IMG/VR virus record: IMGVR_UViG_3300023174_000038
Coordinates: 284,702 to 348,701 of that record
Length of the DNA: 64,000 nucleotides
Direction: 5' to 3' (one strand)
Below, in pieces: positions 1-64,000 of this stretch. A program made the position numbers and the translations under genes. The notes under the pieces are model-generated. The model did not search any database. It saw only the letters and a list, made by a program, of their open reading frames with translations, and was not told the origin of the DNA. How positions within the stretch are numbered: the stretch's first letter is position 1; each line of letters starts with the position of its first letter.

Positions 1-271
1 TGGTTATTGCCGTATTACCGGTAGAATACCCGTATCCAAAAATAGCTTTATCTGTACCGTAACCTGCGGCTGCAAGTTGATATCTAGCAGTGCCCACACC
101 AGTTGTATCTGTAGCAACTACACCCGCACTTGTTACTAGGTTGGTTATTGCTGTTACACCTACCCCACCAATGTATCCATATCCAAATATAGCTTTATTA
201 CCGCCTGGAGGTGGTGTAATAGCCCATCCTCCGCCATTTAATGTTATTCCACCTGTAATTGTTATTGACAT
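1..271 (-). CDS. Gly-rich repeat (Kelch/beta-propeller-like) protein, 5' part, runs off window
   Basis: Not in ORF track; hand translation from ATG at 271: MSITITGGITLNGGGWAITPPPGGNKAIFGYG...GTDKAIFGYG; N-terminus matches the 45943..46890 protein. Confidence 0.8.
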   Translation of the reverse strand, partial: MSITITGGITLNGGGWAITPPPGGNKAIFGYGYIGGVGVTAITNLVTSAGVVATDTTGVGTARYQLAAAGYGTDKAIFGYGYSTGNTAIT

Positions 272-281
272 TTTTTAACCT

Positions 282-1235
282 TTATTGAAAAATTTCTGGA
301 TGTGCTTTGCCAAATATCTTAATATACTTGCCAGCCATTACATCCGCTTCAGCTTCTATTGGACTACCAGGATAACTATCACCCGGCTTAATCATATTTA
401 ATTCACCCTGACGTACATGTGTTAATTCATGGAACACAGTACGTAATATATCTACTAAATTTCTATTAGCACAATAAACCCATACTTCACCCGTCTCTGG
501 ATTATGTCTTCCAGTATGATGACCTTCTTGTGCTTCATCACTATCATAACTAAACTCTATCTTTGGAGTATTTTGTAAATTCAACTTCTTACTTGTCCAA
601 GCAAGAAACTTCTGTACAATAGGATTACTATTCAAATCTTCTTGTTCAGCTTCTGTAATGTAGGGCTTTAATAACTCTGGATCATATCCTTTATGTCTAG
701 CAGAATCTCGTAATCGTCTTAACCCTTTAGCTTCAATTTGTCTTATTCTATCTCTAGACAAGTCAAACCTATCACCAATCTGTTGTAATGTCATGTCATA
801 CCAAAATCTTAAAATTAATACTTTTCGTTGGTCATCGGTTAATCTGTCTAAGCCGTTTTGGATAATTTGTTTAATACTATCATCTGTTGCAGGCTCCTCA
901 CCAGCTGGATCTTTATATGGTACTCGTTCTGCCCTATTATAAATATCGTTTGGATCATTTAATGTTGGCATTTTATTATGAGCTCCACGATATGTAGCAC
1001 CATCTGGGTTGTAATGTCGTCCTCCAACCTCATCTAGTTTATCTTTAATCCAATTGTCTGGAGTTTTATGATATTTTCTAACAAATAAATCATGCAATGC
1101 ATCACCAGTAATACGGTGTTTCTTTGCTATGTTTTTCATTAGCTTATCAATGGTATTATAGTCGTGTTTCTCTAAGCTAGGAAGTTTCTTAGCTAGTTCA
1201 ACTGCGGCTGATTCGTATAGTTCTATTGCTCTCAT
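282..1235 (-). CDS. Modular protein: capsid-targeting-like N-terminus, sigma-70 region 4 HTH, C-terminal HExxH metallopeptidase-like domain
   Basis: Likely start MRAIELYE at 1235 (TAAATA 5 nt upstream); LTDDQRKVLILRFWYDMTLQQIGDRFDLSRDRIRQIEAKGLRRLR is a typical sigma region 4; TVFHELTH..EAEA. Confidence 0.75.
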   Translation of the reverse strand: MRAIELYESAAVELAKKLPSLEKHDYNTIDKLMKNIAKKHRITGDALHDLFVRKYHKTPDNWIKDKLDEVGGRHYNPDGATYRGAHNKMPTLNDPNDIYNRAERVPYKDPAGEEPATDDSIKQIIQNGLDRLTDDQRKVLILRFWYDMTLQQIGDRFDLSRDRIRQIEAKGLRRLRDSARHKGYDPELLKPYITEAEQEDLNSNPIVQKFLAWTSKKLNLQNTPKIEFSYDSDEAQEGHHTGRHNPETGEVWVYCANRNLVDILRTVFHELTHVRQGELNMIKPGDSYPGSPIEAEADVMAGKYIKIFGKAHPEIFQ

Positions 1236-1269
1236 ATTAGTATTTATGCTCACTTTTGATTTCACAGTA

Positions 1270-1338
1270 GCGAATTGTTACATCAGGCCAGCAGCCGGCC
1301 CACACTTGAAAACGCAAAGGTCCTAAGGTAGTGTGTTC
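1270..1338. ncRNA. Candidate structured intergenic RNA
   Basis: GC-rich intergenic stretch with adjacent stems GGCC/GGCC and CACACT/AGTGTG; family not recognised. Confidence 0.3.
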
Positions 1339-2151
1339 TTAATCATTCGTCTTACATTTAGCACGTTTAGCATTGGTTAATGCTCCGTAATCTACTGGCC
1401 ATTCTTTACCAGGCTGTAACTCTTTAGCGTTTGCAGGGAAATGGTACTTTACACCTGCATATTCTTGTATCTGTGCTAATGGAGCACGAAACTGTGTCAA
1501 ATCATTACCCAAATTAACATATGGTTTCTTATGTGGGAACTGCCATCCAGCAACTTCATGTGTAACATTGTTAATAACAATCTTGTAGTAACCATGAGGA
1601 ACAACTACACCATTACCAATCTTTTCATTACCTGTACCATAATATGCACCTACATAAATTGTGAATGGTTGTTTTAGTTGTACTGCCCATCCACGTATAC
1701 TTGTTTCTAATAGTTTCCATATGCCACGATTCAATGAACCATGTTGAGGATACATATTAGTCATTAAAAAACTTTCATATTCTACTTGTTGTGTCCAAGA
1801 TAGATCACCATCTGGTGCAGCATGACCTTTGTCATAACCCGTAGCTACATAATCATCAGGCTTTGCACCATCTTTAATACTAGCATCAGCAACAAAAGCG
1901 TTTGTTCTTGGGAAACAACCTAAAGCATTTTCTGGCTTAAGAGTGTATGCTACATATACTGGTATCTTTGCTGGCGAATCATATGCTACAAGATATGCTT
2001 CACGACATATTGGTTGTGATGGTCTTGCTGTTTGTGCAAATCCGTACGGACTATGTATTTGACATTGTTGTACTGGTAAGGGAGCACGTTGATCCCATGC
2101 AAATATATTTGTTGATATTAGTACTGTTGCTATTGCTATTATTTTTTTCAT
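1339..2151 (-). CDS. DNA/RNA non-specific endonuclease (NucA/EndoG family) with signal peptide
   Basis: YDKGHAAP (DRGH-type) and TNMYPQ..LNRGIWKLLE motifs; N-terminal MKKIIAIATVLISTNIFA. Confidence 0.9.
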   Translation of the reverse strand: MKKIIAIATVLISTNIFAWDQRAPLPVQQCQIHSPYGFAQTARPSQPICREAYLVAYDSPAKIPVYVAYTLKPENALGCFPRTNAFVADASIKDGAKPDDYVATGYDKGHAAPDGDLSWTQQVEYESFLMTNMYPQHGSLNRGIWKLLETSIRGWAVQLKQPFTIYVGAYYGTGNEKIGNGVVVPHGYYKIVINNVTHEVAGWQFPHKKPYVNLGNDLTQFRAPLAQIQEYAGVKYHFPANAKELQPGKEWPVDYGALTNAKRAKCKTND

Positions 2152-2161
2152 TCAATCCTCT

Positions 2162-2788
2162 TTATCCTACTACTGTACGATTCTTTACTTTACTAATTTC
2201 TACACTGAGTGGTGTATTAGTTGTTTTTGCTCTAAATATCTTATCAGTCTCACGTACACCTGGCTTAAGTTCAGATGCTACAATTAAGAATCTTGCTCTA
2301 TTCTTTCTCATGCCAATAAACTCACCTACTAATACTTGGTAATTAGGATAGTTAGGTGTTAAATCTATTTTAGGATTTTCTTGTTCATTGATGCTTTCTG
2401 ACACACCTTGTGCAATTGCTTCACGTGCCTGACGTTCATTTTCTTGTTTGAATCGTTGCATGGCTTGACTATCATTTATTTGTCCACGATCCAGTGCTTG
2501 CCAAATTGGCAAATCAAATGTGAGATATTTTTTTTGTACTGCTTGAGCATAACTAACTTCATTGCCACGACCTTGCCAATCAGGTTTATGCCCCCAAACA
2601 ACAGATACAGATTGACCATTTGGGAAGTTGATACGCATACGCTCTCCATAAAATACATATGTACTACCTTGCCATGTAAAAGCAAGATCGCCATTAACTG
2701 TTTTACCCATAGACCAGCCATGCTTTTTTAACAGTGAATCAACTGCGGCTTGATTATCATTCTCAATAATAAACTCTGTTGCTCTCAT
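2162..2788 (-). CDS. Putative head-packaged two-module protein
   Basis: Start MRATEFIIE resembles T4 IPII/IPIII CTS MKTYQEFIAE; internal junction QGVSE-SINE. Confidence 0.6.
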   Translation of the reverse strand: MRATEFIIENDNQAAVDSLLKKHGWSMGKTVNGDLAFTWQGSTYVFYGERMRINFPNGQSVSVVWGHKPDWQGRGNEVSYAQAVQKKYLTFDLPIWQALDRGQINDSQAMQRFKQENERQAREAIAQGVSESINEQENPKIDLTPNYPNYQVLVGEFIGMRKNRARFLIVASELKPGVRETDKIFRAKTTNTPLSVEISKVKNRTVVG

Positions 2789-3228
2789 TACTCACGTTCT
2801 CTTTTTAATGTTGAACGGATAAACCATGCTTTCTTACCGTATAGGTCTTGCAGTTCAGCCATGTAGTTAGCAATACCCTGTTGACGTTCATTTGTTGCTT
2901 CATCAAACATAGCAACAACAAGTTGACCTAATGTTTCACAATCTTGTAGTAACTCAATAAACATGAGTTCAGCTCTTGGAACTTTAGTTTGGTCTTGAAT
3001 GATACTTAATTCAGCATAACGTGTTAGACTGCCAGGAGTATAGTGACCTAATATTCTGATATATTCAGCTACAGGATCAATAGTAGCATTTACATCTTCA
3101 TACAATGTATTAAAGAATTCGTGATATTGTGGGAAGTTACTTCCCTCCACATTCCAATGAAAGTTTTGTGATTTGATAGCAAAGCTTTGTGTACTAGCTA
3201 ATAGTACTTTTAAATTATCTGATAACAT
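2788..3228 (-). CDS. dps: Dps / ferritin-like protein
   Basis: NFHWNVEGSNFPQYHEFF..Y..D.VAE ferroxidase motifs, 146 aa. Confidence 0.92.
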   Translation of the reverse strand: MLSDNLKVLLASTQSFAIKSQNFHWNVEGSNFPQYHEFFNTLYEDVNATIDPVAEYIRILGHYTPGSLTRYAELSIIQDQTKVPRAELMFIELLQDCETLGQLVVAMFDEATNERQQGIANYMAELQDLYGKKAWFIRSTLKRERE

Positions 3229-3237
3229 GATTACTCG

Positions 3238-6200
3238 TTAGTCTTTCTTTTTTGTATTAACATTGATGGCTTTACCACTACGGTCAGGATTAGGATCTTC
3301 TCTACGTTTACGTTGAGCGGCACTTGCACGACCCTTCTTACCTAGACTATGTGCTTTACTTTGTGGCAAGCATTTTGGTTTACCTTCTCCTGGTTCTCTA
3401 GCACATGGACCTTTAATCTTTCCTTTAGTATCCATGCGAACCCACTTTTCTTTATTAAACCAATCATGCAAACTTTCATCTGCCCTTTCAATACCTTCTA
3501 GTATAGAACTTTCATTCTTCTTCCCACCGTTACCCCAGTTACTTGCGCCTTTGTTGCGACACTTAACTAATGCACCACTGGCATAAGCACTTGGCCATAC
3601 TTTATAACGACTCTTTACTTTGTAGTAGCAAGCATCTTTCTTTTCGTTCATTAATTCTTCACTAACCATTTCGCCACCACAGTGTGGGCAACTTTCACTG
3701 TGTTGGTCTTCATTTGTTTTATTTTTAGCACAACTACCCGGAAAGCCTGCTTTAGTACCAGCAACTCTATGATAGCCGGACCAGCATTTCAATTCATCTA
3801 GTTGATCTTTTGAATGGTCACCGTGTGTTTCACACATACCGCAGTCTTCACAGACCATTTCCATTTCAATGCTTTCATTGTGCTTCTTCTTACCTGCACA
3901 ATGAGCCTTTTGACTAAAGCCTTTAGGATGACTACAGTTAATACTGCTCTTATATTTTTGACTCCAGCCTTCATCCATCTCTTGTTCATTAACGTAAATT
4001 GCGGCAGTTGTTTTATTTAAACTTTGTGGATCTTTTACGCCGGCTGCTACTTTAATTGCTTTAACTTTTTGTCTATAGTCATCAGCATATTCGGCTAATC
4101 TGTAGCCTAACATTTTACCAATTTCTTCAGGTGTAGCTGGTTTATCTTGCGGAGTATTTGCACCAAAAGTTGTGTCTAGTATCTTAGGCCATGCCATCCA
4201 GACCATATTTGATAACTCTTTATATGCTTTGCTTCTTAATTCTTTAATTTGAGCTTCAGCCTCATCTTCAGAAATACTAGGTGCGGGTGCAGGAATAGTT
4301 CCTTTGAATGCTTGAGCATTACCGGCACCGCCTAATCCTGCGGCAGCTAATGCGCCGGCGCCTGCTGCCTTACCCATGTTACCTAAAAACCCTCTACGGT
4401 TCATATCAGCTTCTTTCAAACCTGATTTTTTACGTATATACAATCTATCCTGTAATATTGAAATAGCATTGTCTAACTTTTTATTCAATGATTGATAGTT
4501 ATCTTTTGCACCATACTTAACGTGCATACTAGTATCAGTATCATTCTGCATTGCAGGAGTTAACAAACCTTTACGTTCTAATCTATCAACTAACTTATCT
4601 AATAGTTCTTGCTTTTGTATAGCATTATCTAATTGTGCTAATCTAGCTTTTAATACAGAATGTTTTTCACCAGGTTGTGCAACTGGTGTTGGTTGAAATT
4701 CTCTACGTAAACCTTGTTGTGCTTTTTGTACTGTGTTCTTTTCAAAATCTTGTCTCCAAGCTTCTATTTCAGCTTCACGCTGTTTCTCTATAGCTAATTT
4801 AGCTTGAATCAACGCATCCAATGATGTAGATTTTAATTGATCACCTAAGTTTTCATCAATTGATGCATAACGCTTATCATCTAAATCATCGTGGTAACTT
4901 CTTTGTGGTGGTTTTTTTAGCTCTATTGGTTTCTTAGATGAACCTCTATAACCACGTTCCCATGCCGCTGCACCTGCTGCCGCACTTTTACCATTTTTAA
5001 CAAAGTGATTAATGACTTCTTGTTTACTGTTAAATCTAGGTGATTCTATACCTTCATTTGTTGCCATTTCGCCATCATTACTATGACCATAATATTTGGC
5101 TACTTTTTGTAAATCAGCAGAATTTCTATCGTTAAGATAATCAGTTACTAAATCATGTATCTGATATCTTTGTTCTTGCGGGGCTGGTAATTCTATTTCA
5201 CCTTCACTTGCATCAGCAATATGTGCGGCGCCGGGACTGTCTAAGAACCATATCTCATCATCCTCATCCCATTCTAATCCCCATTTGTCTATTGTTGCAG
5301 TTAATACATAGTTGTTAGTAGTACCTACTACAAATTTGTTACCGCCTATATAACGTGAGCTATTTGGTTGACCGTAATCTTTTGGTCCTTTAGGGCCGCC
5401 AGTTTGTACAAATTCATTTATACCTTGACTGATACCAGATTTCTTTGTATCATTAGCAAATTGTTTTTTAGTTGCACGAACAATACCACTGAAACGTTTA
5501 TCACCACGCTTGTAATCGCCCTCTTTATCAGCTTTTCCTGCATCGGCAGCGGCCGCTGTTTTATATTGTGCTAGTTTCTCATTAGAGATTTCATCTAGTT
5601 GTGATTCAGGCATTAATCCGTGCTTTGTAATACGAGCATCTAATTCATCACGCTCTTTGGAATATTTTTGTATAAGTTCTTTATTACCTACTTGAATTGC
5701 TTGTCTAAGTTTTTCCTGAATGGCATCTGCTAAATCATAGTATTGATCCATTTTCATTCTAGTGGTATTATCTTCTTTTATTGTTTTACCTTGACCTAAT
5801 TGTTGTAAATCACTTGTTAATACATCTTGTGTAACACTACCCATACCTTTTGAAATCGTAATGCGAGAATGTTTACGATCCTTACTCATAGCAACTACTT
5901 TTGATGGTTGTCCAAAATACTTAACAGTATCACCTATCTGTATGTTCTTCATAGATACATTACCAACATTAACCGGTTTATCACCTGCAAAGTTACCTTG
6001 ATCTCCCCATGGGTCATCTAAACTTTCATTTGTACCAGTAGCTAATCTATCATGGTCACTATCACGTTGGGCTTTTTCTGCCGCTGCCTTCATAGCACGA
6101 CCTTTAGCAAAATCTTTTTCTTGTCTTATTAAACCATATGGATCATACTCATCATCATCTGTTTGTGTATGTCTACCACGTTTAGGATATGATGGTGCAT

Positions 6201-6282
6201 CTGCCCCGTATTCTCTTGCTGGATCATTATGTCCGTAAAAAGGATTGGATTCGTTTATTATACCTTTTAGAATATTGCTCAT
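3238..6282 (-). CDS. 1014-aa modular polyprotein, putative head cargo
   Basis: More than 15 short unrelated modules separated by x-x-E junctions (IINE, GTNE, QLDE, GINE, SIDE, GLKE, KHNE, LMNE, SILE); internal Tat-like peptide; Cys/Lys-rich C-terminal modules. Confidence 0.7.
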   Translation of the reverse strand: MSNILKGIINESNPFYGHNDPAREYGADAPSYPKRGRHTQTDDDEYDPYGLIRQEKDFAKGRAMKAAAEKAQRDSDHDRLATGTNESLDDPWGDQGNFAGDKPVNVGNVSMKNIQIGDTVKYFGQPSKVVAMSKDRKHSRITISKGMGSVTQDVLTSDLQQLGQGKTIKEDNTTRMKMDQYYDLADAIQEKLRQAIQVGNKELIQKYSKERDELDARITKHGLMPESQLDEISNEKLAQYKTAAAADAGKADKEGDYKRGDKRFSGIVRATKKQFANDTKKSGISQGINEFVQTGGPKGPKDYGQPNSSRYIGGNKFVVGTTNNYVLTATIDKWGLEWDEDDEIWFLDSPGAAHIADASEGEIELPAPQEQRYQIHDLVTDYLNDRNSADLQKVAKYYGHSNDGEMATNEGIESPRFNSKQEVINHFVKNGKSAAAGAAAWERGYRGSSKKPIELKKPPQRSYHDDLDDKRYASIDENLGDQLKSTSLDALIQAKLAIEKQREAEIEAWRQDFEKNTVQKAQQGLRREFQPTPVAQPGEKHSVLKARLAQLDNAIQKQELLDKLVDRLERKGLLTPAMQNDTDTSMHVKYGAKDNYQSLNKKLDNAISILQDRLYIRKKSGLKEADMNRRGFLGNMGKAAGAGALAAAGLGGAGNAQAFKGTIPAPAPSISEDEAEAQIKELRSKAYKELSNMVWMAWPKILDTTFGANTPQDKPATPEEIGKMLGYRLAEYADDYRQKVKAIKVAAGVKDPQSLNKTTAAIYVNEQEMDEGWSQKYKSSINCSHPKGFSQKAHCAGKKKHNESIEMEMVCEDCGMCETHGDHSKDQLDELKCWSGYHRVAGTKAGFPGSCAKNKTNEDQHSESCPHCGGEMVSEELMNEKKDACYYKVKSRYKVWPSAYASGALVKCRNKGASNWGNGGKKNESSILEGIERADESLHDWFNKEKWVRMDTKGKIKGPCAREPGEGKPKCLPQSKAHSLGKKGRASAAQRKRREDPNPDRSGKAINVNTKKKD

Positions 6283-6283
6283 A

Positions 6284-7165
6284 TCACGCTTTCTTATTCT
6301 TGTTATCTAACATGCCACGCTTATTAGCTGTTGCCCAAGCAATGTTCTCCGCTTCTTTTTTACTGTGACCTAATTTCTTTTCACTTTGTGCTACATGCTT
6401 AACCATACGGTCTACTTTAGCACCTTCATCTATTGGTGCATGAACTGGACATTGGTCTTGACCATGTGTTCTACACACACATTTCAAATTAGGTTTGCCT
6501 TCTGCTACGCCCTGTTGACCATACGTATCAAGAATTTGTCTAACATAAAAATTATAAAAACCACGACGGCTATTGTATTCTCTATCTCCAAGTACAGTCT
6601 TTAGTGCTTTTACAGCATCAGTTACTTCTGGGCCACGCATTATTTTTAATGAGTCAGTAACTAGTGTATCACCTCTTTGTGAGCCTTCTGATACACCTTG
6701 AACTTGTTTACCTTCTAAGTATTCACGTATAGTGTTTAGATAATCATTGGCTTTAATAATCTTTTCTTGTACCCAACCATCAAGACCTTCTTCTTCACTA
6801 AGGTCTTTAATCATTGAATAAACTTGTTGAGCATTCTTTGCGGCACTGAATAGATCACTACGTGCCATCTCAACTTCGTGGTCTATACGACTTTGACCAT
6901 GTGGCACAAATCCATTTTTACGACTACGTCCTTGTCCCGGAACGACAATAACATCATCTTCTTGTAGTTCTGCTTCACTTATTTCAGCACTTTCATTAAT
7001 GCTGTTAGCATATGGAGCACTAGTCTTTTTACCCTTGAATAGTGTGCCTACTTTCTTGCCACCATATATGCTAGGATTTCCCCTAGATTGTGTGCCACCT
7101 AATGGTGAATTTACAGTAGCTATTGCACCTGCTGTTGTAGTTTCAGTGATTTGTTTGATTTTCAT
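6284..7165 (-). CDS. Modular putative head-packaged protein
   Basis: MKIKQITE start; junctions SINE, ELQE, QGVSE, QGVAE, PIDE. Confidence 0.65.
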   Translation of the reverse strand: MKIKQITETTTAGAIATVNSPLGGTQSRGNPSIYGGKKVGTLFKGKKTSAPYANSINESAEISEAELQEDDVIVVPGQGRSRKNGFVPHGQSRIDHEVEMARSDLFSAAKNAQQVYSMIKDLSEEEGLDGWVQEKIIKANDYLNTIREYLEGKQVQGVSEGSQRGDTLVTDSLKIMRGPEVTDAVKALKTVLGDREYNSRRGFYNFYVRQILDTYGQQGVAEGKPNLKCVCRTHGQDQCPVHAPIDEGAKVDRMVKHVAQSEKKLGHSKKEAENIAWATANKRGMLDNKNKKA

Positions 7166-7219
7166 AAGGATTTCCGTACTAATAGTGTATTTATCAAAAT
7201 ACCATAATATGGAAACTTA

Positions 7220-8134
7220 TTAGATTTTGCCTGAGGGCTTTGCTGTTGGTGGGATACCTGCTCTACTAGTATTCCAATAGAATGCTTTTGCGTTCTTTTT
7301 GATACTGTCAGGCTTAACATCTACTGTTAATGCTGTACTAAAACGAGGGTCATTCTTCTGTTTTTTGCTTGGGATATAGCCCGAAGCTTCACCTACATAC
7401 ATTTCATCTACATTAGCGTACATATTGTCTAAACTTAAATGTTTGCTATGTAATTTGTCTCTCAAGTCATATAGTTTTGTAATATAGCCCCTGCTACGTA
7501 ATGCTTTATATGCTAAATTTTCAGGGCTAAACTCACCACCTTTATCTAATCCAGCTTGACGATATTGTTTAATCTTTTTTAATACTTTATTGACTTTACT
7601 TATTTTATCAGATTGTAATACTGTATCAATAATGTCTAATAGTTTTATATATTTTGCTTTAGTAGCTGTTTGGTCAAAGTTAGCTCTACGTTTTGCAGGC
7701 ATACGCAACCATTTATTATCTTTAACACTATACTCACCTAAGCTAGTGACAGGTTCTGCCGCATCTTGTATGTATAATTCTACCGGAATTCCATTGATAG
7801 TAATATCATGTGAATCATTGTATAAATCTTTTTTAGCCTTAAAGAATTCATGGTAAATGTCATCGTCAGGTAAATCCTTCATATTGACTAAGATATGTAA
7901 ATCTAAATCACTATGGTCTGTATAACTATAGGCTGCATTACTTCCGGATATAGTAATATCACGTACATCCAAATCATGTATACCCATCTCTTGTAAGAAA
8001 TCTTGTGCTATGTGTTTTAGTTGTAGTTCAACTTCAGGTTGAAGATGTTGTCCACGGAATAACTTTGGATTGAGGTTATCGTGAAATGTCACAGCATCTG
8101 ACATTTTGAATGAATGTAATTCTTTTAAGTCCAT
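7220..8134 (-). CDS. Pol-beta superfamily nucleotidyltransferase with C-terminal E-delimited module
   Basis: ITISGSNA.YSY...SDLDLH (GS + DxD) with downstream ELYIQD. Confidence 0.8.
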   Translation of the reverse strand: MDLKELHSFKMSDAVTFHDNLNPKLFRGQHLQPEVELQLKHIAQDFLQEMGIHDLDVRDITISGSNAAYSYTDHSDLDLHILVNMKDLPDDDIYHEFFKAKKDLYNDSHDITINGIPVELYIQDAAEPVTSLGEYSVKDNKWLRMPAKRRANFDQTATKAKYIKLLDIIDTVLQSDKISKVNKVLKKIKQYRQAGLDKGGEFSPENLAYKALRSRGYITKLYDLRDKLHSKHLSLDNMYANVDEMYVGEASGYIPSKKQKNDPRFSTALTVDVKPDSIKKNAKAFYWNTSRAGIPPTAKPSGKI

Positions 8135-8138
8135 AGAG

Positions 8139-8144
8139 TATTTA
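8139..8144 (-). promoter_or_regulatory. Representative T4-like late promoter (TAAATA, mostly GATAAATA)
   Basis: Same hexamer directly upstream of many genes (1241, 17227, 22729, 36929, 37647, 47666, 54947, 60617 on minus; 18474, 44076, 49588 on plus); T4 consensus is TATAAATA. Confidence 0.75.
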
Positions 8145-8156
8145 TCTAAAAACTAT

Positions 8157-8176
8157 AAAGCCCCTTTCGGGGCTTT
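8157..8176. terminator. Intrinsic terminator hairpin
   Basis: AAAGCCCC-TTTC-GGGGCTTT just after the stop of 8178..9149. Confidence 0.75.
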
Positions 8177-8177
8177 A

Positions 8178-9149
8178 TTATGCGGCAGTAATTTTCTTTA
8201 TTTCGTTACCATCTTTATCGATGAACTTCATTCCGAACTTTTCTTGCTGTTCTTGTAGGAACATAGGACCAACTGTTTTCATTAGATGTTCCTGATTTTC
8301 CATACAGAATACATAAGATCCTGAGTGACGTAATAGAATACGTTTGTCAACCCAAATCTTACCACCTAAATCACGCCAGTTCTCACAGAATGTCCAATCT
8401 TCACTATAATAACGATTCTGACGGACCGCTGTATCAAAGTAGGTTTTTAAGTGTTGGTCAAACTTAGGATCTAATCCAATGTCGTTTTTATATTGCTTAA
8501 CAGCAGGATGCGATTTGAGTTTTTCAAACACATGTTTCTTCATCAATAAGAAACCTGTACCTGCTTTAGATACTTCTTGGAATCCATCTGGTCCTTCTTC
8601 TGCACCTTCAAATCCATTAACAACCCATTTAATTGGCATTGTTTTCATTGGATATAATCCTGCACAAACATCTACGTTACGGTTCAATAGAACTAATAGA
8701 TGCCATGGTTCCCAACCAATGTCAGCATCAACAAAGAATAAATGTGTTGCGTCTGGCATATCTAGGAACTTAGCAGTCAATGTATTTCGTGCTCGGCTAA
8801 TAAGTGATTCATTAACCATTGTTTCTAATGTCCAATCAATACCAAGTTGACGAGCTGTATTAGCCCACTTGATAAATGACATGAATGTTGATTCTGTTAA
8901 CATACCACCATAGCAGGGCATAGCGATATGTACTTTAGTAGTTTTTAAAAAGTCTACATTAACTTGAACTTGTCCGGGACTCGGTGCTTGTTCTTTTGCA
9001 GCCTGTTCAGCGATTTCCTGTATTTTTTCTACGGGAACTGTTTTTTCTGACATGTCTACTTTAGGTGCTTTAGTAGCTTTAGTAGTTGTTTTTGTTGCGG
9101 CTTTTGCAGGTTTGTCTGCTGCCTTGTCGATTGTTTTCTTTGTTGCCAT
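8178..9149 (-). CDS. GT-A fold glycosyltransferase-like protein with Lys/Ala/Thr-rich N-terminal tail
   Basis: IAMPCYGG, LFFVDADIGW (DxD), YSEDWTFC. Confidence 0.75.
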   Translation of the reverse strand: MATKKTIDKAADKPAKAATKTTTKATKAPKVDMSEKTVPVEKIQEIAEQAAKEQAPSPGQVQVNVDFLKTTKVHIAMPCYGGMLTESTFMSFIKWANTARQLGIDWTLETMVNESLISRARNTLTAKFLDMPDATHLFFVDADIGWEPWHLLVLLNRNVDVCAGLYPMKTMPIKWVVNGFEGAEEGPDGFQEVSKAGTGFLLMKKHVFEKLKSHPAVKQYKNDIGLDPKFDQHLKTYFDTAVRQNRYYSEDWTFCENWRDLGGKIWVDKRILLRHSGSYVFCMENQEHLMKTVGPMFLQEQQEKFGMKFIDKDGNEIKKITAA

Positions 9150-9200
9150 TTGATCCTCTTGTTAAGATACTATTATTTACATCAAAACAAGGGGGTCAAA

Positions 9201-10307
9201 TTATTTTTCCTCTAGATAATCCACACTTTCGGTAACCTTAACTGGATCTTCTTCTGCGTTTCTAAACTCAAAACGACTTTGTTGTAGATTGTACTTTTTA
9301 ATAGCTAATTCTAAATATCTATCAATTAAATTGTACGGTACTTTACGATTAACTAACAGAGGTGTTCTTCTTGGACCATCTAAGTAATATACATCTACAT
9401 ATTGTGGATGAAATACTTTAGCTGTTTTTTCTGCTTCTGCCAAACCTTGCTTTACTGTTTTATAAGCACTCTGTAGCACAAACATATATTCTTTATCTGT
9501 TATATCCGGTAGTATACCTTCAACTGCTGTATTGAAAAAGTCATCACCTGCTATCATATTCATAGCATGTATCATACCCAATTCATCAACATTTTTTTGT
9601 TTTGCTACTTGTATAGCAATTTCCAATAGTTTTCTTATTCTACGATTTCTATCATTCTCGCCACCACCATCACCCCTGTCGCTACTCGGCGGGACAAATT
9701 CATTTAATGATCCTTCTGACAATTCATTACCCATACCCATATCTAACATCTTAACAACATTAGCGGCTAGTTTAGGATTCTTTTGTGTTGCAGGATATAA
9801 ACTCATAACCATTGCTGTCTTACGCTTATCATTCAATGTAGGCCATGCATTACGTATCTCTGTGGCACTAGTGATACCAGGACCAAATTCTACTGTGGGT
9901 AAATAAGCCATGTAAGCATGTTTGCCAAATGGTTGTACATTTTCGCCTGTGTATGGTTGAAAGTATGCCGGACTACCGTCTTTCTTTGTACCACCTGGTT
10001 TAGGACTTTCATTACGATCCTTTTCACTACGAACAAAGATTACCACGTCTTGTTCTGGATTAAACTTATCAGTGATTTCTCTAGGTTGAAATGGACTTTT
10101 AACTTGTATAAAATGTCCAGGACTAACTCCTGCTACCTTAGCTAGTTTTTCTTTAATAGCAAAGGGGAAAGGTCTGGTCTTTGTATCATTGGTAGCGGCT
10201 ACATATACATCAGCACCGGGAAATGCTTTAAGTGCGGCTTGGTACAACGATGCATGACCAGCATGAAAAGGATGAAAGCCTCCTGGCATTATAACAACTG
10301 TACTCAT
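9201..10307 (-). CDS. HIGH-motif (cytidylyltransferase-like) nucleotidyltransferase plus C-terminal E-delimited modules
   Basis: Likely start MSTVVIMPGG; GGFHPFHAGH, ITSATEIR; junctions ELSE, SLNE, QGLAE. Confidence 0.8.
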   Translation of the reverse strand: MSTVVIMPGGFHPFHAGHASLYQAALKAFPGADVYVAATNDTKTRPFPFAIKEKLAKVAGVSPGHFIQVKSPFQPREITDKFNPEQDVVIFVRSEKDRNESPKPGGTKKDGSPAYFQPYTGENVQPFGKHAYMAYLPTVEFGPGITSATEIRNAWPTLNDKRKTAMVMSLYPATQKNPKLAANVVKMLDMGMGNELSEGSLNEFVPPSSDRGDGGGENDRNRRIRKLLEIAIQVAKQKNVDELGMIHAMNMIAGDDFFNTAVEGILPDITDKEYMFVLQSAYKTVKQGLAEAEKTAKVFHPQYVDVYYLDGPRRTPLLVNRKVPYNLIDRYLELAIKKYNLQQSRFEFRNAEEDPVKVTESVDYLEEK

Positions 10308-10308
10308 A

Positions 10309-10695
10309 TCAGTATGATAATTTAACAAAATTAACTACACCACCATTAAAGTCTACAACCTTTGCTCTCATATATACAAAATTACCATCTATATTTGTAT
10401 AGACAGAAGCATTACTAGCAATTTGTGGTGCAGAGTTAGCTGCCGCATTTGCATTAGCTTCTAATTCATATACTTTGAACCAATCAGTGCTACTTGGTGT
10501 TGTGGCTAAACTAGCTTCAATTGTGATATTACCTGTACAGTTTGTTACATTGATATTAACAGTTTGCAGTGAACGTGGTGTTATGATATATGATGCACCG
10601 GGTTGGCTATCACCAGTTACAGTATAGGGTGAATTATTGCCTGGATTAATATAGGTAGTTTGCGGCAATAGAATAAGAGTAGTTGTTTGGCTCAT
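10309..10695 (-). CDS. Hypothetical beta-rich protein, probably structural
   Basis: 128 aa Thr/Asn/Val-rich ORF, coupled to downstream gene. Confidence 0.55.
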   Translation of the reverse strand: MSQTTTLILLPQTTYINPGNNSPYTVTGDSQPGASYIITPRSLQTVNINVTNCTGNITIEASLATTPSSTDWFKVYELEANANAAANSAPQIASNASVYTNIDGNFVYMRAKVVDFNGGVVNFVKLSY

Positions 10696-10894
10696 TATGC
10701 TTTTACAACCTCAACAACTACACTATCACCAATTAATTCTTGGGCAACTTGCTCTAAAGCCGCTTGGATATCAGGACTAGTGATACTAGTGCCGGAATCA
10801 TTATCTTTTACTATCTTACTAAAAGTGATTACGATTGATTCTGTTACAATCTTTGCCATGGTAAATCCTCTATTTTATTAGAGTATTTATCATT

Positions 10895-11620
10895 TTAAAT
10901 AGCTTCTGGGCGTTTTTCTAATTTGTAACGTTTTCCAAGAAATTCCCCGTGCATTAGTGCTAGATAGCTTAATAGGGTTTCGTCATCATAATCAATAAAG
11001 TGATTACTATTGGTATAACGATAGCGCCAACTCCATGAAGGAGCAGTATTATTGTATCCTTGTAACCAGTATTTTAATGACGGGCTAGGATGTAAGTCTT
11101 TGGAACGTTTCAATAAATCATCTAATTGCGTAACAAATGATTCTTGGATCATTTTAGATTTCAAATAAACCCTATACTTATGTTTAGGGTCATTAACAAA
11201 TGCTTTTATTCCTACAAAATTATTTGTTTGAGCTTCTGTATAATCATAAAAGATACCATTTTTAATACTTTCACTAGTCTTTAATAAGGCTAAATCATTG
11301 CTAAAGATTGCTATTCTATTACTCTCAATACGAACTAATCCGGTATTGTTTTCTTTAATCATATTACGAAAATCTATAAACTTCCCAAGAGCCTCTAGAT
11401 TTTCTGTAACTACCGGTCTATCTGCATCTTTTATCTTTTTCCAACCAGTTAAGATATTATATCGTTTCATCAACCCATCAAAGTTTTTTTCATACATAGC
11501 ATATCTAACACCCTCTATAGAGAATCTTACACGATACTTGTATTTGCCATAGTAATCACTATCCCGATAATCGTAAAAATCAATACCCGGAGTATCAGTT
11601 GCTAATTTCAATAATCCCAT
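10895..11620 (-). CDS. Hypothetical protein
   Basis: 241 aa ORF with normal composition, follows clpA. Confidence 0.6.
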   Translation of the reverse strand: MGLLKLATDTPGIDFYDYRDSDYYGKYKYRVRFSIEGVRYAMYEKNFDGLMKRYNILTGWKKIKDADRPVVTENLEALGKFIDFRNMIKENNTGLVRIESNRIAIFSNDLALLKTSESIKNGIFYDYTEAQTNNFVGIKAFVNDPKHKYRVYLKSKMIQESFVTQLDDLLKRSKDLHPSPSLKYWLQGYNNTAPSWSWRYRYTNSNHFIDYDDETLLSYLALMHGEFLGKRYKLEKRPEAI

Positions 11621-13871
11621 CGGATCCTACTTTCGCTATTGATTTCTGTACTACATTGAACTCAATTTTATCATCTACTAATACACAAGTTACTGTAGCA
11701 TTTTTAATACGTTCAAACAATACTTTCTTACTGAGAGGTACACGAATCAATTCATCAATCTTCCGAGCTAATGGACGAGCACCCATCTTCTTATCATAAC
11801 CCTGTTCAGCCAAATAATCAATTACTGGCTCAGTTAAATTCAAACTGACATTATACTTGTCAAGTAATGATTTCTTTAGTTCTTCTGTAAACTTAATTAC
11901 AATCTTCTTAATAGCCAATGTATCTAGTTTACCAAACTTACAAATCAAATCAACACGATTTCTAAATTCTGGTTTGAAGAACTCTTTAATTGCTTTATCA
12001 TCCTCACCTGTCTTTTCTTGGCTACCGAATCCGATATTGTTTTTCTCACTATCACTACTACCCAAGTTACTAGTCATAATGATGATAGTATTTTTACAGT
12101 TAACTTCTTTACCATTACTACCAGTGATACGACCTTCATCTAACATCTGTAAGAAGATATTAAAGATATCCGGATGAGCTTTCTCTACTTCATCAAAGAG
12201 TAAGATACTATGTGGGTTCTTGCTCAAATCATTGATTAATCGTCCACCACCTACTTGACTATCACCAAAGCCAACATAGCCAGGAGGAGGACCAATCAAA
12301 CTTGATACAGAATGTTTCTCACTATATTCTGACATATCATACTTAAGTAATGTCATGTCAAGGTTTTTACTTAGTAGTTTAGCTAATTCTGTTTTACCTG
12401 TACCAGTTGGGCCTAAGAAGATAAAGCTTGCTGTAGGTTTGTTCTCATTACCAATACCAGCAAATGACACATATACACGTTCTAATACTTGTTCAACTGT
12501 TTCATCTTGTCCATACAGTTTACCTTTAATGTTAACTTCAAGGCTACTAATACGGTCGTAGTTATCATCGTTTAGTTTATCAGCAGGTACACCAGTGAAT
12601 CGTTCAACTTGTTCGTGTATTAGTTCTTTGGTAATTAATGCACCTTTGTTCATTGCAACACGTTGTTTAGCACAAGCCGCATCTAGCAAATCAATAGATT
12701 TGTCAGGGTTTTTACGGTCATGAATGTAACGTGCTGAACTATCAACTGCGGCAGTTATTGCTTCCTCAGTGATTTCTACTTCATGGAAATCATTCAACCG
12801 TGAGCTTAAACCTTTGAGGATACGAATTGTACTATCATGTGATGGTTCATCAATAGATACACGATAGAATCTACGCATCAATGCACGATCCTTCTCAAAA
12901 CTTTCGTAGTATTCTTCCCAAGTTGTACTAGCAATAACTTTAAGTGTACCTTTAGTGATAGCTGGTTTAATCATATTAGCAAAGTCAATACTTCCACTAG
13001 TAGATGAACCACTACCTTTCATGGTATGTGCTTCATCAATGAATAGTACTGATTTCTTTTTTGTGTTTAATGCATCCAGTACCTGTTTAACTTTTTCTTC
13101 AAAGTCACCACGATATTTACTTCCGGCAAGCAATGCACCTACTTCAAGTGAGTATAGTTCATGTCCGTGTAAGAATTCCGGTACTGTTTTATCAACTAGC
13201 ATTTGTGCTAGACCTTCAGCGATAGCAGTTTTACCTACACCCGGATCACCTACCATCAATACATTTGATTTGAAACGTTTAGCAAGAACATTAATCATAT
13301 CATCAAGTTCTGTACTACGACCAATCAACGGTTCAAGTTTACCTTGTCGTGCAAGATCGGTTAAGTTAGTAGTATATTCTTCAAGGATTTCATCAGCTTG
13401 ACTTTCTGATAGTTTAGCAGTGAACTCTTGACCCTTATATGTTTTTTGCCAATGTGCCACGAAATCATTTTTATTGATACCGTATTTTAATAAGAAATAA
13501 TGTGCATGACTATTGCCCTCACTAGCGATAGAGAGATATAAGTCAATAGTAGTTACTTGTCTACGACCAGTAAACAATACTTGTGTTACAGAACGATTCA
13601 TTACACGTTCCAAGCTATTTGTTTTGCGTGGTTGAACTTCTGTATCTGGATCTACTTTAGCTACAATAGCGTGTAAGCTATCAATATATGAAGTAACCTC
13701 TTGAATCATATTTGGGGTATCGCACCCAAAACTATCCAAACATTTTTTAAATGGTGTATGTGTTATAAGAGATAACAGTAAATGTTCAATTGTACAATAT
13801 TGATGTTTACGTTGTTTAGACAACTCAATAGCCTGTTCAATGATGGCTTCAATTTCGGGTGAATTATTCAC
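11595..13871 (-). CDS. clpA: ClpA-type Hsp100 AAA+ unfoldase
   Basis: GTG start with SD; Clp N-domain; two Walker A (GDPGVGKT, GPTGTGKT) and B (FIDEAH, LFDEVEK); no ClpB middle domain; IGF ClpP-docking loop. Confidence 0.92.
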   Translation of the reverse strand: MNNSPEIEAIIEQAIELSKQRKHQYCTIEHLLLSLITHTPFKKCLDSFGCDTPNMIQEVTSYIDSLHAIVAKVDPDTEVQPRKTNSLERVMNRSVTQVLFTGRRQVTTIDLYLSIASEGNSHAHYFLLKYGINKNDFVAHWQKTYKGQEFTAKLSESQADEILEEYTTNLTDLARQGKLEPLIGRSTELDDMINVLAKRFKSNVLMVGDPGVGKTAIAEGLAQMLVDKTVPEFLHGHELYSLEVGALLAGSKYRGDFEEKVKQVLDALNTKKKSVLFIDEAHTMKGSGSSTSGSIDFANMIKPAITKGTLKVIASTTWEEYYESFEKDRALMRRFYRVSIDEPSHDSTIRILKGLSSRLNDFHEVEITEEAITAAVDSSARYIHDRKNPDKSIDLLDAACAKQRVAMNKGALITKELIHEQVERFTGVPADKLNDDNYDRISSLEVNIKGKLYGQDETVEQVLERVYVSFAGIGNENKPTASFIFLGPTGTGKTELAKLLSKNLDMTLLKYDMSEYSEKHSVSSLIGPPPGYVGFGDSQVGGGRLINDLSKNPHSILLFDEVEKAHPDIFNIFLQMLDEGRITGSNGKEVNCKNTIIIMTSNLGSSDSEKNNIGFGSQEKTGEDDKAIKEFFKPEFRNRVDLICKFGKLDTLAIKKIVIKFTEELKKSLLDKYNVSLNLTEPVIDYLAEQGYDKKMGARPLARKIDELIRVPLSKKVLFERIKNATVTCVLVDDKIEFNVVQKSIAKVGSDGIIEISN

Positions 13872-13895
13872 ATCCAGTTCCTTTTAAAATAATAT

Positions 13896-14693
13896 TTACT
13901 GTGTTTTAGATTGCAAAATGCTATCAGTTATACGACTGTCTATATTATCAGGTATAAAGGGTTTTAGCAAGATGATTTGGTCGCCATATGCATTAGTACC
14001 TTGTATAGGCATTCCATGTCCGGCTAATTTTAAATGCATAAATGGTTGTGTTTTTGATGGGACAGTTACCTCTAGTGATTTCCCATTAATGGTAGTAAAT
14101 TGAAATGTAGATCCTACAATCAAATCCAATACAGATATAGAATGATTAGTATGTAAGTCATTCATTCTTCTTTCATATTTTAAATGATTATGTACCCTAT
14201 ATTCTACTATTAAGTCATGTGAATCAACTACCTTTTCATAACGTACTTGTCCACCATCAGGTATACCTTTTGGAATATTTACCCTTACCATATGTAATCC
14301 AGATGGTGTTTGTAGTTTTAATAGTTCTTCACCGCCATTATAAACTTGTTCTAAACTAATCCAATAGGTAGTCCTATATGTGTTTTGTTGTTGCGGGTGT
14401 TGTTGTCTAAACATTTGTCCAAACAGATCATCCATATTGAAACCATTCATATTGAAATGAAATCCACCACCCGGGAATCCTTGAAACGGATTACCTTGTG
14501 GCATTGGGTTATCATATTGTTGACGTTGTTGTGGGTCTGAAAGAATGCGATATGCTTCTTCAATCTTTTGAAATGTAGAAGTATCGCCGCCCTTATCAGG
14601 ATGATGTTTACCTGCTAATTTTCTATATGCTTTTTTTATGTCGTCGGCATTAGCATTTTTACCAACGCCTAATGTTGAGTAATGGTCTGTCAT
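13896..14693 (-). CDS. dnaJ: DnaJ/CbpA-type co-chaperone (class II, no Zn finger)
   Basis: J domain with HPD, G/F-rich linker, C-terminal substrate-binding domain. Confidence 0.9.
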   Translation of the reverse strand: MTDHYSTLGVGKNANADDIKKAYRKLAGKHHPDKGGDTSTFQKIEEAYRILSDPQQRQQYDNPMPQGNPFQGFPGGGFHFNMNGFNMDDLFGQMFRQQHPQQQNTYRTTYWISLEQVYNGGEELLKLQTPSGLHMVRVNIPKGIPDGGQVRYEKVVDSHDLIVEYRVHNHLKYERRMNDLHTNHSISVLDLIVGSTFQFTTINGKSLEVTVPSKTQPFMHLKLAGHGMPIQGTNAYGDQIILLKPFIPDNIDSRITDSILQSKTQ

Positions 14694-14700
14694 AATATCA

Positions 14701-14729
14701 AGTATAACACAGTTAGTGTGTTAAGTCAA
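14701..14729 (-). promoter_or_regulatory. Sigma70-type promoter of dnaJ-clpA
   Basis: TTGACT-17 nt-TATACT; spacer holds inverted repeat AACACA-N5-TGTGTT. Confidence 0.75.
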
Positions 14730-14735
14730 TATTTA

Positions 14736-15431
14736 TTATGATTTGCCTTCAATTTTTTCTTTTGTTCGGCAGTTTTCAAAGTGCCATCTACCCATAGTAT
14801 TTTTTCCACCAACTTTGTGGCAGTGAGGGCATTCAACTTGTTCTTTTGGTACTCCTTTAAATCGTAATGATGTTTGTTGTCGCAACTCATCCGTATGTTT
14901 TTTACCATAAAAAGGGTTAGTATTGCCTGGTCTACTTAGTTGTTTTCTGACCTCCGGCCTTTTAGCTGGATTGGACTCACCGTATTGCCAGTAGTTTTTT
15001 CTGCCTTTTAATTTAGTAGATACTTTTAACGCAATCTCCGGATCTCTCATAGGATTATTATTTCCTAATTTTTTAGGAGTATTTTTAGAAATTAACATAC
15101 GAACCTCAGGTCGTTTTGCAGGGTTATCCAATCCATATAATGGAGCAATAGAAATATTATCTGTTCTATTAATCCATTTTTCAGAATGTACTACTTTAAT
15201 TCTCTGTAGTACTCGCTGTTCCCATCGTCTAGCAGAAATAGAATTATTAAATATTTTTCGTACTTCAATAATTGAAGGCTCTCCGTACAATTGTACAATG
15301 GTGCTAACATGCCTGCTTGAAGTTTTGTAACTAACCCACAAATCACCCGGGTGACATTTTTTAGCATAGCGGACTCCGTAATACCATCTATTAATTTTTG
15401 GCCAACCTAATAGATATGTATAAGGTATCAT
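14736..15431 (-). CDS. Free-standing GIY-YIG-type homing endonuclease (HEG1)
   Basis: Likely start MIPYTY (ATGA overlap with upstream stop); YTY...YYGVR, NUMOD3-like NPAKRPEV repeats, C-terminal CPHC zinc motif. Confidence 0.75.
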   Translation of the reverse strand: MIPYTYLLGWPKINRWYYGVRYAKKCHPGDLWVSYKTSSRHVSTIVQLYGEPSIIEVRKIFNNSISARRWEQRVLQRIKVVHSEKWINRTDNISIAPLYGLDNPAKRPEVRMLISKNTPKKLGNNNPMRDPEIALKVSTKLKGRKNYWQYGESNPAKRPEVRKQLSRPGNTNPFYGKKHTDELRQQTSLRFKGVPKEQVECPHCHKVGGKNTMGRWHFENCRTKEKIEGKS

Positions 15432-16054
15432 TGTTTTCCTTCTAATTTTTCTTTTGTTCTTCCATAAGCTGCAACTCCTAATACAGCACCCATAGCAATA
15501 TGATAAAGTCCGGCACCTTGTAATGTTAACGGTTGCCATTGATTAGTGACTTGACCCTTACTCATTGCTTGTAATAAACTCCATAATACGGGGAATATAA
15601 CAAAATCACATGTACATGTTATCATATAAACGAATGCCATTAATGGTCGCCATTTTTTATTAATAAAATCTGTGTTATCATTAGCTACTAATACATCTGC
15701 CCCGCTTGCGGCATTTGTTGGGGCTGCTCCTGTGAGGACGGGTTGATTACTGTTTGATTGGTTAATGTTTTGTGTGCTACCAAATCCAGACGTTGGCGCT
15801 CCAAATCCTGAACCACCACCAAAGCCCGTTGATGTTGACGTACCAAAACCACCGGGTGAGCCGAAGCCTCCTGCTGACGGTGAGCCAAATGTTGAAGACC
15901 CGCCAAATGATATGTTGACTGCATTACTATCTCCAAATGAACTGCCTTGCGGAAATTGCTGTATTGTAGGATCAGCCGCTAACATTTCGTGATGGTCATC
16001 ATCTAATGTCATTGGTTGCTCAAATCCTGTTTTCTTAGGTAATATCGTTGCCAT
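15428..16054 (-). CDS. Holin-like membrane protein with FG-rich N-terminal region
   Basis: KWRPLMAFVYM... and YHIAMGAVLGVAAYGRTKEK hydrophobic segments typical of phage 3TM holin-like proteins. Confidence 0.65.
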   Translation of the reverse strand: MATILPKKTGFEQPMTLDDDHHEMLAADPTIQQFPQGSSFGDSNAVNISFGGSSTFGSPSAGGFGSPGGFGTSTSTGFGGGSGFGAPTSGFGSTQNINQSNSNQPVLTGAAPTNAASGADVLVANDNTDFINKKWRPLMAFVYMITCTCDFVIFPVLWSLLQAMSKGQVTNQWQPLTLQGAGLYHIAMGAVLGVAAYGRTKEKLEGKQ

Positions 16055-16611
16055 TATAAACCTGCCATTGCTTTAAATGCTTTAATATCAGCATCTTGTT
16101 TGTCAGCATGAATTACTTTGACTTCTAGTCCAGCACGTTCACGCATTTCATTAATTTCTTCTTCTTCAACTTCTTCTACCTCACGATAATCATGTGGGCT
16201 AATAGTTATTACTTGTTTCAATATATCTTCTTCAGGAGCATGTTCTTCTTCATCAACAACTATTGTCCAATCTTTAACTGGTATTGCTGTTAATGTTTCT
16301 AAATCATCTAGTAATTCTATGATACGTTTAGGTACGCTACTCCTACGATTCATTTCAACGAACACTAAGTATTGTCCGGGCTTTACTTCACCTTCACTTA
16401 CTTGAGCATCTAATACAAAGTCATAACCACGTTCAAACCAATCAACTAAATCATTACCGGCTGCTTCACTTTTAATAGTAAAAGCTAGTGTTACAATTTC
16501 ACTATCACTTCCCATATGTGCGGCATATTCATCTACAGTAACTGTAGGGATCATTTGACCTTCTAGGTCATGATAGTCTAAACCTTCATTTAATATAGTT
16601 TTATTAGTCAT
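16054..16611 (-). CDS. Hypothetical acidic protein, possible CTS-like start
   Basis: MTNKTILNE start; 185 aa. Confidence 0.55.
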   Translation of the reverse strand: MTNKTILNEGLDYHDLEGQMIPTVTVDEYAAHMGSDSEIVTLAFTIKSEAAGNDLVDWFERGYDFVLDAQVSEGEVKPGQYLVFVEMNRRSSVPKRIIELLDDLETLTAIPVKDWTIVVDEEEHAPEEDILKQVITISPHDYREVEEVEEEEINEMRERAGLEVKVIHADKQDADIKAFKAMAGL

Positions 16612-16612
16612 A

Positions 16613-17221
16613 TTACATTGCCGGTAATGGAGGAGGCATTCCCATGCCAGGTGCTGCTGTACCAGTTTGATCCATCATATCGTCTTGTTGATCGTCCTCT
16701 TCACCGGTATCTTCTTTATCTAAATCGTCATCATAAGCATCATCTAACTCATTCAAGTCAATATTCTGACCTGCTAAATCAACTGATCCTTCACGTATAT
16801 CATCCATCAATTCTTTAGGCATTTCAATGTAAACTAGCCATACTTCACGCATAGCAGTCTTTGGATATCTTGTACCGGGAATATAATCATCTGGATTTTC
16901 AACCGCTACAGGTACTTTAATCTTAGTTTTTTTGAACTTGATTTTGCAACCAACGCCGGCCAAACGTTTAGCACCACGTGGATCAGGCATTAATTTATAT
17001 GGGTACATGAATATACATGCTACTGTATAGCGTCTAACGTCAGGACCTTGAACTAATTCGCCCAATTCCCAATTTTTAAATGCATATAAGTCGGCTTCAT
17101 CTAGGACTCGCTCGTAGTCTAGTAGAACAGCCATTGATCCGTCGCTGGTAAATATACCTTTTACGGTGTCAATTATGCTTACATAATCAACGTTGTCAAA
17201 AAATTCGTCTGCGGTTTTCAT
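16613..17221 (-). CDS. Hypothetical protein
   Basis: Likely start MKTADEFF at 17221 (TAAATA 5 nt upstream); acidic and Pro/Met-rich tail. Confidence 0.6.
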   Translation of the reverse strand: MKTADEFFDNVDYVSIIDTVKGIFTSDGSMAVLLDYERVLDEADLYAFKNWELGELVQGPDVRRYTVACIFMYPYKLMPDPRGAKRLAGVGCKIKFKKTKIKVPVAVENPDDYIPGTRYPKTAMREVWLVYIEMPKELMDDIREGSVDLAGQNIDLNELDDAYDDDLDKEDTGEEDDQQDDMMDQTGTAAPGMGMPPPLPAM

Positions 17222-17391
17222 ATATATATTTATCTTTTGTAGTTTGAATACATCAAATAACGATATTTGATACCGTAGCCTAATATTTATCATTAATAGC
17301 TACACAATAAGTATGCTACTATGTCTCTATGTATTGACCTTAAATAAACTTGAGTGTTATGAGAACTCACGCTCTACAAAGGAGAATTAAC

Positions 17392-18174
17392 TTGAGCAAA
17401 AGAAAAACTAGCGCATTACGTACACAAGACACACGGTTTTCACACAATAAAAAACAAGATAATCAAACTTTTTATACACATGAATCAAAAACGATAGATT
17501 TCTCACAAGCACAGAGGGAAATGCGGGTCAATAAAAAGCCCGTTCAACTTATCCCCAAGTCAGTTAACCAAGAAAATTACATCCTCGCACTACTGGACGA
17601 AGAGACAGATATTGTCGTAGTCACAGGTCCTGCGGGTACTGGTAAAACTTACTTAGCTATGCTTGCTGCCATAAAAGCTATGCGTAATGGTGAATGTGAT
17701 AGAATTATATTATCTAGGCCAGCAGTAGGTGTTGATGATGAAAAACACGGTTTCTTACCGGGAGATATCAATCAAAAGATGGAACCATGGACTAGGCCGT
17801 TATTAGACGTTCTGCGTGAATACTACACCACAAAGGAAATAGCCCACATGCTAGAAGAACAGATAGTGGAAATTGCACCTCTAGCATTCTGTCGAGGAAG
17901 AAATTTCAAACATAGTTGGGTAGTATTAGACGAGGCACAAAACGCAACCCCGGGTCAACTCAAAATGATTATGACCAGAATCGGCGTCGGTAGTAAGATT
18001 GTAATTACTGGCGATATTGAACAAGCCGATCGTAAAACAGCCGACAACGGGCTATTAGATTTACAAAATAGGTTGAGGAAGGGGGTGATTCCGGGATTGC
18101 AATTATGTAAGTTTGAACTGAAAGATGTTCAACGACATAAAATAATTGAACATGTGCTTAACTTATATAGTTAA
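17392..18174 (+). CDS. phoH: PhoH-family ATPase
   Basis: TTG start after AAGGAG; GPAGTGKT, RPAV...GFLPG, RGR, LDEAQN, GDIEQAD. Confidence 0.93.
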   Translation: MSKRKTSALRTQDTRFSHNKKQDNQTFYTHESKTIDFSQAQREMRVNKKPVQLIPKSVNQENYILALLDEETDIVVVTGPAGTGKTYLAMLAAIKAMRNGECDRIILSRPAVGVDDEKHGFLPGDINQKMEPWTRPLLDVLREYYTTKEIAHMLEEQIVEIAPLAFCRGRNFKHSWVVLDEAQNATPGQLKMIMTRIGVGSKIVITGDIEQADRKTADNGLLDLQNRLRKGVIPGLQLCKFELKDVQRHKIIEHVLNLYS

Positions 18175-18176
18175 CA

Positions 18177-18205
18177 AAATGGGGCTTAGGCCCCATTTGT
18201 TTTTT
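18177..18205. terminator. Terminator hairpin between convergent genes
   Basis: AAATGGGGC-TTAG-GCCCCATTT followed by T-run. Confidence 0.75.
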
Positions 18206-18458
18206 CAGTAATAGTTGCTTCTTTTTCAAGTTGTGCAATAAGATTAGGATAAATTCGTACATAATAATCATGCATCCTATCCCACTCACGTTCTAATGAC
18301 TTACCTTCAATTACACATTTATCTACTTTTTTCTTAGCATAATCTAATATAACATTGCAGGTCTGTAAGTCGCTTGGCTTAACTTTTTTAGCAACAGTAA
18401 CTTGTTCATCAATTTGCCCGCCGGGCTTCCTCAGGAATTGGATTAGTAAATAACGCAT
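18186..18458 (-). CDS. Hypothetical protein
   Basis: 90 aa ORF. Confidence 0.6.
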   Translation of the reverse strand: MRYLLIQFLRKPGGQIDEQVTVAKKVKPSDLQTCNVILDYAKKKVDKCVIEGKSLEREWDRMHDYYVRIYPNLIAQLEKEATITEKTNGA

Positions 18459-18471
18459 TTTAATCTTTCTG

Positions 18472-18552
18472 TATAAATAGTAGTGTAGCCCACGAGAATC
18501 TGACCTCTCCGACTACTCTAATGCTCATATCTTGAAAGGAAGCACCAGCATG
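18472..18552 (+). promoter_or_regulatory. Late promoter plus conserved structured HEG leader (copy 1)
   Basis: TATAAATA then AGT-GTAG..CAC-GAGA/TCTC-C..CTAC-TCTAA-TGCT..AAGGA-AGCA-CCAGC-ATG. Confidence 0.8.
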
Positions 18553-19383
18553 ACTATTTATTATTTAATGATTAAGACGCATAATATTACGGGTCTTAAA
18601 TATTTGTGTCAAACTAAACAAAAGAATCCTATTAATTACACAGGTTCCGGAGTTGATTGGAAAATACACTTAAAAGAGCACGGCATAGATATTAGGACTA
18701 GTATCATTAAAGCATCAACTGATAAACATATCATCAATGAGTTAGGAAGACATCTCAGTAATCTATGGAAAATAACTACTGCCATGAATGATTACGGGGA
18801 CAGAATATGGGCTAATAAAATACCTGAAACGGGCGGTGGTGCAGGAGTTACTAGTGATATAGCAAAACAAAGATACGTAGATCATCCTGAGTTGATTGAA
18901 CAATTCAAGAAAACAATGACATTGCCGCAAAGTGTTCAGAGAAGAAAAAAATCTAGGGCTGTTACAGTTTCACAACCTGAATTTAGAGAAAAATTCAAAT
19001 CAACAATGAAACTTGCCATGAATAGACCAGAAGTCAGATTGAATAATAGCATCAATCAGACGAAAGCTCAAAATAGACCCGACGTAAAACTGAATAAAAG
19101 TATTAAACAAAAGGAAGCTCAAAATAGACCCGAAGTTAAGATGCTCAAGAGTAAAAATGGCAAAATAGCACAGAATAGACCAGAGGTTAAAGATTCCAAA
19201 TCAGGTAAAAATAATTATAGATACGATCCAACAATTCGCACATTTATTCATTCTGACGGAACGATAGAAAAAATGCCAGCTAACGATTTCAGTCTAAAGT
19301 ACAACTTAGATCGCGGGTGGCTATCCAATGTAATTCTTGGAAATAGAAAAACAATAAAAGGTTGGTCTGTTAAAGTGCAGTAA
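18550..19383 (+). CDS. Free-standing GIY-YIG (Seg-like) homing endonuclease (HEG2)
   Basis: IYYLMIKTHNITGLKYLCQT..YTGSG..WKIHL; ANKIPETGGG; five tandem NRP(E/D)V repeats. Confidence 0.8.
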   Translation: MTIYYLMIKTHNITGLKYLCQTKQKNPINYTGSGVDWKIHLKEHGIDIRTSIIKASTDKHIINELGRHLSNLWKITTAMNDYGDRIWANKIPETGGGAGVTSDIAKQRYVDHPELIEQFKKTMTLPQSVQRRKKSRAVTVSQPEFREKFKSTMKLAMNRPEVRLNNSINQTKAQNRPDVKLNKSIKQKEAQNRPEVKMLKSKNGKIAQNRPEVKDSKSGKNNYRYDPTIRTFIHSDGTIEKMPANDFSLKYNLDRGWLSNVILGNRKTIKGWSVKVQ

Positions 19384-20296
19384 GTTCACAAAGAGTTGCC
19401 GCCAAACTTATTTCAGGGATACCTACCATACTTAAATTAGCTAAACCATTTCTAATAACAATAATACTAGCATCACGCTTTTCATTAGACTTACCCCATA
19501 AATCTAAATTCTGATACATCCATGCATATGTATCTTCAATACGTGTAGGATACAATGCAATATATTGTAATAACTGTTGTCTGCCTTCAAGGATTTTACC
19601 CGCTTTAAACAAAGTAGTTGCTTCTACTAATAACTCATCTTCACCGCTACTTTGAGTTTGTGCTGATAACAATGTTCCTGTACTACTGTTAACTTGTAAT
19701 TGATTTAAACATTTACGCAAGTCTGGATACGTAGCACGTACATAATTATCCAAATCATCTAAATCAAATACAATGTTTTCACTCACTAACACAGTTGCCG
19801 CTCTCGCAGTGAACTCTGTTTTATCTGTTTTTGTAATGTGAAACTCATGGCATCGTGACTTTAATGCAGGGATAATCCTATGTTGATAGTTACATGTTAG
19901 AATAAATCGTGCGGTCATATGATATGCTTCCATATCGTTACGCAATGCCGCTTGCCCAGCTGGTGTCAAATAATCTGCTTCATCTAGTAATACTACTTTG
20001 AAGTTACCGAAAGGCATTGTTTGTACAAAGTTAACAATCTTGTTACGTACAACATCTACACTATTCTCACGTGATGCATTGATTTCTAATACATCATATT
20101 CACTTACATCAAGTTCATGGATCAATACTTTAGCAAGAGTTGTTTTACCTGTACCCGGATCACCTGATAGTAATAGATGAGGGATAGAGCCATCTTTAAC
20201 CCAACCATGTACTTGATTCTTTTGTCGTTCATCTACAAACACGTAGTCTGCTACTGTTGATGGCCTGTATGATTCTACCCAAAGTTTCTTATTCAT
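19370..20296 (-). CDS. Clamp loader ATPase subunit (gp44/RFC-small type)
   Basis: LWVESYRP, GDPGTGKTT, INAS, LLDEAD, SRC motif, PDLRKCLN. Confidence 0.92.
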   Translation of the reverse strand: MNKKLWVESYRPSTVADYVFVDERQKNQVHGWVKDGSIPHLLLSGDPGTGKTTLAKVLIHELDVSEYDVLEINASRENSVDVVRNKIVNFVQTMPFGNFKVVLLDEADYLTPAGQAALRNDMEAYHMTARFILTCNYQHRIIPALKSRCHEFHITKTDKTEFTARAATVLVSENIVFDLDDLDNYVRATYPDLRKCLNQLQVNSSTGTLLSAQTQSSGEDELLVEATTLFKAGKILEGRQQLLQYIALYPTRIEDTYAWMYQNLDLWGKSNEKRDASIIVIRNGLANLSMVGIPEISLAATLCELTAL

Positions 20297-20586
20297 TTTC
20301 TTAACATTTCTAGTGTAATTATGTGAGCTATGCCCTGACCCATATCTTGGTCAGATGGGATGATATGTAAATTGTGATTGTGTCTATCTGTCTTGTCGTC
20401 ATATGCTGAGTATTCTAGGACATATCCACCACTAGCCATATGAATAGTAAAACTCATACCTCTACTATCAAGGCTTGATCCTCTAACAAGAACGCCTCTT
20501 CTGGTATGTTGTTTTGATTCTACTAGACAATCATTATCTTGTGGATACAGAAAATCACGTAGTTTTTGTCTAAACCAATTTATCAT
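20293..20586 (-). CDS. Hypothetical protein
   Basis: 97 aa, ATGA-coupled to clamp loader. Confidence 0.6.
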   Translation of the reverse strand: MINWFRQKLRDFLYPQDNDCLVESKQHTRRGVLVRGSSLDSRGMSFTIHMASGGYVLEYSAYDDKTDRHNHNLHIIPSDQDMGQGIAHIITLEMLRK

Positions 20587-20963
20587 TAAAATACCTTATC
20601 ACCCATTGTTTCATCCTCCATCGGTTCATCCGATACTAATAGTATATCACCGGGATCAACTTTACGCAATGTTTGTTTACCCAAAGGTGTCTCAACTGTA
20701 ATACCCCTTGTCCAACGCCCGTGACTGATAAGAATCCATTTACCAATTTCTAATTGCGGATCATCCTGTTCTGGACCCAAACCATAAATCTTTGCCCAAC
20801 GTGGACGAATGCCTGAACTTTTTTTATCATCATCTGGTATAATGATACCACCTTTACTGATACGTTCATCAAAATGCATCTCGGATACAATGATATGATC
20901 CTTAAAGAATCTCATTGTATCTACTTTAGTAGGGCTAAATGCTGGTTTACTATATTGGTTCAT
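20586..20963 (-). CDS. groES: GroES-like co-chaperonin
   Basis: D.IIV...E..SKGGIIIPD..K; GPE; ..GD.LLV pattern of Cpn10. Confidence 0.75.
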   Translation of the reverse strand: MNQYSKPAFSPTKVDTMRFFKDHIIVSEMHFDERISKGGIIIPDDDKKSSGIRPRWAKIYGLGPEQDDPQLEIGKWILISHGRWTRGITVETPLGKQTLRKVDPGDILLVSDEPMEDETMGDKVF

Positions 20964-21319
20964 TTCTTTTTAAGTTCCTGTAATTTAATTTGTTCAACTT
21001 CTAATTCATCTTCTAACGATTCTTCTAGTTCACGCTCAATTTCATTAAGTTCTGATAAATCAATCGCTGGTTTGGGAGGAGCAGGTGGTGCAGATGTTTT
21101 TGGTTTGTTACGTATTAGTTGTGCTGAACGATTACCTACAGTTTTATTGTATGAATCGTTTACTTTAGTTGTTGCAGTTTTTATAATACGACCTTGTGCA
21201 TCAATTGTGTCTCCACGTGCATTAACTTTCATATTACCCACTGCTCTAGTTTTTTCATTTTTAGCAGTTAGTGCTGCCATGTCAACGATTTTGCCCATTG
21301 CTGTTTTGTAATTAGCCAT
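20960..21319 (-). CDS. Hypothetical protein
   Basis: 119 aa with SD (AGGAG). Confidence 0.6.
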   Translation of the reverse strand: MANYKTAMGKIVDMAALTAKNEKTRAVGNMKVNARGDTIDAQGRIIKTATTKVNDSYNKTVGNRSAQLIRNKPKTSAPPAPPKPAIDLSELNEIERELEESLEDELEVEQIKLQELKKK

Positions 21320-21329
21320 TATGTTCTCC

Positions 21330-21836
21330 TTATTTTAAAAACTCATCTATAGACAAGTCATAGTACAAGCTATTTATACGGTGTATTCCTATTATAAACA
21401 ATACAAAACTAGCTACACTACTACCACGACCTACACCCCAAACAACATTATTCTTACGCATTGTGTCAACTAAGTATTTCAAATACTGCAATAGTACAAA
21501 CATATTACGTTCTTGAAATTTAATTAGTTCATCACCGGCACGTTGCAACTCTGCTTCATTTTTGCATTGATCTAATACCCATTTAGCAATATCAAACTCA
21601 TAATACTCTTTGGGCATATGCCATTTTGTTTGATTTAATCTATCAAACTCTTCCAAAGAAATAGTTGAAGTGGTGTATTGTTTTAGATTTGGGATATTCT
21701 CTAATGAGAGAAACCCATTAAATTCTATGGGACTATCTACTAATGCGTTAGAGATTGTACGTGTTGGGTCTTGTAAGAACAATTCACATAAATCGTTCTG
21801 ATTGTAAATTAATTGACCATACTTATCTGTTTTCAT
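21330..21836 (-). CDS. Stand-alone fragment of a family C (DnaE-like) DNA polymerase
   Basis: VWGVGRGSSVASFVLFIIGIHRINSLYYDLSIDEFLK matches DnaE GRGS..GSLV.Y.LGIT.VDP....L.FERFL; only 168 aa. Confidence 0.8.
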   Translation of the reverse strand: MKTDKYGQLIYNQNDLCELFLQDPTRTISNALVDSPIEFNGFLSLENIPNLKQYTTSTISLEEFDRLNQTKWHMPKEYYEFDIAKWVLDQCKNEAELQRAGDELIKFQERNMFVLLQYLKYLVDTMRKNNVVWGVGRGSSVASFVLFIIGIHRINSLYYDLSIDEFLK

Positions 21837-21842
21837 TTATGT

Positions 21843-21871
21843 ATTATAGCACAACTGTTACTAAAATACAA
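21843..21871 (-). promoter_or_regulatory. Sigma70-type promoter
   Basis: TTGTAT-17 nt-TATAAT with TGn extension. Confidence 0.75.
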
Positions 21872-21884
21872 TATGTTTGGATAA

Positions 21885-22487
21885 TTACTTTTCCTGTTCA
21901 GTTGTAAAAACAATTTCACAATTAGCTGTGTGTTCTTTTTCTTTCCAAACTAAATTATATTCTGCCCAATCTGTTGTGGGTGTTTTAAACAGTTTGACAA
22001 TCTTGTCTTTTCTTATTGATTTTTTGATAGGGTCGGATATAGAAGTTCCACTATCTGTCCACCATCCGGGAGACTCTAACGGACCACGTGGACTTTCAAT
22101 ATCACATATGAATTTAACCTCATCACTTATACGTGAACCCAATGTCATATCAGTAATAATCAATCTACCCTCAGTAATGCTATTGAGTTTAGTTAATAAT
22201 AACAATGTTATAATTTGGTCATAAGGTTCTTCAGGAACAGTACATACCTTAAATCCACATGTGTTATATTTTTCAATAACTTTATGTTCAGTATCCTGAA
22301 CAAAAATACCATTTTCTAAACAATCACTTAGGAAGTATTTTATTCGTTCCATTGCTACATTTTGTTCTCGGATGGATTGAGTTTCTACTTCCATATACAA
22401 TGTTATTGTATATAGATTCATTAAAAATTCTTCCTTAAAATAAACGCCCGCTTGAAATGAAAATTCTCGTTCTATACGTGTGGTCAA
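21885..22487 (-). CDS. Hypothetical protein
   Basis: 200 aa, TTG start. Confidence 0.6.
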   Translation of the reverse strand: MTTRIEREFSFQAGVYFKEEFLMNLYTITLYMEVETQSIREQNVAMERIKYFLSDCLENGIFVQDTEHKVIEKYNTCGFKVCTVPEEPYDQIITLLLLTKLNSITEGRLIITDMTLGSRISDEVKFICDIESPRGPLESPGWWTDSGTSISDPIKKSIRKDKIVKLFKTPTTDWAEYNLVWKEKEHTANCEIVFTTEQEK

Positions 22488-22489
22488 TT

Positions 22490-22723
22490 TTAGCTTTCTT
22501 TTTGAATATTAATTTGTGTCCGATCACCTTGCTTTTTAAGCAGTTCGTCCATTTTGCGGCCGTATTCAGCTTTATAGCTAGCTATAACCATATTTAGTTG
22601 ATGAATCATAGCACTATTTTGCATACGATATGCAAAGTTAAGTTTTTTGGTCAAGTCTGATATAGAACCTTGAAGTTCTTCTAAGGTTTTATCAGATAGT
22701 GATGAAATGAACGGGTGTTCCAT
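22490..22723 (-). CDS. Hypothetical small helical protein
   Basis: 77 aa; TAAATA 5 nt upstream. Confidence 0.6.
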   Translation of the reverse strand: MEHPFISSLSDKTLEELQGSISDLTKKLNFAYRMQNSAMIHQLNMVIASYKAEYGRKMDELLKKQGDRTQINIQKES

Positions 22724-22734
22724 TCAAATATTTA

Positions 22735-24000
22735 TTACCAAGAAGTAAGTGCAATTCTTTTCCAAATGTCCGAACCCACATATGCAGTCGCTACACATGT
22801 ACCGGATGCAGTTGTTAATGTTAATGCTGTACCCGCAACTCCATTTGTCCTAGATTGACTGATAGTGATATTACCACCTGTTCCGATTGCTTTAATGTAA
22901 TATACTGTATTTGCTGTTATTCCACCAAACGTAGTACCAGTAAACACAACGGGAGCATTATTAGCCAATGAAGTTGTATTATTTAAAGTAATATTACCTG
23001 TACTATTAGTAGCTGTTGCTGATTTATCATATGCTGTAGAGTTATAATCATCAGTACACACGTATAGATATGACACTGGGTTAGCATACATTGGAATTGT
23101 TGGGCTAGCATTTCCTGCTAAATTAACATTTGCTCCACCTAATGTTGATGATACTGTAAAATATGTATTAGCTGAAACATTACGTACATAATAAGTTGTA
23201 CCAACAGTAATATTAGCTTCCATAGTAACACCGGTGAATACAATTGGCATATCTGTATACAATTGTACTGTATTGGCAGTATTAAAATAATCTGCGGCAT
23301 TAGAACTAGTTATTGTTAGTTGATTTACCCCATTACTAGTTGCGATATCACCTACCATATCACCTTGATTACCGGTAGGTATAACGTCACGAGTTTTTAT
23401 TTGGGACGCTATTCTATTATTATTAAATGGCTCTACTGTAATTGTATTACCGCAATCAAGCGTACTAAATCTATAGTCTAATTGAGTCACCCCATATGGT
23501 ACAGTAACTGTATTTGTGTTAGCTATATTAGCATAATTTTCTAAAGTAGTTACACCGTCAGTAACTTGACTAGGGAAAGATAATACTGCTAAATTGTTTG
23601 AGACAGCGAGTTGAAGTTGTACATTGCTTTGTGTACTAGTAGGTGCCCATCCTGTAAACTGAATAGTTGTGTTACCTGCGATAGTACCATATTGAACATC
23701 ACCCAATGATACATTTACTGATACAACACCTGATAAAGCATTACCCAAATTATAAGTACTAGCACGAAAACTACGTGTTAATGCATTACTAATAAGAGTA
23801 TTAGCCATATCGTTATTAACAGTAGAATTAGCTAGTGCAGACTTGACTACAACTTTATTTTGTAGGTCTGTTATTTCTGTGCCAGCTGTATTCAAGTTAG
23901 TTCTAATAGATGCAAAGTTATCTCTGAATCCTTGACTATTGTTGTTTATCCCCGGTACAGGGTAATTTACATTGATGCCGTTTGTGTTAATTGTACTCAT
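22735..24000 (-). CDS. Virion structural protein (baseplate/fibre-associated)
   Basis: Thr/Asn/Gly-rich beta protein, N-terminal coiled coil, C-terminal WKRIALTSW; next to baseplate gene. Confidence 0.65.
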   Translation of the reverse strand: MSTINTNGINVNYPVPGINNNSQGFRDNFASIRTNLNTAGTEITDLQNKVVVKSALANSTVNNDMANTLISNALTRSFRASTYNLGNALSGVVSVNVSLGDVQYGTIAGNTTIQFTGWAPTSTQSNVQLQLAVSNNLAVLSFPSQVTDGVTTLENYANIANTNTVTVPYGVTQLDYRFSTLDCGNTITVEPFNNNRIASQIKTRDVIPTGNQGDMVGDIATSNGVNQLTITSSNAADYFNTANTVQLYTDMPIVFTGVTMEANITVGTTYYVRNVSANTYFTVSSTLGGANVNLAGNASPTIPMYANPVSYLYVCTDDYNSTAYDKSATATNSTGNITLNNTTSLANNAPVVFTGTTFGGITANTVYYIKAIGTGGNITISQSRTNGVAGTALTLTTASGTCVATAYVGSDIWKRIALTSW

Positions 24001-24023
24001 ATTTTTGTTGTTCCGTTATATAT

Positions 24024-26501
24024 TTAGTATTGTGTTTTGTTTGGTAAAATTGTTTGTCTAGGGAACAATACATAGAAATCCTTGCTATCTAATGGATCGG
24101 GTACAGGTGTTGCACTCGGTAAGCCTGTCCAAGCAGGTGGATTTAATTTCTTATCATAATTATAAGTTTCGCTCTTATCTACACTAAATCTATCAATTCT
24201 AAAGTTAATTTCATTCAATGTATATGGCCAATTAGTATTAATATTATTTTTAATAATATCGGCAAATCCCGGTTTAGTGTAACATATTACCCAAGCTTGA
24301 GTATAACCTAATGTACCACCGTTAGCTTGTTGACTTGTCATCCATAATGGTAATAATCTACTATCAAATTCTTGACCTACAACTTGACCCACACGATTAC
24401 GCATATTAAATAGACTATTTGGATATAGTGTTCTTGCATATCCGGGTGTTAAACTAGTATAGTAATCCTGTCCCAATACATTTTCATAACTTGTAAATGT
24501 ATCAGTAACACTTGTATACCATGGACCTAATTGTAAATCAATTGGGCGGGGCCAGTATATTTGTTGTTGTATACTTACTCCAGCTGGATTAACTAAGTTA
24601 TCAATAACTTCGCTATATACTACTTCATATATTATTTCACCTGCATTATTTTTTGCCACAGCAGTTTTTATTTCACCTAATGTTATATTTCTCCAATAGT
24701 GATTTTGTGTTACCGCTAGCAAATATTCATCAATCTCACTAGCATATATACCATATGCATGGTCATATATTATACTAGTTGCTTTACCAAAATATATATC
24801 ATTAGGTCTATAAACCATTGATTCCGGAATTAATGTTTCACTTGATAATAAAGTGTTTAATATAGTTCTATCATTTATACTAGGTGTTGCCTTAATATAT
24901 AATGTATCAGTTGGCTGGGTATATTCTTGTAATACTGTTACTGTAAAAGTTTTAGTAGATTGAACTACAGGATATATTAGTGAATAAGCTTGAATGGTAA
25001 ATGTGAAAACAGTTTGAGCATTTTGTTCTAATAATGTGTCTGTAGGTTGATCCGCTACTCTACCGGTTATTTCTCCGTTATCTAGTAATATTAGATTAGG
25101 TGGAAGTGCTCCACTAGTTATTCTATATGATAAACTAGTATCAGCTTCTGCAAGGACATTTAAAGTACTTACTGTACTATTAAATATTGTTCCTAAATTA
25201 CTTGGTGTTATCCATATTATAGTATCAGTTACCTGATTACTTAAGTTATATCTAAAATTAAAATTAGTTGTACCTATACTAGGATTATTTGTTTTATATA
25301 CATTTACCGCAAAATTAAAAGTGCTTAAACCAGTTGAATTTAATGTGGGTGTTCCTGTAATCCATCCTGTGTCAGGGTCACCGTCTAAATTAGAAGGTAA
25401 ATCAACATATTCATATGTTAATGGATTACCATCAAAATCATAACCTATTATTTTAAATGTGAAATATTCACCACTACGTATTGTGCCAATAAAAGCATTA
25501 ACAGTAGGGTTTACCGGTGGTAAAATATAATACCCATAATATGGATCACTATCTGTAATTATAAATGTTTTTGGTCTAGTATTAAGTATAGTAGGGATGC
25601 GTGAATTAGGCGTATATCCCGGTCCACCTTGACTTACTGGAGTATTTTGATTTACTACGGTAATAGTATATGTAGCGGTATCACCTCCTAAATTACTTGA
25701 TAATCTAAGAACAAATGAATAAGTACGTATTGTAGGTTGACCAACTGATATAGCCGGCAATGTAACAGTCATTGATCCGGTAGCAGATGTTAGTGGGAAT
25801 ACTTCACCATTTTGAGTAGCGGCTATTGTAAATGTTGTAGTGCTATCAATAGTTTTAATGTAGTAAGTCTCACCTTCACTTATACCACCAAATGCAGTAG
25901 AGGTAAAAATTACAGGTCTTCCTATAGTGAATTGAATAGTAGTAGTACATGTTATTAAGTTAGTAGTACTATCTGTAATAGTTGCATTAGTTTGTACTTG
26001 ATTTAAAGTAATATTAACAGTGGGCGGGTTAGCATAACCTCTAATTAAACCCTCAGCATTTATTTCTAAACCCGGTGGTAAAAGACCTTCTTGCAATTCT
26101 ATTACCACAGCATTAGTATTATCTGGGTTTGAATATGTTATAGGTAACTCAATCCAAACACTATCTAATGTGTTTAAAATACTGCCGGCAGGTGTGGTGA
26201 ATGCTGGAATGGCTACACCAGAAATAGTCATTGAAAATGTTCTATCACGCAAATTAGAATTATTATCAGTAGCTCTAATTGTAAAAGTACTAGTTGTATC
26301 GGCAGTAACTAATGTAGGAGTCCCGCTTATTAATCCACTAGTACTAATAGATATTCCAGGTGGTAGTGTACCACTTAGTAGAGTATATGTTATTGTTGTA
26401 GCGGGAAATACAGCCGAAGCTGATAATTGATTTACCATTACAATAGTAGCAGGATATCTACCTATAGAACCAGCGGGTGTGTTCCAAATTGGTTGTGCCA
26501 T
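24024..26501 (-). CDS. Baseplate wedge-like protein with repeated Ig-like domains
   Basis: Repeated LPPG(L/I)...GxIxG(T/Y)P..FTI.A Ig-like motifs. Confidence 0.7.
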   Translation of the reverse strand: MAQPIWNTPAGSIGRYPATIVMVNQLSASAVFPATTITYTLLSGTLPPGISISTSGLISGTPTLVTADTTSTFTIRATDNNSNLRDRTFSMTISGVAIPAFTTPAGSILNTLDSVWIELPITYSNPDNTNAVVIELQEGLLPPGLEINAEGLIRGYANPPTVNITLNQVQTNATITDSTTNLITCTTTIQFTIGRPVIFTSTAFGGISEGETYYIKTIDSTTTFTIAATQNGEVFPLTSATGSMTVTLPAISVGQPTIRTYSFVLRLSSNLGGDTATYTITVVNQNTPVSQGGPGYTPNSRIPTILNTRPKTFIITDSDPYYGYYILPPVNPTVNAFIGTIRSGEYFTFKIIGYDFDGNPLTYEYVDLPSNLDGDPDTGWITGTPTLNSTGLSTFNFAVNVYKTNNPSIGTTNFNFRYNLSNQVTDTIIWITPSNLGTIFNSTVSTLNVLAEADTSLSYRITSGALPPNLILLDNGEITGRVADQPTDTLLEQNAQTVFTFTIQAYSLIYPVVQSTKTFTVTVLQEYTQPTDTLYIKATPSINDRTILNTLLSSETLIPESMVYRPNDIYFGKATSIIYDHAYGIYASEIDEYLLAVTQNHYWRNITLGEIKTAVAKNNAGEIIYEVVYSEVIDNLVNPAGVSIQQQIYWPRPIDLQLGPWYTSVTDTFTSYENVLGQDYYTSLTPGYARTLYPNSLFNMRNRVGQVVGQEFDSRLLPLWMTSQQANGGTLGYTQAWVICYTKPGFADIIKNNINTNWPYTLNEINFRIDRFSVDKSETYNYDKKLNPPAWTGLPSATPVPDPLDSKDFYVLFPRQTILPNKTQY

Positions 26502-26502
26502 G

Positions 26503-27123
26503 TTATGCGCCTAAATAGTCTAATGCTATATGATAGTGATGTTGTCTATCTTCTAAACCAATAGTACCACCATTAATACGTTTTGTTAATGTAATAAAAT
26601 CATCTTTATCACAGAACTGATTTAGTTTGTTATTATCCCAGAACCAACCAGCACTAGCAACAGCACCATTAGGTGTCTCTAAGTATCTAACTGTATCTTC
26701 AATACTCATGTCTAGTGCTTCAGCAAAACGTGTATAGTTATCACGACCAGTTAACTGAATCAATCCGCGACCTCTGAATCTAAATCCATCACCACTGTTC
26801 TCATCACCGTTTTTCATCCGATTAGCATAAACACGATTAGCAATCATTTCTGGCTTACGTTCATATTGTTTAGCAATATCTTCAGTTGGGAAATATTTTT
26901 TAAATGTACCCATTAATCCTTTTGCTGAATAGTTCAAATTTTCAATTACAGCATTAAAGCCACCACTTTCATGTGCTACTTGTGCTAAAAAGCCCGCAAC
27001 ACGTTTTGGATTGTCAAACATTTCGTAGTATTCTGCTACAGTGTTTAGTGGCTCAACAAAACCCTCTAATGTAGAGCGTTTTGTTTTTGGACACATTGCT
27101 GTTAATAATTCTATTGTTACCAT
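26503..27123 (-). CDS. GH19 lysozyme/chitinase-fold lysin
   Basis: FLAQVAHESGGF, FRGRGLIQLTGRDNY, TKRINGG. Confidence 0.9.
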   Translation of the reverse strand: MVTIELLTAMCPKTKRSTLEGFVEPLNTVAEYYEMFDNPKRVAGFLAQVAHESGGFNAVIENLNYSAKGLMGTFKKYFPTEDIAKQYERKPEMIANRVYANRMKNGDENSGDGFRFRGRGLIQLTGRDNYTRFAEALDMSIEDTVRYLETPNGAVASAGWFWDNNKLNQFCDKDDFITLTKRINGGTIGLEDRQHHYHIALDYLGA

Positions 27124-27132
27124 TTGTTTTCC

Positions 27133-30100
27133 TTATGCGTATGTTCCACCAACAGTGTACCATTGGGTTGCGGTTGGTGCAATAAATTGTATAGTTGCTC
27201 CGGTTGTTTGAGTAAACCCTACATTAATTGCAAGCGTATTAATAGCTGTACTAGCTGCCGGATAAACTAATAAGCTATTAGCACTTGTATTAGTAATAGT
27301 TATAACCATGCCAGCAACTGCAGTTGGTAATTGTACACCTGATGCACTAGCTACGGTTGATACAATATTAATTTCTTTAGATAATATAGTTGCTGTACCT
27401 TGAGTAGAACCAGCTGAAGATATACCTGTACCTACTGAACGAATATGATAACCCGTTGCAATTATATTAGCGCCCTGAATATTTCCGCTAGATATCATTG
27501 ATGTTAGGGTGCCAACACTTGTAATATTAGGCTGTGCTGCCGTTGTTACAGTACCGGCCGTTGTAGCAGATGTAGCACTAGGTACTGTTCCTGTTACATT
27601 AGCACCAGTAATTGAAGTTAGTCCACTACCATTACCAGTAAACACACCAATCGTAGAAGTAATGTTTACAGCGGATATATTACCATTTACACCTAGTGCA
27701 GTTAGTGTTCCTACTGACGTAATATTAGGTTGTGCTCCGGTAGTTACTGTACCTGCAGTTGTTGCACTAGTAGCAACAGTCGCAGAGTTGGCTGTGCCAT
27801 ATAAAGTACCAATAAAATAATTAGCTGTTACTGCATTGCCCAAAGTAGCATTACCACTAGTGATATTACCAGATGCTGTAAATGTATTTGCAGATATTAC
27901 ATTAGCATTAGTAATATTACCACCGGATCCACTACTATTAACATTGGTTGCAGTAATATTTCCGGATGCAGTAATAAAGTTAGCACTAATTAAATTAGCA
28001 CCAGATATATTACCTGTAGTAATATTACCTGAGACGGTTAAACTAGTTAATGAGCCAACACTTGTAATATTAGGTTGTGCTGCCGTTGTTACTGTAGCAG
28101 CCGTAACTGCAGTTGTTGCTGTAGTAGCAGTGCCTGCTGTAGTGGAGTATGTAGCATTAGCTACAGTACCTGTTACATTAGCACCTGGTATAGAAGTTAA
28201 TCCAGTTGCCGCACCATAATGAGTACCTGTTACATTACCAGTTGTTGTAATATTACCAGATGCAGTTAATGATGTTAATGTACCGGTACTAGTTATGTTT
28301 GGTTGAGAAGAATTAGTTACAGTGCCAGCAGTTGTAGCAGCACCACTTAGTGCTCCTACAAATGTAGTTGCCGCTAACGATCCATTAGCAATATTAGCAA
28401 CATATACTCCATTGGCAACTTTTGCTAAATTACCACTGGTAGCATTAACAAATGTTGGATAATAAGTACCGGTAGTAACTAAAGTAATGTTGGCAAATTC
28501 ACTTACATTAGCACGGGCAACATACAAGTTAGGAACTAAGGTAGTTGAAGTAACTGTAATTGGAGCAGTACCTGTAGCAATGTTAGAAGTTAAAGTAGAA
28601 CCTTGAACAGCACCAGATGCATATAAAGCACCCACGTTAGCATTTGCTGTTACTGCTAACGAACCTAAAGTACCAACTGCTGTAATTTGAGTTTGTGAAG
28701 CATTTACACTAAATGTTGTACTTGTTAATGTTAAACCAGTACCTGCTGAATATGTTTGTGAACTGCTAAATTGACTAAATGTAATAGCAGTTGTACCAAA
28801 TATAATAGTGCCTGCTGTAGTAACTACCCATGAAGTACCCCTATTAACACTTCCATTATTAACAAAGAAATAATCGTTTTCACTTAAGTCAGTAGCTCCG
28901 GCAGGACCATACGTATCTGCATCTGTGGCACGTACAATAGTTGTAGCATTTGCCCAAGTATAAACACCATTCCAAGCTTGAGTTATTTCGTCTTTAACTA
29001 AGATACGTGTACCAACTGTTTGAACGTTTGCTGTATCAATTAAATTAAATGAACCAGTTGTAACTAAGTTAGCACCTACACCACTTGCACCATTATTATA
29101 AGTAATTGTACCGCCGGTCGTACTAGCTAATGTTGTTGTAGTGGCTGCTGAAACAGCAGGGTGATATGCTATTCCTGTAGAAACTAATGTGTCAACATAA
29201 TTCTTTGTTGCGGCATCTTGTGCATTAACTGGATCAGATACAGAAACAACATATTTGCTGTTCATATTTAAATTACCATTAATGGAACTTACACCAGTAC
29301 CATTAACGGTTAATGTTCCACCTGTTGATAAATTACCTGAATTAATTGTACCAGTAACTGTTAGTGAAGTTAATGTTCCAACACTTGTAATATTTGGTTG
29401 AGCATTAGTTGTTACTGTGGCTGCCGTAGTAGTTGAACCTGAGGTTACTGCATATGTTGCATTAGCTACAGTACCTGTTACATTAGCACCTGGTATAGAA
29501 GTTAATCCAGTTGCCGCACCATAATGAGTACCTATTATATTAGCACCAGTAACATTACCTGTAACAGTTAATGATGCTAGAGTACCTATACTTGTTATAT
29601 TGGGTTGAGCGGCAGTAGTTAATGTTCCTGTTAAAAAGTTAGCACTAACTGTATTGCCACCATTTACATTGGCTGCACTTATTGAGCCTGATACAATCAA
29701 TGATGTTAATGTACCTACAGCATTAATACCCGTTTGTGGCCCTGCAGTTAATGTGGCCGCTATATTGGGAACAGTTAGTGTACTAAGTGCTGAGTTATAA
29801 GTAAAATTAGAGTTACTACCATATGAACCAGCATTGTTAAATATGACTTGAGTATTAACACCCGGTACCGGAACTAATGCGGCATTAGTCCAAAGTAAAT
29901 TACCTGAGCCATCAGTTTGTAGGAAGTAGCCATTTGTTCCGCCAGTAATACGAACATTACTATTGGATCCTAAATTAACATTGGATGCATTAGCAAAATT
30001 AACAGTACCGTTACTTGTTAGTCCAGTTAATGTACCTAAACTTGTTATATTAGCCTGAGCGGCTGTAGTTACGTTACCACTAAAGTTACCACTATGATTA

Positions 30101-32418
30101 CCACTAATAATTCCAGTAGCATTTAATGTACCTGTAATATTTGCACCAGTTCCTGTTACAACTAAAATATTTGCATTGCCTGCAACAGATGTTAATACAT
30201 TACCATTAGCAGTAACAATTACGTTACTGTTACCATTAACAATTGCACTACCGGCTGCAATATTAATATTACTTAAACCCCCTCCATCACCAATAAAGTA
30301 ATTACCCTTAATAGTGCCTGAGTTAGCATATACATTACCTGCTGTTACGTTAGCAGTTACTGCCAATGAACTTAATGTACCAACTGAAGTTATGTTTGGT
30401 TGTGTATTAGTTGTTACAGTGCCGGCTGTTGTAGCAGTACCGGCTGTAGCTACACTTAAATTAGCTACTTGAGTTGTGCTTGTTACTGTGAACGGGGCAG
30501 TACCTGTTGCAATGTTAGATGTAAATGAGTTTGCAGTCACAGTTCCATTTACTGCTAAACTAGTTAATGTACCAGTACTAGTTATGTTTGGTTGAGCATT
30601 AGTTGTAACAGTTCCGGCAGTTGTGGCAGAATTTGCAGTGCCTGCAGTTGCAACATTTAAGTTTGCAACTTGAGTAGTAGAGTTTACAACAAAAGGTGCT
30701 GTACCTGTAGCCAATGTTGTTATATATTGACCTGTAATATTAGATGTAGTACCTGTATGATTTGTAGCACTAATATTACCTGTATTAACATTACCTGTTA
30801 CAGTTAATGATGTTAATGTACCAACACTTGTAATATTTGGTTGAGCATTTGTTGTTACTGTGGCTGCAGTATTTGCACTACCAGAAGATACTGCATATGT
30901 TGCATTAGCTACTGTGCCGGATACATTAGCCCCGGCTACACTGTTAGCTGTTGTAGCAAATGCCACTGCACCCGATACATTAGAACCAGATACACTATTA
31001 GCTGTTGTTGCATATGTTACTGCACCTAATACATTAGCACCTTGAATATTACTTAGATTATTACCAGATCCTATAAAGAAATTAGCAATTGCTGCATTAC
31101 CTAAATTAGCATTAGCTGATGTTAAATTACCTGTAATTGAAACAAGATTTGTTAACTTATTAAAAGTAAATCCTGCTGTAGCGTTTGCATTACCAGCATC
31201 ATTAAACAACACTTGTGTGTTAGACCCATTAACTGTAATATTACCAGAAATATTACCTTGAAAATTACCTACAAAGGTAGTTGCTATAAATGCACCGTTA
31301 GCTAAATTAGCACTAAATAAGGTATTTGACGCAATAGTATAATTACCATTTGCAGTTGAAGATATAAAGGCAGGGTAATATGTTCCAGTTGTTTGTACAT
31401 TGTTTAATACTGCACTTGAATTGGTTGCACTAGGAACAGTGCCGGATACATTAGAACCGGCTACTGCATTTGCTGTTGTTGCATATGTTGCTAAACCTGC
31501 GGTTGCTACATTTAAATTAGCAACTTGCGTAGTAGAAGTAACAGTTAATGGAGCAGTACCTGTTGCAACAGTTGATATAAATCTGTTGCCAGTAACATTT
31601 TGAGTGGCAGTTAAATATCCGGCAATATTAACACCGGTACCGGTTGCAACAATAATATTTGCATTACCAGTAACACTGGTTGTTACATTACCATTAAGAC
31701 CTACTACAATATTACTATTTCCATTAATAAGATTACTACCCGAGGCAAAACCTAAATTGGTCAATAAACTACCATCACCAATAAAGTAATTAGCAGTAGC
31801 CGAATTGCCTAAATTACTATTACCAGCACCAGTTACTGATAAATTACTTAGTGTACCAATAGTAGTAATATTTGGTTGTGAAGATGCGGCTGTTGTTAAT
31901 GTACCAATTAGTGATGTAGCTACTACTATTCCTGAATTAGCATATATATTCCCTGCGGTTATATTAGCAGTTACTGCTAAACTACCTAATGTACCAACAG
32001 TTGTAATGTTTGATTGTGCTGATGCGGCAGCAGTTAATGTGCCCGTAAGATTGGCTAATCCACCTCCCACTGCCGCAAAATTATTTGAAAATACATTAGC
32101 TGGATTAATATCTACCACTAATGTTTGAGCAGAACCGGTAATAGTTGCTGACGTTCCACCATTACCACCTTGTCCAATACTTAATGAGCTTGTAGAAACC
32201 TGAACACATGCAATATTTGCAGTAACAATAACATTTCCAGTAGGGCTATTAACCTGTATACCAGCCCCAGGAGATCTATTAATTGATATTACTTGTCCAG
32301 CAACAGTAGTACTGAATAACTCATCAAAATTATTCTGTACTTTTTGAAATGCTGTTCTTATTGCATCTGCATCCGGATCATCCGGAAATGTACCAAAGTC
32401 TATGTTTTGTTGCGCCAT
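27133..32418 (-). CDS. Long tail fibre-like protein (1761 aa)
   Basis: T/A/N/G/S-rich; about 14 copies of xxQPNITSVGTLTSL; N-terminal DADAIRTAFQKVQNNF anchor. Confidence 0.8.
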   Translation of the reverse strand: MAQQNIDFGTFPDDPDADAIRTAFQKVQNNFDELFSTTVAGQVISINRSPGAGIQVNSPTGNVIVTANIACVQVSTSSLSIGQGGNGGTSATITGSAQTLVVDINPANVFSNNFAAVGGGLANLTGTLTAAASAQSNITTVGTLGSLAVTANITAGNIYANSGIVVATSLIGTLTTAASSQPNITTIGTLSNLSVTGAGNSNLGNSATANYFIGDGSLLTNLGFASGSNLINGNSNIVVGLNGNVTTSVTGNANIIVATGTGVNIAGYLTATQNVTGNRFISTVATGTAPLTVTSTTQVANLNVATAGLATYATTANAVAGSNVSGTVPSATNSSAVLNNVQTTGTYYPAFISSTANGNYTIASNTLFSANLANGAFIATTFVGNFQGNISGNITVNGSNTQVLFNDAGNANATAGFTFNKLTNLVSITGNLTSANANLGNAAIANFFIGSGNNLSNIQGANVLGAVTYATTANSVSGSNVSGAVAFATTANSVAGANVSGTVANATYAVSSGSANTAATVTTNAQPNITSVGTLTSLTVTGNVNTGNISATNHTGTTSNITGQYITTLATGTAPFVVNSTTQVANLNVATAGTANSATTAGTVTTNAQPNITSTGTLTSLAVNGTVTANSFTSNIATGTAPFTVTSTTQVANLSVATAGTATTAGTVTTNTQPNITSVGTLSSLAVTANVTAGNVYANSGTIKGNYFIGDGGGLSNINIAAGSAIVNGNSNVIVTANGNVLTSVAGNANILVVTGTGANITGTLNATGIISGNHSGNFSGNVTTAAQANITSLGTLTGLTSNGTVNFANASNVNLGSNSNVRITGGTNGYFLQTDGSGNLLWTNAALVPVPGVNTQVIFNNAGSYGSNSNFTYNSALSTLTVPNIAATLTAGPQTGINAVGTLTSLIVSGSISAANVNGGNTVSANFLTGTLTTAAQPNITSIGTLASLTVTGNVTGANIIGTHYGAATGLTSIPGANVTGTVANATYAVTSGSTTTAATVTTNAQPNITSVGTLTSLTVTGTINSGNLSTGGTLTVNGTGVSSINGNLNMNSKYVVSVSDPVNAQDAATKNYVDTLVSTGIAYHPAVSAATTTTLASTTGGTITYNNGASGVGANLVTTGSFNLIDTANVQTVGTRILVKDEITQAWNGVYTWANATTIVRATDADTYGPAGATDLSENDYFFVNNGSVNRGTSWVVTTAGTIIFGTTAITFSQFSSSQTYSAGTGLTLTSTTFSVNASQTQITAVGTLGSLAVTANANVGALYASGAVQGSTLTSNIATGTAPITVTSTTLVPNLYVARANVSEFANITLVTTGTYYPTFVNATSGNLAKVANGVYVANIANGSLAATTFVGALSGAATTAGTVTNSSQPNITSTGTLTSLTASGNITTTGNVTGTHYGAATGLTSIPGANVTGTVANATYSTTAGTATTATTAVTAATVTTAAQPNITSVGSLTSLTVSGNITTGNISGANLISANFITASGNITATNVNSSGSGGNITNANVISANTFTASGNITSGNATLGNAVTANYFIGTLYGTANSATVATSATTAGTVTTGAQPNITSVGTLTALGVNGNISAVNITSTIGVFTGNGSGLTSITGANVTGTVPSATSATTAGTVTTAAQPNITSVGTLTSMISSGNIQGANIIATGYHIRSVGTGISSAGSTQGTATILSKEINIVSTVASASGVQLPTAVAGMVITITNTSANSLLVYPAASTAINTLAINVGFTQTTGATIQFIAPTATQWYTVGGTYA
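28154..29533. repeat. 75-bp exact direct repeat within fibre gene (28154..28228 and 29459..29533)
   Basis: GCATTAGCTACAGTACC...CATAATGAGTACCT read at both positions. Confidence 0.85.
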
Positions 32419-32470
32419 ATCTATATCACCTTATTTAGTATTTATCGTTTTCCTATAAACACTATAGCCG

Positions 32471-32501
32471 AAAAAATACCCGACTAAAGCCGGGTACTTT
32501 T
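32471..32501 (-). terminator. Intrinsic terminator
   Basis: On minus strand TACCCG-GCTTTAGT-CGGGTA then T-run, after the 746-aa gene. Confidence 0.75.
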
Positions 32502-32513
32502 GACTAGTATTAA

Positions 32514-34754
32514 TTACTTAATACCACTTAATTTACGCCAATCTGTTAACAAATCAGTAGATTCTCTCATTGGATTGCCTAAACGATTTACTTGTGTAGA
32601 GACAACTGGAATTGTTGTTTGACCAGTAGATTTTTGCTTGTTTAAACCACCAGAAATAACTTTAGTCATAAAGTCAATATCAGACTCAAATGTATCATCT
32701 GCACCATTGGCTAACGATTCTTCTAATTCTTCATCGCTTTCATTTTGTGCGGCATCTACTGTAGCTAGTGCTTGGTCTTCTGAAGCTTCTGCATTTTCAT
32801 CGGCAGTAGTTTCAGCTTGTCCATCATCTTGCGCCGCATCTTCTGCTACTTCATACTCACGTTGATCCATTGTCTCATTCTCATCAACAGCTTCTTCGCT
32901 ATCACAATCACAAGGTGATGCGCCACATGTTCCGCATGCTTCTTCATGACCGTGATCTTCATGTCCACCTTCTTCTTCATAATCGCCGGATGCTTGTGCA
33001 GGGCCTTGACCAGTCATTTTACGGATTAATGATAACATGTCATCATGGTCATCAACTACTTCAATCTCAGCTTGAGGACCTTCACCACCATCAACTGTCA
33101 TCGGAGCTGTTGCTTGAGCATGTCCAGCATCATCACCACCAAACAAGCCTAAACCTGATTGTTTAATGATACTTAATAATTGGTCAGCTTCACCGTCTTG
33201 TGCAGAAACACTTACTGAATCAGGAGTACCTTGTTGACCTTTACTGATAGAAACTGTCATTCCCTCAGTAACATCTTTACCTTCTAAGATAGCATTCAAC
33301 TCTTTATCCCATGCTTCAAAAGCAAATGGGCTTTCTACTACTTCTTTATCTTTAAAAGTTTGACCAAATGCTTTGAATGTATCGCCCGGAGTCTTAATTG
33401 CTTGTTGCTTCATGTAACTAGTTTTATCCATCTCGTACATGTCATCTTCCATAGTAGGCGTATGAGCACCGTAACTAGCCATATCAGCTACTTCATTATT
33501 TGCTTCACCAACATAACCTTGAATTGGCATTTGACCATAGCACTCATCCAGACCTTCTTTGAAGCCTTCATGGTAATGTCTTGCTTCTTCCATATCATCA
33601 TAACGGCAGTTATAACTTTCTTTAGCCAAAGCATGTGCCTTACCTATATGGCGAGCTGCTTTTAGTTTATGTTCCATACCTTCTTTTACTTTCTTTTTGT
33701 CTGTTGCGGCTTTTTTCATTGGTTCTTTCTTGTTGCCGTCTTTGTCTAGGTCTAAAAAGTCTGGCTTAGCCGCTTCTTTAACTGTTTTTTTCTTCTCATC
33801 ATACTCAATGTCTTTGGTAACTTTTTTGCCAGCTTTTTCAGCTTTATTGTCATCTTTACCTTTATGTTTCATATCGTATTCTAAGTCTTTAGTAACTTTC
33901 TTACCTGCTTTTTCAGCTTTGTCATCAGCTTTAGCACGTGCTTCACTGATTGGACTCATCAAACTATCGTTTGGTGGTTGATCGGCTTCACGAATTTTCT
34001 TCAATTGTGCACCGGCAATACGTTTTGCTGCCTCTACACCATACTTAGGTGTTAACTTCTTAACTAATGCATCAAAGCCAGTAGTAGCATTGTTGTGTTT
34101 ACCGATATCTTCTTCGTGCATCTGATCAGGCATTAGTGTCATTTCACCTTTGCCAATAGATTGTTTAATCTGTTGTGCTAGTTGTGGATTGTCAACTGTA
34201 CCTAATGTTTTATTGCCTTGAGCAATAACTTGTGTTTGTTTTTGTGGCTGACCGGCAACTTGTTGCTGTCCTGGAGGTGTCATTTGACCAGGTTGTTTAG
34301 GCATTTGACTTGCTGGTTTGATTTGAATCTGTTCAGCTTCGTTTAATGCTTTGTCTAATGAATCAAAATATTCTTTTAGACCTTTCTTCTTTGTTTTAGG
34401 TTCTTCACCAGGATCAGTACCATCATCTACTTTATTAGAAGCATGGCTTTGTGATTTACCTTTAACTACTGTAGTTTTCTTTTTATCATGTTTAGGTAAC
34501 TTAACATCTTTGCCAGACTTAACACCAAACGCACTGAAGTCATACTTTTTAGTTTCACCAGAATCATCAGCATCTTTCTTAGGACGACCTTTACCTTTTT
34601 TGACAGCAGTGGCTTTAACTTTATTGCCTTCGTCATCTTCATCATCTTTACGACCGTAACCACCTGGCTCAGCAGTATGCTTTAATCCAGTTTTAGTTTT
34701 TTCTTTTGCTTCGTTCAACTGGTCTAGTTGTGATAATAAACTTTTAAAATCCAT
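32514..34754 (-). CDS. 746-aa charged modular protein, putative prohead core/head cargo
   Basis: QLNE, GLKE, ALNE, PISE, TVKE, KVKE, AILE, ELEE junctions; alternating Lys-rich and acidic blocks; DLDKDG EF-hand-like loop. Confidence 0.65.
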   Translation of the reverse strand: MDFKSLLSQLDQLNEAKEKTKTGLKHTAEPGGYGRKDDEDDEGNKVKATAVKKGKGRPKKDADDSGETKKYDFSAFGVKSGKDVKLPKHDKKKTTVVKGKSQSHASNKVDDGTDPGEEPKTKKKGLKEYFDSLDKALNEAEQIQIKPASQMPKQPGQMTPPGQQQVAGQPQKQTQVIAQGNKTLGTVDNPQLAQQIKQSIGKGEMTLMPDQMHEEDIGKHNNATTGFDALVKKLTPKYGVEAAKRIAGAQLKKIREADQPPNDSLMSPISEARAKADDKAEKAGKKVTKDLEYDMKHKGKDDNKAEKAGKKVTKDIEYDEKKKTVKEAAKPDFLDLDKDGNKKEPMKKAATDKKKVKEGMEHKLKAARHIGKAHALAKESYNCRYDDMEEARHYHEGFKEGLDECYGQMPIQGYVGEANNEVADMASYGAHTPTMEDDMYEMDKTSYMKQQAIKTPGDTFKAFGQTFKDKEVVESPFAFEAWDKELNAILEGKDVTEGMTVSISKGQQGTPDSVSVSAQDGEADQLLSIIKQSGLGLFGGDDAGHAQATAPMTVDGGEGPQAEIEVVDDHDDMLSLIRKMTGQGPAQASGDYEEEGGHEDHGHEEACGTCGASPCDCDSEEAVDENETMDQREYEVAEDAAQDDGQAETTADENAEASEDQALATVDAAQNESDEELEESLANGADDTFESDIDFMTKVISGGLNKQKSTGQTTIPVVSTQVNRLGNPMRESTDLLTDWRKLSGIK

Positions 34755-34766
34755 TTTATATTCCTT

Positions 34767-35396
34767 TTATTTTGATACGCTAGCGCCAGTTGCTGGCTTT
34801 GGTGGGCGTTTAATTGTACTCATTGGACTCTTATCGCCCATTTTTTCGTCATCCAAATATGGCTTGAACGGATCAAACGCATTAGGAGTCTTTTGTCCTG
34901 CATAAGGGATATCAATAGTTGAACCCTTCATTTGGTCTTTGATGCTTGATAGATAACTATCACCATATGCTTTATTTGCTTCTTTAGCACCAGGTTGCTC
35001 ACCCATTTCTTCATGTGTAAGTAGTGGGCTATCTTTCATTTCATTAGCGTAGCCTTCAGCTTCACTATTAATGCTATCATCATATTGACTGCTGATAACA
35101 CGAACCATGTTAACATTGTAACCTAGTAACTGTGCAATTTGCTGAATCATTGGTTCAGTAGCTGGGTATCTAAAGTCTGCTTTAATAATAGTTACAGATT
35201 GATTATTCAAATTAGGAAATCCGTATGGATCTTTCTGTATAGGTGTTTTAGTTGGCTCGCTGATTCTGATCGGGTCAAACTTGTTTAGATTGTATTTAAA
35301 CATATCTATAAAGTTTTTATCCACATCACCAGCAATCTTTATAGTATAGTTGTAACTTTTAAGACTTTCGGTTATGTATTGTTTTAGACTACGCAT
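34767..35396 (-). CDS. Putative head-associated protein with CTS-like start
   Basis: MRSLKQYITE. Confidence 0.55.
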   Translation of the reverse strand: MRSLKQYITESLKSYNYTIKIAGDVDKNFIDMFKYNLNKFDPIRISEPTKTPIQKDPYGFPNLNNQSVTIIKADFRYPATEPMIQQIAQLLGYNVNMVRVISSQYDDSINSEAEGYANEMKDSPLLTHEEMGEQPGAKEANKAYGDSYLSSIKDQMKGSTIDIPYAGQKTPNAFDPFKPYLDDEKMGDKSPMSTIKRPPKPATGASVSK

Positions 35397-35466
35397 AGGT
35401 ATCCTTTTTCTTATATATATTTATCTATTTATGATTTTTATTTGCATTTCGTAAAATGCTTGAGAG

Positions 35467-36420
35467 TTATTGACTGCCTGAAGTTGCCGCTAAATATCTT
35501 CCGGCAGCTGCTAATGGACCCCTAGCTGTAGCGGTAGCAGTATCAGTTGCATATGTAATACGGTTTACTGTAGATAATGCACCACCTAAATATCCTCCTC
35601 CGTTCCATCCATAATTAGCATCGGTCATTGCCGCTCCGGATTGTATTACTGTAATTGGTAATGGACCGCGTACACTAGCAGTAACAAGATCATTTGCATA
35701 TGTAATGCGTTGTATTGTACTAGATGGATTATTTGTAGCATCATATCCGCCTATTATCCAACCGTTAGTTGTATTACCGGTTCCCGATGTAAAGTATGTT
35801 CCGGTGTTTAATGGACCACGTGCTGATGCAGTATTTGTATCAGTTGCGTATGTAATTCGATCTATTACAGTGGTCATTGGAAAACCTTGATAACCTCCTC
35901 CAAACCATCCATAAGTAGTACCATCTGATGATGCGGCTAACCCCCTTCTTGTTAAACTTAATGGTCCACGTACACTTGCAGTTGCTGTATCTGTTGCAAA
36001 TGTAATTCTATCTACAGTTGATACCGCTGGGTAGGCCTGACCACCAGCAAACCAACCGGCTGTTGTAGTACCAGTCGCCCCATATTGACTTCTAGCTAAA
36101 CTTAGCGGCCCGCGAATGCTTGCAGTAGCCGTGTCAGTTGCATATGTGATACGTTGTACCGTTGTTGAACTGGTTGTAGAGCCAAACCATCCGTCAGTAA
36201 AATTACCAGTGCCGGCTGCTGACAATGTGTTTTGACTTAGTACTCCTCGTAAACTTGCAGTAGCAGTATCAGTTGCAAAAGTTATACGTTGAATAGAACT
36301 CATAGCACTAGAACCAAAACCGCCTGCTGCCCAGCCTGCAGTGTTTGTTGACGGCGGTGCCAATGTAGCTGTAAACCCACCACCGGTAAATGTAAATGCT
36401 CCACTAAATGTTACTGACAT
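35467..36420 (-). CDS. Six-repeat Kelch/beta-propeller-like protein
   Basis: Six units GW..GG-loop-(D/Q)RIT(F/Y)ATDTATAS.RGPL. Confidence 0.8.
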   Translation of the reverse strand: MSVTFSGAFTFTGGGFTATLAPPSTNTAGWAAGGFGSSAMSSIQRITFATDTATASLRGVLSQNTLSAAGTGNFTDGWFGSTTSSTTVQRITYATDTATASIRGPLSLARSQYGATGTTTAGWFAGGQAYPAVSTVDRITFATDTATASVRGPLSLTRRGLAASSDGTTYGWFGGGYQGFPMTTVIDRITYATDTNTASARGPLNTGTYFTSGTGNTTNGWIIGGYDATNNPSSTIQRITYANDLVTASVRGPLPITVIQSGAAMTDANYGWNGGGYLGGALSTVNRITYATDTATATARGPLAAAGRYLAATSGSQ

Positions 36421-36438
36421 ATTTTTATTCCCATATCA

Positions 36439-36924
36439 TTATTTATCTGACGGTTCTTTACTGGCCAACATCTTAAGCAACTCGTTGCGGTCTAAAGCTT
36501 TACCCTCACCAACTGGCGTGTTCTCTATCTCTTCGGCTTTTCCAGCCAACTTCTGGTCTAACTGTGCTTTCTTAAGCTGTAAATCAATCATCTTTAACTT
36601 CTTATTCAATTTAGCAGTCTTTGCTGTAATAGCATGACCTAACATGTTACTAGCAACACTAAAAATCTCACTACTAAATCTACTATCAACTTGCATACCC
36701 AAATCACTTAAATCTTTAAAACTATCTACAGCCATCTGCGCTAATTCATCTAACTCATTATCACTAGCATCTAATCCACGTACTTGTGGCAATGCATTAT
36801 CAATCTTCTCTAACGCACTTAATGCATCAGTGGTTATATCACGTGCATTTTCTGGTATAGGAATATGCAAGCTGTCAATCTCATCTTGCGGTAGCTCAAA
36901 TAATTCGTTTAATTTTTTCGTCAT
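36439..36924 (-). CDS. Hypothetical helical protein, possibly terminase small subunit-like
   Basis: 161 aa helical/coiled-coil; position near head-completion gene; weak resemblance only. Confidence 0.45.
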
Positions 36925-37586
36925 ATGTTATTTATTCGGTCTCTGTTATCCAAAATGTATTTTACCCTATCCCATGAGATTTGAAGTTTAATAGATATCT
37001 GTCTAATATTTGTACCACTATCAGCTAATTCAAACACTTGAGGGAATAAGTGTTTGTTCTTGTCAATATATGTTGTAACCATCTGTTCTCTTTTTTCATC
37101 AGACCAGGTAGATCCTTTTCTATTTTCTGCAGCCTTCAAGCAATTATTAAGTCTATTTTCTAGTGCCTTTTCAGACCAAACTTTGTATTCTGTTTGGTAT
37201 ATTTTAATTTTTTCTTTAGTGGACTCTTTACGTTTTATACCAGTACGTTGCTCGGTAAATAATTTTTTAGTATGTTCATAATGTTTAAATCCAGATACTC
37301 CTTCTCCACCATCGGTTCTATTTTGTAGTATACCGGTATTATTATTCTTTCTACCATACCATTTAATCATCCTTCGTTCTATTGCAAATGCACCTATTTC
37401 TGTTAAACCGGATTCTAATATAATAATCCTAGACGTGTCTTTTGGAGTTTTAAATCGTTCAGTATTTGCGTGACCCCACGCTCTATATCCGTGTCCTTTA
37501 CCGATGTAATACGGTGTGTTATCTTTCCGTAGATAGGCATATACATAAAACCCCGCAGGATATAATTTTTTATAATAAATAGTCAT
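36921..37586 (-). CDS. Free-standing GIY-YIG homing endonuclease (HEG3)
   Basis: [21 protein letters not shown]....I...[11 protein letters not shown]. Confidence 0.85.
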
Positions 37587-37652
37587 GCTGACATTCCCTT
37601 ACAATGTTAGAGTAGTTGGGGTTCCGACGCCCGCGAACTACACTTTTATTTA
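37584..37652 (-). promoter_or_regulatory. Late promoter plus conserved structured HEG leader (copy 2)
   Basis: TAAATA-AAAGT-GTAGTT-CGC-GGG/CCC-C-AACTAC-TCTA-ACATT..AAGGG-AATGT-CAGC-ATG. Confidence 0.8.
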
Positions 37653-38096
37653 TCTTTTGTTCTTTGGATTACCATTGTGGAAGATATCATCTTCCGTCAA
37701 CACTCTAAAGGTATATCCATGATGCTTACAATAGGCCATTGCAGCTTGCCATTTAGCATGGTTGATTGCTACTACCATTCTATCTTTAGCATTAGCAACT
37801 TTACTTTCTATAAGACTTTGTTTCTTGGGTTTAATCTCAACTATCTCAGCAATATTTTTACCATACTTGTTTTGATAAACTACAAAGAAGTCTGGGATAT
37901 ATGTTTTTGGTTGTCCAGTAAACGGATTACGATAAGGTACACTTATTGCTTCACTAGCCCAATACAATACGTTTTTGTTAGTATCACAAAAATTCATAAA
38001 TGTTAGTTCCCATCCACTACGATATCTAGGGGTATGTTTACCTACATATTTTTGACTATTCTTTGGGGTAAATAAACCTTGAGCAAACTTTGCCAT
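37650..38096 (-). CDS. Head completion nuclease (T4 gp4-like, TnsA-type PD-(D/E)xK)
   Basis: F.PKN..KYVG...YRSGWE..FM.FCD....WASE; YIPDF; EIKP. Confidence 0.85.
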   Translation of the reverse strand: MAKFAQGLFTPKNSQKYVGKHTPRYRSGWELTFMNFCDTNKNVLYWASEAISVPYRNPFTGQPKTYIPDFFVVYQNKYGKNIAEIVEIKPKKQSLIESKVANAKDRMVVAINHAKWQAAMAYCKHHGYTFRVLTEDDIFHNGNPKNKR

Positions 38097-38098
38097 GA

Positions 38099-38461
38099 TT
38101 ATTGCACGATATTACGTGCTACGGGTTGATTAGATTGTGGTACTGTGCTTACACCATACAAACTTGTTTTAGATTTAAAACTGTTTAGATAGTATGATAT
38201 AACTTGATTCATTTGTAGTTTAGTACCAGTACCTTGAATTTGTGCTAATAAATCTAGTACAGGGATACCTGTTTCTTGTGATATTCTGAATAGAAATGCG
38301 GTAAAATTTCCTGCGATAACTTTAGTATCGCATACAGATTTAAAATAGCCATTGACAATATCAAATTCATTACCGTTTACTGTCATATTAAATGAGTAGA
38401 AATCGTCAAATATTTTAACTGTTAAGTCAGTTGCTGTTCGGTCGTCTATAATTCTTGCCAT
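38099..38461 (-). CDS. Hypothetical protein in tail module
   Basis: 120 aa. Confidence 0.6.
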   Translation of the reverse strand: MARIIDDRTATDLTVKIFDDFYSFNMTVNGNEFDIVNGYFKSVCDTKVIAGNFTAFLFRISQETGIPVLDLLAQIQGTGTKLQMNQVISYYLNSFKSKTSLYGVSTVPQSNQPVARNIVQ

Positions 38462-38464
38462 AAG

Positions 38465-39655
38465 TTATGCTCCTGTACTATTTATATCAGGGGGAACTAC
38501 AGCTCTACCATTAGCTTGTTGATACTGATTTGGTGTAGAACCAAATATAGGTAAATTAAATAATACATTTCTACCAGTATTGTTTAATGGATTCATAATA
38601 GCATTAGTAATACCAGCAGTTACTTCACTTCTAATAGCTTGTTTTAGATTTATATTTTTAAGAGTATTATATGTAGCACCGGCTTTTTGTATAGCACCTA
38701 GTATATTTGTATTTTCACCAGATAAGTCATCAATTACACCATTGACACCGTCTACTAAACCGCCTTGACCCAATATACTAGCTTGACTACCCGGTCTAGT
38801 AATAGGACTGGCAACTCTATCATAGTGTTCGCTTAATCCAAATCCGGCAACAATATTACTAGGTTCCTTACCACTAATAGCACCCTGAAAATACTTAACA
38901 GTTTCATAGTCCAATGTCATTGTATTTTCCATAGTACCATTACCTTCTGCATAATTGTATGTATCATGTGCAAATCTATTAATTATAGGATTAATTAATG
39001 TATAAGCCGCATAGTTATGTTGATTAAAACCAAATATTGTGATATTTTTAAAAAATGGAATTTTTGTTTGACCATTACTAGCTTGAATGCTATTTGCAGG
39101 AGTATCAGGTGTTTCTCCTATATAGCCCCAATTTGTATCACCAGTAATAGATTGTGAATAAATGTTTCTTAAATTGTAATTTGCATTATTAGGACTATTA
39201 GTACTACCATTACCTGTTTGTTGTGCTTGACGACCAGAAACAGAAGCTACAGGAATACTAGCATCTTTATAATAATATGTATAGTAGTTATACCACATAT
39301 TACGTATTAGATTTCCATTATCGTCATGGAAGTTAATATCTATTGGATCGTATTTAATTTTTGTTTGCACGATACGTTTACGATTATATTGATTCATCGT
39401 ATGTGTATCAAAACTATAGCTTGGTAACTTAACAGATTTAACAGCTAGACCAAAATTTGCACCTTGTGGTAATCCTACTGCATATGCACTTTGATTGATT
39501 TCAAAATACACATGGAATAGGAACTTAAATTTAGGTGCATATTGATATGCATTAGGTCTGAATGTCTTACTAGCATGAGTATAATCACGAAGGTAGTCGT
39601 TGCCAAAGAATCCATTGGCAGCGTCTGTTACTAAGTTTTGAAAGAAACCAGCCAT
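38465..39655 (-). CDS. Tail-tube-fold baseplate hub/tube initiator (gp48/gp54-like)
   Basis: PKFKFLFHV.F, VKLPSYSFDT..MNQYNRKRIVQTKI.YDPI...FHDD; next to tube gene. Confidence 0.7.
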   Translation of the reverse strand: MAGFFQNLVTDAANGFFGNDYLRDYTHASKTFRPNAYQYAPKFKFLFHVYFEINQSAYAVGLPQGANFGLAVKSVKLPSYSFDTHTMNQYNRKRIVQTKIKYDPIDINFHDDNGNLIRNMWYNYYTYYYKDASIPVASVSGRQAQQTGNGSTNSPNNANYNLRNIYSQSITGDTNWGYIGETPDTPANSIQASNGQTKIPFFKNITIFGFNQHNYAAYTLINPIINRFAHDTYNYAEGNGTMENTMTLDYETVKYFQGAISGKEPSNIVAGFGLSEHYDRVASPITRPGSQASILGQGGLVDGVNGVIDDLSGENTNILGAIQKAGATYNTLKNINLKQAIRSEVTAGITNAIMNPLNNTGRNVLFNLPIFGSTPNQYQQANGRAVVPPDINSTGA

Positions 39656-39673
39656 TTAATATATTAAAATATA

Positions 39674-40312
39674 TTAAGCTTGACCGGCACCAATACCCGT
39701 TGTTGATGTACCACCTAAAGCACGACCAACACTTGTGCCAACACCAGAACTCAACGGTGATTGAACCGCATTGTCAAAGCGAATTGATAATTGTATTGTT
39801 ACAACTTCATTAGAGCTATAAGCCAAATTATTGTAATTTGCTGCCTGCAAGAAACAACCATATACTTCCCAAGTTTCTAGTACGACCGGAGTAGCAGTAC
39901 CGTTACCACCGTCTAAGATTTCAATATTTGTTTGAAATTTATAGTCTTGACCAGTTGCGGCTGAAGCTTGTTCAACAAAGTCCATTTGCTTCTGTAATTG
40001 TTGACCAACTAATGCTGAAACACTACCTGAAGCATCATCTCTAACATTAACAGTTAGTGGTTGCCATTCGTGTCTGCCTGCCAAATACATAGTAGAGTTA
40101 TAAACTGGGATATTAATTTCACCAAAACTAACTGATGGGCGTGTTACATCAATAACTTGCTTTGTTAATTCATTAGTAGCGTTATTAGTACCAAAGTTTA
40201 GAAAATTAACTCTAAAACGATATTGTAGTTTGGGCATTAGCAAGCCCTGATTTCCGCCTGCGTTGTCTGACGCTACGGTCATGTTAAACAATGATTGTGA
40301 GGCTATTGCCAT
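39674..40312 (-). CDS. Tail tube protein (gp19-like)
   Basis: PKLQYRFRV, RPSVSF.EI, W.PLTVNVRDD, ETWEVYGCF, I.LSIRFDNA. Confidence 0.85.
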   Translation of the reverse strand: MAIASQSLFNMTVASDNAGGNQGLLMPKLQYRFRVNFLNFGTNNATNELTKQVIDVTRPSVSFGEINIPVYNSTMYLAGRHEWQPLTVNVRDDASGSVSALVGQQLQKQMDFVEQASAATGQDYKFQTNIEILDGGNGTATPVVLETWEVYGCFLQAANYNNLAYSSNEVVTIQLSIRFDNAVQSPLSSGVGTSVGRALGGTSTTGIGAGQA

Positions 40313-40349
40313 GTTTTTCTCCTGTTATTAATATTTATCTATTTAAATA

Positions 40350-40369
40350 GATACCCCTCTCGGGGTATC
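40350..40369 (-). terminator. Terminator-like hairpin after sheath gene
   Basis: GATACCCC-GAGA-GGGGTATC on minus strand. Confidence 0.65.
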
Positions 40370-40377
40370 ATATTTTA

Positions 40378-43300
40378 TTATTGTCCACCAAGCTCGCCTG
40401 TGTTCAATATACGAACTGGGATATAGATGAATTCAGCTGCCTTAACAGGCTCTACTGCAACGTCAATCCACAATTCATTTCTATCAATTCTTGCTGGCGT
40501 GTTGTTACTTTCGTCACACACTACAAGATAATCATATAGACCGCGTTTAGCAACTAAATCAACCATCAATGTTTGTACAACACCTGCAATTTGATTACGT
40601 GTTAGTGCATCGTTAGGTTCAAATACAAACGGTCTTGCCGCTAATGTTAATTGTCTACGTATATACGCAACTAAACGAGCAACGTTAGTTCTGTCTAATG
40701 CACTTGAACTATTAAAACTAGTTTTGTTACCATAATTCAATAAACCAACACCAGTAAAGAATACTAATGGATTAATGAAATTTATATACAATACATCACG
40801 TATACCTAAACGTGTTTTGATAGATTGCCACTCACCTGTTGTAGCGTCAACATAACCAATGCTTAATGCATTGTCAATTGTACCACGACGAGTACCTGCT
40901 GCCGCTAACCAAGGATAACTAATAGTATCATTACGCAAGAATGTACGCAACATCATATATGATGGGGGTACTGCAACTTGATTACCTTGTAAGTCAGTTG
41001 CTAATCCACTTGGATAGAATAGACCCATGTATGTATCACGGTTAACTAAACCTTCTTCACCTGTACTTGATGCACCTGCTTCGTTATTAGCCCATGCTTG
41101 AATTGCAGTAGCACTATCCGGTAAACGCATTGGTGTATCACCTAAGATATAACCAGTTTGACCGCGGTCATTATTCAATGTAATCATACCGGGCTGTAGT
41201 TCTGGATAGTTAGGTGTTGCAATCAAGTTGAAGAAATTATCTTCATCACGTATTGCTGTGTTAGTAGCAATTGCCGCATTCAATGATTGAACAACCATTG
41301 CACGTTGTGCCTTACGACCCATATATGGTGCACCGTTTGTTTGATTACCACTAACTGTTACCCAAGTACTAGTATATGTAGGTAATGTGTCATCTGGGAA
41401 ACTTGTACTGTTGAAGTAATCAACCATATACTGTTTTACATTATAACCATTACGGCGTGTGTTGAACAACAACATACCAGATGGATATAGTGTTGGATCC
41501 GGAGCATCTAAATCAAGATTGTTACTAGTTAACAAACTAACGATTGTTGGGATAGGATCATCAACTGGACTAATAGTATTTTGATTACTTGACCAACGTG
41601 CATCAGCAAATACTACACCAGTGCTACTTGTTTGGTCTGTGTTATCAATCAATACCCATTGATCGGTACCACTAACACTTTGCCAACGATTAATTACTGG
41701 ATAATTTTCTAAATCACTAGTATCGATCCATAAATCACCGTATACTAATGCGGTAGTACCGTCACTTTGTGTTGTTGGTGCAGTTGCACTAATTAATGGT
41801 CCATTAGGATCAGTTTCATTAGTTCCACTTGGAAGAGGGAAACCACTACTGTCATAATCTCTATTGCCATAACCATACCAAGCACCAGAGAAGTTAATCA
41901 TAATATCAACCTGGTCAACTACTGAGTAGTACCAATTTGTATCATTAGCAGGAGCAACTGCAGGTTGTCCTTCATTAGAAATATATGTAAATTCAACCCA
42001 GTTACTTAACTGTGTTCTATACTTAGCAGTGGGTAAACCTAAACTATATGTAATTGCAGTAGCTACACCACCTGATACGGCTGTCACTTCAACAATCAAA
42101 TCATTAGTTATTGATGTTCCACCTAAATCAGCACCGTCAATTGTAATTAAATCACCAACTGTATAACCACTACCGCCAGCATTTACACCTGCACCATTTA
42201 TAATGTAAGCACCACTGGATACAATAATGTTAAAAGTAGCATTAGCACCTGGGCTAGATGTACCAGATACACCTGTAAATACGCTTGTTACAAAAGGACC
42301 AAATTTTACACCAGATGTTGTACCAATTACAAATCCAGCTGTTTCAATTAATCCATTAGATACACCTGTTGATAGATATGAGGAATTTACAGTATCATCT
42401 AATATAATTGTACCACCCTCAGTGTGTGATAATTGTATAGCACCGTCACTTGTTACACTTGCCGTTGTGTAGGGGATATTGGCCGCTGCCCAAGCAGTTA
42501 CAAAATTTGTAGCGGTAGTGTTATCTGCTAATGTAAAGGGATATGCAGAACTCAATGTGCTACTTCCAGGAACACTTACATATACATTCATATAGTATCT
42601 ACCAGAATTAAATTCAGGATCAGTAACATCACCTGTTACAATAGTTGCACCTGTAGCAATTCTTTCCCAAATATAAATTGGGACAGCAGATCCCGTACCA
42701 TTAAAGCCATACTGTGCATATACAGTATTTGCCGGAATAGCTTGTCCGCCAGTTGCATCTATACCTGCTGATGCAGCCCAATCACTTTCATATAATGAAA
42801 CATTTTTATTTAACCAAGTTTGAGTTACTCCATTAAACTCTGCCATTATAGGATCTAATCCAGTGCCAGCAGAACCTACTTTAATCCAAACACTGCCTGT
42901 TGGACGAGGAGCTGATTGACTTGAAGTCCATAATGGCATTTGAGCACTTGTTCCATATTGTGATAAAGGTTGATAATATGTAGATTGTACACTTACATTT
43001 ATACCCATAGTTGCTAATGGAGTACCAGTTCCTTCTGCTAAAACCAATCTTCCGTTTGAACTACCGGCTGACAATACTTGGCTAGAAAAAATACATAACT
43101 TACCACTACGTACTGATGCTGATAGATATGGCCAATCTAAAGCATTAATAACTCCGGCCACACCTGCTACCGTATTATTCGGTGATGCTGGAACTGAAAT
43201 TGTTGCTGTAACACCTGCCAACCCAGATAGATTTATAGTAAATGTATTTCCTGCAACTAATGTAGGATTAGAAACTGATCCCTGTACTGTAGGAATATCT

Positions 43301-43965
43301 CTTTGCCAAGCAGGTGTACCTACTGCGACCCATGTATTAGATGTGGTTTTATAATAATATGTTTTATATGTTGATGCAGGTGTTTCATTAATCTGTATTG
43401 CATTTATAGCATAATCACCAATGTTACCTATACTACTTAATGGAACCCCTGCTGATAAATCACTAGCCATTGTTATAACAATAGGATTTTGTAAAGTGAA
43501 TTGGCCAGTTGTTTGATTAAACTCATATATACCCCATGTGCTTGTTGTAGTATCTAACCACCATGTACCAGCATCTGGATTACCAGTTGGACGACCAGTT
43601 TGACCAACTAAACTAGCTAGGTCAATGTCTGCACGTAAAACATAACAACGGTTTGTTACACCTAATGTACTATAGGCTGCTAACAATCCATATTCATTTA
43701 ACTCATAACCTTGAATTGGTGTACCATTTGCTGTTGTATAAAAGAATGGACTACCATACAAGTTTACCAAATCTCGTTGACTTGTTACTTGGAATAACTT
43801 ATTTGCGTTAGCGGCCGTTGTTGCGGCTGCTACACCTGTTCCAGATGCATCAGCTTTGTTTTGCGCTGTTGCTAATAGAATAAGTGGGACTGAATTCGTT
43901 GGGGCTGGAAGATATTGACTCTGGTCAATGATCGTTACTTCTACGCCTGGAGATGTTAATGCCAT
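40378..43965 (-). CDS. Contractile tail sheath protein (gp18-like) with insertion domains
   Basis: L.SPGVEVT.IDQS start; PWLAAAG..RG, INP, LDRTNVARL, FVFEPND, CDESNNT...IDRNELW.DVAVEPVK.AEFIYIP. Confidence 0.93.
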   Translation of the reverse strand: MALTSPGVEVTIIDQSQYLPAPTNSVPLILLATAQNKADASGTGVAAATTAANANKLFQVTSQRDLVNLYGSPFFYTTANGTPIQGYELNEYGLLAAYSTLGVTNRCYVLRADIDLASLVGQTGRPTGNPDAGTWWLDTTTSTWGIYEFNQTTGQFTLQNPIVITMASDLSAGVPLSSIGNIGDYAINAIQINETPASTYKTYYYKTTSNTWVAVGTPAWQRDIPTVQGSVSNPTLVAGNTFTINLSGLAGVTATISVPASPNNTVAGVAGVINALDWPYLSASVRSGKLCIFSSQVLSAGSSNGRLVLAEGTGTPLATMGINVSVQSTYYQPLSQYGTSAQMPLWTSSQSAPRPTGSVWIKVGSAGTGLDPIMAEFNGVTQTWLNKNVSLYESDWAASAGIDATGGQAIPANTVYAQYGFNGTGSAVPIYIWERIATGATIVTGDVTDPEFNSGRYYMNVYVSVPGSSTLSSAYPFTLADNTTATNFVTAWAAANIPYTTASVTSDGAIQLSHTEGGTIILDDTVNSSYLSTGVSNGLIETAGFVIGTTSGVKFGPFVTSVFTGVSGTSSPGANATFNIIVSSGAYIINGAGVNAGGSGYTVGDLITIDGADLGGTSITNDLIVEVTAVSGGVATAITYSLGLPTAKYRTQLSNWVEFTYISNEGQPAVAPANDTNWYYSVVDQVDIMINFSGAWYGYGNRDYDSSGFPLPSGTNETDPNGPLISATAPTTQSDGTTALVYGDLWIDTSDLENYPVINRWQSVSGTDQWVLIDNTDQTSSTGVVFADARWSSNQNTISPVDDPIPTIVSLLTSNNLDLDAPDPTLYPSGMLLFNTRRNGYNVKQYMVDYFNSTSFPDDTLPTYTSTWVTVSGNQTNGAPYMGRKAQRAMVVQSLNAAIATNTAIRDEDNFFNLIATPNYPELQPGMITLNNDRGQTGYILGDTPMRLPDSATAIQAWANNEAGASSTGEEGLVNRDTYMGLFYPSGLATDLQGNQVAVPPSYMMLRTFLRNDTISYPWLAAAGTRRGTIDNALSIGYVDATTGEWQSIKTRLGIRDVLYINFINPLVFFTGVGLLNYGNKTSFNSSSALDRTNVARLVAYIRRQLTLAARPFVFEPNDALTRNQIAGVVQTLMVDLVAKRGLYDYLVVCDESNNTPARIDRNELWIDVAVEPVKAAEFIYIPVRILNTGELGGQ

Positions 43966-44085
43966 TTTATGTTTCCTTTATGTAAAATTTTAAGGTTTAC
44001 TACCTGTTTGCATACTAATATTTATCAAATACCTTTAAAAAGACATACTTACCGTGCCTTTAAAGGTTCCTAGAGTAAATACACA

Positions 44086-44430
44086 ATGAGACCTATATGC
44101 AATACTTGTGGAAAGAATCACTGTGCCGTTAACTATAAACGGCTAGGAGTAACACACTATAGAAGCATGTGCGATGAGTGTGGACGAAAGAAAAATAAAC
44201 TTAAACCCAGAACTCCTAAATGGAAAAGTAAAGGTTATAAGAAAAAAACCGCATGTGATTTATGCGGCTTTAAGGGTTTATTTACTAGTCAAATCACCGT
44301 CTTTCATATTGACGGTAATTTAGAAAACACTGATTTGGTTAACTTGCGTAGTATATGTCTTAACTGTGTAGAAGTAGTTAAAAAGAAAGAAGTTAATTGG
44401 AAACGAGGGGACTTACAGGTTGACCACTGA
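44086..44430 (+). CDS. Small HNH/zinc-finger protein
   Basis: CxxC pairs and HIDGNLEN...NLRSIC.NC. Confidence 0.7.
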   Translation: MRPICNTCGKNHCAVNYKRLGVTHYRSMCDECGRKKNKLKPRTPKWKSKGYKKKTACDLCGFKGLFTSQITVFHIDGNLENTDLVNLRSICLNCVEVVKKKEVNWKRGDLQVDH

Positions 44431-45045
44431 GTTAACTTGTTTATGTAACTCATCAATTGATCCATTGTTATCAATATAATAGTCATACAACAATCCTACA
44501 CTACTATACTCACTAGCGTGTACGGCATAGTTACCTAACTCTACCATAGCTTTTAATCTTTGTTCACTACCTTCAGGCTCATTATTATAGTCTACTGCGG
44601 CACTATACCATATAGGACGTTCACCCCTGCTTACACGCATTGTGATACCACCTACACTTTTGATAGAATTAACTTCATTAGCAAAACGGCAATCGGTAAT
44701 AACAATGTTTTCATCTGTTTGGCGTAGCTTATTTTCTACACTAGCTACCCAAATATCTTTATGAAACCCATTACGACATACTTCTGTACCCCAGTATTGT
44801 AATACCCATCTTGGAGTAATATCCATTCCTAATCGTTCACTCCACCATTCATCACGTTGTTCACGCCAAGCTCTACTGGTTTTAGTAGAACCTTCTAAGT
44901 ATTCTCTATTCCAACCAAATACTGCGGCTACTGCGTCTTTTAAACTTGCCGCAAAACTAACACGTTTGAACCCGTGAAATGTAGTAAGATAGTTTGCAAT
45001 AGTGTCCTTGCCCGAACCGATTTGGCCAGTGATTCCTATTATCAT
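44413..45045 (-). CDS. Deoxynucleoside monophosphate kinase (T4 gp1-like)
   Basis: Likely start MIIGITGQIGSGKDT; SFAASLKD, R.VLQYWGTE, ITDCRF.NE, HASE. Confidence 0.9.
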   Translation of the reverse strand: MIIGITGQIGSGKDTIANYLTTFHGFKRVSFAASLKDAVAAVFGWNREYLEGSTKTSRAWREQRDEWWSERLGMDITPRWVLQYWGTEVCRNGFHKDIWVASVENKLRQTDENIVITDCRFANEVNSIKSVGGITMRVSRGERPIWYSAAVDYNNEPEGSEQRLKAMVELGNYAVHASEYSSVGLLYDYYIDNNGSIDELHKQVNSVVNL

Positions 45046-45049
45046 ATGG

Positions 45050-45097
45050 TAACTCCTGTAATACATTTATTATACTACAGGAGAGTTGTAAAGTAAA
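45050..45097 (-). promoter_or_regulatory. Sigma70-type promoter inside an RBS-occluding hairpin
   Basis: TTTACT-17-TATAAT; stem CTCCTGTAGTA/TATTACAGGAG covers the SD. Confidence 0.7.
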
Positions 45098-45106
45098 GTG
45101 TTTAGG

Positions 45107-45904
45107 TTAACCTTGCACCCATGTCAAGGGTTGTGATCCATCTACATACCGTTTTAGTTCTTCAATGAGTTCTTGCTGTAGTTGTTTAGATTCTGCTTTC
45201 ATTGCCGCACCATTTAAACTTGTGCCGCCACCCGGACCTGCAATACTAGCAAACTTCTCACGTGCTTCACCAATAATACCTTTTAATACAGCAAATACCC
45301 AATCACCAATCCAAACACCAGTGCTTGGATCTTGTAATAATACTTCTTGTGTTCTTTGTACATCTGCCCAAATTAATATACGTTCACCGGATCCTTTTGG
45401 ATCACGAACAATACGTAATACTTTGGTTACTGGATCAAATGTATAAACAACATATCCACCAAACATACGTGCGGCTAATTCAACATAACCAGCATAAAAG
45501 TCATATGTTGCCATACCACCAGCATAGTTATAGTTTAGCAAATATGTGTTTAGAATAGCTGAACTGAATGGGTCAAAACTACTACTTGAAGGGCCTGTTT
45601 CTAGTCCAACTGTTCTACGATATAAACATCTGACGTTAATGAATTCTTGTGGTAGTGTATATGTATCAACATTCTTTTCTATTGTGAAAAGAGTATAAGA
45701 TTCTGCCGTAGCATTTTGCGCTCGTTGACGATAGACTTTGATAGCATAGTTGTATGCTGCCTCATAGTGTTGAGGATCTAATTCCAAATCAATGATACCA
45801 TCTCCTAGACGATATCTAACGTTTTGGAATAATGCTTGTTTTAGTTCATCTAGTGTTAGACCAGATGGAGTAGATAGTATATTTGCAGTAGCTGATATTG
45901 TCAT
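45107..45904 (-). CDS. Neck/head-tail adaptor protein (gp13-like)
   Basis: RLGDGIIDLELDPQHYE, G..GE.R.KF..I.GP.GGT.LNG..MK.E, PL.WV.G. Confidence 0.8.
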   Translation of the reverse strand: MTISATANILSTPSGLTLDELKQALFQNVRYRLGDGIIDLELDPQHYEAAYNYAIKVYRQRAQNATAESYTLFTIEKNVDTYTLPQEFINVRCLYRRTVGLETGPSSSSFDPFSSAILNTYLLNYNYAGGMATYDFYAGYVELAARMFGGYVVYTFDPVTKVLRIVRDPKGSGERILIWADVQRTQEVLLQDPSTGVWIGDWVFAVLKGIIGEAREKFASIAGPGGGTSLNGAAMKAESKQLQQELIEELKRYVDGSQPLTWVQG

Positions 45905-45942
45905 AGTTGTTTACCTGTATGTTGTATTTAATGTAAAAATTC

Positions 45943-46890
45943 TTATGGTGTGCCACCGGTTGCTCCCAGCTGTGTAGCTTGAACAGTCATAGGTCCACGT
46001 GTTGTTGCAGTAGCAGTATCAGTTGCATAAATTATCCGCTGTGTTGTGGCTTGATTAGATCCGTATACCCATCCATAACTAGTATCACCGGTACCACATA
46101 TATACGGTGCAGGATTGGCCAACGGGCCTCTAATGCTAGCGGTTGCTGTATCCGTTGCATATGTTATTCTTTCAACCATGCTAGAATTGTAATTTCCTCC
46201 AAAAAACCAGCCATACGTAGAATTATCAGTAGTTGCGGCAAGGGCATATCTTACACCACTAAGTGGACCACGTGTACTTGCGGTAGCAGTATCTGTTGCA
46301 TAGGTGATACGAGAGACTTTAGATTGGGATACACCACCGGCAAACCAGCCGGATGTACTAAGCCCGGTTGCGGCATTCCACTGCACAGCAAAACTTAATG
46401 GGCCACGTGTGGTTGCATTAGCAGTATCTGTTGCGTATGTAGTTCTGTCTACGGTTGATATGGTTCCGGGACCAATTGGGTAATTATATCCGCCACCCCA
46501 CCAGCCATATGTAGCACCATCTGTGGAGGCGGCCAACTGTCTTACTCCACCGGATAATGATCCTCTAAGGCTGGCTGTTGCAGTATCAGTTGAAAAAGTA
46601 ACTCTTTGAACCGCAGAGATAATAGAAGATTGAAAGCTTGATTGCTGTCCTCCTCCCCACCATCCATATGTTAAAGTGCCTGCGGCTGTTAGCTGTCTTG
46701 CTATAAGGGATAATGGGCCCCGTATTGAGCTAGAGGCAGTATCTGTTGCAAAAGTTATACGCTGTACGGTGGATATAGAACCATATCCGCCACCCCACCA
46801 ACCTGCAGTAGCGGTGGACGGAGGTGCCGGAGGTGCTACTATACCCACTCCACCACTAAATGAAATTCCACCTGTTATCGTTATTGACAT
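45943..46890 (-). CDS. Six-repeat Kelch/beta-propeller-like protein (paralogue)
   Basis: Six GW..GG...RIT(F/Y)ATDTATAS.RGPL units; visibly more GC-rich than flanks. Confidence 0.8.
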   Translation of the reverse strand: MSITITGGISFSGGVGIVAPPAPPSTATAGWWGGGYGSISTVQRITFATDTASSSIRGPLSLIARQLTAAGTLTYGWWGGGQQSSFQSSIISAVQRVTFSTDTATASLRGSLSGGVRQLAASTDGATYGWWGGGYNYPIGPGTISTVDRTTYATDTANATTRGPLSFAVQWNAATGLSTSGWFAGGVSQSKVSRITYATDTATASTRGPLSGVRYALAATTDNSTYGWFFGGNYNSSMVERITYATDTATASIRGPLANPAPYICGTGDTSYGWVYGSNQATTQRIIYATDTATATTRGPMTVQATQLGATGGTP

Positions 46891-46941
46891 AATTGTTACC
46901 CTTAAATACGTATATTGTATTTATCGGGCAACAATTATTAC

Positions 46942-47604
46942 TTACAAATCGCCTTCTTTACGATTCTCACTATAATATGCATCAAAACTACCAATATCTT
47001 TCATTTTACAATTATTTCCGTGCCATCTTACGTAATTACCTTTAGAAATAATTTTATCGCAATATTCACACGTAATCTGATACTCAGGTTTACACATTGG
47101 ATTGTTACTACCGGTCTTTAATGCATTTAATTTTGAAAGTTTTGGATTTTTCTTTCCGCGCATTGCACTTACTTTTCCAAACATTGGATTTTTATTACCA
47201 ACATTAGCAGAATTTCTAGCACTAAGTTGCGGATTCTTTTTTCCATACATGGGATGTTTATCACCAGCCCTGAGTGAGTTTCTTTCTCCTACTGTAGTAT
47301 TTTTTCTTCCGTAACAAGGATGATTCTCACCTCTATCCGAACCACCTGTTTCAGGTATCTTGTTTGCCCACTCATTACTTTTAACAATATTCCACAGTGT
47401 ACTGTAGTATCTCCCCCAAATACTCAATTCTTCTTTAGAGTGACATTCCCTAATAATTTCAGTATCAATGAATTTACCAAACTCTTTTAAATGAGATTTC
47501 CATTCTAATCCTGAACCCAAATATTTGTAGGGATCTTTAGTTGTTTTGCCGAGATATTTAATCCCAGTAACTTGGTGGGTCTTTTTGTATAGATAAATAA
47601 TCAT
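46942..47604 (-). CDS. Free-standing GIY-YIG (Seg-like) homing endonuclease (HEG4)
   Basis: IYLYKKTHQVTGIKYLGKT..YLGSG..WK.HL; ANKIPETGG; NUMOD3-like G..(H/N)PM(Y/F)GK repeats; C-terminal CEYC. Confidence 0.85.
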   Translation of the reverse strand: MIIYLYKKTHQVTGIKYLGKTTKDPYKYLGSGLEWKSHLKEFGKFIDTEIIRECHSKEELSIWGRYYSTLWNIVKSNEWANKIPETGGSDRGENHPCYGRKNTTVGERNSLRAGDKHPMYGKKNPQLSARNSANVGNKNPMFGKVSAMRGKKNPKLSKLNALKTGSNNPMCKPEYQITCEYCDKIISKGNYVRWHGNNCKMKDIGSFDAYYSENRKEGDL

Positions 47605-47671
47605 GCTGATTGCTCCTTCAAAGCATTAGAGTAACTGGGAAGTCTAATTCCGCGAGTTACACTATTATTTA
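47602..47671 (-). promoter_or_regulatory. Late promoter plus conserved structured HEG leader (copy 3)
   Basis: TAAATA-ATAGT-GTAACT-CGC-GGAA/TTCC-C-AGTTAC-TCTAA-TGCT..AAGG-AGCA-ATCAGC-ATG. Confidence 0.8.
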
Positions 47672-47673
47672 TC

Positions 47674-48105
47674 TTAAATATCACCATCCTTACGATGTTC
47701 TGAGTGGTAAGCATCAAATGACCCGCCGGGATATCTAGACTCAAGTTTTTTAATATTTTCTTGAATCACATGATTTGGATCTACATTGAGGGCCCTGCAG
47801 GCTGTAATCCAGTACCACATAATGTCACCTAATTCCCTAACCATATGGTAGGCATTCTCATCAGTTAATGGTTTACCCTGAAAAAACATCTTTTTGGGCA
47901 CTTCAATAAACTCACCTGCTTCAGCCGCTAATCCAAGACAAGCGGTTAATAACAATGGTACATTGATATCAGGACCATGTACCCCATCACCAATGTAATT
48001 AGCATCTAGCTCATCACACCGGTCCATAAACGTAGTCAAGTCATTGCTTGCTTTGCTTGTTACTGCTTCTACAAAATCTTTGTATTTGTTCAAATCAATA
48101 TTCAT
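47674..48105 (-). CDS. mazG: MazG-like nucleotide pyrophosphohydrolase
   Basis: LGLAAEAGEF.E..KK, ELGDIMWY, N..KL..RYP. Confidence 0.85.
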   Translation of the reverse strand: MNIDLNKYKDFVEAVTSKASNDLTTFMDRCDELDANYIGDGVHGPDINVPLLLTACLGLAAEAGEFIEVPKKMFFQGKPLTDENAYHMVRELGDIMWYWITACRALNVDPNHVIQENIKKLESRYPGGSFDAYHSEHRKDGDI

Positions 48106-48284
48106 ACTAAATCCTTAAACATTTGTTTCCTACCTTCTTCTCCTACTAGCGCATCAAATAGTTCTCGGACACGCTGTAGCATAACACAATTAAACATAAG
48201 TAACTCACGCCTATCATCACACATATAAATTTGCTGGTCTATAGGCTTAATTAATTCTTCCATTCGTTCTTGTATATCACTCAT
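48102..48284 (-). CDS. Hypothetical small protein
   Basis: 60 aa, coupled on both sides. Confidence 0.55.
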   Translation of the reverse strand: MSDIQERMEELIKPIDQQIYMCDDRRELLMFNCVMLQRVRELFDALVGEEGRKQMFKDLV

Positions 48285-49474
48285 TAAAATGCTTTCAAAA
48301 TAATCATTGCGTCATTAAACCTACCATTAGGTGTTGTACTAACTGCTTTAATATCTTTAAAATACTTACGTGCGGCTGGCTTGCTACCCATAACTTCTTT
48401 AATCTGTTCACTAGGTTTACGTAATGTCTTTACTTCACTTTGTGCAGTATCAAATCCTAACAACGTGCTACCTTTAACTGTAAAGGTTTTGCTATAATCA
48501 TCGGCAATGTAATGATGTAACTTGCGCTTTGCAGTGTCATATACCCATGCTTCACTTGCACCATGAAGCTTAATTGGGCTAATACTTACTAAATCAAGTT
48601 TACTTGCAGTATCTTTAAATGTTTTAAGATACTTAAGTTTTGCTACTTGTTTCTCCACTGGTACTGCCTTACGTGCCCTAGGAGCTTTTGCGGCTTTCTT
48701 AACACTAATGTAACTGTTCAAGTCACTAATAACTAACTCAATAAACTTTACAACGTTTTTCAGTTGTGTTTTAGTCAAGTGTGAATATCCCTGTACTAGT
48801 TGTGCATCAGTACCTTTTAATACTTCTTCAATTTCATTTAGTTTCTTTTTCCATACATCGGTTAACAAACTGATATGTTGTGGCATTACATTCTTTTTAG
48901 CGACTTCATCCATTGGTCGTAATGTATGTTTTGTACTAGCACCTGATGTAATATATTCATCAAACAATCCTTCAAGTTCACCGCCGGCTTCACGTGCTTT
49001 ATCTTTAAGAATGTCCTGAATATTGGGACGTGCAGTAACTGGTGCACCGGTCACTGTTGCTTCAATAACTTCAGGCTTGTTTACTGTTTCCAATAAACGT
49101 TTGATTTCATTTTGCAATGTATCTGATTCGGTTTCAGATAGTTCTAGTCCACGCAATTCCATACGTGCTAACCAGGCTAGAGTATTGATACATTCTTTCT
49201 CATCAATCTTACGCATGATTTTAGCCTCTTGTGGGCGTTCACGTAGGTCTAAGTATTGTGCTAAGAATTCTTTAGCATCTTTTTTACCATAGAATCTTCC
49301 ATACCAGGTGAAACTACGCATAAGTGCTACTCGGCGTCTATCTGGATCGGGTTGTACGGCAAACATAGGTTCAGGGCCTAAGTATTCAGTGTCCGGGTCT
49401 CTGGGGTTAAGTGTCTTAACCTGTGAATAATCACTAGCTTTAATGATTTTCTTTGCGGGTTTACGTGTTGCCAT
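48284..49474 (-). CDS. Hypothetical early protein (basic)
   Basis: 396 aa, AGGAG SD, consensus sigma70 promoter upstream. Confidence 0.7.
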   Translation of the reverse strand: MATRKPAKKIIKASDYSQVKTLNPRDPDTEYLGPEPMFAVQPDPDRRRVALMRSFTWYGRFYGKKDAKEFLAQYLDLRERPQEAKIMRKIDEKECINTLAWLARMELRGLELSETESDTLQNEIKRLLETVNKPEVIEATVTGAPVTARPNIQDILKDKAREAGGELEGLFDEYITSGASTKHTLRPMDEVAKKNVMPQHISLLTDVWKKKLNEIEEVLKGTDAQLVQGYSHLTKTQLKNVVKFIELVISDLNSYISVKKAAKAPRARKAVPVEKQVAKLKYLKTFKDTASKLDLVSISPIKLHGASEAWVYDTAKRKLHHYIADDYSKTFTVKGSTLLGFDTAQSEVKTLRKPSEQIKEVMGSKPAARKYFKDIKAVSTTPNGRFNDAMIILKAF

Positions 49475-49506
49475 TAAGTTCTCCTAAATTTATAGCGCAT
49501 TTATGT

Positions 49507-49535
49507 ATTATAGCAGATGTTCCATTTGTTGTCAA
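49507..49535 (-). promoter_or_regulatory. Consensus sigma70 promoter
   Basis: TTGACA-17 nt-TATAAT with TGn extension. Confidence 0.85.
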
Positions 49536-49599
49536 CCTTAAAATTAACCCATTTTCTAATTCTATTTACTGAACCGACTATAAACGATAAATAATAGAT

Positions 49600-51318
49600 A
49601 TGCCTAGACTCTCACTATATCACCCCACGAAATCAAATGATTATCGTTTCTTTGATAGGACAATATCAGAGATGTTTACTGTTGGTGCCACTGATTTATA
49701 TATCCATAAATATTTGGGTCCTACAGATCAGGGTGCAAGTATTGATTATACACAACCACAATATGATATATTAGATCCTACTAATATACAGGATTTATTA
49801 TTTTTAGAGAATAGAGATAGGACATATGATCCTAATATTTATAGATTACGTGGACATTATAATGTACAGAATTTAGATTTTGATTTAAGTCAATTTGGTT
49901 TATTCTTAAATAACGACATTATCTTTATTACTATTCATTATAATGATATGATTGATTTAATTGGTCGTAAGTTAATGGTAGGTGATGTATTAGAATTACC
50001 TCATCTATTAGATTATAATCCATTAAAAGAAACCATACCAGTAGCTTTAAAAAGATTCTATCAGATTACTGATGGTAATTTTGCTAGTGAAGGATTTAGT
50101 CCCACATGGTATCCGCATTTATGGCGTATTAAGTGTGAACCATTAGTTGATAGTGAAGAATTTAGTCAGATATTAGCCGAGCCAATTGATCAGGATAATT
50201 ATCTTGGATTATGGGATGCTACTAGAACATATCCAGCTGGTTATACTATTACATTTGGTGATAAGAATTATATATCTACACAAGAAGTACCAATTGGTAT
50301 TAGTCCTCCAAATACAGTATTTTGGGAACTTGATCCTAATCAAAATCTTAAAGATATTCTTGCTACATATAATAAAAATCTACAAATCAATAATGCTATT
50401 ATTGAAGAGGCTGATAGATTAGTACCTAAATCAGGGTATGATAGAAGTAATTTATATATTGTACCTACATATGGTGAGTTTGAAACTAATACAGAATTAT
50501 CAGGTAAATATAATCAACCTGCTCCACCAATAAATGTTCTTGCTAATAATGGTGGTGCACCTGTTGTTGCAACCGGAGTAGTATCAATAGTACGTAGTGC
50601 AAATTACAAAAACGCAAGTCCTATACTACGTATACCTAAAGCAACAATACAAAGTATTTGGGATATGTCAGCAGACATGACATTTGATCCATTACAAGTT
50701 GCAAGACAAATCAATTTAGAAACTGCTACAATTGCACCAACAGTCATTGGTAATGGTTCAGGAGCAGTTGAAGGGGAAGTAGTATTAACTGCATTACCAA
50801 CAGGACCGATTACAGGACCATATGGTACATCAGATAACACATATGCATTTGCCGATCAGAATCCAGTAGCACCAAACTTTACTGGAACACAACCATATGG
50901 TCCAAATACAATGGACTATCGTGCGGATTGCGATCCAAGATTCCAATTCATTGCACGTAGTAGCCCAAGAAGTTTTGGATATACAACTGGTTACTTAGAT
51001 GGTACAGGCGAAGCACCAAACGGATTCCCAACAGGAGCAGGTATTGCTTTCCCACAAAATCCACAAGTAGGTGCATATTTCTTACGTACAGATTATCTAC
51101 CTCAAATTCTCTATCGTTGGGATGGAAGAATATGGGTTCGTATATCTAAAAACGTCAGAACACAAACAGGATTCACTGAGGGAGATTTGTCACAACAATC
51201 TAGCTTCATAAATAACAGTAATGTTACAGTAACAACAAATGGTACAGAGATACCACAAAAACAAGCGTTGTCAACTATTTTGACAATAGCACCAGATTCA
51301 ATTCCACCGGTAATATAA
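49600..51318 (+). CDS. Neck/head closure protein (gp14-like) with extra domains
   Basis: IHKYLG, IQDLLFLENRDR.YD, DLSQFGLFL, GDVLELPHL, PHLWRIKC. Confidence 0.75.
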   Translation: MPRLSLYHPTKSNDYRFFDRTISEMFTVGATDLYIHKYLGPTDQGASIDYTQPQYDILDPTNIQDLLFLENRDRTYDPNIYRLRGHYNVQNLDFDLSQFGLFLNNDIIFITIHYNDMIDLIGRKLMVGDVLELPHLLDYNPLKETIPVALKRFYQITDGNFASEGFSPTWYPHLWRIKCEPLVDSEEFSQILAEPIDQDNYLGLWDATRTYPAGYTITFGDKNYISTQEVPIGISPPNTVFWELDPNQNLKDILATYNKNLQINNAIIEEADRLVPKSGYDRSNLYIVPTYGEFETNTELSGKYNQPAPPINVLANNGGAPVVATGVVSIVRSANYKNASPILRIPKATIQSIWDMSADMTFDPLQVARQINLETATIAPTVIGNGSGAVEGEVVLTALPTGPITGPYGTSDNTYAFADQNPVAPNFTGTQPYGPNTMDYRADCDPRFQFIARSSPRSFGYTTGYLDGTGEAPNGFPTGAGIAFPQNPQVGAYFLRTDYLPQILYRWDGRIWVRISKNVRTQTGFTEGDLSQQSSFINNSNVTVTTNGTEIPQKQALSTILTIAPDSIPPVI

Positions 51319-51321
51319 TAT

Positions 51322-52698
51322 ATGGCAGCTTTCTTTTATGATAATCAGGTCCGCAGATTTCTAATTCAATTTGGTAAAATTTTTAGTAATTGGTATGTTA
51401 CTAAAGGTAAAGATCCTGCAGGTAATGAAATACTCGTCCGTGTACCAATTATGTACGGTGATAGTAGTCGTCAAGCGGCTACTATCATTGCTAATAATAG
51501 TGCTAGTAATTTACCTAGCGCACCACTAATCACTTATTACATTACTGGTTTAGAATATGACCAACGCAGAACACAAGATCCTACATTTATTGATAAGATT
51601 CAAGTTCGTCAACGTAGCTATAACGCAGAAACACAAAGTTATGAAACTGTACAAGGACAAGCATTTACTGTAGAAAGATTAATGCCAGTACCCTATACAT
51701 TACGTATAAGTGTAGATTTGTGGACAACTAACTATAATCAAAAACTACAATTGATTGAACAACTTGGTACATTGTTTAACCCATCAATGGAAATACAAAG
51801 TACTGATAACTTTATTGATTGGACTTCACTAAGTGTTGTTTACCAAGATGGACTAACATTCAGTAGTCGTAGCATACCACAAGGTACAGGCAATCCTATT
51901 GATGTAATGAGTTGGAAATTTTATATGCCTATATGGATTAGCAATGCCGCTAAACTTAAAAAGATGGGTGTTATTGAAAAGATTATTGCAAGTATCTTCT
52001 CTGGTAAAGCACTAGATGATATACAGAATGACGATTTATTATTGGGTACAAGACAAAAGATTACACCATACGGATATAAATTGTTATTGATAGGTAATAG
52101 TTTACAATTATTACCAGCTAATCAGGATTTCTATCCAAGTAATGAAGATTTAGATTTACCACCTAGTCCTAATACAAGTTTATATTGGAGTAGTCTATTA
52201 AATGTATATGGTACATTAAGACCGGGCATTAGTCAGATATGGTTACAGAATCCATATATGGATACAGAGATTGTTGGTACAATTGTACCCGACCCAGTTG
52301 ATGATAGATTATTGATATATGATATTGACCCAGATACCCTGCCTCAAAATACATTGGATCCCGTAGACAGCGTGATTAACCCATTAGTCACAGGACCAAA
52401 TGCAGGGTTACCTCCCGCAGAAAATGGAATGAGATATCTTATTGTAGATAACATTGGTCATGAAGGTGATACAACCATTGCATGGGGTAATGTAATAGCA
52501 TATGCTAATGACATTATTGAATATGATGGTAGTATGGGAGAATGGTTTGTATCATTTGATAGTGCCCAGGCTACTACGGTAGAATATGTTACCAATTTAA
52601 CAACCAGTATTCAATATCGTTATGTCAATACTGAAGGTGCATGGATGAAATCGTGGGAAGGCTGGTACGATCAGGGTGATTATAGTATTGTAATCTAA
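51322..52698 (+). CDS. Tail terminator/sheath stabiliser (gp15-like)
   Basis: FFYDNQVRRFLIQFGKIFS, VPIMYG, PVPYTL..SVDLW, QLIEQL..LFNP. Confidence 0.8.
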   Translation: MAAFFYDNQVRRFLIQFGKIFSNWYVTKGKDPAGNEILVRVPIMYGDSSRQAATIIANNSASNLPSAPLITYYITGLEYDQRRTQDPTFIDKIQVRQRSYNAETQSYETVQGQAFTVERLMPVPYTLRISVDLWTTNYNQKLQLIEQLGTLFNPSMEIQSTDNFIDWTSLSVVYQDGLTFSSRSIPQGTGNPIDVMSWKFYMPIWISNAAKLKKMGVIEKIIASIFSGKALDDIQNDDLLLGTRQKITPYGYKLLLIGNSLQLLPANQDFYPSNEDLDLPPSPNTSLYWSSLLNVYGTLRPGISQIWLQNPYMDTEIVGTIVPDPVDDRLLIYDIDPDTLPQNTLDPVDSVINPLVTGPNAGLPPAENGMRYLIVDNIGHEGDTTIAWGNVIAYANDIIEYDGSMGEWFVSFDSAQATTVEYVTNLTTSIQYRYVNTEGAWMKSWEGWYDQGDYSIVI

Positions 52699-52716
52699 TT
52701 TACTTTATGCTATAAT
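52688..52716 (+). promoter_or_regulatory. Sigma70-type promoter of NUDIX gene
   Basis: TTGTAA-17-TATAAT with TGn. Confidence 0.65.
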
Positions 52717-52726
52717 GTCTTAGCAT

Positions 52727-53143
52727 ATGAACAATATCTCGGCAGGCGTTTTCTTTTACGCTAAAAACACACAACGATTCTTATATCTACTTAGAACGGA
52801 CAACAAAAATCCGGGTAATTGGGGTATACCAGGTGGTAAGATTGAGAATGGTGAAACATTACTTGTGGGTATTGAAAGAGAATGTACGGAAGAAATTGGA
52901 TACTTCCCTAAAAATCCAAAACTAGTACCAATACAAAAGTTTGTTAATAATACATTTACATATCATACATTCTTTTGTGCAATAGATGAAGAATTTATCC
53001 CAGTATTAAATTATGAACATTGCGGATATGCATGGGTAGGTGATACTCAATATCCTAAACCATTACATCCCGGATTGTTTAGTACAGTAAATTTTGATGT
53101 TGTGCAGAAGAAATTAAAAGCACTTACGAAAAAACGGTCCTAA
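52727..53143 (+). CDS. NUDIX hydrolase
   Basis: WGIPGGKIENGETLLVGIERECTEEIG Nudix box. Confidence 0.9.
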   Translation: MNNISAGVFFYAKNTQRFLYLLRTDNKNPGNWGIPGGKIENGETLLVGIERECTEEIGYFPKNPKLVPIQKFVNNTFTYHTFFCAIDEEFIPVLNYEHCGYAWVGDTQYPKPLHPGLFSTVNFDVVQKKLKALTKKRS

Positions 53144-53155
53144 GACCGTTTTTTT
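53129..53155. terminator. Bidirectional terminator between convergent genes
   Basis: AAAAAACGGTC-CTAA-GACCGTTTTTT. Confidence 0.8.
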
Positions 53156-53468
53156 ATTTTAGTAGTTTTGCTATTGTATCAAAACCAAGTGACCCTATCA
53201 CTATGCCTGCCCCCATCATCATCCATCTCCACTTTTCTAGTGCAGAGACTTTTGATCCCAGTTCCTTATGAGCAATAACATCTTCGTTACGCATATTATT
53301 TAGAAGTGTTCTAGTTTCTTCTGCGTTACGGTCAAGACATTCATGCATCTCTTTAAGACTACTTTTGATTTCGCTGACATCTTGTTCAATGTTTTTAAAT
53401 TGAACTTGAAGTACAGCGATATCAGTTTTAGTAGTCTGTGCCGGCATCTTAATAGTTTTCGTAATCAT
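53154..53468 (-). CDS. Coiled-coil protein with C-terminal TM helix (XhlA/holin-like)
   Basis: Heptad region then WRWMMMGAGIVIG. Confidence 0.55.
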   Translation of the reverse strand: MITKTIKMPAQTTKTDIAVLQVQFKNIEQDVSEIKSSLKEMHECLDRNAEETRTLLNNMRNEDVIAHKELGSKVSALEKWRWMMMGAGIVIGSLGFDTIAKLLK

Positions 53469-54862
53469 TAAGCATTAGCAATCGTTACGATTGGGTTAGG
53501 CTGACCGTTAGCAGCATTAGCGGCGTAAGCAGTATTGAATGTAGCAATAACGTCAGGGTTAACGCTATAAACAACAGCAGTACCTGTACCAGATCCTGAA
53601 GCAGTAGCAGTAAATGTTACACCTGTCATATTAGATGATGCACCAACTGCTGTCCAGTTAGTTGTACCAGTAGAATAAATTGTATATACTGTACCTGCTG
53701 ATATTGATCCGGCTGCAACTTGCGCTGGGAATATTTCACTGTTATAATCATTAATACTTGAAACATATGCTGTAGCTGATGCATCATCAGTAGAAAGAAT
53801 GTTCATTGTATTTGGTGTCAATGCTGTATTTGCTACGTTAGCAGTATAGCATTGTGCTGTTAAACCAGTTGTACCACCTGTAACTAGATATTTTGTTTTG
53901 CCTTTTTGACGAACAATATAACCAGCTTCATCATTAGCATAAACATATGCGGCATTACTTGCTACAACATTTGCATTAGCTGTTAATACAACACGATTCA
54001 TAAGAGCATTGGCTGTTACAGACGCATTGGCTGTGACAGCTTGTACAGCACCACCTTGACTAGTAGAAACCGTGAACGCGGCTGCGTTAGCAATAGTTTT
54101 AACAAAATATGTTGTACCTGTAGTTAAACCACCAAAATTAGCACTAAACTGAATTGGCATATCTTCTATAAGAGTTTGTGCATTACCTGAAGTTCCAATA
54201 ATGCTACCTGATACTGTAGTATTTGCTACTGCAACACTAACATTACCTTTTGTTGCACTTGCAAAACCTAGATTAACATAATCAGTACTACCATTAATAT
54301 TAGCAACAGCAACTTGAAGTGCTGCGCCAGTAGTCAAATTAGCTAAATCAGTACCTACACCTACTACTACATTACTAGTGTTAACCGCTACTGGTGTGTA
54401 TAATGTACCTGTTCCATTAATACCAATTGCAACTTGTGCTAATACTTGTTTACCAACAATAGCTGTATTACCACCAACTACACCGTATGTAGCTGAGTTA
54501 GTTGCCGGAAAACCTGCACCGGATACTGGGTTATTGAAATAAGCATCAACAACACCAAATGACACTCTAACTGATTGAGTAGTAGTATCAGTCATTGTTG
54601 CCAAAACTTGCGGTTGAACACTTAAGTCTGTTGCAGATACACTAAATGTAGTATTTGATAATATTACATTTACGAAATATGTAACACCTGCTGTTAGACC
54701 ACCAACTGTAGTAGCTACTTGGAATGGCATTCCTTTAGCTACACCAACTGTTGGACTAGTTGTTAGATTTCCACCTGATACTGTAACGATACTGCCTGTT
54801 TGTGCTGTATCAGTAATTGTTAAGACTGCTTGAGCCTTTGCGATTTTTAGAGGACGTCCCAT
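53468..54862 (-). CDS. Virion structural protein
   Basis: 464 aa T/A/V/N/G-rich, repeated GGLT.GTTYFV motif, strong SD, late promoter. Confidence 0.65.
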   Translation of the reverse strand: MGRPLKIAKAQAVLTITDTAQTGSIVTVSGGNLTTSPTVGVAKGMPFQVATTVGGLTAGVTYFVNVILSNTTFSVSATDLSVQPQVLATMTDTTTQSVRVSFGVVDAYFNNPVSGAGFPATNSATYGVVGGNTAIVGKQVLAQVAIGINGTGTLYTPVAVNTSNVVVGVGTDLANLTTGAALQVAVANINGSTDYVNLGFASATKGNVSVAVANTTVSGSIIGTSGNAQTLIEDMPIQFSANFGGLTTGTTYFVKTIANAAAFTVSTSQGGAVQAVTANASVTANALMNRVVLTANANVVASNAAYVYANDEAGYIVRQKGKTKYLVTGGTTGLTAQCYTANVANTALTPNTMNILSTDDASATAYVSSINDYNSEIFPAQVAAGSISAGTVYTIYSTGTTNWTAVGASSNMTGVTFTATASGSGTGTAVVYSVNPDVIATFNTAYAANAANGQPNPIVTIANA

Positions 54863-54871
54863 TTGATTTTC

Positions 54872-54952
54872 CTTTATAAAATTAGCGGGTTCTAGCCGCT
54901 ACGCAGTGGGTTACTGCATAAACTCTCCGAATGAGAATGTATTATATATTTA
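54872..54952 (-). promoter_or_regulatory. Late promoter with three-hairpin 5' leader
   Basis: TAAATA then stems ATTCTC/GAGAGT, TGCAGT/ACTGCG, TAGCGG/CCGCTA before AAAGGA SD. Confidence 0.6.
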
Positions 54953-54968
54953 TCTAAAAAGGTAAAAT

Positions 54969-55523
54969 TTAAGACAGAGGTCCGCCCAATGCCGGTGTAG
55001 CATTTACACCAGATGTACCTGTATTAGGATGAGGGGCTCCTAATTCGGTAATACTTATCTGATCGGTGCCGGCGCCGTTTTTAAGAAATGATACGATATT
55101 ACCTTGGCCTACAATAATACTATTTAAAATAGTATTTTTAGGAATAATAGTGCTGTTAGCATCTGCTATTGTGTATGGAACACCATATGGATTATATCTT
55201 GCTGTTGCATTACTAATTGCTACGGCTGAATTAGTAGTCAGTGTCAGGCTTATATTATTGGCGATTGCTTTTACAACACCTGCAGTATTTCCTGCAGTAT
55301 TACCAATCCAGGCACCAACATTTAATTGAGTAGTAAATGATGTTCCTGATCCAGTTACTGTATTACTATTTGTTGCACAAGTTAATGTACCTGTCAATGC
55401 AACATTGGGGAAACTAGTTGTGTATTGAATTGCAGTATCAGTTGTAGCAATTTGTACTTTATCAGTAGCAATGTTTCCTGATGTTATTACTGCTGAACTC
55501 GGTGTATATACATATGATGCCAT
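54969..55523 (-). CDS. Virion structural protein (fibre-associated)
   Basis: 184 aa Thr/Asn-rich, VTGSGTSFT motif. Confidence 0.6.
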   Translation of the reverse strand: MASYVYTPSSAVITSGNIATDKVQIATTDTAIQYTTSFPNVALTGTLTCATNSNTVTGSGTSFTTQLNVGAWIGNTAGNTAGVVKAIANNISLTLTTNSAVAISNATARYNPYGVPYTIADANSTIIPKNTILNSIIVGQGNIVSFLKNGAGTDQISITELGAPHPNTGTSGVNATPALGGPLS

Positions 55524-55541
55524 TTTATTTTTCCTATTATT

Positions 55542-57479
55542 TTAAAGTCTGCCGACTGCTACTTCAATGATACCTTCTATACCATCAAAGTTTTCTAATG
55601 ATTTACCAATTACTGTACCCAATATTGGAAAGAGTGCTTGCCGTGCAAAGCCATAACCTGCACTAACAAGCATATCACCCTTTTTAATATTTCCACGTAC
55701 TTTACATGGAACACGACCTTGTAATGCTAACGCAACTGTATGTTCACCTGCACATGCGCTATTCATTACATATGCTGGATTAGTTGAGACTATGCCTGCA
55801 ACCTTTGTTGTAGCATCATCTGCTATAGTAACTTCTTTTTCACCGCCGAATGCCAATACAGTACCCGGTTCATAATGTTGGTCAGCTTCGTAATATTCTG
55901 CTAAGTCAGCATAGGTTGCTAGTAATCTAGAACCAGTAGTTAATGACCAATTACCAGTAATATTACCTACTGTAACGTTAGATCCTGTTGTAAGATTTGC
56001 ACCATAGAATGTTGCCGCACCAGTTCCTACTTGACCAGTATATGTTGGTAAATATGCCGCAACATTTGAATTACTATATGCACCTGCAAAACTTATTGAT
56101 ACACCATTAGCATAGTAATAATTATCTGTTTTAATACCACCAGTAGCTACGTTAGCAGATACCGTTAAACTAGTTAATGTACCTGTACTAGTAATATTGG
56201 GTTGTGCCGCGGTATATACTGTTCCAGCTACTAATGCATTAGCTACTTGACCTGATATGTTAGCGGCTGGTATAGATGTTAATCCAGTTGCCGCACCATA
56301 ATGTGTGCCAGTTACATTAGCACCACTTATATTGCCTGTAACTGCTAATGATGTTAGTGTACCTACACTCGTGATATTTGGTTGTGCCGCGGTATACACA
56401 GTACCTGCTACTAATGCATTAGCTACTTGTCCGGATACATTAGCTCCGGCTACTGAGTTAGCAGTACCTGCTGTTACCGCATATGTTGCGTTAGCAACTG
56501 TACCTGTAACGTTAGCACCTGGTATTGATGTTAATCCAGTGCCTGTTCCAAAATGATTACCAATTAAGTTTGCACCACTTATATTACCAGTAACTGCAAG
56601 TGAAGTTAATGTTCCCACTGAAGTAACGTTAGGTTGTGCCGCAGTTGTTAATGTACCAGTAACTAATGTACCTATTACATTTCCAGCTGTTACATTACCG
56701 GGAATAGCTACTGCGCCTGTAATTTTATTGAATGTAAATCCCGCATTGCCTTGAATTACATTATTATCGTTAAATTGAATTGTAGTATTACTACCACCGG
56801 CTGCACTAGTTCCAGCACCACCTACACTAGCAATTACTCTACCACCGCTTGTATATGTTGTGTATCCACTAGTATCTACTGGAGTAGTTAATCCGGAATC
56901 TGAATATAATGAAAAGGTATTAGAAGTTAGTACATTTACATAATAACTATTACCATTAAGCTGTGTCATACCAAGAACATTAGTAATGGTTATTGCGGCG
57001 CCCTCAGTAAAGAAATTATCTTGTGTAGTAGTTACTACGCCCGGATTAGCTTTTGTTACAGCACTAATATATGCAGTAATTGTTGATTTAGGTGTCCAAC
57101 TTAAATTACCTACACCATCTGTTTCTAAAACGTAACCAATAGCACCGCCGGTAATAGTAATATTACCAACACTTCCTAAATTTATTTCCCCACCAGCTGA
57201 TCCACCTTTGTTAACCCAATTAGTTCCGTCATAACTCAATACTTGACCAGAGCCGGCTGCTACAATATTTAAATTGCCTTCACTGCCATTAATTTGACTA
57301 AAAGTTATGTTTGAATATGCAGTTAATACTTCAACATTTTCGTTTGGATTGGGTGTTGTAGTACCTATAAAAAGACGTTTAGCGTCATTAGCCCAACCTA
57401 ATTGGGCTTCATCTAATTGTGGCAGGTCTACAAGGTTACCTGTACGTTGTTGGATTTTAGATATCTGTATAATGGCCAT
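55542..57479 (-). CDS. Tail fibre/spike with C-terminal intramolecular-chaperone-like domain
   Basis: N-terminal LPQLDEAQLGWA.D..RLFIG; AQPNITS repeats; C-terminal YADLAEYY...GRVPCKV..GD.LV. Confidence 0.75.
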   Translation of the reverse strand: MAIIQISKIQQRTGNLVDLPQLDEAQLGWANDAKRLFIGTTTPNPNENVEVLTAYSNITFSQINGSEGNLNIVAAGSGQVLSYDGTNWVNKGGSAGGEINLGSVGNITITGGAIGYVLETDGVGNLSWTPKSTITAYISAVTKANPGVVTTTQDNFFTEGAAITITNVLGMTQLNGNSYYVNVLTSNTFSLYSDSGLTTPVDTSGYTTYTSGGRVIASVGGAGTSAAGGSNTTIQFNDNNVIQGNAGFTFNKITGAVAIPGNVTAGNVIGTLVTGTLTTAAQPNVTSVGTLTSLAVTGNISGANLIGNHFGTGTGLTSIPGANVTGTVANATYAVTAGTANSVAGANVSGQVANALVAGTVYTAAQPNITSVGTLTSLAVTGNISGANVTGTHYGAATGLTSIPAANISGQVANALVAGTVYTAAQPNITSTGTLTSLTVSANVATGGIKTDNYYYANGVSISFAGAYSNSNVAAYLPTYTGQVGTGAATFYGANLTTGSNVTVGNITGNWSLTTGSRLLATYADLAEYYEADQHYEPGTVLAFGGEKEVTIADDATTKVAGIVSTNPAYVMNSACAGEHTVALALQGRVPCKVRGNIKKGDMLVSAGYGFARQALFPILGTVIGKSLENFDGIEGIIEVAVGRL

Positions 57480-57523
57480 AAGTATAATTCTTTAGAAGAT
57501 TTATACTTATTTATCATTATTTC

Positions 57524-58210
57524 TTACAAGAACTGTTCATAATACTTCTCAACACGACTAAACCAAATATCACTATACTTGTCAAACTCAGTACCCTCTA
57601 GGATAAATTCCTGATATTCATTTGCGGCAGAACACATAAAAATAACACCTTTACGTATCTTTGTACCATGAACTTCATTATGTGCATTAGCATAAGCGGC
57701 TAATTGAACAAAATAATCTTCAATCCACTCACGTTTTTTAGGTTTATTTGTTTGTTTGTGATCCATGATAGCTTCATTACCGTCATGTATGCCTGCTAGG
57801 TCTGTTGTCCCTGCGTAAATTTTCGGATAATAGAGAGGAACTTCTGTGCCCCAATATTCATTGCATTTAACAAGACCTTGATTAATGATTGATTTGGCCA
57901 TTTGATGGCTTTGGATGCTATACGGATTGCTTCCGGGCTCATTGAGTACTCCTGTCTTAATGTAATCTTCTAGCCACTTGTGCATTCGTGTTCCACGACC
58001 TGCGGCTTCTGTTGTGATTTCTTGTGCTTTCTGAACACCAACTCGCTTTCGCCAGTTTTGCAATGCTTGTTTAGATTCTTCACTTTTAGTAGCATCTAGT
58101 ATTGTAGTTACACTAGGAAGTTTCTCGCCATCAGGTGTTGCATATTTACGTGACCCGTTTATTGTTTCTCTAAGTAAAGGAACATAATTATATTTGTTTG
58201 GAATGTACAT
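57524..58210 (-). CDS. PD-(D/E)xK exonuclease
   Basis: Likely start MYIPNKY; LPSVTTIL, RGTRMH, EVPL, YAGTTD, DHKQ, YFVQLAAYA. Confidence 0.85.
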   Translation of the reverse strand: MYIPNKYNYVPLLRETINGSRKYATPDGEKLPSVTTILDATKSEESKQALQNWRKRVGVQKAQEITTEAAGRGTRMHKWLEDYIKTGVLNEPGSNPYSIQSHQMAKSIINQGLVKCNEYWGTEVPLYYPKIYAGTTDLAGIHDGNEAIMDHKQTNKPKKREWIEDYFVQLAAYANAHNEVHGTKIRKGVIFMCSAANEYQEFILEGTEFDKYSDIWFSRVEKYYEQFL

Positions 58211-58254
58211 TAGACTATTATAATTTATTTTATAATTTAATGCTAGCATTTAGG

Positions 58255-58581
58255 TTAAACTCTAAAACTCTCTCCGCAACCGCATCGGTCACGCTCATTT
58301 GGGTTACTAAATTCAAACCCTTCATTTAACCCATTACGAACATAATCTACTATCATGTTCTTTAAGTATACATCATGTTTTTTATCTACTAGTACAATAA
58401 AATTTGGTTGTGCATAATTAATAGCAGATTCATCATAACTGTATTCATCAACATACTCTAATACATATGCCAAACCACTACATCCAGTGGTCTTGACGCC
58501 TATTCGTATTCCTAGACCCTTACCACGTTTTTTAATTATTTGTTGTATTTTATTGGAAGCTTTTTCGGTGATTGTAATCAT
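58255..58581 (-). CDS. iscA: IscA/HesB Fe-S cluster carrier
   Basis: GVKTTGCSGLAY and NPNERDRCGCGESF. Confidence 0.95.
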   Translation of the reverse strand: MITITEKASNKIQQIIKKRGKGLGIRIGVKTTGCSGLAYVLEYVDEYSYDESAINYAQPNFIVLVDKKHDVYLKNMIVDYVRNGLNEGFEFSNPNERDRCGCGESFRV

Positions 58582-58582
58582 C

Positions 58583-58906
58583 TTACTTCATTGCTTTGTG
58601 TGCCATTTGTTTGACAACTTTTTTACTATCTTCTTCTTCTGGTTCAACTGGAGTTTCTTGACCTTTAAATATAACCTTATCACCTTGAATATTTGATATT
58701 TTATTCTTCAATGGTGGCTTTTTAATCATATCATACAAATCTTGTTTTGCTAGTATGATATCATTATCTTTATAATATTGTAATAATTCATCAACTGACC
58801 AATCCGAATGTTGGTCACCACTATCAATTTCACTAGTGAGCTGACTTGTGACAGCTACTAATCTAACTAATAGTGGATTCGGATTTGATAGTTCAAATAA
58901 ACGCAT
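58583..58906 (-). CDS. Putative head-associated protein, CTS-like start
   Basis: MRLFELS start, 107 aa. Confidence 0.55.
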   Translation of the reverse strand: MRLFELSNPNPLLVRLVAVTSQLTSEIDSGDQHSDWSVDELLQYYKDNDIILAKQDLYDMIKKPPLKNKISNIQGDKVIFKGQETPVEPEEEDSKKVVKQMAHKAMK

Positions 58907-59631
58907 TATCTCTTTAAACGGCCAGCACCACCAACGGGTACTTCTTCGTCTGGTTCTTCAACGGAAATATCATCGTCAACACTGAAATCATCTTCACCGT
59001 CACCAGCTAAATCGCCAGACATATCTAAATCAGCAGATACATCTTCATCACCAAATGCATCATCTGCAGGGTTACCACCCATCATGTCACCACCTTGGCC
59101 AGTGATACCATTTAAAGCAGATTGCATTGTGCCTTTGCTTTGTGTTAATGCGGCTTGTACAGAAGTTAATGCTTCAGTAACTTGTTGGTTGAAAGTTTCA
59201 CTTTCATTTACACCAATCTCGCTTTGAACACCTGATGTTAATGCCGGTAATTCTTTTACTAACATATCAGATACTTCTTCAACCATCTTTTGTATTTGGT
59301 CGACCATGTCTTGGGCGGCAAGAACAACTTGTGACTTCTCAACTTCTTCGTTCTCTACCATAATACGAGTTCTAGGTAGTGATTGCAAATAGCTAAAATG
59401 GTCAGCTAATGCTTGTTCCATAAACACTAGTTTCATGTATGATGGACTAGTTTGGCTTTGGTAAAATTCAGTAGATGATTTAGTTTCATTAATCAATCCG
59501 CGAACTTTACTAAGCATAGACTTAGTTTCCGTAACGGTCATTCTCTTTGTATTGAACGGAAGAGAATAGTGTTCATTCAACGCCTGTTTAGCAGTTGATA
59601 TTTTTTTGTTGTCAAATTCAGTTAGTTTCAT
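58906..59631 (-). CDS. Putative prohead core/scaffold-like protein
   Basis: MKLTEF start, ALNE, LINE, MVENEE junctions, helical body, very acidic tail. Confidence 0.55.
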   Translation of the reverse strand: MKLTEFDNKKISTAKQALNEHYSLPFNTKRMTVTETKSMLSKVRGLINETKSSTEFYQSQTSPSYMKLVFMEQALADHFSYLQSLPRTRIMVENEEVEKSQVVLAAQDMVDQIQKMVEEVSDMLVKELPALTSGVQSEIGVNESETFNQQVTEALTSVQAALTQSKGTMQSALNGITGQGGDMMGGNPADDAFGDEDVSADLDMSGDLAGDGEDDFSVDDDISVEEPDEEVPVGGAGRLKR

Positions 59632-59680
59632 AGTTATATTCCAAGACTAATATAAAGTATTTATCTTTTTTGTTTTATTG

Positions 59681-60160
59681 TTAGGGTTTTGTGTTAAATC
59701 TTTTAGTTTGCCATTTTTTGGAATCATTAATATATGTGTACAATTCATCCGTAAATTGTCTCTTTTTTAGCTTATCTTCACTTAATTTGGACAAAAATAT
59801 TAACCGATCATCAGTATTTTTGGCATTTTTAAACATCTTTGTATGCAATGATATATCTACTTCTAATCCAGCTAATAGATTGTCTAATTTAAGTATTCGG
59901 TTAGACTGATATAATAGATTTCTTTTATCAAATGTACACCAAGCTACGGCATGTTTAAGTACATTAAAGTTATGTGTAGTGAATGTAGTGTGCATTTTCA
60001 CTATATATTCATTGGTGCTAGACTTATTAATATGATACATATTGAATAATTCATAGCTATTGTCAGGGTTCTGAAAAATGATAACATCTTCTAATTGCCC
60101 TACAAAGTCAGTTTTCATTAGCTTTTCTAATTGCTTTTCTGGATTAGTACGTTTAACCAT
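59681..60160 (-). CDS. Hypothetical protein
   Basis: 159 aa. Confidence 0.55.
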   Translation of the reverse strand: MVKRTNPEKQLEKLMKTDFVGQLEDVIIFQNPDNSYELFNMYHINKSSTNEYIVKMHTTFTTHNFNVLKHAVAWCTFDKRNLLYQSNRILKLDNLLAGLEVDISLHTKMFKNAKNTDDRLIFLSKLSEDKLKKRQFTDELYTYINDSKKWQTKRFNTKP

Positions 60161-60611
60161 ATTTCACTACCTTAAAATATATGTTTTTAAGTTCATCAGA
60201 TGTATCTAAAAATGAGGGTAATTTGTCCCAAATCGTATCTGTTTTAATCATTGGTACTGTATCACAATCACTATATAATGATCCTAATTCATTAGTGCCA
60301 TCATAAAATACACTAGCATGTTGTATTTCAAAATCAAATGACCAGCAATTATATAACTCATTTTCTTGTTGTTGATATAGAAAGCCAAAGTCTGTAAATT
60401 CATCAAATCGTATTTGTATTTTTTTAGGAGTTCTAGTAATTTCAGGTTGACTACGTAATGATATAGCTTGTAATACTGTATCAAAATTACATTGTGTATT
60501 TCTTTTATGTAGCCAAGGTATCAATTCTTCATCCTCAACTGGACGACTTCTATTGACTACTCCTGTAGGGGTAATATCAAATAGTGTATAGCAAGTAATA
60601 GTGTAACTCAT
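60153..60611 (-). CDS. Hypothetical protein
   Basis: 152 aa; TAAATA 5 nt upstream. Confidence 0.6.
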   Translation of the reverse strand: MSYTITCYTLFDITPTGVVNRSRPVEDEELIPWLHKRNTQCNFDTVLQAISLRSQPEITRTPKKIQIRFDEFTDFGFLYQQQENELYNCWSFDFEIQHASVFYDGTNELGSLYSDCDTVPMIKTDTIWDKLPSFLDTSDELKNIYFKVVKYG

Positions 60612-60630
60612 ACTACTATTTAATAGAGGT

Positions 60631-60655
60631 AAAAAAACCCGAGAAATTCTCGGGT
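60631..60655 (-). terminator. Intrinsic terminator
   Basis: ACCCGAGA-ATT-TCTCGGGT then T7 on minus strand. Confidence 0.8.
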
Positions 60656-60674
60656 CCTTTTAATTAAGTTAAAA

Positions 60675-61058
60675 TTAACCTGTGAATGTAGCTGTAGCTG
60701 TTGTAGTTACAGAATTAGACAAGCTAGCTGCCGTTAGAACTGCTTCTACAGCGGCATCTAAGGTTGTAGTTGTCCATGCGCCAACTGGATATACAGCCAT
60801 TGCTAGTGTATCATTAGTTGTATCTGTATACTCATACAAGTAAACTGTAGCTAATTGTTGTGTAGCTTGGATGATCAAATTAACTTGTGTACCTGTCAAA
60901 GCGCCAGTAGCTGTAATCGTGAAGAAGTCTAGCTTAGGACCTTGTGGTTGTACCGTAGCTCCTGAGGTAACAGCGTTTGCACCACTGTTTGTGTAAGCTG
61001 GGCTATCATAGTTAATTACCGGTAGTAAGTCACCGTTTGTTTTTGTAAATTGTGCCAT
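60675..61058 (-). CDS. Small abundant virion protein (possible capsid decoration)
   Basis: Monocistronic: own TAAATA, AAAGGA SD and terminator; Thr/Ala-rich. Confidence 0.55.
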   Translation of the reverse strand: MAQFTKTNGDLLPVINYDSPAYTNSGANAVTSGATVQPQGPKLDFFTITATGALTGTQVNLIIQATQQLATVYLYEYTDTTNDTLAMAVYPVGAWTTTTLDAAVEAVLTAASLSNSVTTTATATFTG

Positions 61059-61135
61059 TTTAAAATTCCTTTAAGTTTGTGAGCATATAGCTCTACTCTT
61101 ATTTATGCCTGGCACAAAAAAATCCAGGATTTGGC

Positions 61136-62284
61136 TTATCTTCTGGCGAGATTTTGACGACTAAATCCCATTCTATCTACAAATTTTAAGCCATTTGATA
61201 CAAAACCTTCATGCGTTTCGGTTCCGTCTTCTAAATATCCTTTAACAGGACTAACTTCAGCGGCTTTATTCAATTGATTAACCACTGACATTTTTAGTTT
61301 ATACATCTCAATCCATATAGTAAAAGCACCAACTAATCCAGCTTCATTGGCTTGTAAATGCTCAACTATCTTCGCTTTCATTTTATCAGTCATTGGTCTA
61401 TTCTGTACAAAATCCATAAACCCAGCAAGTAGATTGTTCAAATCACCTGCAACAATCTTCTTGTTAATATATACGGTAAACAATTGATTAAATGTATTAC
61501 GTGCTTGTGGTGCACTATTCATTAATTGGTCTACTGCAGGACCATATTTCTTAACTGCATTCTGTGCATTCTTTACTAATGCAGTATCTATTTTAAGCTT
61601 AGGTGCTGTTGGCATAGCACTAGGAACAATTGCAACATCACTATTATTCTTTAGTTGTCCTATATTACCATTCAATGTAACTGCTTCATCAGTGGTCATT
61701 GCATTAGGATCAATATACTGATGTACTGCAATACCAGCACGTTTACCACCCATTAATTTACCAATTGGACTATTAACTTCTACTTTGTAAGTAATACCAT
61801 TGGGATTAGCTTTGAAAACATAGTTACCGTTTTGGTCGTTTAATGGTTGATGAAATAACAAATCACCCCAATAATAACCCTTAGCACCTTTGCTAGCTTT
61901 TTCTAACCCAGGCCATATCTCATTGATAATAGGCCATAAACTATCACGCTCTACCCCACGTGCTTGGTCATATTGAACAAATTGTTCTGGACTGAATACT
62001 TGACGTCCTGTCCCGTCTTTCTTATTGAACATATGTTTGTCCATAATACTAAACTTACCTGAACTATTACGTCCAAATATCAATGCAGGATATCCATCCC
62101 ATTTGATTGTAACTGTTGCTGGATTCTTTACTGTAGCAATAGTAGCTTGTATGGCACGACTAGCACCTTCACTTCCACCTAAAAATATTAAATCTTCTGG
62201 ATGGTCTAAATGACCTTTATCTTCATTTATAGATAGTTTGTCAATTTTAGATTTAAGTAATGCTAATGCTTCCGATAAATTCAT
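61136..62284 (-). CDS. Covalent nucleotidyltransferase (ligase-like) protein with E-terminated propeptide
   Basis: KWDG (motif I), WGDLLF (III), EGFV (IV), KFVDR (V); N-terminal MNLSE..SINE then DKGHLDHPED. Confidence 0.65.
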   Translation of the reverse strand: MNLSEALALLKSKIDKLSINEDKGHLDHPEDLIFLGGSEGASRAIQATIATVKNPATVTIKWDGYPALIFGRNSSGKFSIMDKHMFNKKDGTGRQVFSPEQFVQYDQARGVERDSLWPIINEIWPGLEKASKGAKGYYWGDLLFHQPLNDQNGNYVFKANPNGITYKVEVNSPIGKLMGGKRAGIAVHQYIDPNAMTTDEAVTLNGNIGQLKNNSDVAIVPSAMPTAPKLKIDTALVKNAQNAVKKYGPAVDQLMNSAPQARNTFNQLFTVYINKKIVAGDLNNLLAGFMDFVQNRPMTDKMKAKIVEHLQANEAGLVGAFTIWIEMYKLKMSVVNQLNKAAEVSPVKGYLEDGTETHEGFVSNGLKFVDRMGFSRQNLARR

Positions 62285-62535
62285 AACTGCTCTTTGTCGC
62301 TATTTTTCTTTATTGATTTAGAAAACTTTCCTTGGTCACGGGATTTAATTGCACCCAGCAATTTTCTCTCTAATATTTCTGCTTGCTCTTTAGGATAATT
62401 CCTATTAATCATCTCTAATAGATTAATAGCACTAGTAATGATGTTGTGGGCTCTACTCTCAATAACATGACTTGTATCACGGTTATTGCCAATAGCTTCC
62501 AATTCCTGAAGCAGGCTGCGAGTTTGTTTTTGCAT
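62281..62535 (-). CDS. Hypothetical protein
   Basis: 84 aa, ATGA-coupled. Confidence 0.6.
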   Translation of the reverse strand: MQKQTRSLLQELEAIGNNRDTSHVIESRAHNIITSAINLLEMINRNYPKEQAEILERKLLGAIKSRDQGKFSKSIKKNSDKEQL

Positions 62536-62564
62536 AATAGTTTCCTAATAGTATTTATCTACTT

Positions 62565-64000
62565 TTAGGATTTGTTCTTTAAACCATTCAATATTGACTT
62601 TAATTTTGACCCCTGTACATCAACTACAATACGCTTGTTTTCAGGCTCTAATATTTCTCCTGTAGTTTGATCTATGATAGGTTCTGTTGATATTAATGTA
62701 CTTTGCGGCTTTAATTTATTCATAATATCTGTAGCACTAGGTTGTGGTCTATAATTATCTTCCCCGTCACCCCCATTGTCACTAATACGCATAGTTTCAA
62801 CATTGTATTCTAAGTCAATCTTCATACCCACCCCGGTTGAACTACGACTTTTCATACATTGTATCTGATACTTACCACGCTCACGCATACTACGACTTGT
62901 AAAAATACCAAACACATTGTCTGCTGTGTTAATCTTACTGATACCACCTGCAATATGACTATGATCAAATTCTTGTTCGTCAACAGCACTACGATTTAAC
63001 TGTGACGCCGTTACCATCAGTATGCTCATTTCTTTTGCAAGATTACGCAATTCTTCAGCAACATACTTGTCTTTAATAAACTGATCGTTAGGATTAACTT
63101 TAACAGATACTGGCATTACTAAATCCAAATAATCAATCATTACAAAGTCAATGTTAATACCTGTTTGAATCTGTACCTCTTTTAAATAAGCACGAATATC
63201 ATTTACATTACTTTGTGCAGGTAATGCTTTAACACGATATTGTCCTGCTTTCTTACCAACCATTTTAACTTTAAGTTCGGTTGATCCAATATCTTTACGA
63301 ATATCTCTTGTGCCCATATTAGTTAACATAGCATCAGTACGCAAACTAGTTAGTTCTTCACTCAATTCTAATGTTACATATACTCCGCTCATTCCTGTCT
63401 GTAACCAATTCAATGCTATATTCATCATAACAAGACTTTTGCCTGAACCACTACCACCTGCAAAGATATTCAATTCACCACGACTCATACCACCATACAG
63501 TATCTTATCCATCTGTGGCCAGCCTGTACTAACTTGTCCACCACTGTTAAAGTATTTGTTAATACGACCGGCCGGATCAGCAAAATAATCTGTGCCCATA
63601 TCTTTTTGTAAACTGATTTGTACTGCTTCTTTAATTAGTTTCTCAACGGGACCAAAATCACCCTTCTCAAGTAAGTCAGCACTCTTTAATATCGCTCTTT
63701 CTAATTCTTGTCGTTTAGTAAAACTTTCAAATTCTTCAAAGAACCAATCATAATGTCCCTGACTCAATTCAGGTATGACTTCAAGATCCATGCCAGTTAA
63801 TGCTTTAATTTGTGTGCTATCAGGCAATACATTATATTTTGTTGTATGTTCTTTAAATAGTTCTGCTACTGGGCGCAATGATTTATCAAAGTTTTCAGAG
63901 TTCATAATATTCATAACTCTGGTATACAGTTCGGCATTTGTAATCATCATTTGCAAAAACAACTTCTGCAATTCTACACTATATTCTTTATTATCCGATT
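62565..64000 (-). CDS. Replicative helicase (DnaB/gp41 type), start beyond window
   Basis: GGSGSGKS Walker A, LELSE, MIDYLDL, TASQLNR, KSR; frame stays open to the window edge (SDNKEYSVELQKL). Confidence 0.92.
   Translation of the reverse strand, partial: SDNKEYSVELQKLFLQMMITNAELYTRVMNIMNSENFDKSLRPVAELFKEHTTKYNVLPDSTQIKALTGMDLEVIPELSQGHYDWFFEEFESFTKRQELERAILKSADLLEKGDFGPVEKLIKEAVQISLQKDMGTDYFADPAGRINKYFNSGGQVSTGWPQMDKILYGGMSRGELNIFAGGSGSGKSLVMMNIALNWLQTGMSGVYVTLELSEELTSLRTDAMLTNMGTRDIRKDIGSTELKVKMVGKKAGQYRVKALPAQSNVNDIRAYLKEVQIQTGINIDFVMIDYLDLVMPVSVKVNPNDQFIKDKYVAEELRNLAKEMSILMVTASQLNRSAVDEQEFDHSHIAGGISKINTADNVFGIFTSRSMRERGKYQIQCMKSRSSTGVGMKIDLEYNVETMRISDNGGDGEDNYRPQPSATDIMNKLKPQSTLISTEPIIDQTTGEILEPENKRIVVDVQGSKLKSILNGLKNKS

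Follow-up and report, generated by a model that had tools for sequence, protein, structure and literature searches.

Gene organisation of the locus

The window analysed here is a stretch of 64,000 nt from the 348.7-kb genome of a freshwater jumbo phage related to T4 (IMG/VR record IMGVR_UViG_3300023174_000038, positions 284,702 to 348,701). Close to its beginning a gene on the minus strand encodes a protein of 317 aa, in which a lone Sigma70_r4 domain is followed by a C-terminal HExxH domain. Counted from an upstream GTG at 1265, the open reading frame covers 282..1265 on the minus strand. The start was set at the ATG at 1235 instead (MRAIELYES), because all homologues begin with MRAIE... at this position, and residues are numbered from there. 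The intact precursor has a mass of 36.7 kDa. The following features were assigned:

1286..1300, minus strand: small GC-rich hairpin in the conserved spacer that separates this gene from the nuclease gene upstream
1241..1248, minus strand: CATAAATA, agreeing with the T4 late-promoter consensus TATAAATA at 7/8 positions and placed 5 nt ahead of the ATG
282..1235, minus strand: whole gene, 317 aa plus stop, starting with the ATG at 1235
1212..1235, minus strand: tag resembling a capsid-targeting sequence, MRAIELYE (aa 1-8), with the first [LI]xE site (LYE8) at its end
1029..1211, minus strand: N-terminal helical domain (aa 9-69) of the chassis, with KLDE at its end
1029..1040, minus strand: KLDE (aa 66-69), second [LI]xE site
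651..1028, minus strand: cargo cassette (aa 70-195, 14.7 kDa, pI 8.1) with conserved motif, acidic linker and sigma region 4
933..1013, minus strand: pre-sigma-4 motif YNPDGxTYRGxxNKMPTLNDPxDIYNR (aa 75-101, about 25 aa)
660..893, minus strand: sigma-70 region 4.1-4.2 (aa 115-192), with the Pfam core at nt 708-851 and the recognition helix at about nt 708-758
651..662, minus strand: YITE (aa 192-195), of which ITE (aa 193-195, nt 651..659) forms the last of the three [LI]xE sites, where cargo and peptidase meet
285..650, minus strand: C-terminal domain, predicted zincin metallopeptidase (aa 196-317)
417..431, minus strand: HELTH (aa 269-273)
354..356, minus strand: predicted third zinc ligand E294

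The hairpin is kept in relatives, where its length varies, and has no T-run. Among cultured phages there is no DNA match. At the protein level the match from a cultured phage comprises the peptidase domain only and leads to a 132-aa protein of Synechococcus phage S-SRM01 without a tag. All modules are under purifying selection (pN/pS 0.06-0.25), with the lowest value in the peptidase domain (0.06) and 0.25 in sigma-4.

Sigma region 4 domain

Region 4 is the part of a sigma factor that contacts the -35 promoter DNA and the flap of RNA polymerase. Pfam places Sigma70_r4 at aa 129-176 (nt 708-851) with an E-value of 8.4e-19 and 67 bits (cut-off 24), where the original prediction had noticed a clean region-4 helix-turn-helix (about 705-855). 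The full region 4.1-4.2 aligns to residues 534-604 of E. coli sigma70. The equivalents of R562, F563, R584, R586, R588, Q589, K593 and L598 are kept, E585 is replaced by D. Matches of the helix-turn-helix in the PDB are sigma factors in every case, and relatives are annotated by JGI as sigma-70 family sigma factor. The sigma-4 domain is genuine and primary-sigma-like.

An unrelated helix-turn-helix of the LuxR type was considered as well. No GerE match was returned at E <= 0.1 and the top families are Sigma70_r4 and Sigma70_r4_2, hence this origin was rejected. The noted lack of regions 2 and 3 also stands, since region 4 alone was matched: Sigma70_r2 and Sigma70_r3 give no match in the protein (Pfam, NCBIfam) or elsewhere in the 348.7-kb genome. 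The genome has no further Sigma70_r4 and no full sigma70-type factor. Judged as a sigma factor the protein thus possesses region 4 and lacks region 2, and its N-terminal domain belongs to a chassis that also occurs in relatives without cargo.

Conservation within sigma-4 is uneven. The positions that vary most are the equivalents of R584 and E585, which disfavours a fixed -35 readout, and two base-reading residues (D162N and Q166E) separate the sigma-4 of the window from that of relative L008. Little or no variation is seen in the 4.1 helix, at W145 and L175 and in the C-terminal helix. Going by the residues present, the hydrophobic cleft for the beta-flap tip or region-4-binding regulators appears to be retained in the sigma-4 fragment. 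When this fragment was modelled in complex with the beta flap of E. coli (RpoB 825-945), the score was 0.19, which decides neither way. A search of 185,579 species genomes gave best sigma-4 matches of 38-48% identity scattered across many phyla, so that neither a cellular donor nor a host can be inferred from them.

Cargo cassette

The cassette always combines sigma-4 with the motif in front of it. Across 45 sequences this motif shows no change at Y75, P77, G79, T81-G84, M89, P90, L92, P95 and D97-Y99, and the segment is predicted to be disordered (pLDDT 32-43). A region search of a 5.8-billion-protein set found the motif in no protein outside this family, and a profile search of the PDB gave no alignment with sigma region 3.2. 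That it represents a diverged sigma finger is speculation.

Between alleles of ~95% identity at the same locus the cassette is a clean in-frame presence/absence of 378 nt. Two independent lake RNA libraries yielded contigs with the cassette-less joint (644/648->1029); these metatranscriptome contigs show chassis relatives and the joint, whereas transcription or a 5' end cannot be demonstrated from contigs. In relative P0057 the sigma-4 module is found at the N-terminus instead. As close relatives do without the cassette, it is accessory.

A widespread chassis with interchangeable inserts

More than 1,800 relatives (counted as clusters, from lake and marine metagenomes) share one chassis. It begins with a capsid-targeting tag of T4-like type (MRAxEF..E) and a helical domain of 60 aa, continues with a variable insert and ends in a SprT/IrrE-like zincin peptidase. 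The commonest form has 191 aa, carries no insert and is found at the same locus in relatives. Family members range from 191 to 770 aa with inserts of 50-570 aa, all placed in one and the same slot, among them GNAT, ParB_N, GH19, GGACT, dCMP deaminase, LysM, DUF6321 and others. The Thoeris inhibitor Tad3 is carried within the family too, an assignment made at the level of the family. Sigma-4 is one of several interchangeable cargoes in this widespread chassis.

For the N-terminal domain AF2 predicts four helices with a pLDDT of about 90 (191-aa form). E69 at its end is invariant in the family and L67 nearly so. The domain is also present on other proteins (P0261, P0264). The other tagged proteins of the genome contain hardly any known domains (DUF6321, GP88).

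The C-terminal module had been described as a separate HELTH domain and possible zinc peptidase, a view that the structural models support. H269, E270, H273 and the downstream E294 are invariant in the family. Pfam and NCBIfam assign the domain to no family with significance. The AF2 model of the 191-aa form (pLDDT 90) has strands at 100-128 and helices at 134-152 and 166-185. Foldseek aligned it to SprT-like and IrrE-like models of the AFDB (E 2.7e-5, TM about 0.5) and to viral IrrE/SprT-like proteins (E 6e-9); further matches are SPRTN, proabylysin, selecase, Wss1 and IrrE. On the basis of these models the HExxH module is a zincin fold of the SprT/IrrE/minigluzincin kind and a predicted peptidase. 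The same peptidase occurs without cargo and with LysM, GH19, Tad3 or GNAT. It is therefore not specific to sigma-4 and belongs to the chassis.

Tag, module borders and prohead protease

The start of the protein, MRAIELYE, resembles that of T4 IPII/IPIII (MKTYQEFIAE), in agreement with the capsid-targeting-like start noted originally, and is one of a recurrent family of N-termini. Paralogous tags in the genome and in relatives read MRAKEFITE, MRATEFIIE, MRFTEIITE and others, and the neighbouring hypervariable genes in relatives all start with MRAKEFIIE, MRANEFLIE, MRLSEFITE, MRATDFITE or MRSTEFIIE. In 182 of 269 family members an [LI]xE ends at aa 5-13. For the T4 targeting sequence residues 4 and 7 direct the protein to its destination, while residues 8 and 10 direct cleavage (PMC9026906).

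The protein contains exactly three [LI]xE sites of the T4 prohead-protease type. They end at aa 8, 69 and 195 and coincide with the three module borders. The KLDE and YITE junctions that had drawn attention at the outset are two of these, and both borders are kept family-wide. At the end of the N-domain [LIV]xE is found in 93% of the members versus a background of 21%, and [LIVFM]xE lies 6-26 aa before the C-terminal domain in 95% versus 33%. Composition alone leads to an expectation of 3.5 sites compared to 3 observed, so the sites are informative only by their placement and conservation. A T4-type prohead protease is encoded in the genome at 98540-99184 (Peptidase_S77, E 1.7e-28; phrog_207 head maturation protease, E 4e-61).

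PA5oct is a cultured relative whose annotation marks virion proteins detected by MS. The strict tag pattern has 0 matches in this phage. A looser pattern has 3 matches versus 1 in the control, a marginal difference, and only EST35_0150 (MKINDIITE) is MS-detected.

Promoter context

A late-promoter context had been proposed for the gene and is borne out. CATAAATA in front of the ATG is unchanged in 5 relatives, and in the 40 nt preceding open reading frames motifs of this class are ~20-fold enriched. Half of these upstream sites (12/24) lie 3-8 nt from the ATG. A -35 partner of the late motif is not visible. The genome encodes a gp55-like late sigma. Judged by the motif position, the late transcript is predicted to be near-leaderless with its start at CATAAATA+6.

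About 30 near-identical early promoters of the phage follow TTGACA-ATAAATGG-N7-TGn-TAyAAT, and TGn is present in 26 of 52 TTGACA-N17-TATAAT-like sites. The -35 boxes of the early promoters are perfect TTGACA, thus a block on -35 recognition could hurt the phage too. The phage has a TTGACAATAAATGG box.

Proposed function

We give about an even chance to the reading that the gene product is packed into the virion, released by a protease and injected as a sigma-4 effector acting on the host RNA polymerase or on sigma-4-binding factors, as its sequence features suggest. The gene would be transcribed late from its T4-type promoter. The MRAIELYE tag together with the 60-aa helical domain would carry the precursor into the prohead core, where the T4-type prohead protease would cut after Glu at aa 8, 69 and 195. 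This would leave a sigma-4 fragment of 14.7 kDa and a zincin peptidase of 13.9 kDa in the capsid, both to be ejected with the DNA into the next host. There the sigma-4 fragment may serve as an early host-takeover effector, and the peptidase with the N-domain would represent a general delivery chassis for many cargoes. The original prediction had proposed a decoy that might occupy the beta flap, block -35 elements or titrate anti-sigma factors.

The effector would most likely act by protein contacts (RNA polymerase or sigma-4-binding factors) and not on one fixed -35 sequence. We prefer protein contacts since variation falls on the equivalents of R584 and E585 and largely spares the C-terminal helix, the 4.1 helix, W145 and L175. 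A second contact is probably made by the invariant motif 15-20 residues upstream of sigma-4. Extended -10 elements are frequent among the early promoters of the phage itself. As a point against the effector reading, we infer by analogy with sigma70 that free sigma-4 would be a poor competitor for the tethered region 4 of the holoenzyme.

A more general version of this reading is tentative and in our view rather doubtful. It holds that T4-related freshwater jumbo phages recombine cargo cassettes into a standard chassis with slots flanked by protease sites, and that the sigma-4 copy is pre-loaded and seizes the beta-flap and RNA-exit side before phage gene expression. To our knowledge, the phage factors that redirect host RNA polymerase through the beta flap or sigma region 4 are synthesised once infection is under way. 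If true, a sigma-4 carried in the capsid would act at time zero and represent a new tactic, and we know of no earlier virion-delivered sigma-domain mimic.

The chassis perhaps matters more than sigma-4, as it may be a natural and very widespread loader of interchangeable proteins into phage heads. Being widespread, it points to a set of candidates for early effectors and for proteins of counter-defence, with Tad3 already among them. It may also provide natural rules for engineering the delivery of proteins by phages. The 25-aa invariant motif beside sigma-4 poses a specific testable question.

Alternative explanations

The modules might stay together in whole or in part. In this case sigma-4 of an uncleaved or N-terminally cleaved protein would dock the zincin on RNA polymerase, promoter DNA or a sigma-4-binding protein, which is then cut. 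Being catalytic, such a guided protease would require few injected copies. Its nearest folds are those of SPRTN, Wss1, IrrE/PprI and CapP, families of proteases that have DNA-bound proteins or repressors as substrates and in many cases are switched on by DNA. No catalytic residue varies, the peptidase is the most constrained part (pN/pS 0.06), and cleavage of host proteins is one possible role of such peptidases (Iyer et al. 2017, PMC5512222). Nevertheless we consider this unlikely. The peptidase also occurs cargo-free in the 191-aa form or with LysM, GH19, Tad3 and GNAT, a conserved protease-type site lies between it and sigma-4, and P0057 has its sigma-4 module at the opposite end of the protein. 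A function in the transcription of the phage itself appears slightly less probable. Here sigma-4 would be the region-4 half beside the gp55-like region-2 protein, or a flap binder like gp33, and serve a class of -35-like promoters. The two-subunit sigma SigO-RsoA of Bacillus subtilis provides a precedent, and sigma-4-only proteins encoded on their own are common among phages. In the genome a gp55-like late sigma and a single region 4 occur without a full sigma70-type factor, the equivalents of R584, R586, R588 and Q589 are present, and minimal single-HTH sigma factors and gp33 are described in this group of jumbo phages (Iyer et al. 2021, PMC7824862). On the other hand the base-contacting positions are those that vary most, the late motif is not accompanied by a visible -35 partner, and the cassette is embedded in a tagged chassis at a hypervariable cargo locus. 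As ~95% identical alleles at this locus lack it, the cassette is not essential to the transcription programme.

It is less probable still that the protein is not packaged at all. Tag and [LI]xE borders would then be unrelated to capsid targeting or cleavage, and infected cells would make the protein as an ordinary multidomain regulator or peptidase of the cytoplasm. An [LI]xE count at chance expectation fits this, as does the single MS-detected protein among the three tag-like starts of PA5oct, and the MRAxEF start could reflect a constraint on translation initiation of near-leaderless mRNAs. However, the tag ends in hydrophobic-x-Glu like the T4 targeting sequence and is common to many unrelated proteins in one hypervariable locus, the border sites are kept in 93-95% of the members with any insert, and a T4-type protease is encoded. 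A role as counter-defence decoy, by mimicry of region 4 of a defence sigma-like protein such as MzaA or by titration of an anti-sigma or region-4-binding sensor, we regard as quite improbable. MzaA is the sigma-like component of the Mza anti-phage system. Its C-terminus is the best NCBIfam match (69 bits over aa 97-197 versus 51 bits for RpoD), the MzaA model of PADLOC matches too, Tad3 rides on the chassis of another family member, and the rapid change at sigma-4 surface positions fits an arms race. Yet the MzaA match is local to region 4 and its 69 bits compare to a cut-off of 800, and the PADLOC score (32 bits) is no better than that of a generic sigma. An identity with MzaA itself was rejected, as only the C-terminal region 4 aligns and not the full length above the cut-off. 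Least probable we rate a structural or DNA-marking internal protein, whose sigma-4 would sit on TTGACA-type sites of the phage's own DNA in the capsid and help to condense or pilot this DNA or mark early promoters in advance. The internal proteins of T4 are basic and DNA-associated, the fragment has a pI of 8.1, and the ~30 near-identical early promoters would offer sites. Against this, base-reading residues differ between close relatives (D162N and Q166E, window versus L008), cassette-less relatives occur, and occupied -35 boxes would block early transcription.

Comparison with known systems

The architecture is new here, while internal-head proteins and polyvalent proteins are known kinds. 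The T4 internal proteins IPI, IPII and IPIII as well as Alt have a capsid-targeting sequence, are processed by gp21 and are ejected with the DNA. They share with our protein a short N-terminal tag ending in hydrophobic-x-Glu and a T4-type prohead protease; moreover the tagged genes are in both cases mutually unrelated and located in hypervariable loci. Homology is limited to the tag. In contrast to T4, a conserved 60-aa domain follows, internal sites surround a swappable cassette, the peptidase is always attached, and packaging is predicted. Roles in host takeover and counter-defence would be expected on both sides (PMC3012670, PMC9026906).

With sigma-4 and a zincin MPTase in one polypeptide, the protein represents a small, two-domain case of a polyvalent protein. 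Polyvalent proteins combine an MPTase hub with diverse effectors such as GNAT and ParB, are predicted to enter the cell with the DNA, and for their MPTase either the release of domains or an effector role was proposed (Iyer, Burroughs, Anand, de Souza, Aravind 2017, PMC5512222). The same domain types (GNAT, ParB) accompany the MPTase in our family. In contrast, its members are smaller (191-770 aa) with a fixed order of tag, N-domain, cargo and MPTase, and their borders look like sites of a prohead protease and not of autoprocessing. A sigma domain is not mentioned in the text of PMC5512222 ('sigma' occurs 0 times).

The interface of sigma region 4 and beta flap, the predicted target here, is also that of T4 AsiA and gp33. 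This group of jumbo phages possesses gp33 and, in some members, AsiA as well (PMC7824862). Both are made after infection and are not homologues of sigma-4, whereas the protein described here carries a true sigma-4 copy for which its sequence features suggest pre-made delivery. Stand-alone sigma-4-only proteins likewise consist of a lone Sigma70_r4 (about 90-113 aa, in many viral and bacterial clusters), and minimal sigma factors were noted in group 2 jumbo phages (PMC7824862). Those are free-standing genes, in contrast to a cassette in a tagged chassis with its own 25-aa upstream motif.

Finally, SprT/SPRTN, Wss1, IrrE/ImmA and the minigluzincins have the three-stranded sheet, HExxH helix and second helix with a Glu ligand in common with the C-terminal model. 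Matches to this minimal zincin fold reach a Foldseek probability of 0.99-1.0 with a TM of about 0.5 at 12-28% identity.

A lone sigma region 4 inside a tagged putative peptidase

The target gene is located within the initial 1.3 kb of the window, which covers 284,702-348,701 of the virus record; the whole record comprises 348,701 bp and is rated complete by CheckV. A single ORF covers 282..1265 (-), and an internal ATG at 1235 (MRAIELYES...), which is the start in every homologue, yields a 317-aa protein; residues are numbered from this ATG. Sigma70_r4 is its one strong Pfam domain (aa 129-176, nt 708-851, E 8.4e-19, 67 bits at a cut-off of 24 bits). Using HMMER against the PDB, aa 115-181 align to E. 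coli sigma70 534-604, i.e. full regions 4.1 and 4.2. Equivalents of sigma70 R562, F563, R584, R586, R588, Q589, K593 and L598 are retained, E585 is replaced by Asp, and the 4-residue insertion NTDY of the aligned E. coli RpoD is missing. Sigma regions 2 and 3 were not detected in the protein by Pfam or NCBIfam, and neither Sigma70_r2 nor a second Sigma70_r4 was found across the whole genome. The original prediction, a lone region 4 at about 705-855 flanked by KLDE (aa 66-69) and YITE (aa 192-195) and followed by a separate HELTH domain (aa 269-273, nt 417-431), is confirmed in each particular.

Sequence-family searches including Pfam and NCBIfam revealed no significant family for the peptidase domain. 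The 191-aa form of the protein, which lacks the sigma region, has a predicted fold (pLDDT 90) of four N-terminal helices followed by a helix, three strands, the HExxH helix and a second long helix. Structural matches are summarised below. No variation occurs at the H, E and H of HExxH or at a Glu located 21 positions beyond the motif. The domain fits the description of the zincin MPTase, which Iyer et al. 2017 (PMC5512222) present as the hub in 'polyvalent proteins' that phages and plasmids inject; a sigma domain is unmentioned in that paper.

Top structural matches of the 191-aa form
PDB: SPRTN, proabylysin, selecase, Wss1, IrrE/PprI, CapP; probability 0.9-0.99 for most, CapP 0.66; TM about 0.4-0.56 by target
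AlphaFold clusters: SprT-like, IrrE N-terminal-like, DUF4157; E 2.7e-5, TM about 0.5
Viral models (BFVD): same domain alone or fused to amidoligase, AAA or cytidyltransferase domains in uncultured phages; E 6e-9

A fixed chassis with an exchangeable cargo

Searching 5.8 billion proteins returned 1,459 hits; phmmer, run exhaustively with the 191-aa form, returned 1,818 cluster representatives. The majority of relatives are 191-194 aa long, with the N-terminal helical domain directly fused to the HExxH domain and no sigma region 4. Many others show two matching stretches with 50-570 aa of unrelated sequence in between. Pfam, run on 100 of these two-stretch members, identified DUF6321 (7 members), DUF5661 (3), Sigma70_r4, GH19, GGACT and DUF5872 (2 each), and as single cases the Thoeris inhibitor Tad3 (E 1.2e-31), GNATs, ParB_N, dCMP deaminase, Lon_C, LysM, M48 and a DnaJ-type zinc finger. 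The insert of family protein P0144 contains a Pfam TAT_signal match.

In relatives the 191-aa gene occupies the locus of the target, the order being Dps, variable genes, secreted nuclease, 191-aa/target gene, Gly-rich protein and onward to DNA polymerase B. DNA alignment of the window with a sigma-4-bearing (L008) and a cargo-less locus (L014) shows flanks of ~95% identity and one clean in-frame difference of 378 nt. The cassette-less joint (644/648->1029) was found in contigs of two independent lake RNA libraries. Three proteins that share no more than about 50% identity with the target (P0060, P0067, P0079) carry the sigma-4 cassette, yet P0030, 95% identical, does not; the cassette is thus acquired, lost or swapped separately from the chassis. 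In P0057 the sigma-4 module is N-terminal rather than in the middle slot.

Features around the target gene
1-278 (-): start of a Gly-rich repetitive protein (MSITITGGFTLDGGG..., repeated KAIFGYGY units), about 310 aa in relatives and tandemly duplicated in some (two 309-aa genes in L008)
1266-1338 (-): intergenic region upstream of the target, unusually conserved in relatives, with CTTAGGACC and AATTCGCTACTG; GC-rich hairpin at 1286-1300, stem length variable among relatives
1339-2151 (-): DNA/RNA non-specific endonuclease (Endonuclease_NS, E 1e-36) with Sec-type signal peptide MKKIIAIATVLISTNIFA; sigma-4-bearing relatives have a staphylococcal-nuclease-type (SNase) gene at this position
2162-7165 (-): tagged hypervariable block (MRAxEFIxE starts) between conserved Dps/ferritin and secreted nuclease, as in loci L005-L009; content varies among close relatives
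2788-3228 (-): Dps/ferritin-like protein (Pfam Ferritin, E 1e-14)
3238-6282: ORF of 1014 aa, product starting with tag-like MSNILKGIINE
4285-4404 (-): internal twin-arginine-type signal ADMNRRGFLGNMGKAAGAGALAAAGLGGAGNAQA of this ORF, directly after LKE (aa 622-624)
11595-13871 (-): 758-aa AAA+ 'ATP-dependent protease' homologue (phrog_4871, E 7e-238)

A proposed capsid tag and protease-type borders

The genome (GC 36%) encodes a T4-type prohead protease (Peptidase_S77, E 1.7e-28; phrog_207, E 4e-61) and a gp55-like late sigma (phrog_12791, E 1.6e-70). Its major capsid protein has an N-terminus ~60% identical to those of PA5oct and further jumbo phages infecting Escherichia, Klebsiella, Cronobacter and related hosts. 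A DNA-level search found no cultured phage close to the genome; the phage DNA is present in metagenomes of lakes and other freshwater.

T4 IPII and IPIII begin with MKTYQEFIAE, a 10-residue tag that suffices for packaging, with residues 4 and 7 controlling targeting and residues 8 and 10 controlling cleavage after Glu by the prohead protease gp21 (PMC9026906; PMC5694885). The target start MRAIELYE resembles this tag, as originally proposed. Similar tags stand on otherwise unrelated ORFs of the genome (MRAKEFITE, MRAIEFVTE, MRATHFLTE, MRFTEIITE, MNFVELFE, and MRATEFIIE at 2162-2788). In relatives all genes of the variable block between Dps and nuclease start with MRAKEFIIE, MRANEFLIE, MRLSEFITE, MRATDFITE or MRSTEFIIE. 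Their products are an amidoligase, a GH19 enzyme, a protein with a faint acetyltransferase match (in L006 also with a weak nucleotidyltransferase match) and proteins without assigned function. T-even phages have comparable variable loci for internal proteins.

The target has three [LI]xE sites in all (aa 8, 69 and 195), about as many as its composition predicts (3.5). Each falls where two modules meet (tag and N-domain, N-domain and cargo, cargo and peptidase), and no folded domain contains one. Cleavage at all three would give fragments of 7.1, 14.7 (sigma-4 cargo, pI 8.1) and 13.9 kDa. Border conservation was evaluated in 269 retrieved family proteins, which are partly non-independent, the phmmer-derived ones being 50%-identity cluster representatives. 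[LIV]xE follows just after the N-domain in 93% of members possessing it (random 16-aa windows: 21%), and [LIVFM]xE occurs 6-26 residues before the peptidase domain in 95% (random 20-aa windows: 33%).

A tag of the same type (MKINDIITE) starts the 73-aa 'structural protein' EST35_0150 of PA5oct (MK797984.1 82921-83142), which was detected by MS and is encoded between the portal and scaffold genes. In the 1014-aa ORF, a cut by the head protease after LKE would leave the Tat-like signal at the fragment's N-terminus, suggesting an injected protein that may be re-exported to the host periplasm.

Selection on the modules and a motif preceding sigma region 4

Between the window and L008, pN/pS is 0.14 for the N-domain, 0.10 for the motif region, 0.25 for sigma region 4 and 0.06 for the peptidase. 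Every module is constrained, sigma region 4 least so. Among 45 distinct sigma-4-bearing sequences R161 and D162 are the two positions that vary most within the module. They align with sigma70 R584 and E585, the residues with which the -35 recognition helix reads bases. Little or no variation is seen in the 4.1 helix (K122, I125, L132), at W145 and L175, or in the C-terminal helix (E187, Y192).

Conservation within the cassette is highest upstream of sigma region 4, in the motif YNPDGxTYRGxxNKMPTLNDPxDIYNR, which has 16 invariant residues and predicted disorder. It is relocated together with sigma region 4 in P0057, and a region search of the 5.8-billion-protein set found it in no other context. 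A profile search of the PDB detected no similarity between it and sigma region 3.2. In complete sigma factors the stretch 15-40 residues ahead of region 4.1 passes through the RNA exit channel, and by this analogy we infer that the motif may be a second contact on RNA polymerase.

Predicted late expression

CATAAATA is located 5 nt ahead of the target ATG (together at 1233-1248, minus strand), and the surrounding 30 nt are invariant in five relatives; the T4 late promoter is TATAAATA. Genome-wide, 24 of 54 [TC]ATAAATA sites lie, correctly oriented, in the 40 nt preceding an ORF, a space that makes up only 2.2% of the sequence, and half of these (12/24) are 3-8 nt from the ATG. The motif is thus real, and it often implies leaderless or near-leaderless late mRNAs. 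With a gp55-like sigma present, the late-promoter context of the original prediction is a reasonable but putative reading. Several genes with a close [TC]ATAAATA look like homing endonucleases (starts MSHKHHIIPK, MFYYLYKITN). The conserved intergenic region at 1266-1338 could be an RNA element or processing site.

Possible function

Phages and bacteria commonly have lone sigma-4 proteins of ~100 aa, and such proteins have been noted for this jumbo phage group (PMC7824862). CTS-tagged internal proteins and MPTase-bearing polyvalent proteins are already known as well. New are the fixed chassis whose cassette slot has protease-type sites on both sides, sigma region 4 among the cassettes and the invariant motif accompanying it; a literature search found no published description of chassis slot, sigma-4 cassette or companion motif.

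We favour a sigma-4 effector that would be packed in the capsid, processed, injected and active through protein contacts, since its fellow cargoes (Tad3, GNAT, ParB, deaminase, cell-wall enzymes) are typical of early host-takeover and counter-defence effectors; judged from sequence, the chances for and against this whole chain are about equal. The phage's early promoters form a tight class, TTGACA-ATAAATGG-N7-TGn-TAyAAT, with 52 sites of this type in the genome versus about 22 in shuffles, 26 having the extended -10 TGn. Extended -10 promoters depend less on region 4, so the phage would tolerate interference with it, but the perfect -35 boxes also argue that the phage itself uses region 4. That sigma region 4 instead guides the attached protease is unlikely. 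It is rather improbable that it serves as a cofactor of the phage's own transcription alongside the gp55-like protein.

That the protein is not packaged at all seems quite improbable, set beside its tag and borders. More doubtful again is a decoy directed at a defence system, for instance Mza. The MzaA profile gives the best NCBIfam score of the target, but the match is only local, in region 4. A DNA-marking internal protein is the least probable reading. The injected effector remains our preferred one.

Early-type promoters of near-identical sequence (TTGACA-ATAAATGG-N7-TGn-TA(T/C)AAT) number about 30, half with an extended -10. They cluster in two regions of the virus record, 4174-27941 and 192135-260478; an example in the window lies at about 49,500-49,535 (-).

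Follow-up and report, generated by a model that had tools for sequence, protein, structure and literature searches.

Shuffled small-module proteins with putative T4-like capsid-targeting leaders in an uncultured freshwater jumbo phage

Main finding

An uncultured freshwater jumbo phage encodes putatively late-expressed proteins made of shuffled small modules, each string headed by a T4-like capsid-targeting leader and joined by glutamate-ended linkers, an arrangement that looks like a way to load many pre-made proteins into the virus head, although cleavage and packaging are inferred from sequence alone. The window analysed is the whole 64,000-nucleotide stretch that forms the last 64 kb of a 348.7-kb IMG/VR jumbo-myophage contig (IMGVR_UViG_3300023174_000038). 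A sequence-only reading of the window had proposed that ORFs within 282-10307 and elsewhere start with short leaders ending in E, that their bodies are strings of unrelated modules separated by (I/L/V)-x-E, N-E or D-E junctions, and that one leader loads a concatemer which the prohead protease dices into peptides and enzymes delivered with the DNA. The observation proved to be real, and stronger than could be known from the window, whilst the interpretation is only partly supported. The features concerned are as follows (P1, P3, P5 and P6 denote proteins; positions around a presumed cut are called subsites).

282-1235, minus strand: P1, 317 aa from the ATG at 1235, with a leader (1212-1235), a 61-aa helical module ending L-D-E (1029-1211), an isolated sigma-70 region 4 (708-851), a leader-like linker ending Y-I-T-E (651-671) and a predicted minimal zincin metallopeptidase (285-647).
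1339-2151, minus strand: Sec-signal DNA/RNA non-specific endonuclease (Pfam Endonuclease_NS, E 1e-36), in the same operon but not part of the leader/linker system.
2162-2788, minus strand: P3, 208 aa, with a leader (2762-2788), an N-module, a linker QGVSE-SINE (2384-2410) and a C-module (2165-2383).
2788-3228, minus strand: Dps/ferritin-like protein (Pfam Ferritin, phrog_3636), in the same operon, without leader and not mosaic.
3238-6282, minus strand: P5, 1014 aa, about 13 modules, with a leader (6250-6282), junction E at residues 11, 86, 170, 235, 290, 410, 477, 624, 766/771, 806, 858/863 and 924, and C-terminal Cys-rich basic modules (3241-3969) shared with cyanophage hypothetical proteins.
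4309-4410, minus strand: internal twin-arginine-like signal (P5 residues 625-658), R-R-G-F-L, an Ala/Gly-rich hydrophobic stretch and A-Q-A, starting one residue after junction L-K-E 624.
6284-7165, minus strand: P6, 293 aa, with a leader ending I-T-E (7142-7165) and junctions S-I-N-E 58, L-S-E 124, Q-G-V-S-E 160 (6686-6700), Q-G-V-A-E 222 and I-D-E 247.
7188-7195, minus strand: GATAAATA promoter-like motif upstream of P6, heading P6-P5-Dps-P3-nuclease; a second copy at 8139-8146 precedes 7220-8134.
7220-8134, minus strand: Pol-beta-type nucleotidyltransferase-like protein (phrog_36119) with an appended C-module (7223-7387) joined by V-D-E / V-G-E.
8178-9149, minus strand: protein with no leader and only a few breakpoints.
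9201-10307, minus strand: cytidylyltransferase-like enzyme (Pfam and NCBIfam) with no leader, carrying appended C-terminal modules (9204-9722) after G-N-E 195 / L-S-E 198 and a Q-G-L-A-E linker.
32514-34754, minus strand: ORF confirmed with its leader-like N-terminus.
34767-35396, minus strand: 209-aa protein starting with a leader ending Y-I-T-E.
58583-58906, minus strand: ORF confirmed with its leader-like N-terminus.
58906-59631, minus strand: acidic 241-aa protein in a PHROG 'head and packaging' family (phrog_14154), with a leader-like start and a conserved A-L-[NK]-E at residues 17-20, behind a GATAAATA motif at 59658.
61136-62284, minus strand: DUF6267 protein with a 21-residue N-terminal extension (62222-62284) ending S-I-N-E just before the conserved domain, which starts at residue 25 in Pfam.

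A defined leader on unrelated bodies

Four ORFs in 282-7165 start with short leaders ending in hydrophobic-x-E (L-Y-E, I-I-E, I-N-E and I-T-E in P1, P3, P5 and P6), a gp21-type site. Across the window, [LI]-x-E within the first 16 residues was found in 17 of 67 genes against 7.7 expected from internal windows (p = 0.0012), although this loose criterion also catches ordinary enzymes such as the ClpA-like and IscA-like proteins. In 63 related loci the leader has a sharp consensus, M-[RK]-x-x-[ED]-F-[ILV]-x-E, carried by 86 of 1,320 proteins as 54 distinct leaders on at least 25 different, unrelated bodies, and varying in residues whilst keeping its physicochemical pattern. This pattern hit 71 of 1,045 coding-strand ORFs and 0 of 509 opposite-strand ORFs in related loci, whereas in control regions it hit only T4 ipII and ipIII (2 of 46), with 0 of 56 in PA5oct, 0 of 107 in Atu_ph07 and 0 of 37 in cyanophage (P-SSM2 and DSL-LC02) loci. 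In the T4 record, ipII and ipIII start with MKTYQEFIAE, as the sequence-only reading had stated, and the ipI propeptide ends in I-T-E. Within the window the strict pattern fits P3, whilst P1, P5 and P6 fit looser variants.

Outside the cluster, 66 homologues of the DUF6267 protein keep I/L at subsite P3 and E at subsite P1, with subsite P2 varying over N, Q, T, K and V. The 209-aa protein is a homologue (29% identity, E 6e-12) of PA5oct gp282, a virion protein detected by mass spectrometry and annotated 'structural protein, ESI-MS/MS', although the PA5oct N-terminus lacks the E. Cyanophage homologues of the C-terminal P5 modules likewise have no such leader.

Module boundaries coincide with glutamate

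The modular organization was confirmed by homology rather than by eye. P5 alone has 1,239 homologues, strongly mosaic, and the identical protein was found in three independent assemblies. Ungapped-BLAST breakpoint clusters in P1, P3, P5, P6 and the C-terminal parts of 7220-8134 and 9201-10307 number 26, of which 15 have E within one residue (5.0 expected, p = 1.7e-5) and 11 have [LIVM]-x-E or N-E (2.1 expected, p = 2e-6), whilst ten neighbouring non-mosaic genes gave 5 of 22 against 3.4 expected, with no enrichment. In P5, 8-9 of its 10 N-E dipeptides sit on breakpoints. A misalignment of E junctions with homology breakpoints across relatives had been named beforehand as grounds for rejecting the cargo reading, and the two coincide. 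Not everything in 282-10307 fits, however, as the Sec-signal nuclease and the Dps-like protein have neither leader nor mosaic-type breakpoints, and the 8178-9149 protein has no leader, only a few breakpoints (2 of 4 near an E) and no consistent E-junction pattern.

E at subsite P1 is nearly invariant at the P5 junctions, and at four of them it was found in 58/58, 60/60, 55/55 and 60/60 homologues with variable P1', although subsite P3 is often T rather than L/I and is an invariant T at three P5 junctions, outside the T4 L/I rule. All 14 P5 junctions lie in AlphaFold segments with pLDDT < 50 between predicted folded modules. Modules move between internal positions and leader-headed stand-alone genes, with the boundary exactly after E. 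In 10 relatives the C-module of P3 is a stand-alone ORF headed directly by the leader, in others it follows a different x-x-E linker, and E is always kept. Likewise, many relatives of the 7220-8134 protein end at residue 246 or carry an extra insert, its breakpoints fall at 244-249, and its C-module occurs elsewhere as a leader-headed stand-alone ORF.

In P1, breakpoints lie at residues 69 and 189/197. Its sigma-70 region 4 was identified by Pfam (Sigma70_r4, E 8e-19) and by PDB hits to RpoD/RpoS region 4. The predicted mini-zincin was recognized by fold and by an HExxH motif invariant in 19 homologues, not by Pfam, with an AF2 pLDDT of 90 and top Foldseek hits to abylysin, selecase, IrrE/PprI and Wss1 at weak E of about 1e-2. 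P3, P5 and P6 contain no recognizable enzyme domain.

A nucleotide-conserved linker and internal Tat-like signals

The commonest linker, QGVAEG, is conserved as DNA with rare codons. The 17-mer CAAGGTGTGGCGGAAGG occurs 47 times in 29 loci, always on the coding strand, and its 12-nt core occurs in 79 unrelated contexts with sharp edges. GTG accounts for 10% genome-wide against 55-69% in linkers, and GCG for 7% against 64-80%, which needs a nucleotide-level or recent-spread explanation. Part of the junction conservation therefore reflects recombination or common descent rather than protease recognition. GVAE is the commonest 4-mer in unique contexts, and Q-G-[VIL]-x-E occurs five times in the window, all inside the cluster. 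The 17-nt element matches at 6684-6700 in P6 and 9433-9449 in the cytidylyltransferase-like gene, with a degenerate copy at 2394-2410 in P3.

Twin-arginine-like signals (R-R-x-F-L, hydrophobic stretch, A-x-A) were found in P5 and 20 further contexts in relatives. All 30 occurrences (21 unique contexts) are internal and directly follow a hydrophobic-x-E junction, rather than lying at the N-terminus as expected of Tat signal peptides. Profile support is weak (TAT-target model, E 0.019, below its cut-off), and export is inferred only. The signals would need a free N-terminus, and would become N-terminal only after cleavage at the preceding E or through internal initiation, for which no clear ribosome-binding site precedes the internal Met.

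Shared promoter-like motif and prohead protease in relatives

The motif GATAAATA occurs in 19 copies against 6.2 expected (0 of 100 shuffles reach 19), nearly all on the coding strand just upstream of genes, including sheath, tube, fibre and neck genes. Leader-headed ORFs are nevertheless mostly inside operons and not directly behind the motif.

Related freshwater group-2.2 jumbo phages have portal, Peptidase_S77 (gp21-type) prohead protease (E 2.9e-25), scaffold and Gp23 capsid genes with leader-headed ORFs beside them, and their capsid protein has an invariant A-L-L-E-G near the N-terminus. Group 2 jumbo phages generally carry S77 (PMC7824862). However, neither the window nor the 63 cluster loci contain head genes, the source contig's own protease and capsid genes were not recovered in three attempts, and no contig examined carries both the cluster and the head module.

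Interpretation and alternatives

Every sequence-level prediction of the cargo model that could be tested held, and we consider it about as likely as not (probability roughly 0.5) that these genes encode cargo for the phage head, built on the T4 internal-protein principle but concatenated. In this view, the N-terminal leader (M, basic, x, x, acidic, F, I/L/V, x, E) would target the protein to the prohead core, and the gp21-family protease would cut after the leader's E and after the E of each inter-module linker, with a motif of roughly [I/L/V/T/M]-x-E and N, A, S or D common at subsite P2. One late-expressed polypeptide would thus be released as many small, often basic or Cys-rich proteins and a few enzymes or decoys (sigma region 4, mini-zincin, nucleotidyltransferase add-ons), which would travel with the DNA into the next host. 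The linkers would double as recombination joints, explaining the extreme module shuffling. What our analysis establishes is the leader and linker grammar, its specificity, its coincidence with module boundaries, its location in predicted disorder, the promoter sharing with structural genes and an S77 protease in related phages, whereas targeting, cleavage, presence in virions and delivery are inferences. In the literature, the capsid-targeting sequence is the only conserved part of diverse T-even internal proteins, gp21 cuts after L/I-x-E, and fusions as large as beta-galactosidase are packaged (PMC9026906, PMC3012670).

The strongest, though unlikely, alternative is that the proteins act uncleaved as multidomain polyvalent proteins, which can be delivered intact (PMC5512222), the E-ended linkers being flexible acidic spacers and above all DNA-level recombination joints for in-frame swapping, with E a by-product of a few spreading linker sequences. 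The nucleotide conservation of the 17-mer and the frequency of GVAE are consistent with this. However, junctions with no nucleotide similarity (A-T-x A-A-T G-A-A types against G-T-G G-C-G G-A-A) all keep E at the same place, orthologous junctions keep E whilst subsites P2 and P1' vary, leaders of one defined pattern head the strings, and an internal Tat-like signal has no use in an uncleaved protein. Less likely still, the strings may be late cytoplasmic polyproteins cut by the mini-zincin of P1 or a host enzyme, with pieces acting in the infected cell or being exported. The same operon encodes the conserved HExxH protein, a secreted nuclease and a Dps-like protein, embedded zincins are proposed processing enzymes of polyvalent proteins (PMC5512222), and Tat export would work from the producing cell too. 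Against this, the leader specifically matches the T4 pattern, cleavage after E with a hydrophobic P3 subsite is the hallmark of S77 proteases, leader-headed ORFs lie beside portal and capsid genes in relatives, and nothing found here suggests glutamate specificity for this zincin. The least likely possibility is that no processing system exists, the N-terminal pattern being a translation-initiation or folding feature and the strings chance fusions of small genes in a fast-evolving accessory region. The loose criterion does hit ordinary enzymes, the modules return no Pfam hits, and they exist as separate genes in relatives and cyanophages, but the constancy of pattern across 54 leader variants, the junction enrichment (p of about 1e-5 with a clean control) and the identical 1014-aa ORF in three assemblies argue against it.

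Comparison with known systems

As in the T4 internal proteins (IPI, IPII, IPIII, Alt) processed by gp21, which carry an N-terminal propeptide of about 10-19 residues, a short leader of the same pattern ending in hydrophobic-x-E sits on unrelated bodies, the predicted products are small and often basic, and the phage belongs to the T4 superfamily (gp18, gp19, gp15 and gp13/14-like genes). Here, however, many modules are concatenated in one ORF between internal E-linkers and shuffled on a large scale, the leader is one residue shorter between M and E-F, and subsite P3 can be T or V. Inner-body and ejection proteins processed by the gp21-like proteases of phiKZ (gp175) and SPN3US (gp245) also involve jumbo phages, cleavage after E following a short motif (reported as S/A/G-x-E for phiKZ gp175), several sites per substrate and cargo ejected into the host (PMC10052503, PMC9026906). 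In SPN3US, all identified substrate cleavages remove N-terminal propeptides, whereas here the pieces themselves would be the products; no sequence relationship to those proteins was found, and the phage group differs (2.2, not phiKZ-like).

Polyvalent proteins of phages and conjugative elements (Iyer et al. 2017, PMC5512222) similarly join 2-15 disparate domains in one polypeptide, as P5 (about 13 modules), P6 (six) and P1 (three plus the leader) do. They are predicted to be delivered with the DNA, release by proteolysis has been proposed, and the domain vocabulary overlaps (zincin peptidase, Pol-beta nucleotidyltransferase). The hallmark zincin-like peptidase is, however, absent from P3, P5 and P6, there is no Pfam match to the polyvalent-protein peptidase, release would be in trans at a defined linker motif, the modules are mostly 20-150 aa and unannotated, and a dedicated leader is present. 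PeSL mobile regulatory cassettes also associate short conserved nucleotide motifs at module borders with shuffling in T4-type phages (PMC2839356, PMC4122927), but they are intergenic promoter-terminator elements, whereas the element here is a 15-17-nt in-frame coding linker inside ORFs.

A further, tentative and on balance improbable reading is that environmental jumbo phages use a two-level grammar for head cargo, in which a portable capsid-targeting leader and protease-addressed E-linkers would let one late gene deliver a dozen pre-made small proteins, whilst the nucleotide-conserved linker would serve as an in-frame recombination joint that continually reshuffles the cargo. Some pieces would carry cryptic Tat signals exposed only by the prohead cut, such that an injected fragment could be routed to the periplasm of the newly infected cell.

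Genomic context and the module cluster

No near-identical DNA to the window, the last 64 kb of the 348,701-bp record IMGVR_UViG_3300023174_000038, was found among cultured phages. Its tail sheath was 45-47% identical to those of the jumbo phages Phosso, Atu_ph07 and PA5oct, and it also encoded T4-type tube, gp15-like, head-tail adaptor and head-closure proteins, as well as the ClpA-like and DnaJ proteins typical of 'group 2.2' jumbo phages (PMC7824862). The ClpA-like AAA+ unfoldase and DnaJ genes (11595-13871 and 13896-14693, minus strand) lie next to the cluster described here, and a role in handling head cargo is conceivable. All ORFs and N-termini listed by the sequence-only reading were present on the minus strand, and its observation of leader-headed, modular proteins with glutamate-ended junctions was confirmed and sharpened. 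A loose criterion, [LI]-x-E within the first 16 residues, was enriched (17 of 67 genes against 7.7 expected, p = 0.0012), although it also captured ordinary enzymes. The interval 282-10307 held nine genes, as follows:

P1, with a leader, a helical module, sigma-70 region 4 and a predicted mini-zincin
a Sec-signal non-specific nuclease
P3, a leader-headed two-module protein
a Dps-like protein
P5, a mosaic protein of 1014 aa
P6, a further mosaic protein
a Pol-beta-type nucleotidyltransferase-like protein
a phrog_1574 protein
a cytidylyltransferase-like protein

Homology breakpoints coincide with glutamate junctions

P5 had 1,239 homologues in metagenomes, many of which shared 85-97% identity over only 15-25% of its length, so the family is strongly mosaic. 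The 1014-aa protein was found unchanged in three independent assemblies and is therefore not an assembly chimera. Ungapped-BLAST ends piled up at discrete positions that sat on glutamates, namely T-N-E 86, S-N-E 235, I-N-E 290, T-N-E 410, I-D-E 477, L-K-E 624, V-N-E 766, M-D-E 771, T-N-E 858, H-S-E 863 and K-N-E 924. With 63 related loci added, the same held for P1, P3, P6 and the C-terminal add-ons of the two nucleotidyltransferase-type enzymes. Of 26 breakpoint clusters in the six mosaic proteins, 15 had E within one residue (5.0 expected, p = 1.7e-5) and 11 had [LIVM]-x-E or N-E (2.1 expected, p = 2e-6), whilst ten neighbouring ordinary genes run through the same pipeline gave few mosaic ends and no enrichment of E (5 of 22 against 3.4 expected). 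E junctions thus coincided with homology breakpoints across relatives, and their misalignment, one of the outcomes that the sequence-only reading had named as refuting its proposal, was not seen. At orthologous P5 junctions, E at the P1 position of the putative cleavage site was invariant or nearly so (58/58, 60/60, 55/55 and 60/60), while P2 and P1' varied. An AlphaFold model of P5 placed all 14 junction glutamates in segments with pLDDT below 50, lying between confidently folded small modules. We also considered whether the N-E junctions might be relics of overlapping stop/start (TAATG) gene borders, but rejected this because the stop and start would lie in the two other frames, so that the flanking homology could not be kept.

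A T4-like leader on unrelated bodies

Across the related loci the N-terminal leader had a sharp consensus, M-[RK]-x-x-[ED]-F-[ILV]-x-E, with 54 variants on at least 25 unrelated bodies. The same module could be preceded by this leader as a stand-alone gene or by varied internal linkers and, in every case, the module began exactly after E, as in the C-module of P3 and that of the nucleotidyltransferase. A regular expression for the leader matched 71 of 1,045 coding-strand ORFs in the related loci and 0 of 509 opposite-strand ORFs, with no hits in PA5oct, Atu_ph07 and cyanophage control regions and exactly two in a 20-kb T4 region, ipII and ipIII. The T4 record confirmed the N-terminal string that the sequence-only reading had given for T4 IPII and IPIII, and showed that the ipI propeptide ends in I-T-E, the ending of the P6 leader, of the leader of a 209-aa protein elsewhere in the window and of an internal P1 linker. 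Reviews state that gp21 cuts after L/I-x-E, that the CTS is the only conserved part of otherwise diverse T-even internal proteins, and that CTS fusions as large as beta-galactosidase are packaged (PMC9026906, PMC3012670). In T4 an Asp at the P1 position of the cleavage site blocks processing.

Elsewhere in the window, the DUF6267 protein (61136-62284, minus strand) had a conserved 21-residue extension ending [IL]-x-E, with P2 variable, and contained a K-W-D-G stretch resembling motif I (KxDG) of ligase and capping nucleotidyltransferases, so that it may be a ligase-like enzyme. A 241-aa acidic protein belonged to a 'head and packaging' PHROG. The 209-aa protein was homologous to a PA5oct virion protein detected by mass spectrometry, whose N-terminus lacks the E, whilst pairwise comparison of a 746-aa protein with PA5oct gp281 showed no similarity.

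Promoter-like motifs and head genes

The classical T4 late promoter motif, TATAAATA, was not enriched in the window (5 against 13.8 expected). The variant GATAAATA was three-fold over-represented instead, with 19 copies against 6.2 expected and none of 100 shuffles reaching 19 (sites include 7188, 8139, 32439, 40332, 44019 and 59658). It lay just upstream of the sheath, tube, fibre and neck genes, and also upstream of P6 and the nucleotidyltransferase gene, heading the tightly packed P6-P5-Dps-P3-nuclease string, and is probably the late-promoter core of this clade. In relatives, however, the motif was not enriched directly upstream of leader-headed ORFs (7% against 16%). Further repeated or promoter-like features of the window and related loci were as follows:

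upstream of 13896-14693, 21330-21836, 44413-45066, 48284-49474 and 52727-53143: sigma-70-type promoter-like sequences (TTGAC-type box plus TATAAT-type box) preceding DnaJ and several non-structural genes, suggesting a separate early promoter class
upstream of 36921-37586 and 46942-47604 (minus strand) and 18532-19383 (plus strand): a roughly 50-nt element shared by three GIY-YIG-like homing-endonuclease-type genes, comprising ATAAATA, then TAGTGTAG, a variable GC-rich stretch, then ACTACTCTAA, which may fold or mark a mobile cassette
35467-36420 and 45943-46890 in the window, and 17864-18796 and 19835-20773 in locus L003: at least four scattered paralogues of a roughly 310-aa protein family (phrog_19111) with Gly-rich N-termini, two of them next to the endonuclease-type genes

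A tblastn search with cyanophage gp20-gp23 gave no hits in the window or in any cluster locus. Head modules fetched from related freshwater group-2.2 phages carried portal, small core-like protein, Peptidase_S77 (E 2.9e-25), scaffold and Gp23-type capsid genes in T4 order, with leader-headed ORFs beside them and an invariant A-L-L-E-G near the N-terminus of the capsid protein. One S77 protease gene of this clade lies at 8241-8870 in locus L151. Upstream of the portal, leader-headed, low-complexity proteins (1076-1789 in locus L151, 677-1525 in locus L153 and ten similar ORFs near portal genes) shared a conserved C-terminal F-x-S-[KR]-F-L-G motif and may be prohead core proteins with propeptides at both ends. 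Searches with the Yersinia-phage capsid protein, an environmental capsid protein and a degenerate capsid-peptide DNA pattern did not return the head module of the source contig among the matches listed, which is the main gap in the argument, and the sheath neighbourhoods of PA5oct and Atu_ph07 yielded no capsid or protease genes.

A linker conserved as DNA and internal twin-arginine-like signals

The commonest linker, Q-G-V-A-E-G, was conserved as DNA. GVAE was the most frequent 4-mer in unique contexts, and the encoding 15-17-nt in-frame element, CAAGGTGTGGCGGAAGG, occurred as a 17-mer 47 times in 29 loci, always on the coding strand (for example at 8457-8473 in locus L017, 13082-13098 in L042 and 9536-9552 in L062, all related loci). 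Its 12-nt core occurred in 79 unrelated contexts with sharp edges, and it uses GTG and GCG, which are rare codons in these AT-rich genomes. The window's own copies, at 2394-2410, 6684-6700 and 9433-9449, were degenerate. Protein-level selection alone does not explain this conservation, and the linker probably also acts as, or spreads with, an in-frame recombination joint.

A canonical-looking twin-arginine signal (R-R-G-F-L, a hydrophobic stretch and A-Q-A; 4309-4410, minus strand) lay at residue 625 of P5, one residue after a junction E. All 30 occurrences in the dataset, in 21 unique contexts, were internal, and all lay directly after a junction. Such signals would make sense only after a cut or with internal initiation, for which no convincing ribosome-binding site was seen, and some relatives lack the Met.

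Few modules can be named

The sigma-70 region 4 domain of P1 (708-851, minus strand), closest to RpoD and RpoS, was isolated, flanked by E-junctions and absent from many relatives, and could act as a decoy for host RNA polymerase or its regulators. A 121-aa predicted zincin had an invariant HExxH, and its confident model resembled minigluzincins, IrrE/PprI and Wss1, albeit at weak Foldseek E-values. The Cys-rich basic C-terminal modules of P5 were shared with hypothetical proteins that sit beside gp15, gp16 and gp17 in cyanophages (2486-3301 in locus L001 and 1671-3668 in L002); these are themselves mosaics of the same modules, joined by V-K-E or K-x-E type junctions, but lack the T4-like leader. 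The gene-cluster numbering of a cyanophage virion proteomics study did not map onto the RefSeq notes for these homologous modules. Pfam searches of ten separate pieces of P5 gave nothing significant, and a PDB sequence search of P5 returned nothing.

Interpretation

The proposal of the sequence-only reading, that a capsid-targeting leader loads a concatemer which the prohead protease cuts into many head-packaged pieces, is partly supported. It passed every sequence-level test available, and the leader and junction patterns are established by the analysis, whilst targeting, cleavage and packaging are inferred from sequence alone. We assign a probability of about 0.5 to this prohead-protease polyprotein model. 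That the proteins are instead uncleaved, shuffled polyvalent proteins whose linkers are mainly recombination joints appears unlikely, although it remains the leading alternative. Cleavage by another protease without packaging, or the absence of any such system, is considered less likely still.

No report of this arrangement was found in the searchable literature. The closest known systems are the T4 CTS and internal proteins, multi-site processing in phiKZ and SPN3US, and polyvalent proteins (PMC5512222), and we regard the present arrangement as a variation on these, in which the leader heads strings of modules separated by E-ended linkers. Capsid-targeting leaders and glutamate-specific prohead proteases are established only in T4 and a few cultured giant phages. 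If the grammar works as inferred, it extends the T4 principle to a large, abundant group of uncultured freshwater jumbo phages, with more than 1,200 homologues of one protein alone, shows a polyprotein strategy in a DNA phage that acts in trans through the morphogenetic protease, and gives a simple sequence rule (leader plus E-linkers) for predicting injected proteins from metagenomes. The leader and linkers could also serve as tools for loading foreign proteins into phage heads, and the nucleotide-conserved in-frame linker is a separate puzzle bearing on how phage proteins are shuffled. If the grammar works as inferred, the module pool, including the sigma region 4 domain, the mini-zincin, Cys-rich basic modules and Tat-tagged pieces, would be a catalogue of candidate host-takeover and counter-defence factors.

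What the first reader, a model, noticed from the sequence alone, without database searches (positions are those of the whole stretch)
2396..9449. Recurrent Q-G-(V/I/L)-x-E linker that is also a DNA micro-repeat
Seen: five linkers, CAAGGTGTGTCAGAA (2396-2410), CAAGGTATAAATGAA (5413-5427), CAGGGCGTAGCAGAA (6500-6514), CAAGGTGTATCAGAA (6686-6700) and CAAGGTTTGGCAGAA (9435-9449), each at a module boundary; two share 14/15 nt. Inference: the linker may be both the cleavage site and an in-frame crossover point for cassette-like swapping of modules between genes and phages.
Basis: partly seen in the sequence, partly recalled or inferred. Interest (0 to 1): 0.62.

Follow-up and report, generated by a model that had tools for sequence, protein, structure and literature searches.

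The report
Reusable joint between phage protein modules
The five short motifs are worn copies of a standard joint that a group of giant freshwater phages uses to string unrelated small protein modules together. Modules are swapped in frame at this joint, and the phage head protease probably cuts the chain into pieces there.

Summary
All five sites exist, on the minus strand and in frame in four ORFs (6 pattern matches in the window against 0.79 expected).

**Genome context.** The window is the end of a 348.7-kb lake-water jumbo phage. The phage has a T4-type major capsid protein and a T4-type prohead protease (Peptidase_S77).

**Protein level.** In about 130 related contigs the same joint, consensus (K/E/Q)-Q-G-V-A-E|G, separates hundreds of unrelated modules of median 82 aa.

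**DNA level, unbiased sample.** In 41 of 61 different contexts it is written with one DNA word, CAAGGTGTGGCGGAA. That word uses codons that are rare in these genes (GTG 84% against 10%; GCG 93% against 7%).

**Breakpoints.** Ends of high-identity nucleotide matches pile up on the word (22.4% against 2.4% by chance). Cassettes of 97-99.5% identity bounded by two joints sit in different genes and in different phages. So the crossover idea is shown.

**Cleavage (inferred).**
- The joint fits the T4 L/I-x-E cut rule.
- The carrier proteins start with leaders like the T4 capsid targeting sequence.
- Other breakpoints also favour hydrophobic-x-Glu sites.

**This window.** Its own copies are drifted, 2-5 nt from the canonical word.

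The parts
2396..2410 (-). Joint QGVSE|S (CAAGGTGTGTCAGAA, 2 nt from the canonical word) at aa 127-131 of the 208-aa ORF
   Evidence: Three homologues share only the downstream side and two read through.
5413..5427 (-). Joint QGINE|F (5 nt from the canonical word) at aa 286-290 of the 1014-aa ORF. Atypical: Phe follows the Glu, and the site sits in a conserved left context (GISQGINEF).
   Evidence: Ten homologues stop here and eleven read through. Seven of the 8 QGINE copies in relatives carry the same 15-mer, which fits inheritance with the conserved left context.
6500..6514 (-). Joint QGVAE|G (CAGGGCGTAGCAGAA, 4 synonymous differences from the canonical word) at aa 218-222 of the 293-aa ORF
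   Evidence: Junction counts 5 left, 1 right, 18 through. AlphaFold confidence dips below 50 at residues 219-229. A lake-metagenome contig has a joint 3 aa upstream.
6686..6700 (-). Joint QGVSE|G (3 nt from the canonical word) at aa 156-160 of the 293-aa ORF, between the conserved N-module and the next module
   Evidence: 32 homologues stop here. The N-module is followed by 19 different module clusters. A 189-nt, 92.6% match to L035/L036 starts exactly here. pLDDT is below 50 at residues 152-162.
9435..9449 (-). Joint QGLAE|A (CAAGGTTTGGCAGAA, 2 nt from the canonical word) at aa 294-298 of the 375-aa ORF
   Evidence: Junction counts 3 left, 4 through. Three contig joints from two runs (one study) have one side at 9435-9442.
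6284..7165 (-). 293-aa multi-module protein. Order: leader MKIKQITE|, N-module, joint, helical module, joint, 24-aa Cys mini-module, IDE|G, conserved C-module.
   Evidence: 128 relatives in IMG/VR, 207-901 aa long, with variable inserted modules. No Pfam family matched.
3238..6282 (-). 1014-aa multi-module protein, starting with the leader MSNILKGIINE|S. Only its last ~250 aa match cultured phages, as separate small cyanophage ORFs (weak DUF5872 match).
   Evidence: Lake-metagenome contigs have joints at TNE|S (aa 86) and MPE|S (aa 226/227).
2162..2788 (-). 208-aa two-module protein with the leader MRATEFIIE|N
9201..10328 (-). 375-aa protein: N-terminal cytidylyl/adenylyltransferase-like domain, a middle part, the joint, then a variable C-module. 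It has no CTS-like leader.
282..1265 (-). 327-aa protein of the same mosaic class: leader MRAIELYE|S from an internal Met, sigma-70 region 4, and a C-terminal HExxH (zincin-like) end. An 863-aa relative (L092) has three canonical joints and extra modules between the same two ends.
7142..7165 (-). CTS-like N-terminal leader MKIKQITE of the 293-aa protein. Similar leaders lie at 2762-2788, 6250-6282 and 1212-1235.
   Evidence: Compare the T4 capsid targeting sequence MKTYQEFIAE, which is cut after I-A-E (PMC8442874, PMC9026906).
7188..7195 (-). Promoter-like GATAAATA(C), 22 nt upstream of the 293-aa gene. The 293-aa, 1014-aa, Dps-like and 208-aa genes follow it almost without gaps.
   Evidence: The same motif precedes the tail sheath gene.

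Best explanation
The five sites are drifted copies of a lineage-wide inter-module joint, consensus (K/E/Q)-Q-G-V-A-E|G. It occurs in multi-module proteins of an uncultured clade of freshwater jumbo phages with a T4-type head.

**Shown: a recombination joint.** The joint is the place where modules (median 82 aa) are exchanged in frame between genes and between phages. New junctions carry one DNA word, CAAGGTGTGGCGGAAG(G). Old junctions drift away from it. The word is 15-17 bp long, and T4-type phages are known to recombine at 6-10 bp microhomologies.

**Inferred: a cleavage site.**
- The proteins enter the prohead through an N-terminal leader like the T4 capsid targeting sequence.
- The T4-type prohead protease (Peptidase_S77) then cuts after the Glu of every exposed hydrophobic-x-Glu joint.
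- One polyprotein therefore delivers a set of small proteins, each about the size of T4 IPI* (76 aa), that stay in the head and are injected with the DNA.
- One leader thus serves many cargoes, and the standard joint lets cargoes be reshuffled without breaking frame or processing.

**My estimates.** Recombination joint about 0.9. Cleavage by the head protease about 0.6. Packaging and injection about 0.55. The confidence given for this explanation (0.58) is for the whole two-part statement.
For: **Genome type**
- Peptidase_S77 match at 97 bits, with homology to the T4 gp21 structure 5JBL at E = 2.6e-15.
- Gp23 capsid protein match at 329 bits.
- The scaffold-like protein and the first 43 residues of the capsid protein are full of hydrophobic-x-Glu sites: LLE|G, LLE|G, ILE|N, LAE|S.

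**Joint at the protein level**
- QGVAE occurs in 61 distinct contexts against 0.23 expected, with unconserved flanks.
- The 17-mer is in frame in 100 of 103 occurrences, inside open frames of median 542 codons.

**Joint at the DNA level**
- One word with rare codons.
- Outside the joints, the same ORFs use GTG 18% and GCG 7%.

**Crossovers**
-.
- Joints in lake-metagenome contigs fall at the window's 9435-9449 site.
- At one orthologous junction, three canonical words each precede a different new module. The common module follows drifted joints.

**Cleavage**
- All five sites have V/I/L at P3 and E at P1. T4 gp21 cuts after L/I-x-E (PMC9026906).
- Leaders resemble the T4 CTS (PMC8442874).
- 45% of breakpoints away from G[VILM]xE sites lie within 3 aa of another hydrophobic-x-Glu site, against 11.7% by chance.
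- Model confidence dips at both joints of the 293-aa protein.

**Late expression hint.** The promoter-like GATAAATAC motif is shared with the tail sheath gene.

**Module types in relatives.** ParB_N, dCMP/cytidine deaminase, GNAT, LysM and DUF6321, as in polyvalent proteins (PMC5512222).

**Microhomology recombination in T4.** PMC9391042.
Against: - No proteomic or biochemical evidence of cleavage or of virion location exists for any of these proteins, and no member of the clade is cultured.
- The 375-aa ORF has a joint but no CTS-like leader, and it begins with an enzyme domain.
- QGINE is followed by Phe, which is unusual for a T4-type site.
- Hydrophobic-x-Glu is a short, common motif.
- The AlphaFold model is poor overall (mean pLDDT 55).
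- The head genes themselves are not preceded by the GATAAATAC motif.
- The loci fetched with the exact 17-mer (L091 onward) are biased towards the canonical word. Only the analyses on L009-L088 are unbiased for the DNA claim.
Confidence: 0.58

Rival explanations
1. Recombination joint only. The motif is a short inter-domain linker that tolerates swaps. The proteins work as intact multi-domain chains, packaged or not, and are not cut there.
For: Classical polyvalent proteins include ones transferred uncut (PMC5512222). The 375-aa ORF lacks a leader. No cleavage data exist.
Against: It does not explain why junctions of quite different DNA sequence also keep hydrophobic-x-Glu. It does not explain why the leader is sometimes followed directly by the joint, as in L091 and L114. 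It does not explain why the joint matches the capsid and scaffold processing motif of the same genome.
Confidence: 0.2
2. The joints are cut, but by another protease: the zincin-like HExxH module carried by some of these proteins, or a host protease after injection.
For: An HExxH end is visible in the 327-aa window protein and in L092. Autoprocessing by metallopeptidase domains was proposed for polyvalent proteins (PMC5512222).
Against: Most joint-bearing ORFs have no such module. No Pfam peptidase family matched. The Glu-at-P1 rule is the signature of T4-type head proteases (PMC9026906).
Confidence: 0.08
3. The DNA word is an active signal rather than passive microhomology. It would be the target of a phage nuclease or recombinase, a Chi-like site, or a G-rich structure that starts exchange. 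The word plus a following Gly codon has four GG tracts, and the rare third-position Gs of GTG and GCG create two of them. This is compatible with the main explanation for the protein level.
For: There is one fixed word with rare codons in over 200 different module pairs. Its GC-rich core sits in AT-rich genomes. A homing-endonuclease-type NUMOD3 gene lies in the window. The GG-tract reading comes from the sequence itself.
Against: At orthologous old junctions the word drifts freely, so it is not under site-by-site selection. Genomes of the clade carry from 0 to 9 copies. The word is almost never seen out of frame or between genes. No enzyme has been linked to it.
Confidence: 0.15
4. Chance or codon-bias artefact: the same short peptide encoded with preferred codons.
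For: The window's 14/15-nt pair alone has P = 0.12.
Against: Window count 6 against 0.79 expected. 260-fold excess in relatives. Rare, not preferred, codons. Breakpoint pile-up.
Confidence: 0.01

Closest known systems
T4 internal proteins (IPI, IPII, IPIII, Alt) with capsid targeting sequence and gp21 processing
   Same: A T4-type protease and capsid protein are present. There is a short N-terminal leader that ends in hydrophobic-x-Glu. The cargo is highly diverse and shares only the leader. Module size is close to mature IPI* (76 aa).
   Different: T4 internal proteins are cut once, next to the leader. Here the cut-type motif is repeated inside the chain and joins 2 to more than 6 unrelated modules, with a standard peptide and a standard DNA word. 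No sequence homology to the T4 internal proteins was found.
Polyvalent proteins of phages and conjugative elements (Iyer, Burroughs, Anand, de Souza, Aravind 2017; PMC5512222)
   Same: Many unrelated small effector-like domains sit in one phage polypeptide that is predicted to travel with the DNA. Domain types overlap (ParB-like, deaminase, acetyltransferase, zincin-like end).
   Different: The word 'linker' does not occur in that paper's text, so it reports no conserved linker, linker DNA word or linker-centred exchange. Processing there was ascribed to embedded metallopeptidases, not to the head protease.
Ejection / inner-body proteins of phiKZ-like giant phages (phiKZ, 201phi2-1, SPN3US)
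   Same: Head proteins are cut at several short x-x-Glu motifs by a gp21-related protease.
   Different: Those phages use a different protease family (S80) and a different motif (S/A-x-E). The cuts mostly trim propeptides. No modular cassette exchange at the sites is described.
Junction motifs of polymorphic toxins (CdiA VENN, Rhs PxxxxDPxGL); from my own knowledge
   Same: A short conserved motif marks the border of a variable module and serves as the homology at which new modules are recombined in.
   Different: Those have one junction per protein, in bacterial toxins, with long conserved sequence upstream. There is no relation in sequence and no serial beads-on-a-string layout.
Microhomology recombination in T4 (PMC9391042 and the papers it cites)
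   Same: Exchange occurs at very short identical sequences (2-10 bp) in a T4-type replication and recombination system.
   Different: In T4 the microhomologies are accidental and differ for each event. Here one word recurs and keeps the reading frame.

Membership tests
Substrates of a T4-type prohead protease (gp21, Peptidase_S77; L/I-x-E cut rule) | The genome encodes an S77 prohead protease next to portal, scaffold and Gp23 capsid genes | tested here: met
   PF03420 at 97 bits and PF07068 at 329 bits. Homology to 5JBL at E = 2.6e-15. Gene order.
Substrates of a T4-type prohead protease (gp21, Peptidase_S77; L/I-x-E cut rule) | The site has an aliphatic residue at P3 and Glu at P1 | tested here: met
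   VSE, INE, VAE, VSE and LAE at the five sites. The rule is taken from PMC9026906. T4 lists L/I; Val is an extension seen here.
Substrates of a T4-type prohead protease (gp21, Peptidase_S77; L/I-x-E cut rule) | The protein is brought into the prohead by an N-terminal targeting leader | tested here: inconclusive
   Three of the four ORFs that carry the five sites have T4-CTS-like leaders, as does the neighbouring 327-aa ORF. The 375-aa ORF does not. This rests on resemblance only; no model or assay was used.
Substrates of a T4-type prohead protease (gp21, Peptidase_S77; L/I-x-E cut rule) | Cleavage after the Glu is observed in heads | not testable with these tools
   No cultured member exists. 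The run search listed no run on record as RNA, and none of the tools gives protein data.
T4 internal protein families (sequence membership) | Sequence homology of the mature parts to IPI/IPII/IPIII/Alt | tested here: not met
   No such family appeared in the Pfam or NCBIfam scans. tblastn of the 293-aa protein against 50,697 phage records found nothing. The claim is therefore 'works like', not 'is a member'.
Polyvalent proteins (PMC5512222) | Two or more unrelated effector-type domains in one phage-encoded polypeptide | tested here: met
   In relatives: GNAT + deaminase + DUF6934 (L113); ParB_N (L115); LysM (L101); DUF6321 (L092, L106). In the window: sigma70_r4 + HExxH end; CTP_transf_like + other modules; weak DUF5872.
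Polyvalent proteins (PMC5512222) | Gene context or other evidence for packaging into the virion | tested here: inconclusive
   A promoter-like motif is shared with the tail sheath and other large genes. Immediate neighbours are not structural genes.
Polymorphic-toxin junctions (VENN / Rhs motif) | Presence of the family's own junction motif and upstream repeats | tested here: not met
   No such family or motif appeared in the ORFs scanned or read. This is an analogy only.

The most novel reading that the evidence does not exclude
The 15-17-nt word is a dedicated recombination signal, in effect an integron-like system for protein modules. A phage enzyme or a DNA structure at the G-rich word would start exchange specifically there. 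The clade would then run a programmed, frame-preserving combinatorial shuffling of injected effector modules, with the same word also encoding the protease site that later separates them.
Probability: 0.15. Interest if true: 0.9.

Novelty: new variant of a known kind. Interest (0 to 1): 0.72.

Why it matters
**A three-layer standard part.** One short element would act at three levels.
- Protein: a protease site that turns one capsid-targeted chain into many small injected proteins.
- Gene: a frame-keeping crossover point.
- Population: a common currency that lets hundreds of module types move between genes and phages.

**What it would explain.** It gives a concrete mechanism for how giant phages assemble and renew large arsenals of first-strike (probably anti-defence) proteins.

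**What it makes practical.**
- The joints mark module borders, so hundreds of unknown small effectors can be cut out and tested one by one.
- It suggests a natural design rule for packing several cargo proteins into T4-type heads.

**A testable question.** Whether short conserved DNA words can be kept by recombination itself (second-order selection) becomes directly testable.

Tried and rejected
**Searches that found nothing**
- Near-identical DNA search of the region against cultured phages: no match.
- tblastn of the 293-aa protein against cultured phages: no match.
- The three nearest cultured genomes (Vibrio phage 2.275.O, PA5oct, Phosso) have no in-frame QGVAE-coded site. The single PA5oct hit is out of frame.
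- Literature searches for the peptide and for polyprotein or ejection-protein concepts found no prior description. The QGVAE hits are alpha-synuclein papers.
- Repoila 1994 could not be read.

**Ideas tested and dropped or weakened**
- The exact T4 late promoter TATAAATA is not enriched in the window: 5 found against 13.8 expected. A related GATAAATAC motif is enriched upstream of genes.
- A Tat signal in the 1014-aa protein is below the curated cut-offs, with no Pfam hit.
- GIY-YIG identity of several 'IYxxK' ORFs is not confirmed by Pfam. Only one NUMOD3 hit was found.
- The AlphaFold model of the 293-aa protein has low confidence. I used it only for the positions of the confidence dips.
- Two large contigs with the word seemed to lack the protease and capsid genes. 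For G007 this is because the contig ends fall in the head module. G009 is 76% complete and remains unresolved.
- Rare codons as a translational pause: rejected as the main cause. Only specific codons are used (GTG and GCG, never GTC, GTT, GCC or GCT), and the common GGT and CAA are also fixed.

**Not run**
- The large protein searches, as the operators advised; the word-based locus search gave ample relatives.
- Complex prediction: enzyme-substrate contact is a poor case for it.

- Read laying was given 5,901 letters.
- No alternative genetic code was used.
Full report
**What is in the window.**
All five 15-mers are present at the stated coordinates, on the minus strand. All are in frame in four minus-strand ORFs:
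- QGVSE in a 208-aa ORF (2162-2788).
- QGINE in a 1014-aa ORF (3238-6282).
- QGVSE and QGVAE in a 293-aa ORF (6284-7165).
- QGLAE in a 375-aa ORF (9201-10328).

The degenerate DNA pattern occurs 6 times in the window against 0.79 expected, and none of 100 shuffles reached 6. The sixth match is out of frame. Genome-wide there are only six in-frame QG[VIL]xE, five of them in this 7-kb stretch. The pair sharing 14/15 nt is not remarkable alone: given the same peptide and this genome's codon usage, P = 0.12.

**What the genome is.**
- The window is the last 64 kb of a 348,701-bp viral record with 36% G+C.
- It is found mainly in lake and freshwater metagenomes.
- It encodes a T4-type prohead protease (Peptidase_S77, 97 bits), homologous to the solved T4 gp21 at E = 2.6e-15, and a Gp23-type capsid protein at 329 bits.
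- Between them lies a scaffold-like protein crowded with hydrophobic-x-Glu sites. The capsid protein has four such sites in its first 43 residues, ahead of the part that aligns with mature T4 gp23*.
- The nearest cultured phages by capsid protein (about 66-67% identity) are Vibrio phage 2.275.O, Sinorhizobium phage Phosso and the Pseudomonas PA5oct group.

**The joint in relatives: protein level.**
- The 293-aa protein has 128 relatives in IMG/VR. They are 207-901 aa long.
- They share an N-module and usually a C-module, with different modules in between.
- In this sample, which was chosen by protein homology and not by the motif, QGVAE occurs in 61 distinct 25-aa contexts against 0.23 expected. 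Its flanks are unconserved. The consensus is (K/E/Q)-Q-G-V-A-E followed by G.
- Splitting 237 joint-bearing ORFs at the joints gives 817 segments in 538 similarity clusters. Inner modules have a median of 82 aa (interquartile range 57-146).
- The N-module is followed by 19 different module clusters. A DUF5872-like end module is preceded by 8.
- Recognisable modules include ParB_N, dCMP/cytidine deaminase, GNAT, LysM and DUF6321. This resembles the 'polyvalent proteins' of phages (PMC5512222).

**The joint in relatives: DNA level.**
- In the unbiased sample QGVAE is written CAAGGTGTGGCGGAA in 41 of 61 contexts.
- Val is GTG in 84% (background 10%), Ala is GCG in 93% (7%) and Gly is GGT in 95% (53%).
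- Mean pairwise identity is 14.3/15, against 12.4 +- 0.11 when codons are drawn from usage.
- EGVAE and KGVAE use the same core. QGLAE and QGMAE are mostly one-base derivatives. Conservation ends within one or two bases of the word. Motifs inside conserved domains vary freely at third positions.
- In the very ORFs that carry the word, GTG is 18% and GCG is 7% elsewhere.
It is in frame in 100 of 103 occurrences, inside open frames of median 542 codons.
- Copy number of the canonical 14-mer core, allowing one mismatch, differs among large relatives: 0, 0, 3, 6 and 9. This genome has one exact copy, outside the window.
- The window's five copies are 2, 5, 4, 3 and 2 nt away from the canonical word.

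**Crossovers.**
- 105 of 111 informative joints have a homologue whose similarity stops within 8 aa, against 47% of control positions. This holds for all five window sites.
- With nucleotide matches of at least 85% identity, 246 of 1096 distinct internal match ends fall on the word +-3 nt, against 2.4% by chance. Right ends lie at +15..+19 and left ends at -3..+1. This is the pattern expected when homology runs through a shared joint and stops.
- Clean cassettes exist, with flanks at random-level identity of 0.21-0.31:
  - A 388-nt module 99.5% identical between L196 (about 8989-9372) and L053 (about 15642-16025).
  - A 167-nt module 99.4% identical in two different genes of one contig (L151, about 3311-3475 and 4619-4783).
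  - Further cassettes of 97-98% identity (L099/L030, L109/L045).
- In lake-metagenome contigs from two runs of another study, three joints have one side inside the window's 9435-9449 site. Others fall at TNE|S and MPE|S of the 1014-aa protein. These are contig joints at 85% likeness, so they are supportive only.
- At one orthologous junction (after the N-module), the three canonical words each precede a different new module. The common module follows drifted joints with varied third positions.
- I read this as follows: junctions are born canonical by exchange with a pool of canonical cassettes, and then they drift. The window's copies are old junctions.
- T4 itself recombines at 2-10 bp microhomologies (PMC9391042), so a 15-17 bp word is ample.

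**Cleavage (inferred).**
- T4 gp21 cuts after L/I-x-E (PMC9026906). All five sites have V/I/L at P3 and E at P1.
- T4 internal proteins are diverse cargo that share only a 10-residue capsid targeting sequence, MKTYQEFIAE, which is removed by gp21 (PMC3012670, PMC8442874).
- Here the joint-bearing proteins begin MKIKQITE|T, MRATEFIIE|N and MSNILKGIINE|S. The neighbouring 327-aa protein begins MRAIELYE|S, and relatives begin likewise. In some relatives the leader is followed at once by the joint.
- Of 638 breakpoints that are not at G[VILM]xE sites, 45% lie within 3 aa of another hydrophobic-x-Glu site, against 11.7% by chance. So the protein-level rule holds even where the DNA word is absent. 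That argues for a function of the peptide itself.
- The AlphaFold model of the 293-aa protein is weak (mean pLDDT 55). Its confidence falls below 50 at 152-162 and 219-229, which are the two joints, between helical modules.
- A promoter-like GATAAATAC lies 22 nt upstream of the 293-aa gene. It also precedes the tail sheath gene and many large genes. 51 of its 74 genome copies lie within 80 nt upstream of an ORF.

**Model.**
- One leader takes a chain of modules into the prohead.
- The head protease cuts at each joint.
- Modules about the size of IPI* stay in the head and are injected.
- The standard joint allows frame-safe and processing-safe reshuffling.
- Against this: there is no direct evidence of cleavage or packaging; the 375-aa ORF has no leader; QGINE|F is atypical; and hydrophobic-x-Glu is a short motif.

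**Limits.**
- Loci L091 onward were fetched with the exact word. They are biased for DNA-word statistics (in particular).
- Two large contigs with the word showed no protease or capsid gene. For G007 the contig ends fall in the head module, and it shares 181 of 375 ORFs with this genome.
- The clade is uncultured. Cultured relatives lack the joint.
- I found no earlier description in the searchable literature. That is a limited search.
- The large protein searches were not used. No alternative code was used. Read laying received 5,901 letters.

Noticed in passing
window 4303-4404 (-), aa 627-660 of the 1014-aa ORF; also L049 about 10600-10700: A twin-arginine-like signal (MNRRGFLG..., an Ala/Gly-rich stretch, then AQA) sits in the middle of the protein, right behind an LKE|A site. 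In L049 it sits right behind QGMAE|D. If the chain is cut there, the module would begin two residues ahead of this signal, which hints at re-export by the host Tat pathway after injection. The scores are below cut-off (TIGR01409 14.2 against 16.7; TIGR02811 16 against 48).
   Followed up: partly
window 7109-7141 (-), aa 9-19 of the 293-aa ORF, against genome 100459-100491 (capsid protein aa 48-58): Just after its leader the 293-aa family carries TTTAGAIATVN. The capsid protein has TTTAGNIATLN just after its last propeptide site (13/32 identical, pairwise E = 1e-5). T10 and G13 are invariant in the family. This may be a shared docking element for the scaffold core.
   Followed up: partly
window 7188-7195 (-) and 50 other places in the genome: GATAAATA(C), a variant of the T4 late promoter box, lies 4-60 nt upstream of 50 ORFs. 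These include the tail sheath gene, several very large genes and a family of Gly-rich 'MSxTFSGG...' paralogues. 51 of its 74 genome copies are so placed. The exact T4 box TATAAATA is not enriched in the window.
   Followed up: partly
relatives L032, L046, L056, L070, L085, L077 and others, directly after the N-module: A second recurrent joint type appears, roughly (Q)EMTGGVIAGG(V/M)(G/A)GE followed by G/S. A recurrent (E/S/D)QLDE(L/K/I) element often follows the main joint. Both end in hydrophobic-x-Glu-like sites.
   Followed up: no
window 32514-34754 (-): A 746-aa protein with no family match starts with the leader-like MDFKSLLSQLDQLNE|A. It has alternating very basic and very acidic stretches and 13 hydrophobic-x-Glu-[GSA] sites (17 per 1000 aa, the densest in the region together with the 293-aa ORF). 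It is a candidate head-core or internal protein. The next gene (34767-35396) starts MRSLKQYITE|S.
   Followed up: no
window 1339-2151, 2788-3228, 11595-14693 (all -): Host-type genes sit among the mosaic genes: a secreted DNA/RNA non-specific endonuclease (PF01223), a Dps/ferritin-like protein wedged between two polyprotein genes, and, by reading of the sequence only (not family-scanned), a ClpA/B-like ATPase next to a DnaJ-like protein.
   Followed up: no
window 46942-47604 (-); also 36921-37586 (-), 18532-19383 (+); genome 101625-102602 next to the capsid gene: Several ORFs start like free-standing homing endonucleases ('IYxYKxT...GxxYIG'). Only the first gave a Pfam hit (NUMOD3, E = 6.5e-06). 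They may matter for break-induced exchange.
   Followed up: partly
G007 (L218-L235), 342,865 bp: This relative has 47% G+C, against 36% here. It shares 181 of 375 ORFs and carries four canonical words. So the word is kept across a large shift in base composition.
   Followed up: partly
window 3238-3990 (-), last ~250 aa of the 1014-aa ORF: The C-terminal modules (Cys-rich CPHCGG..., KDACYYKVKSRYKVWPSAYASGALVK..., WVRMD...KPKCLP...) match separate small hypothetical ORFs in 369 phage records, nearly all marine cyanophages (Synechococcus/Prochlorococcus). In phage Bellamy they are two adjacent genes. The same modules thus exist as free genes elsewhere.
   Followed up: partly
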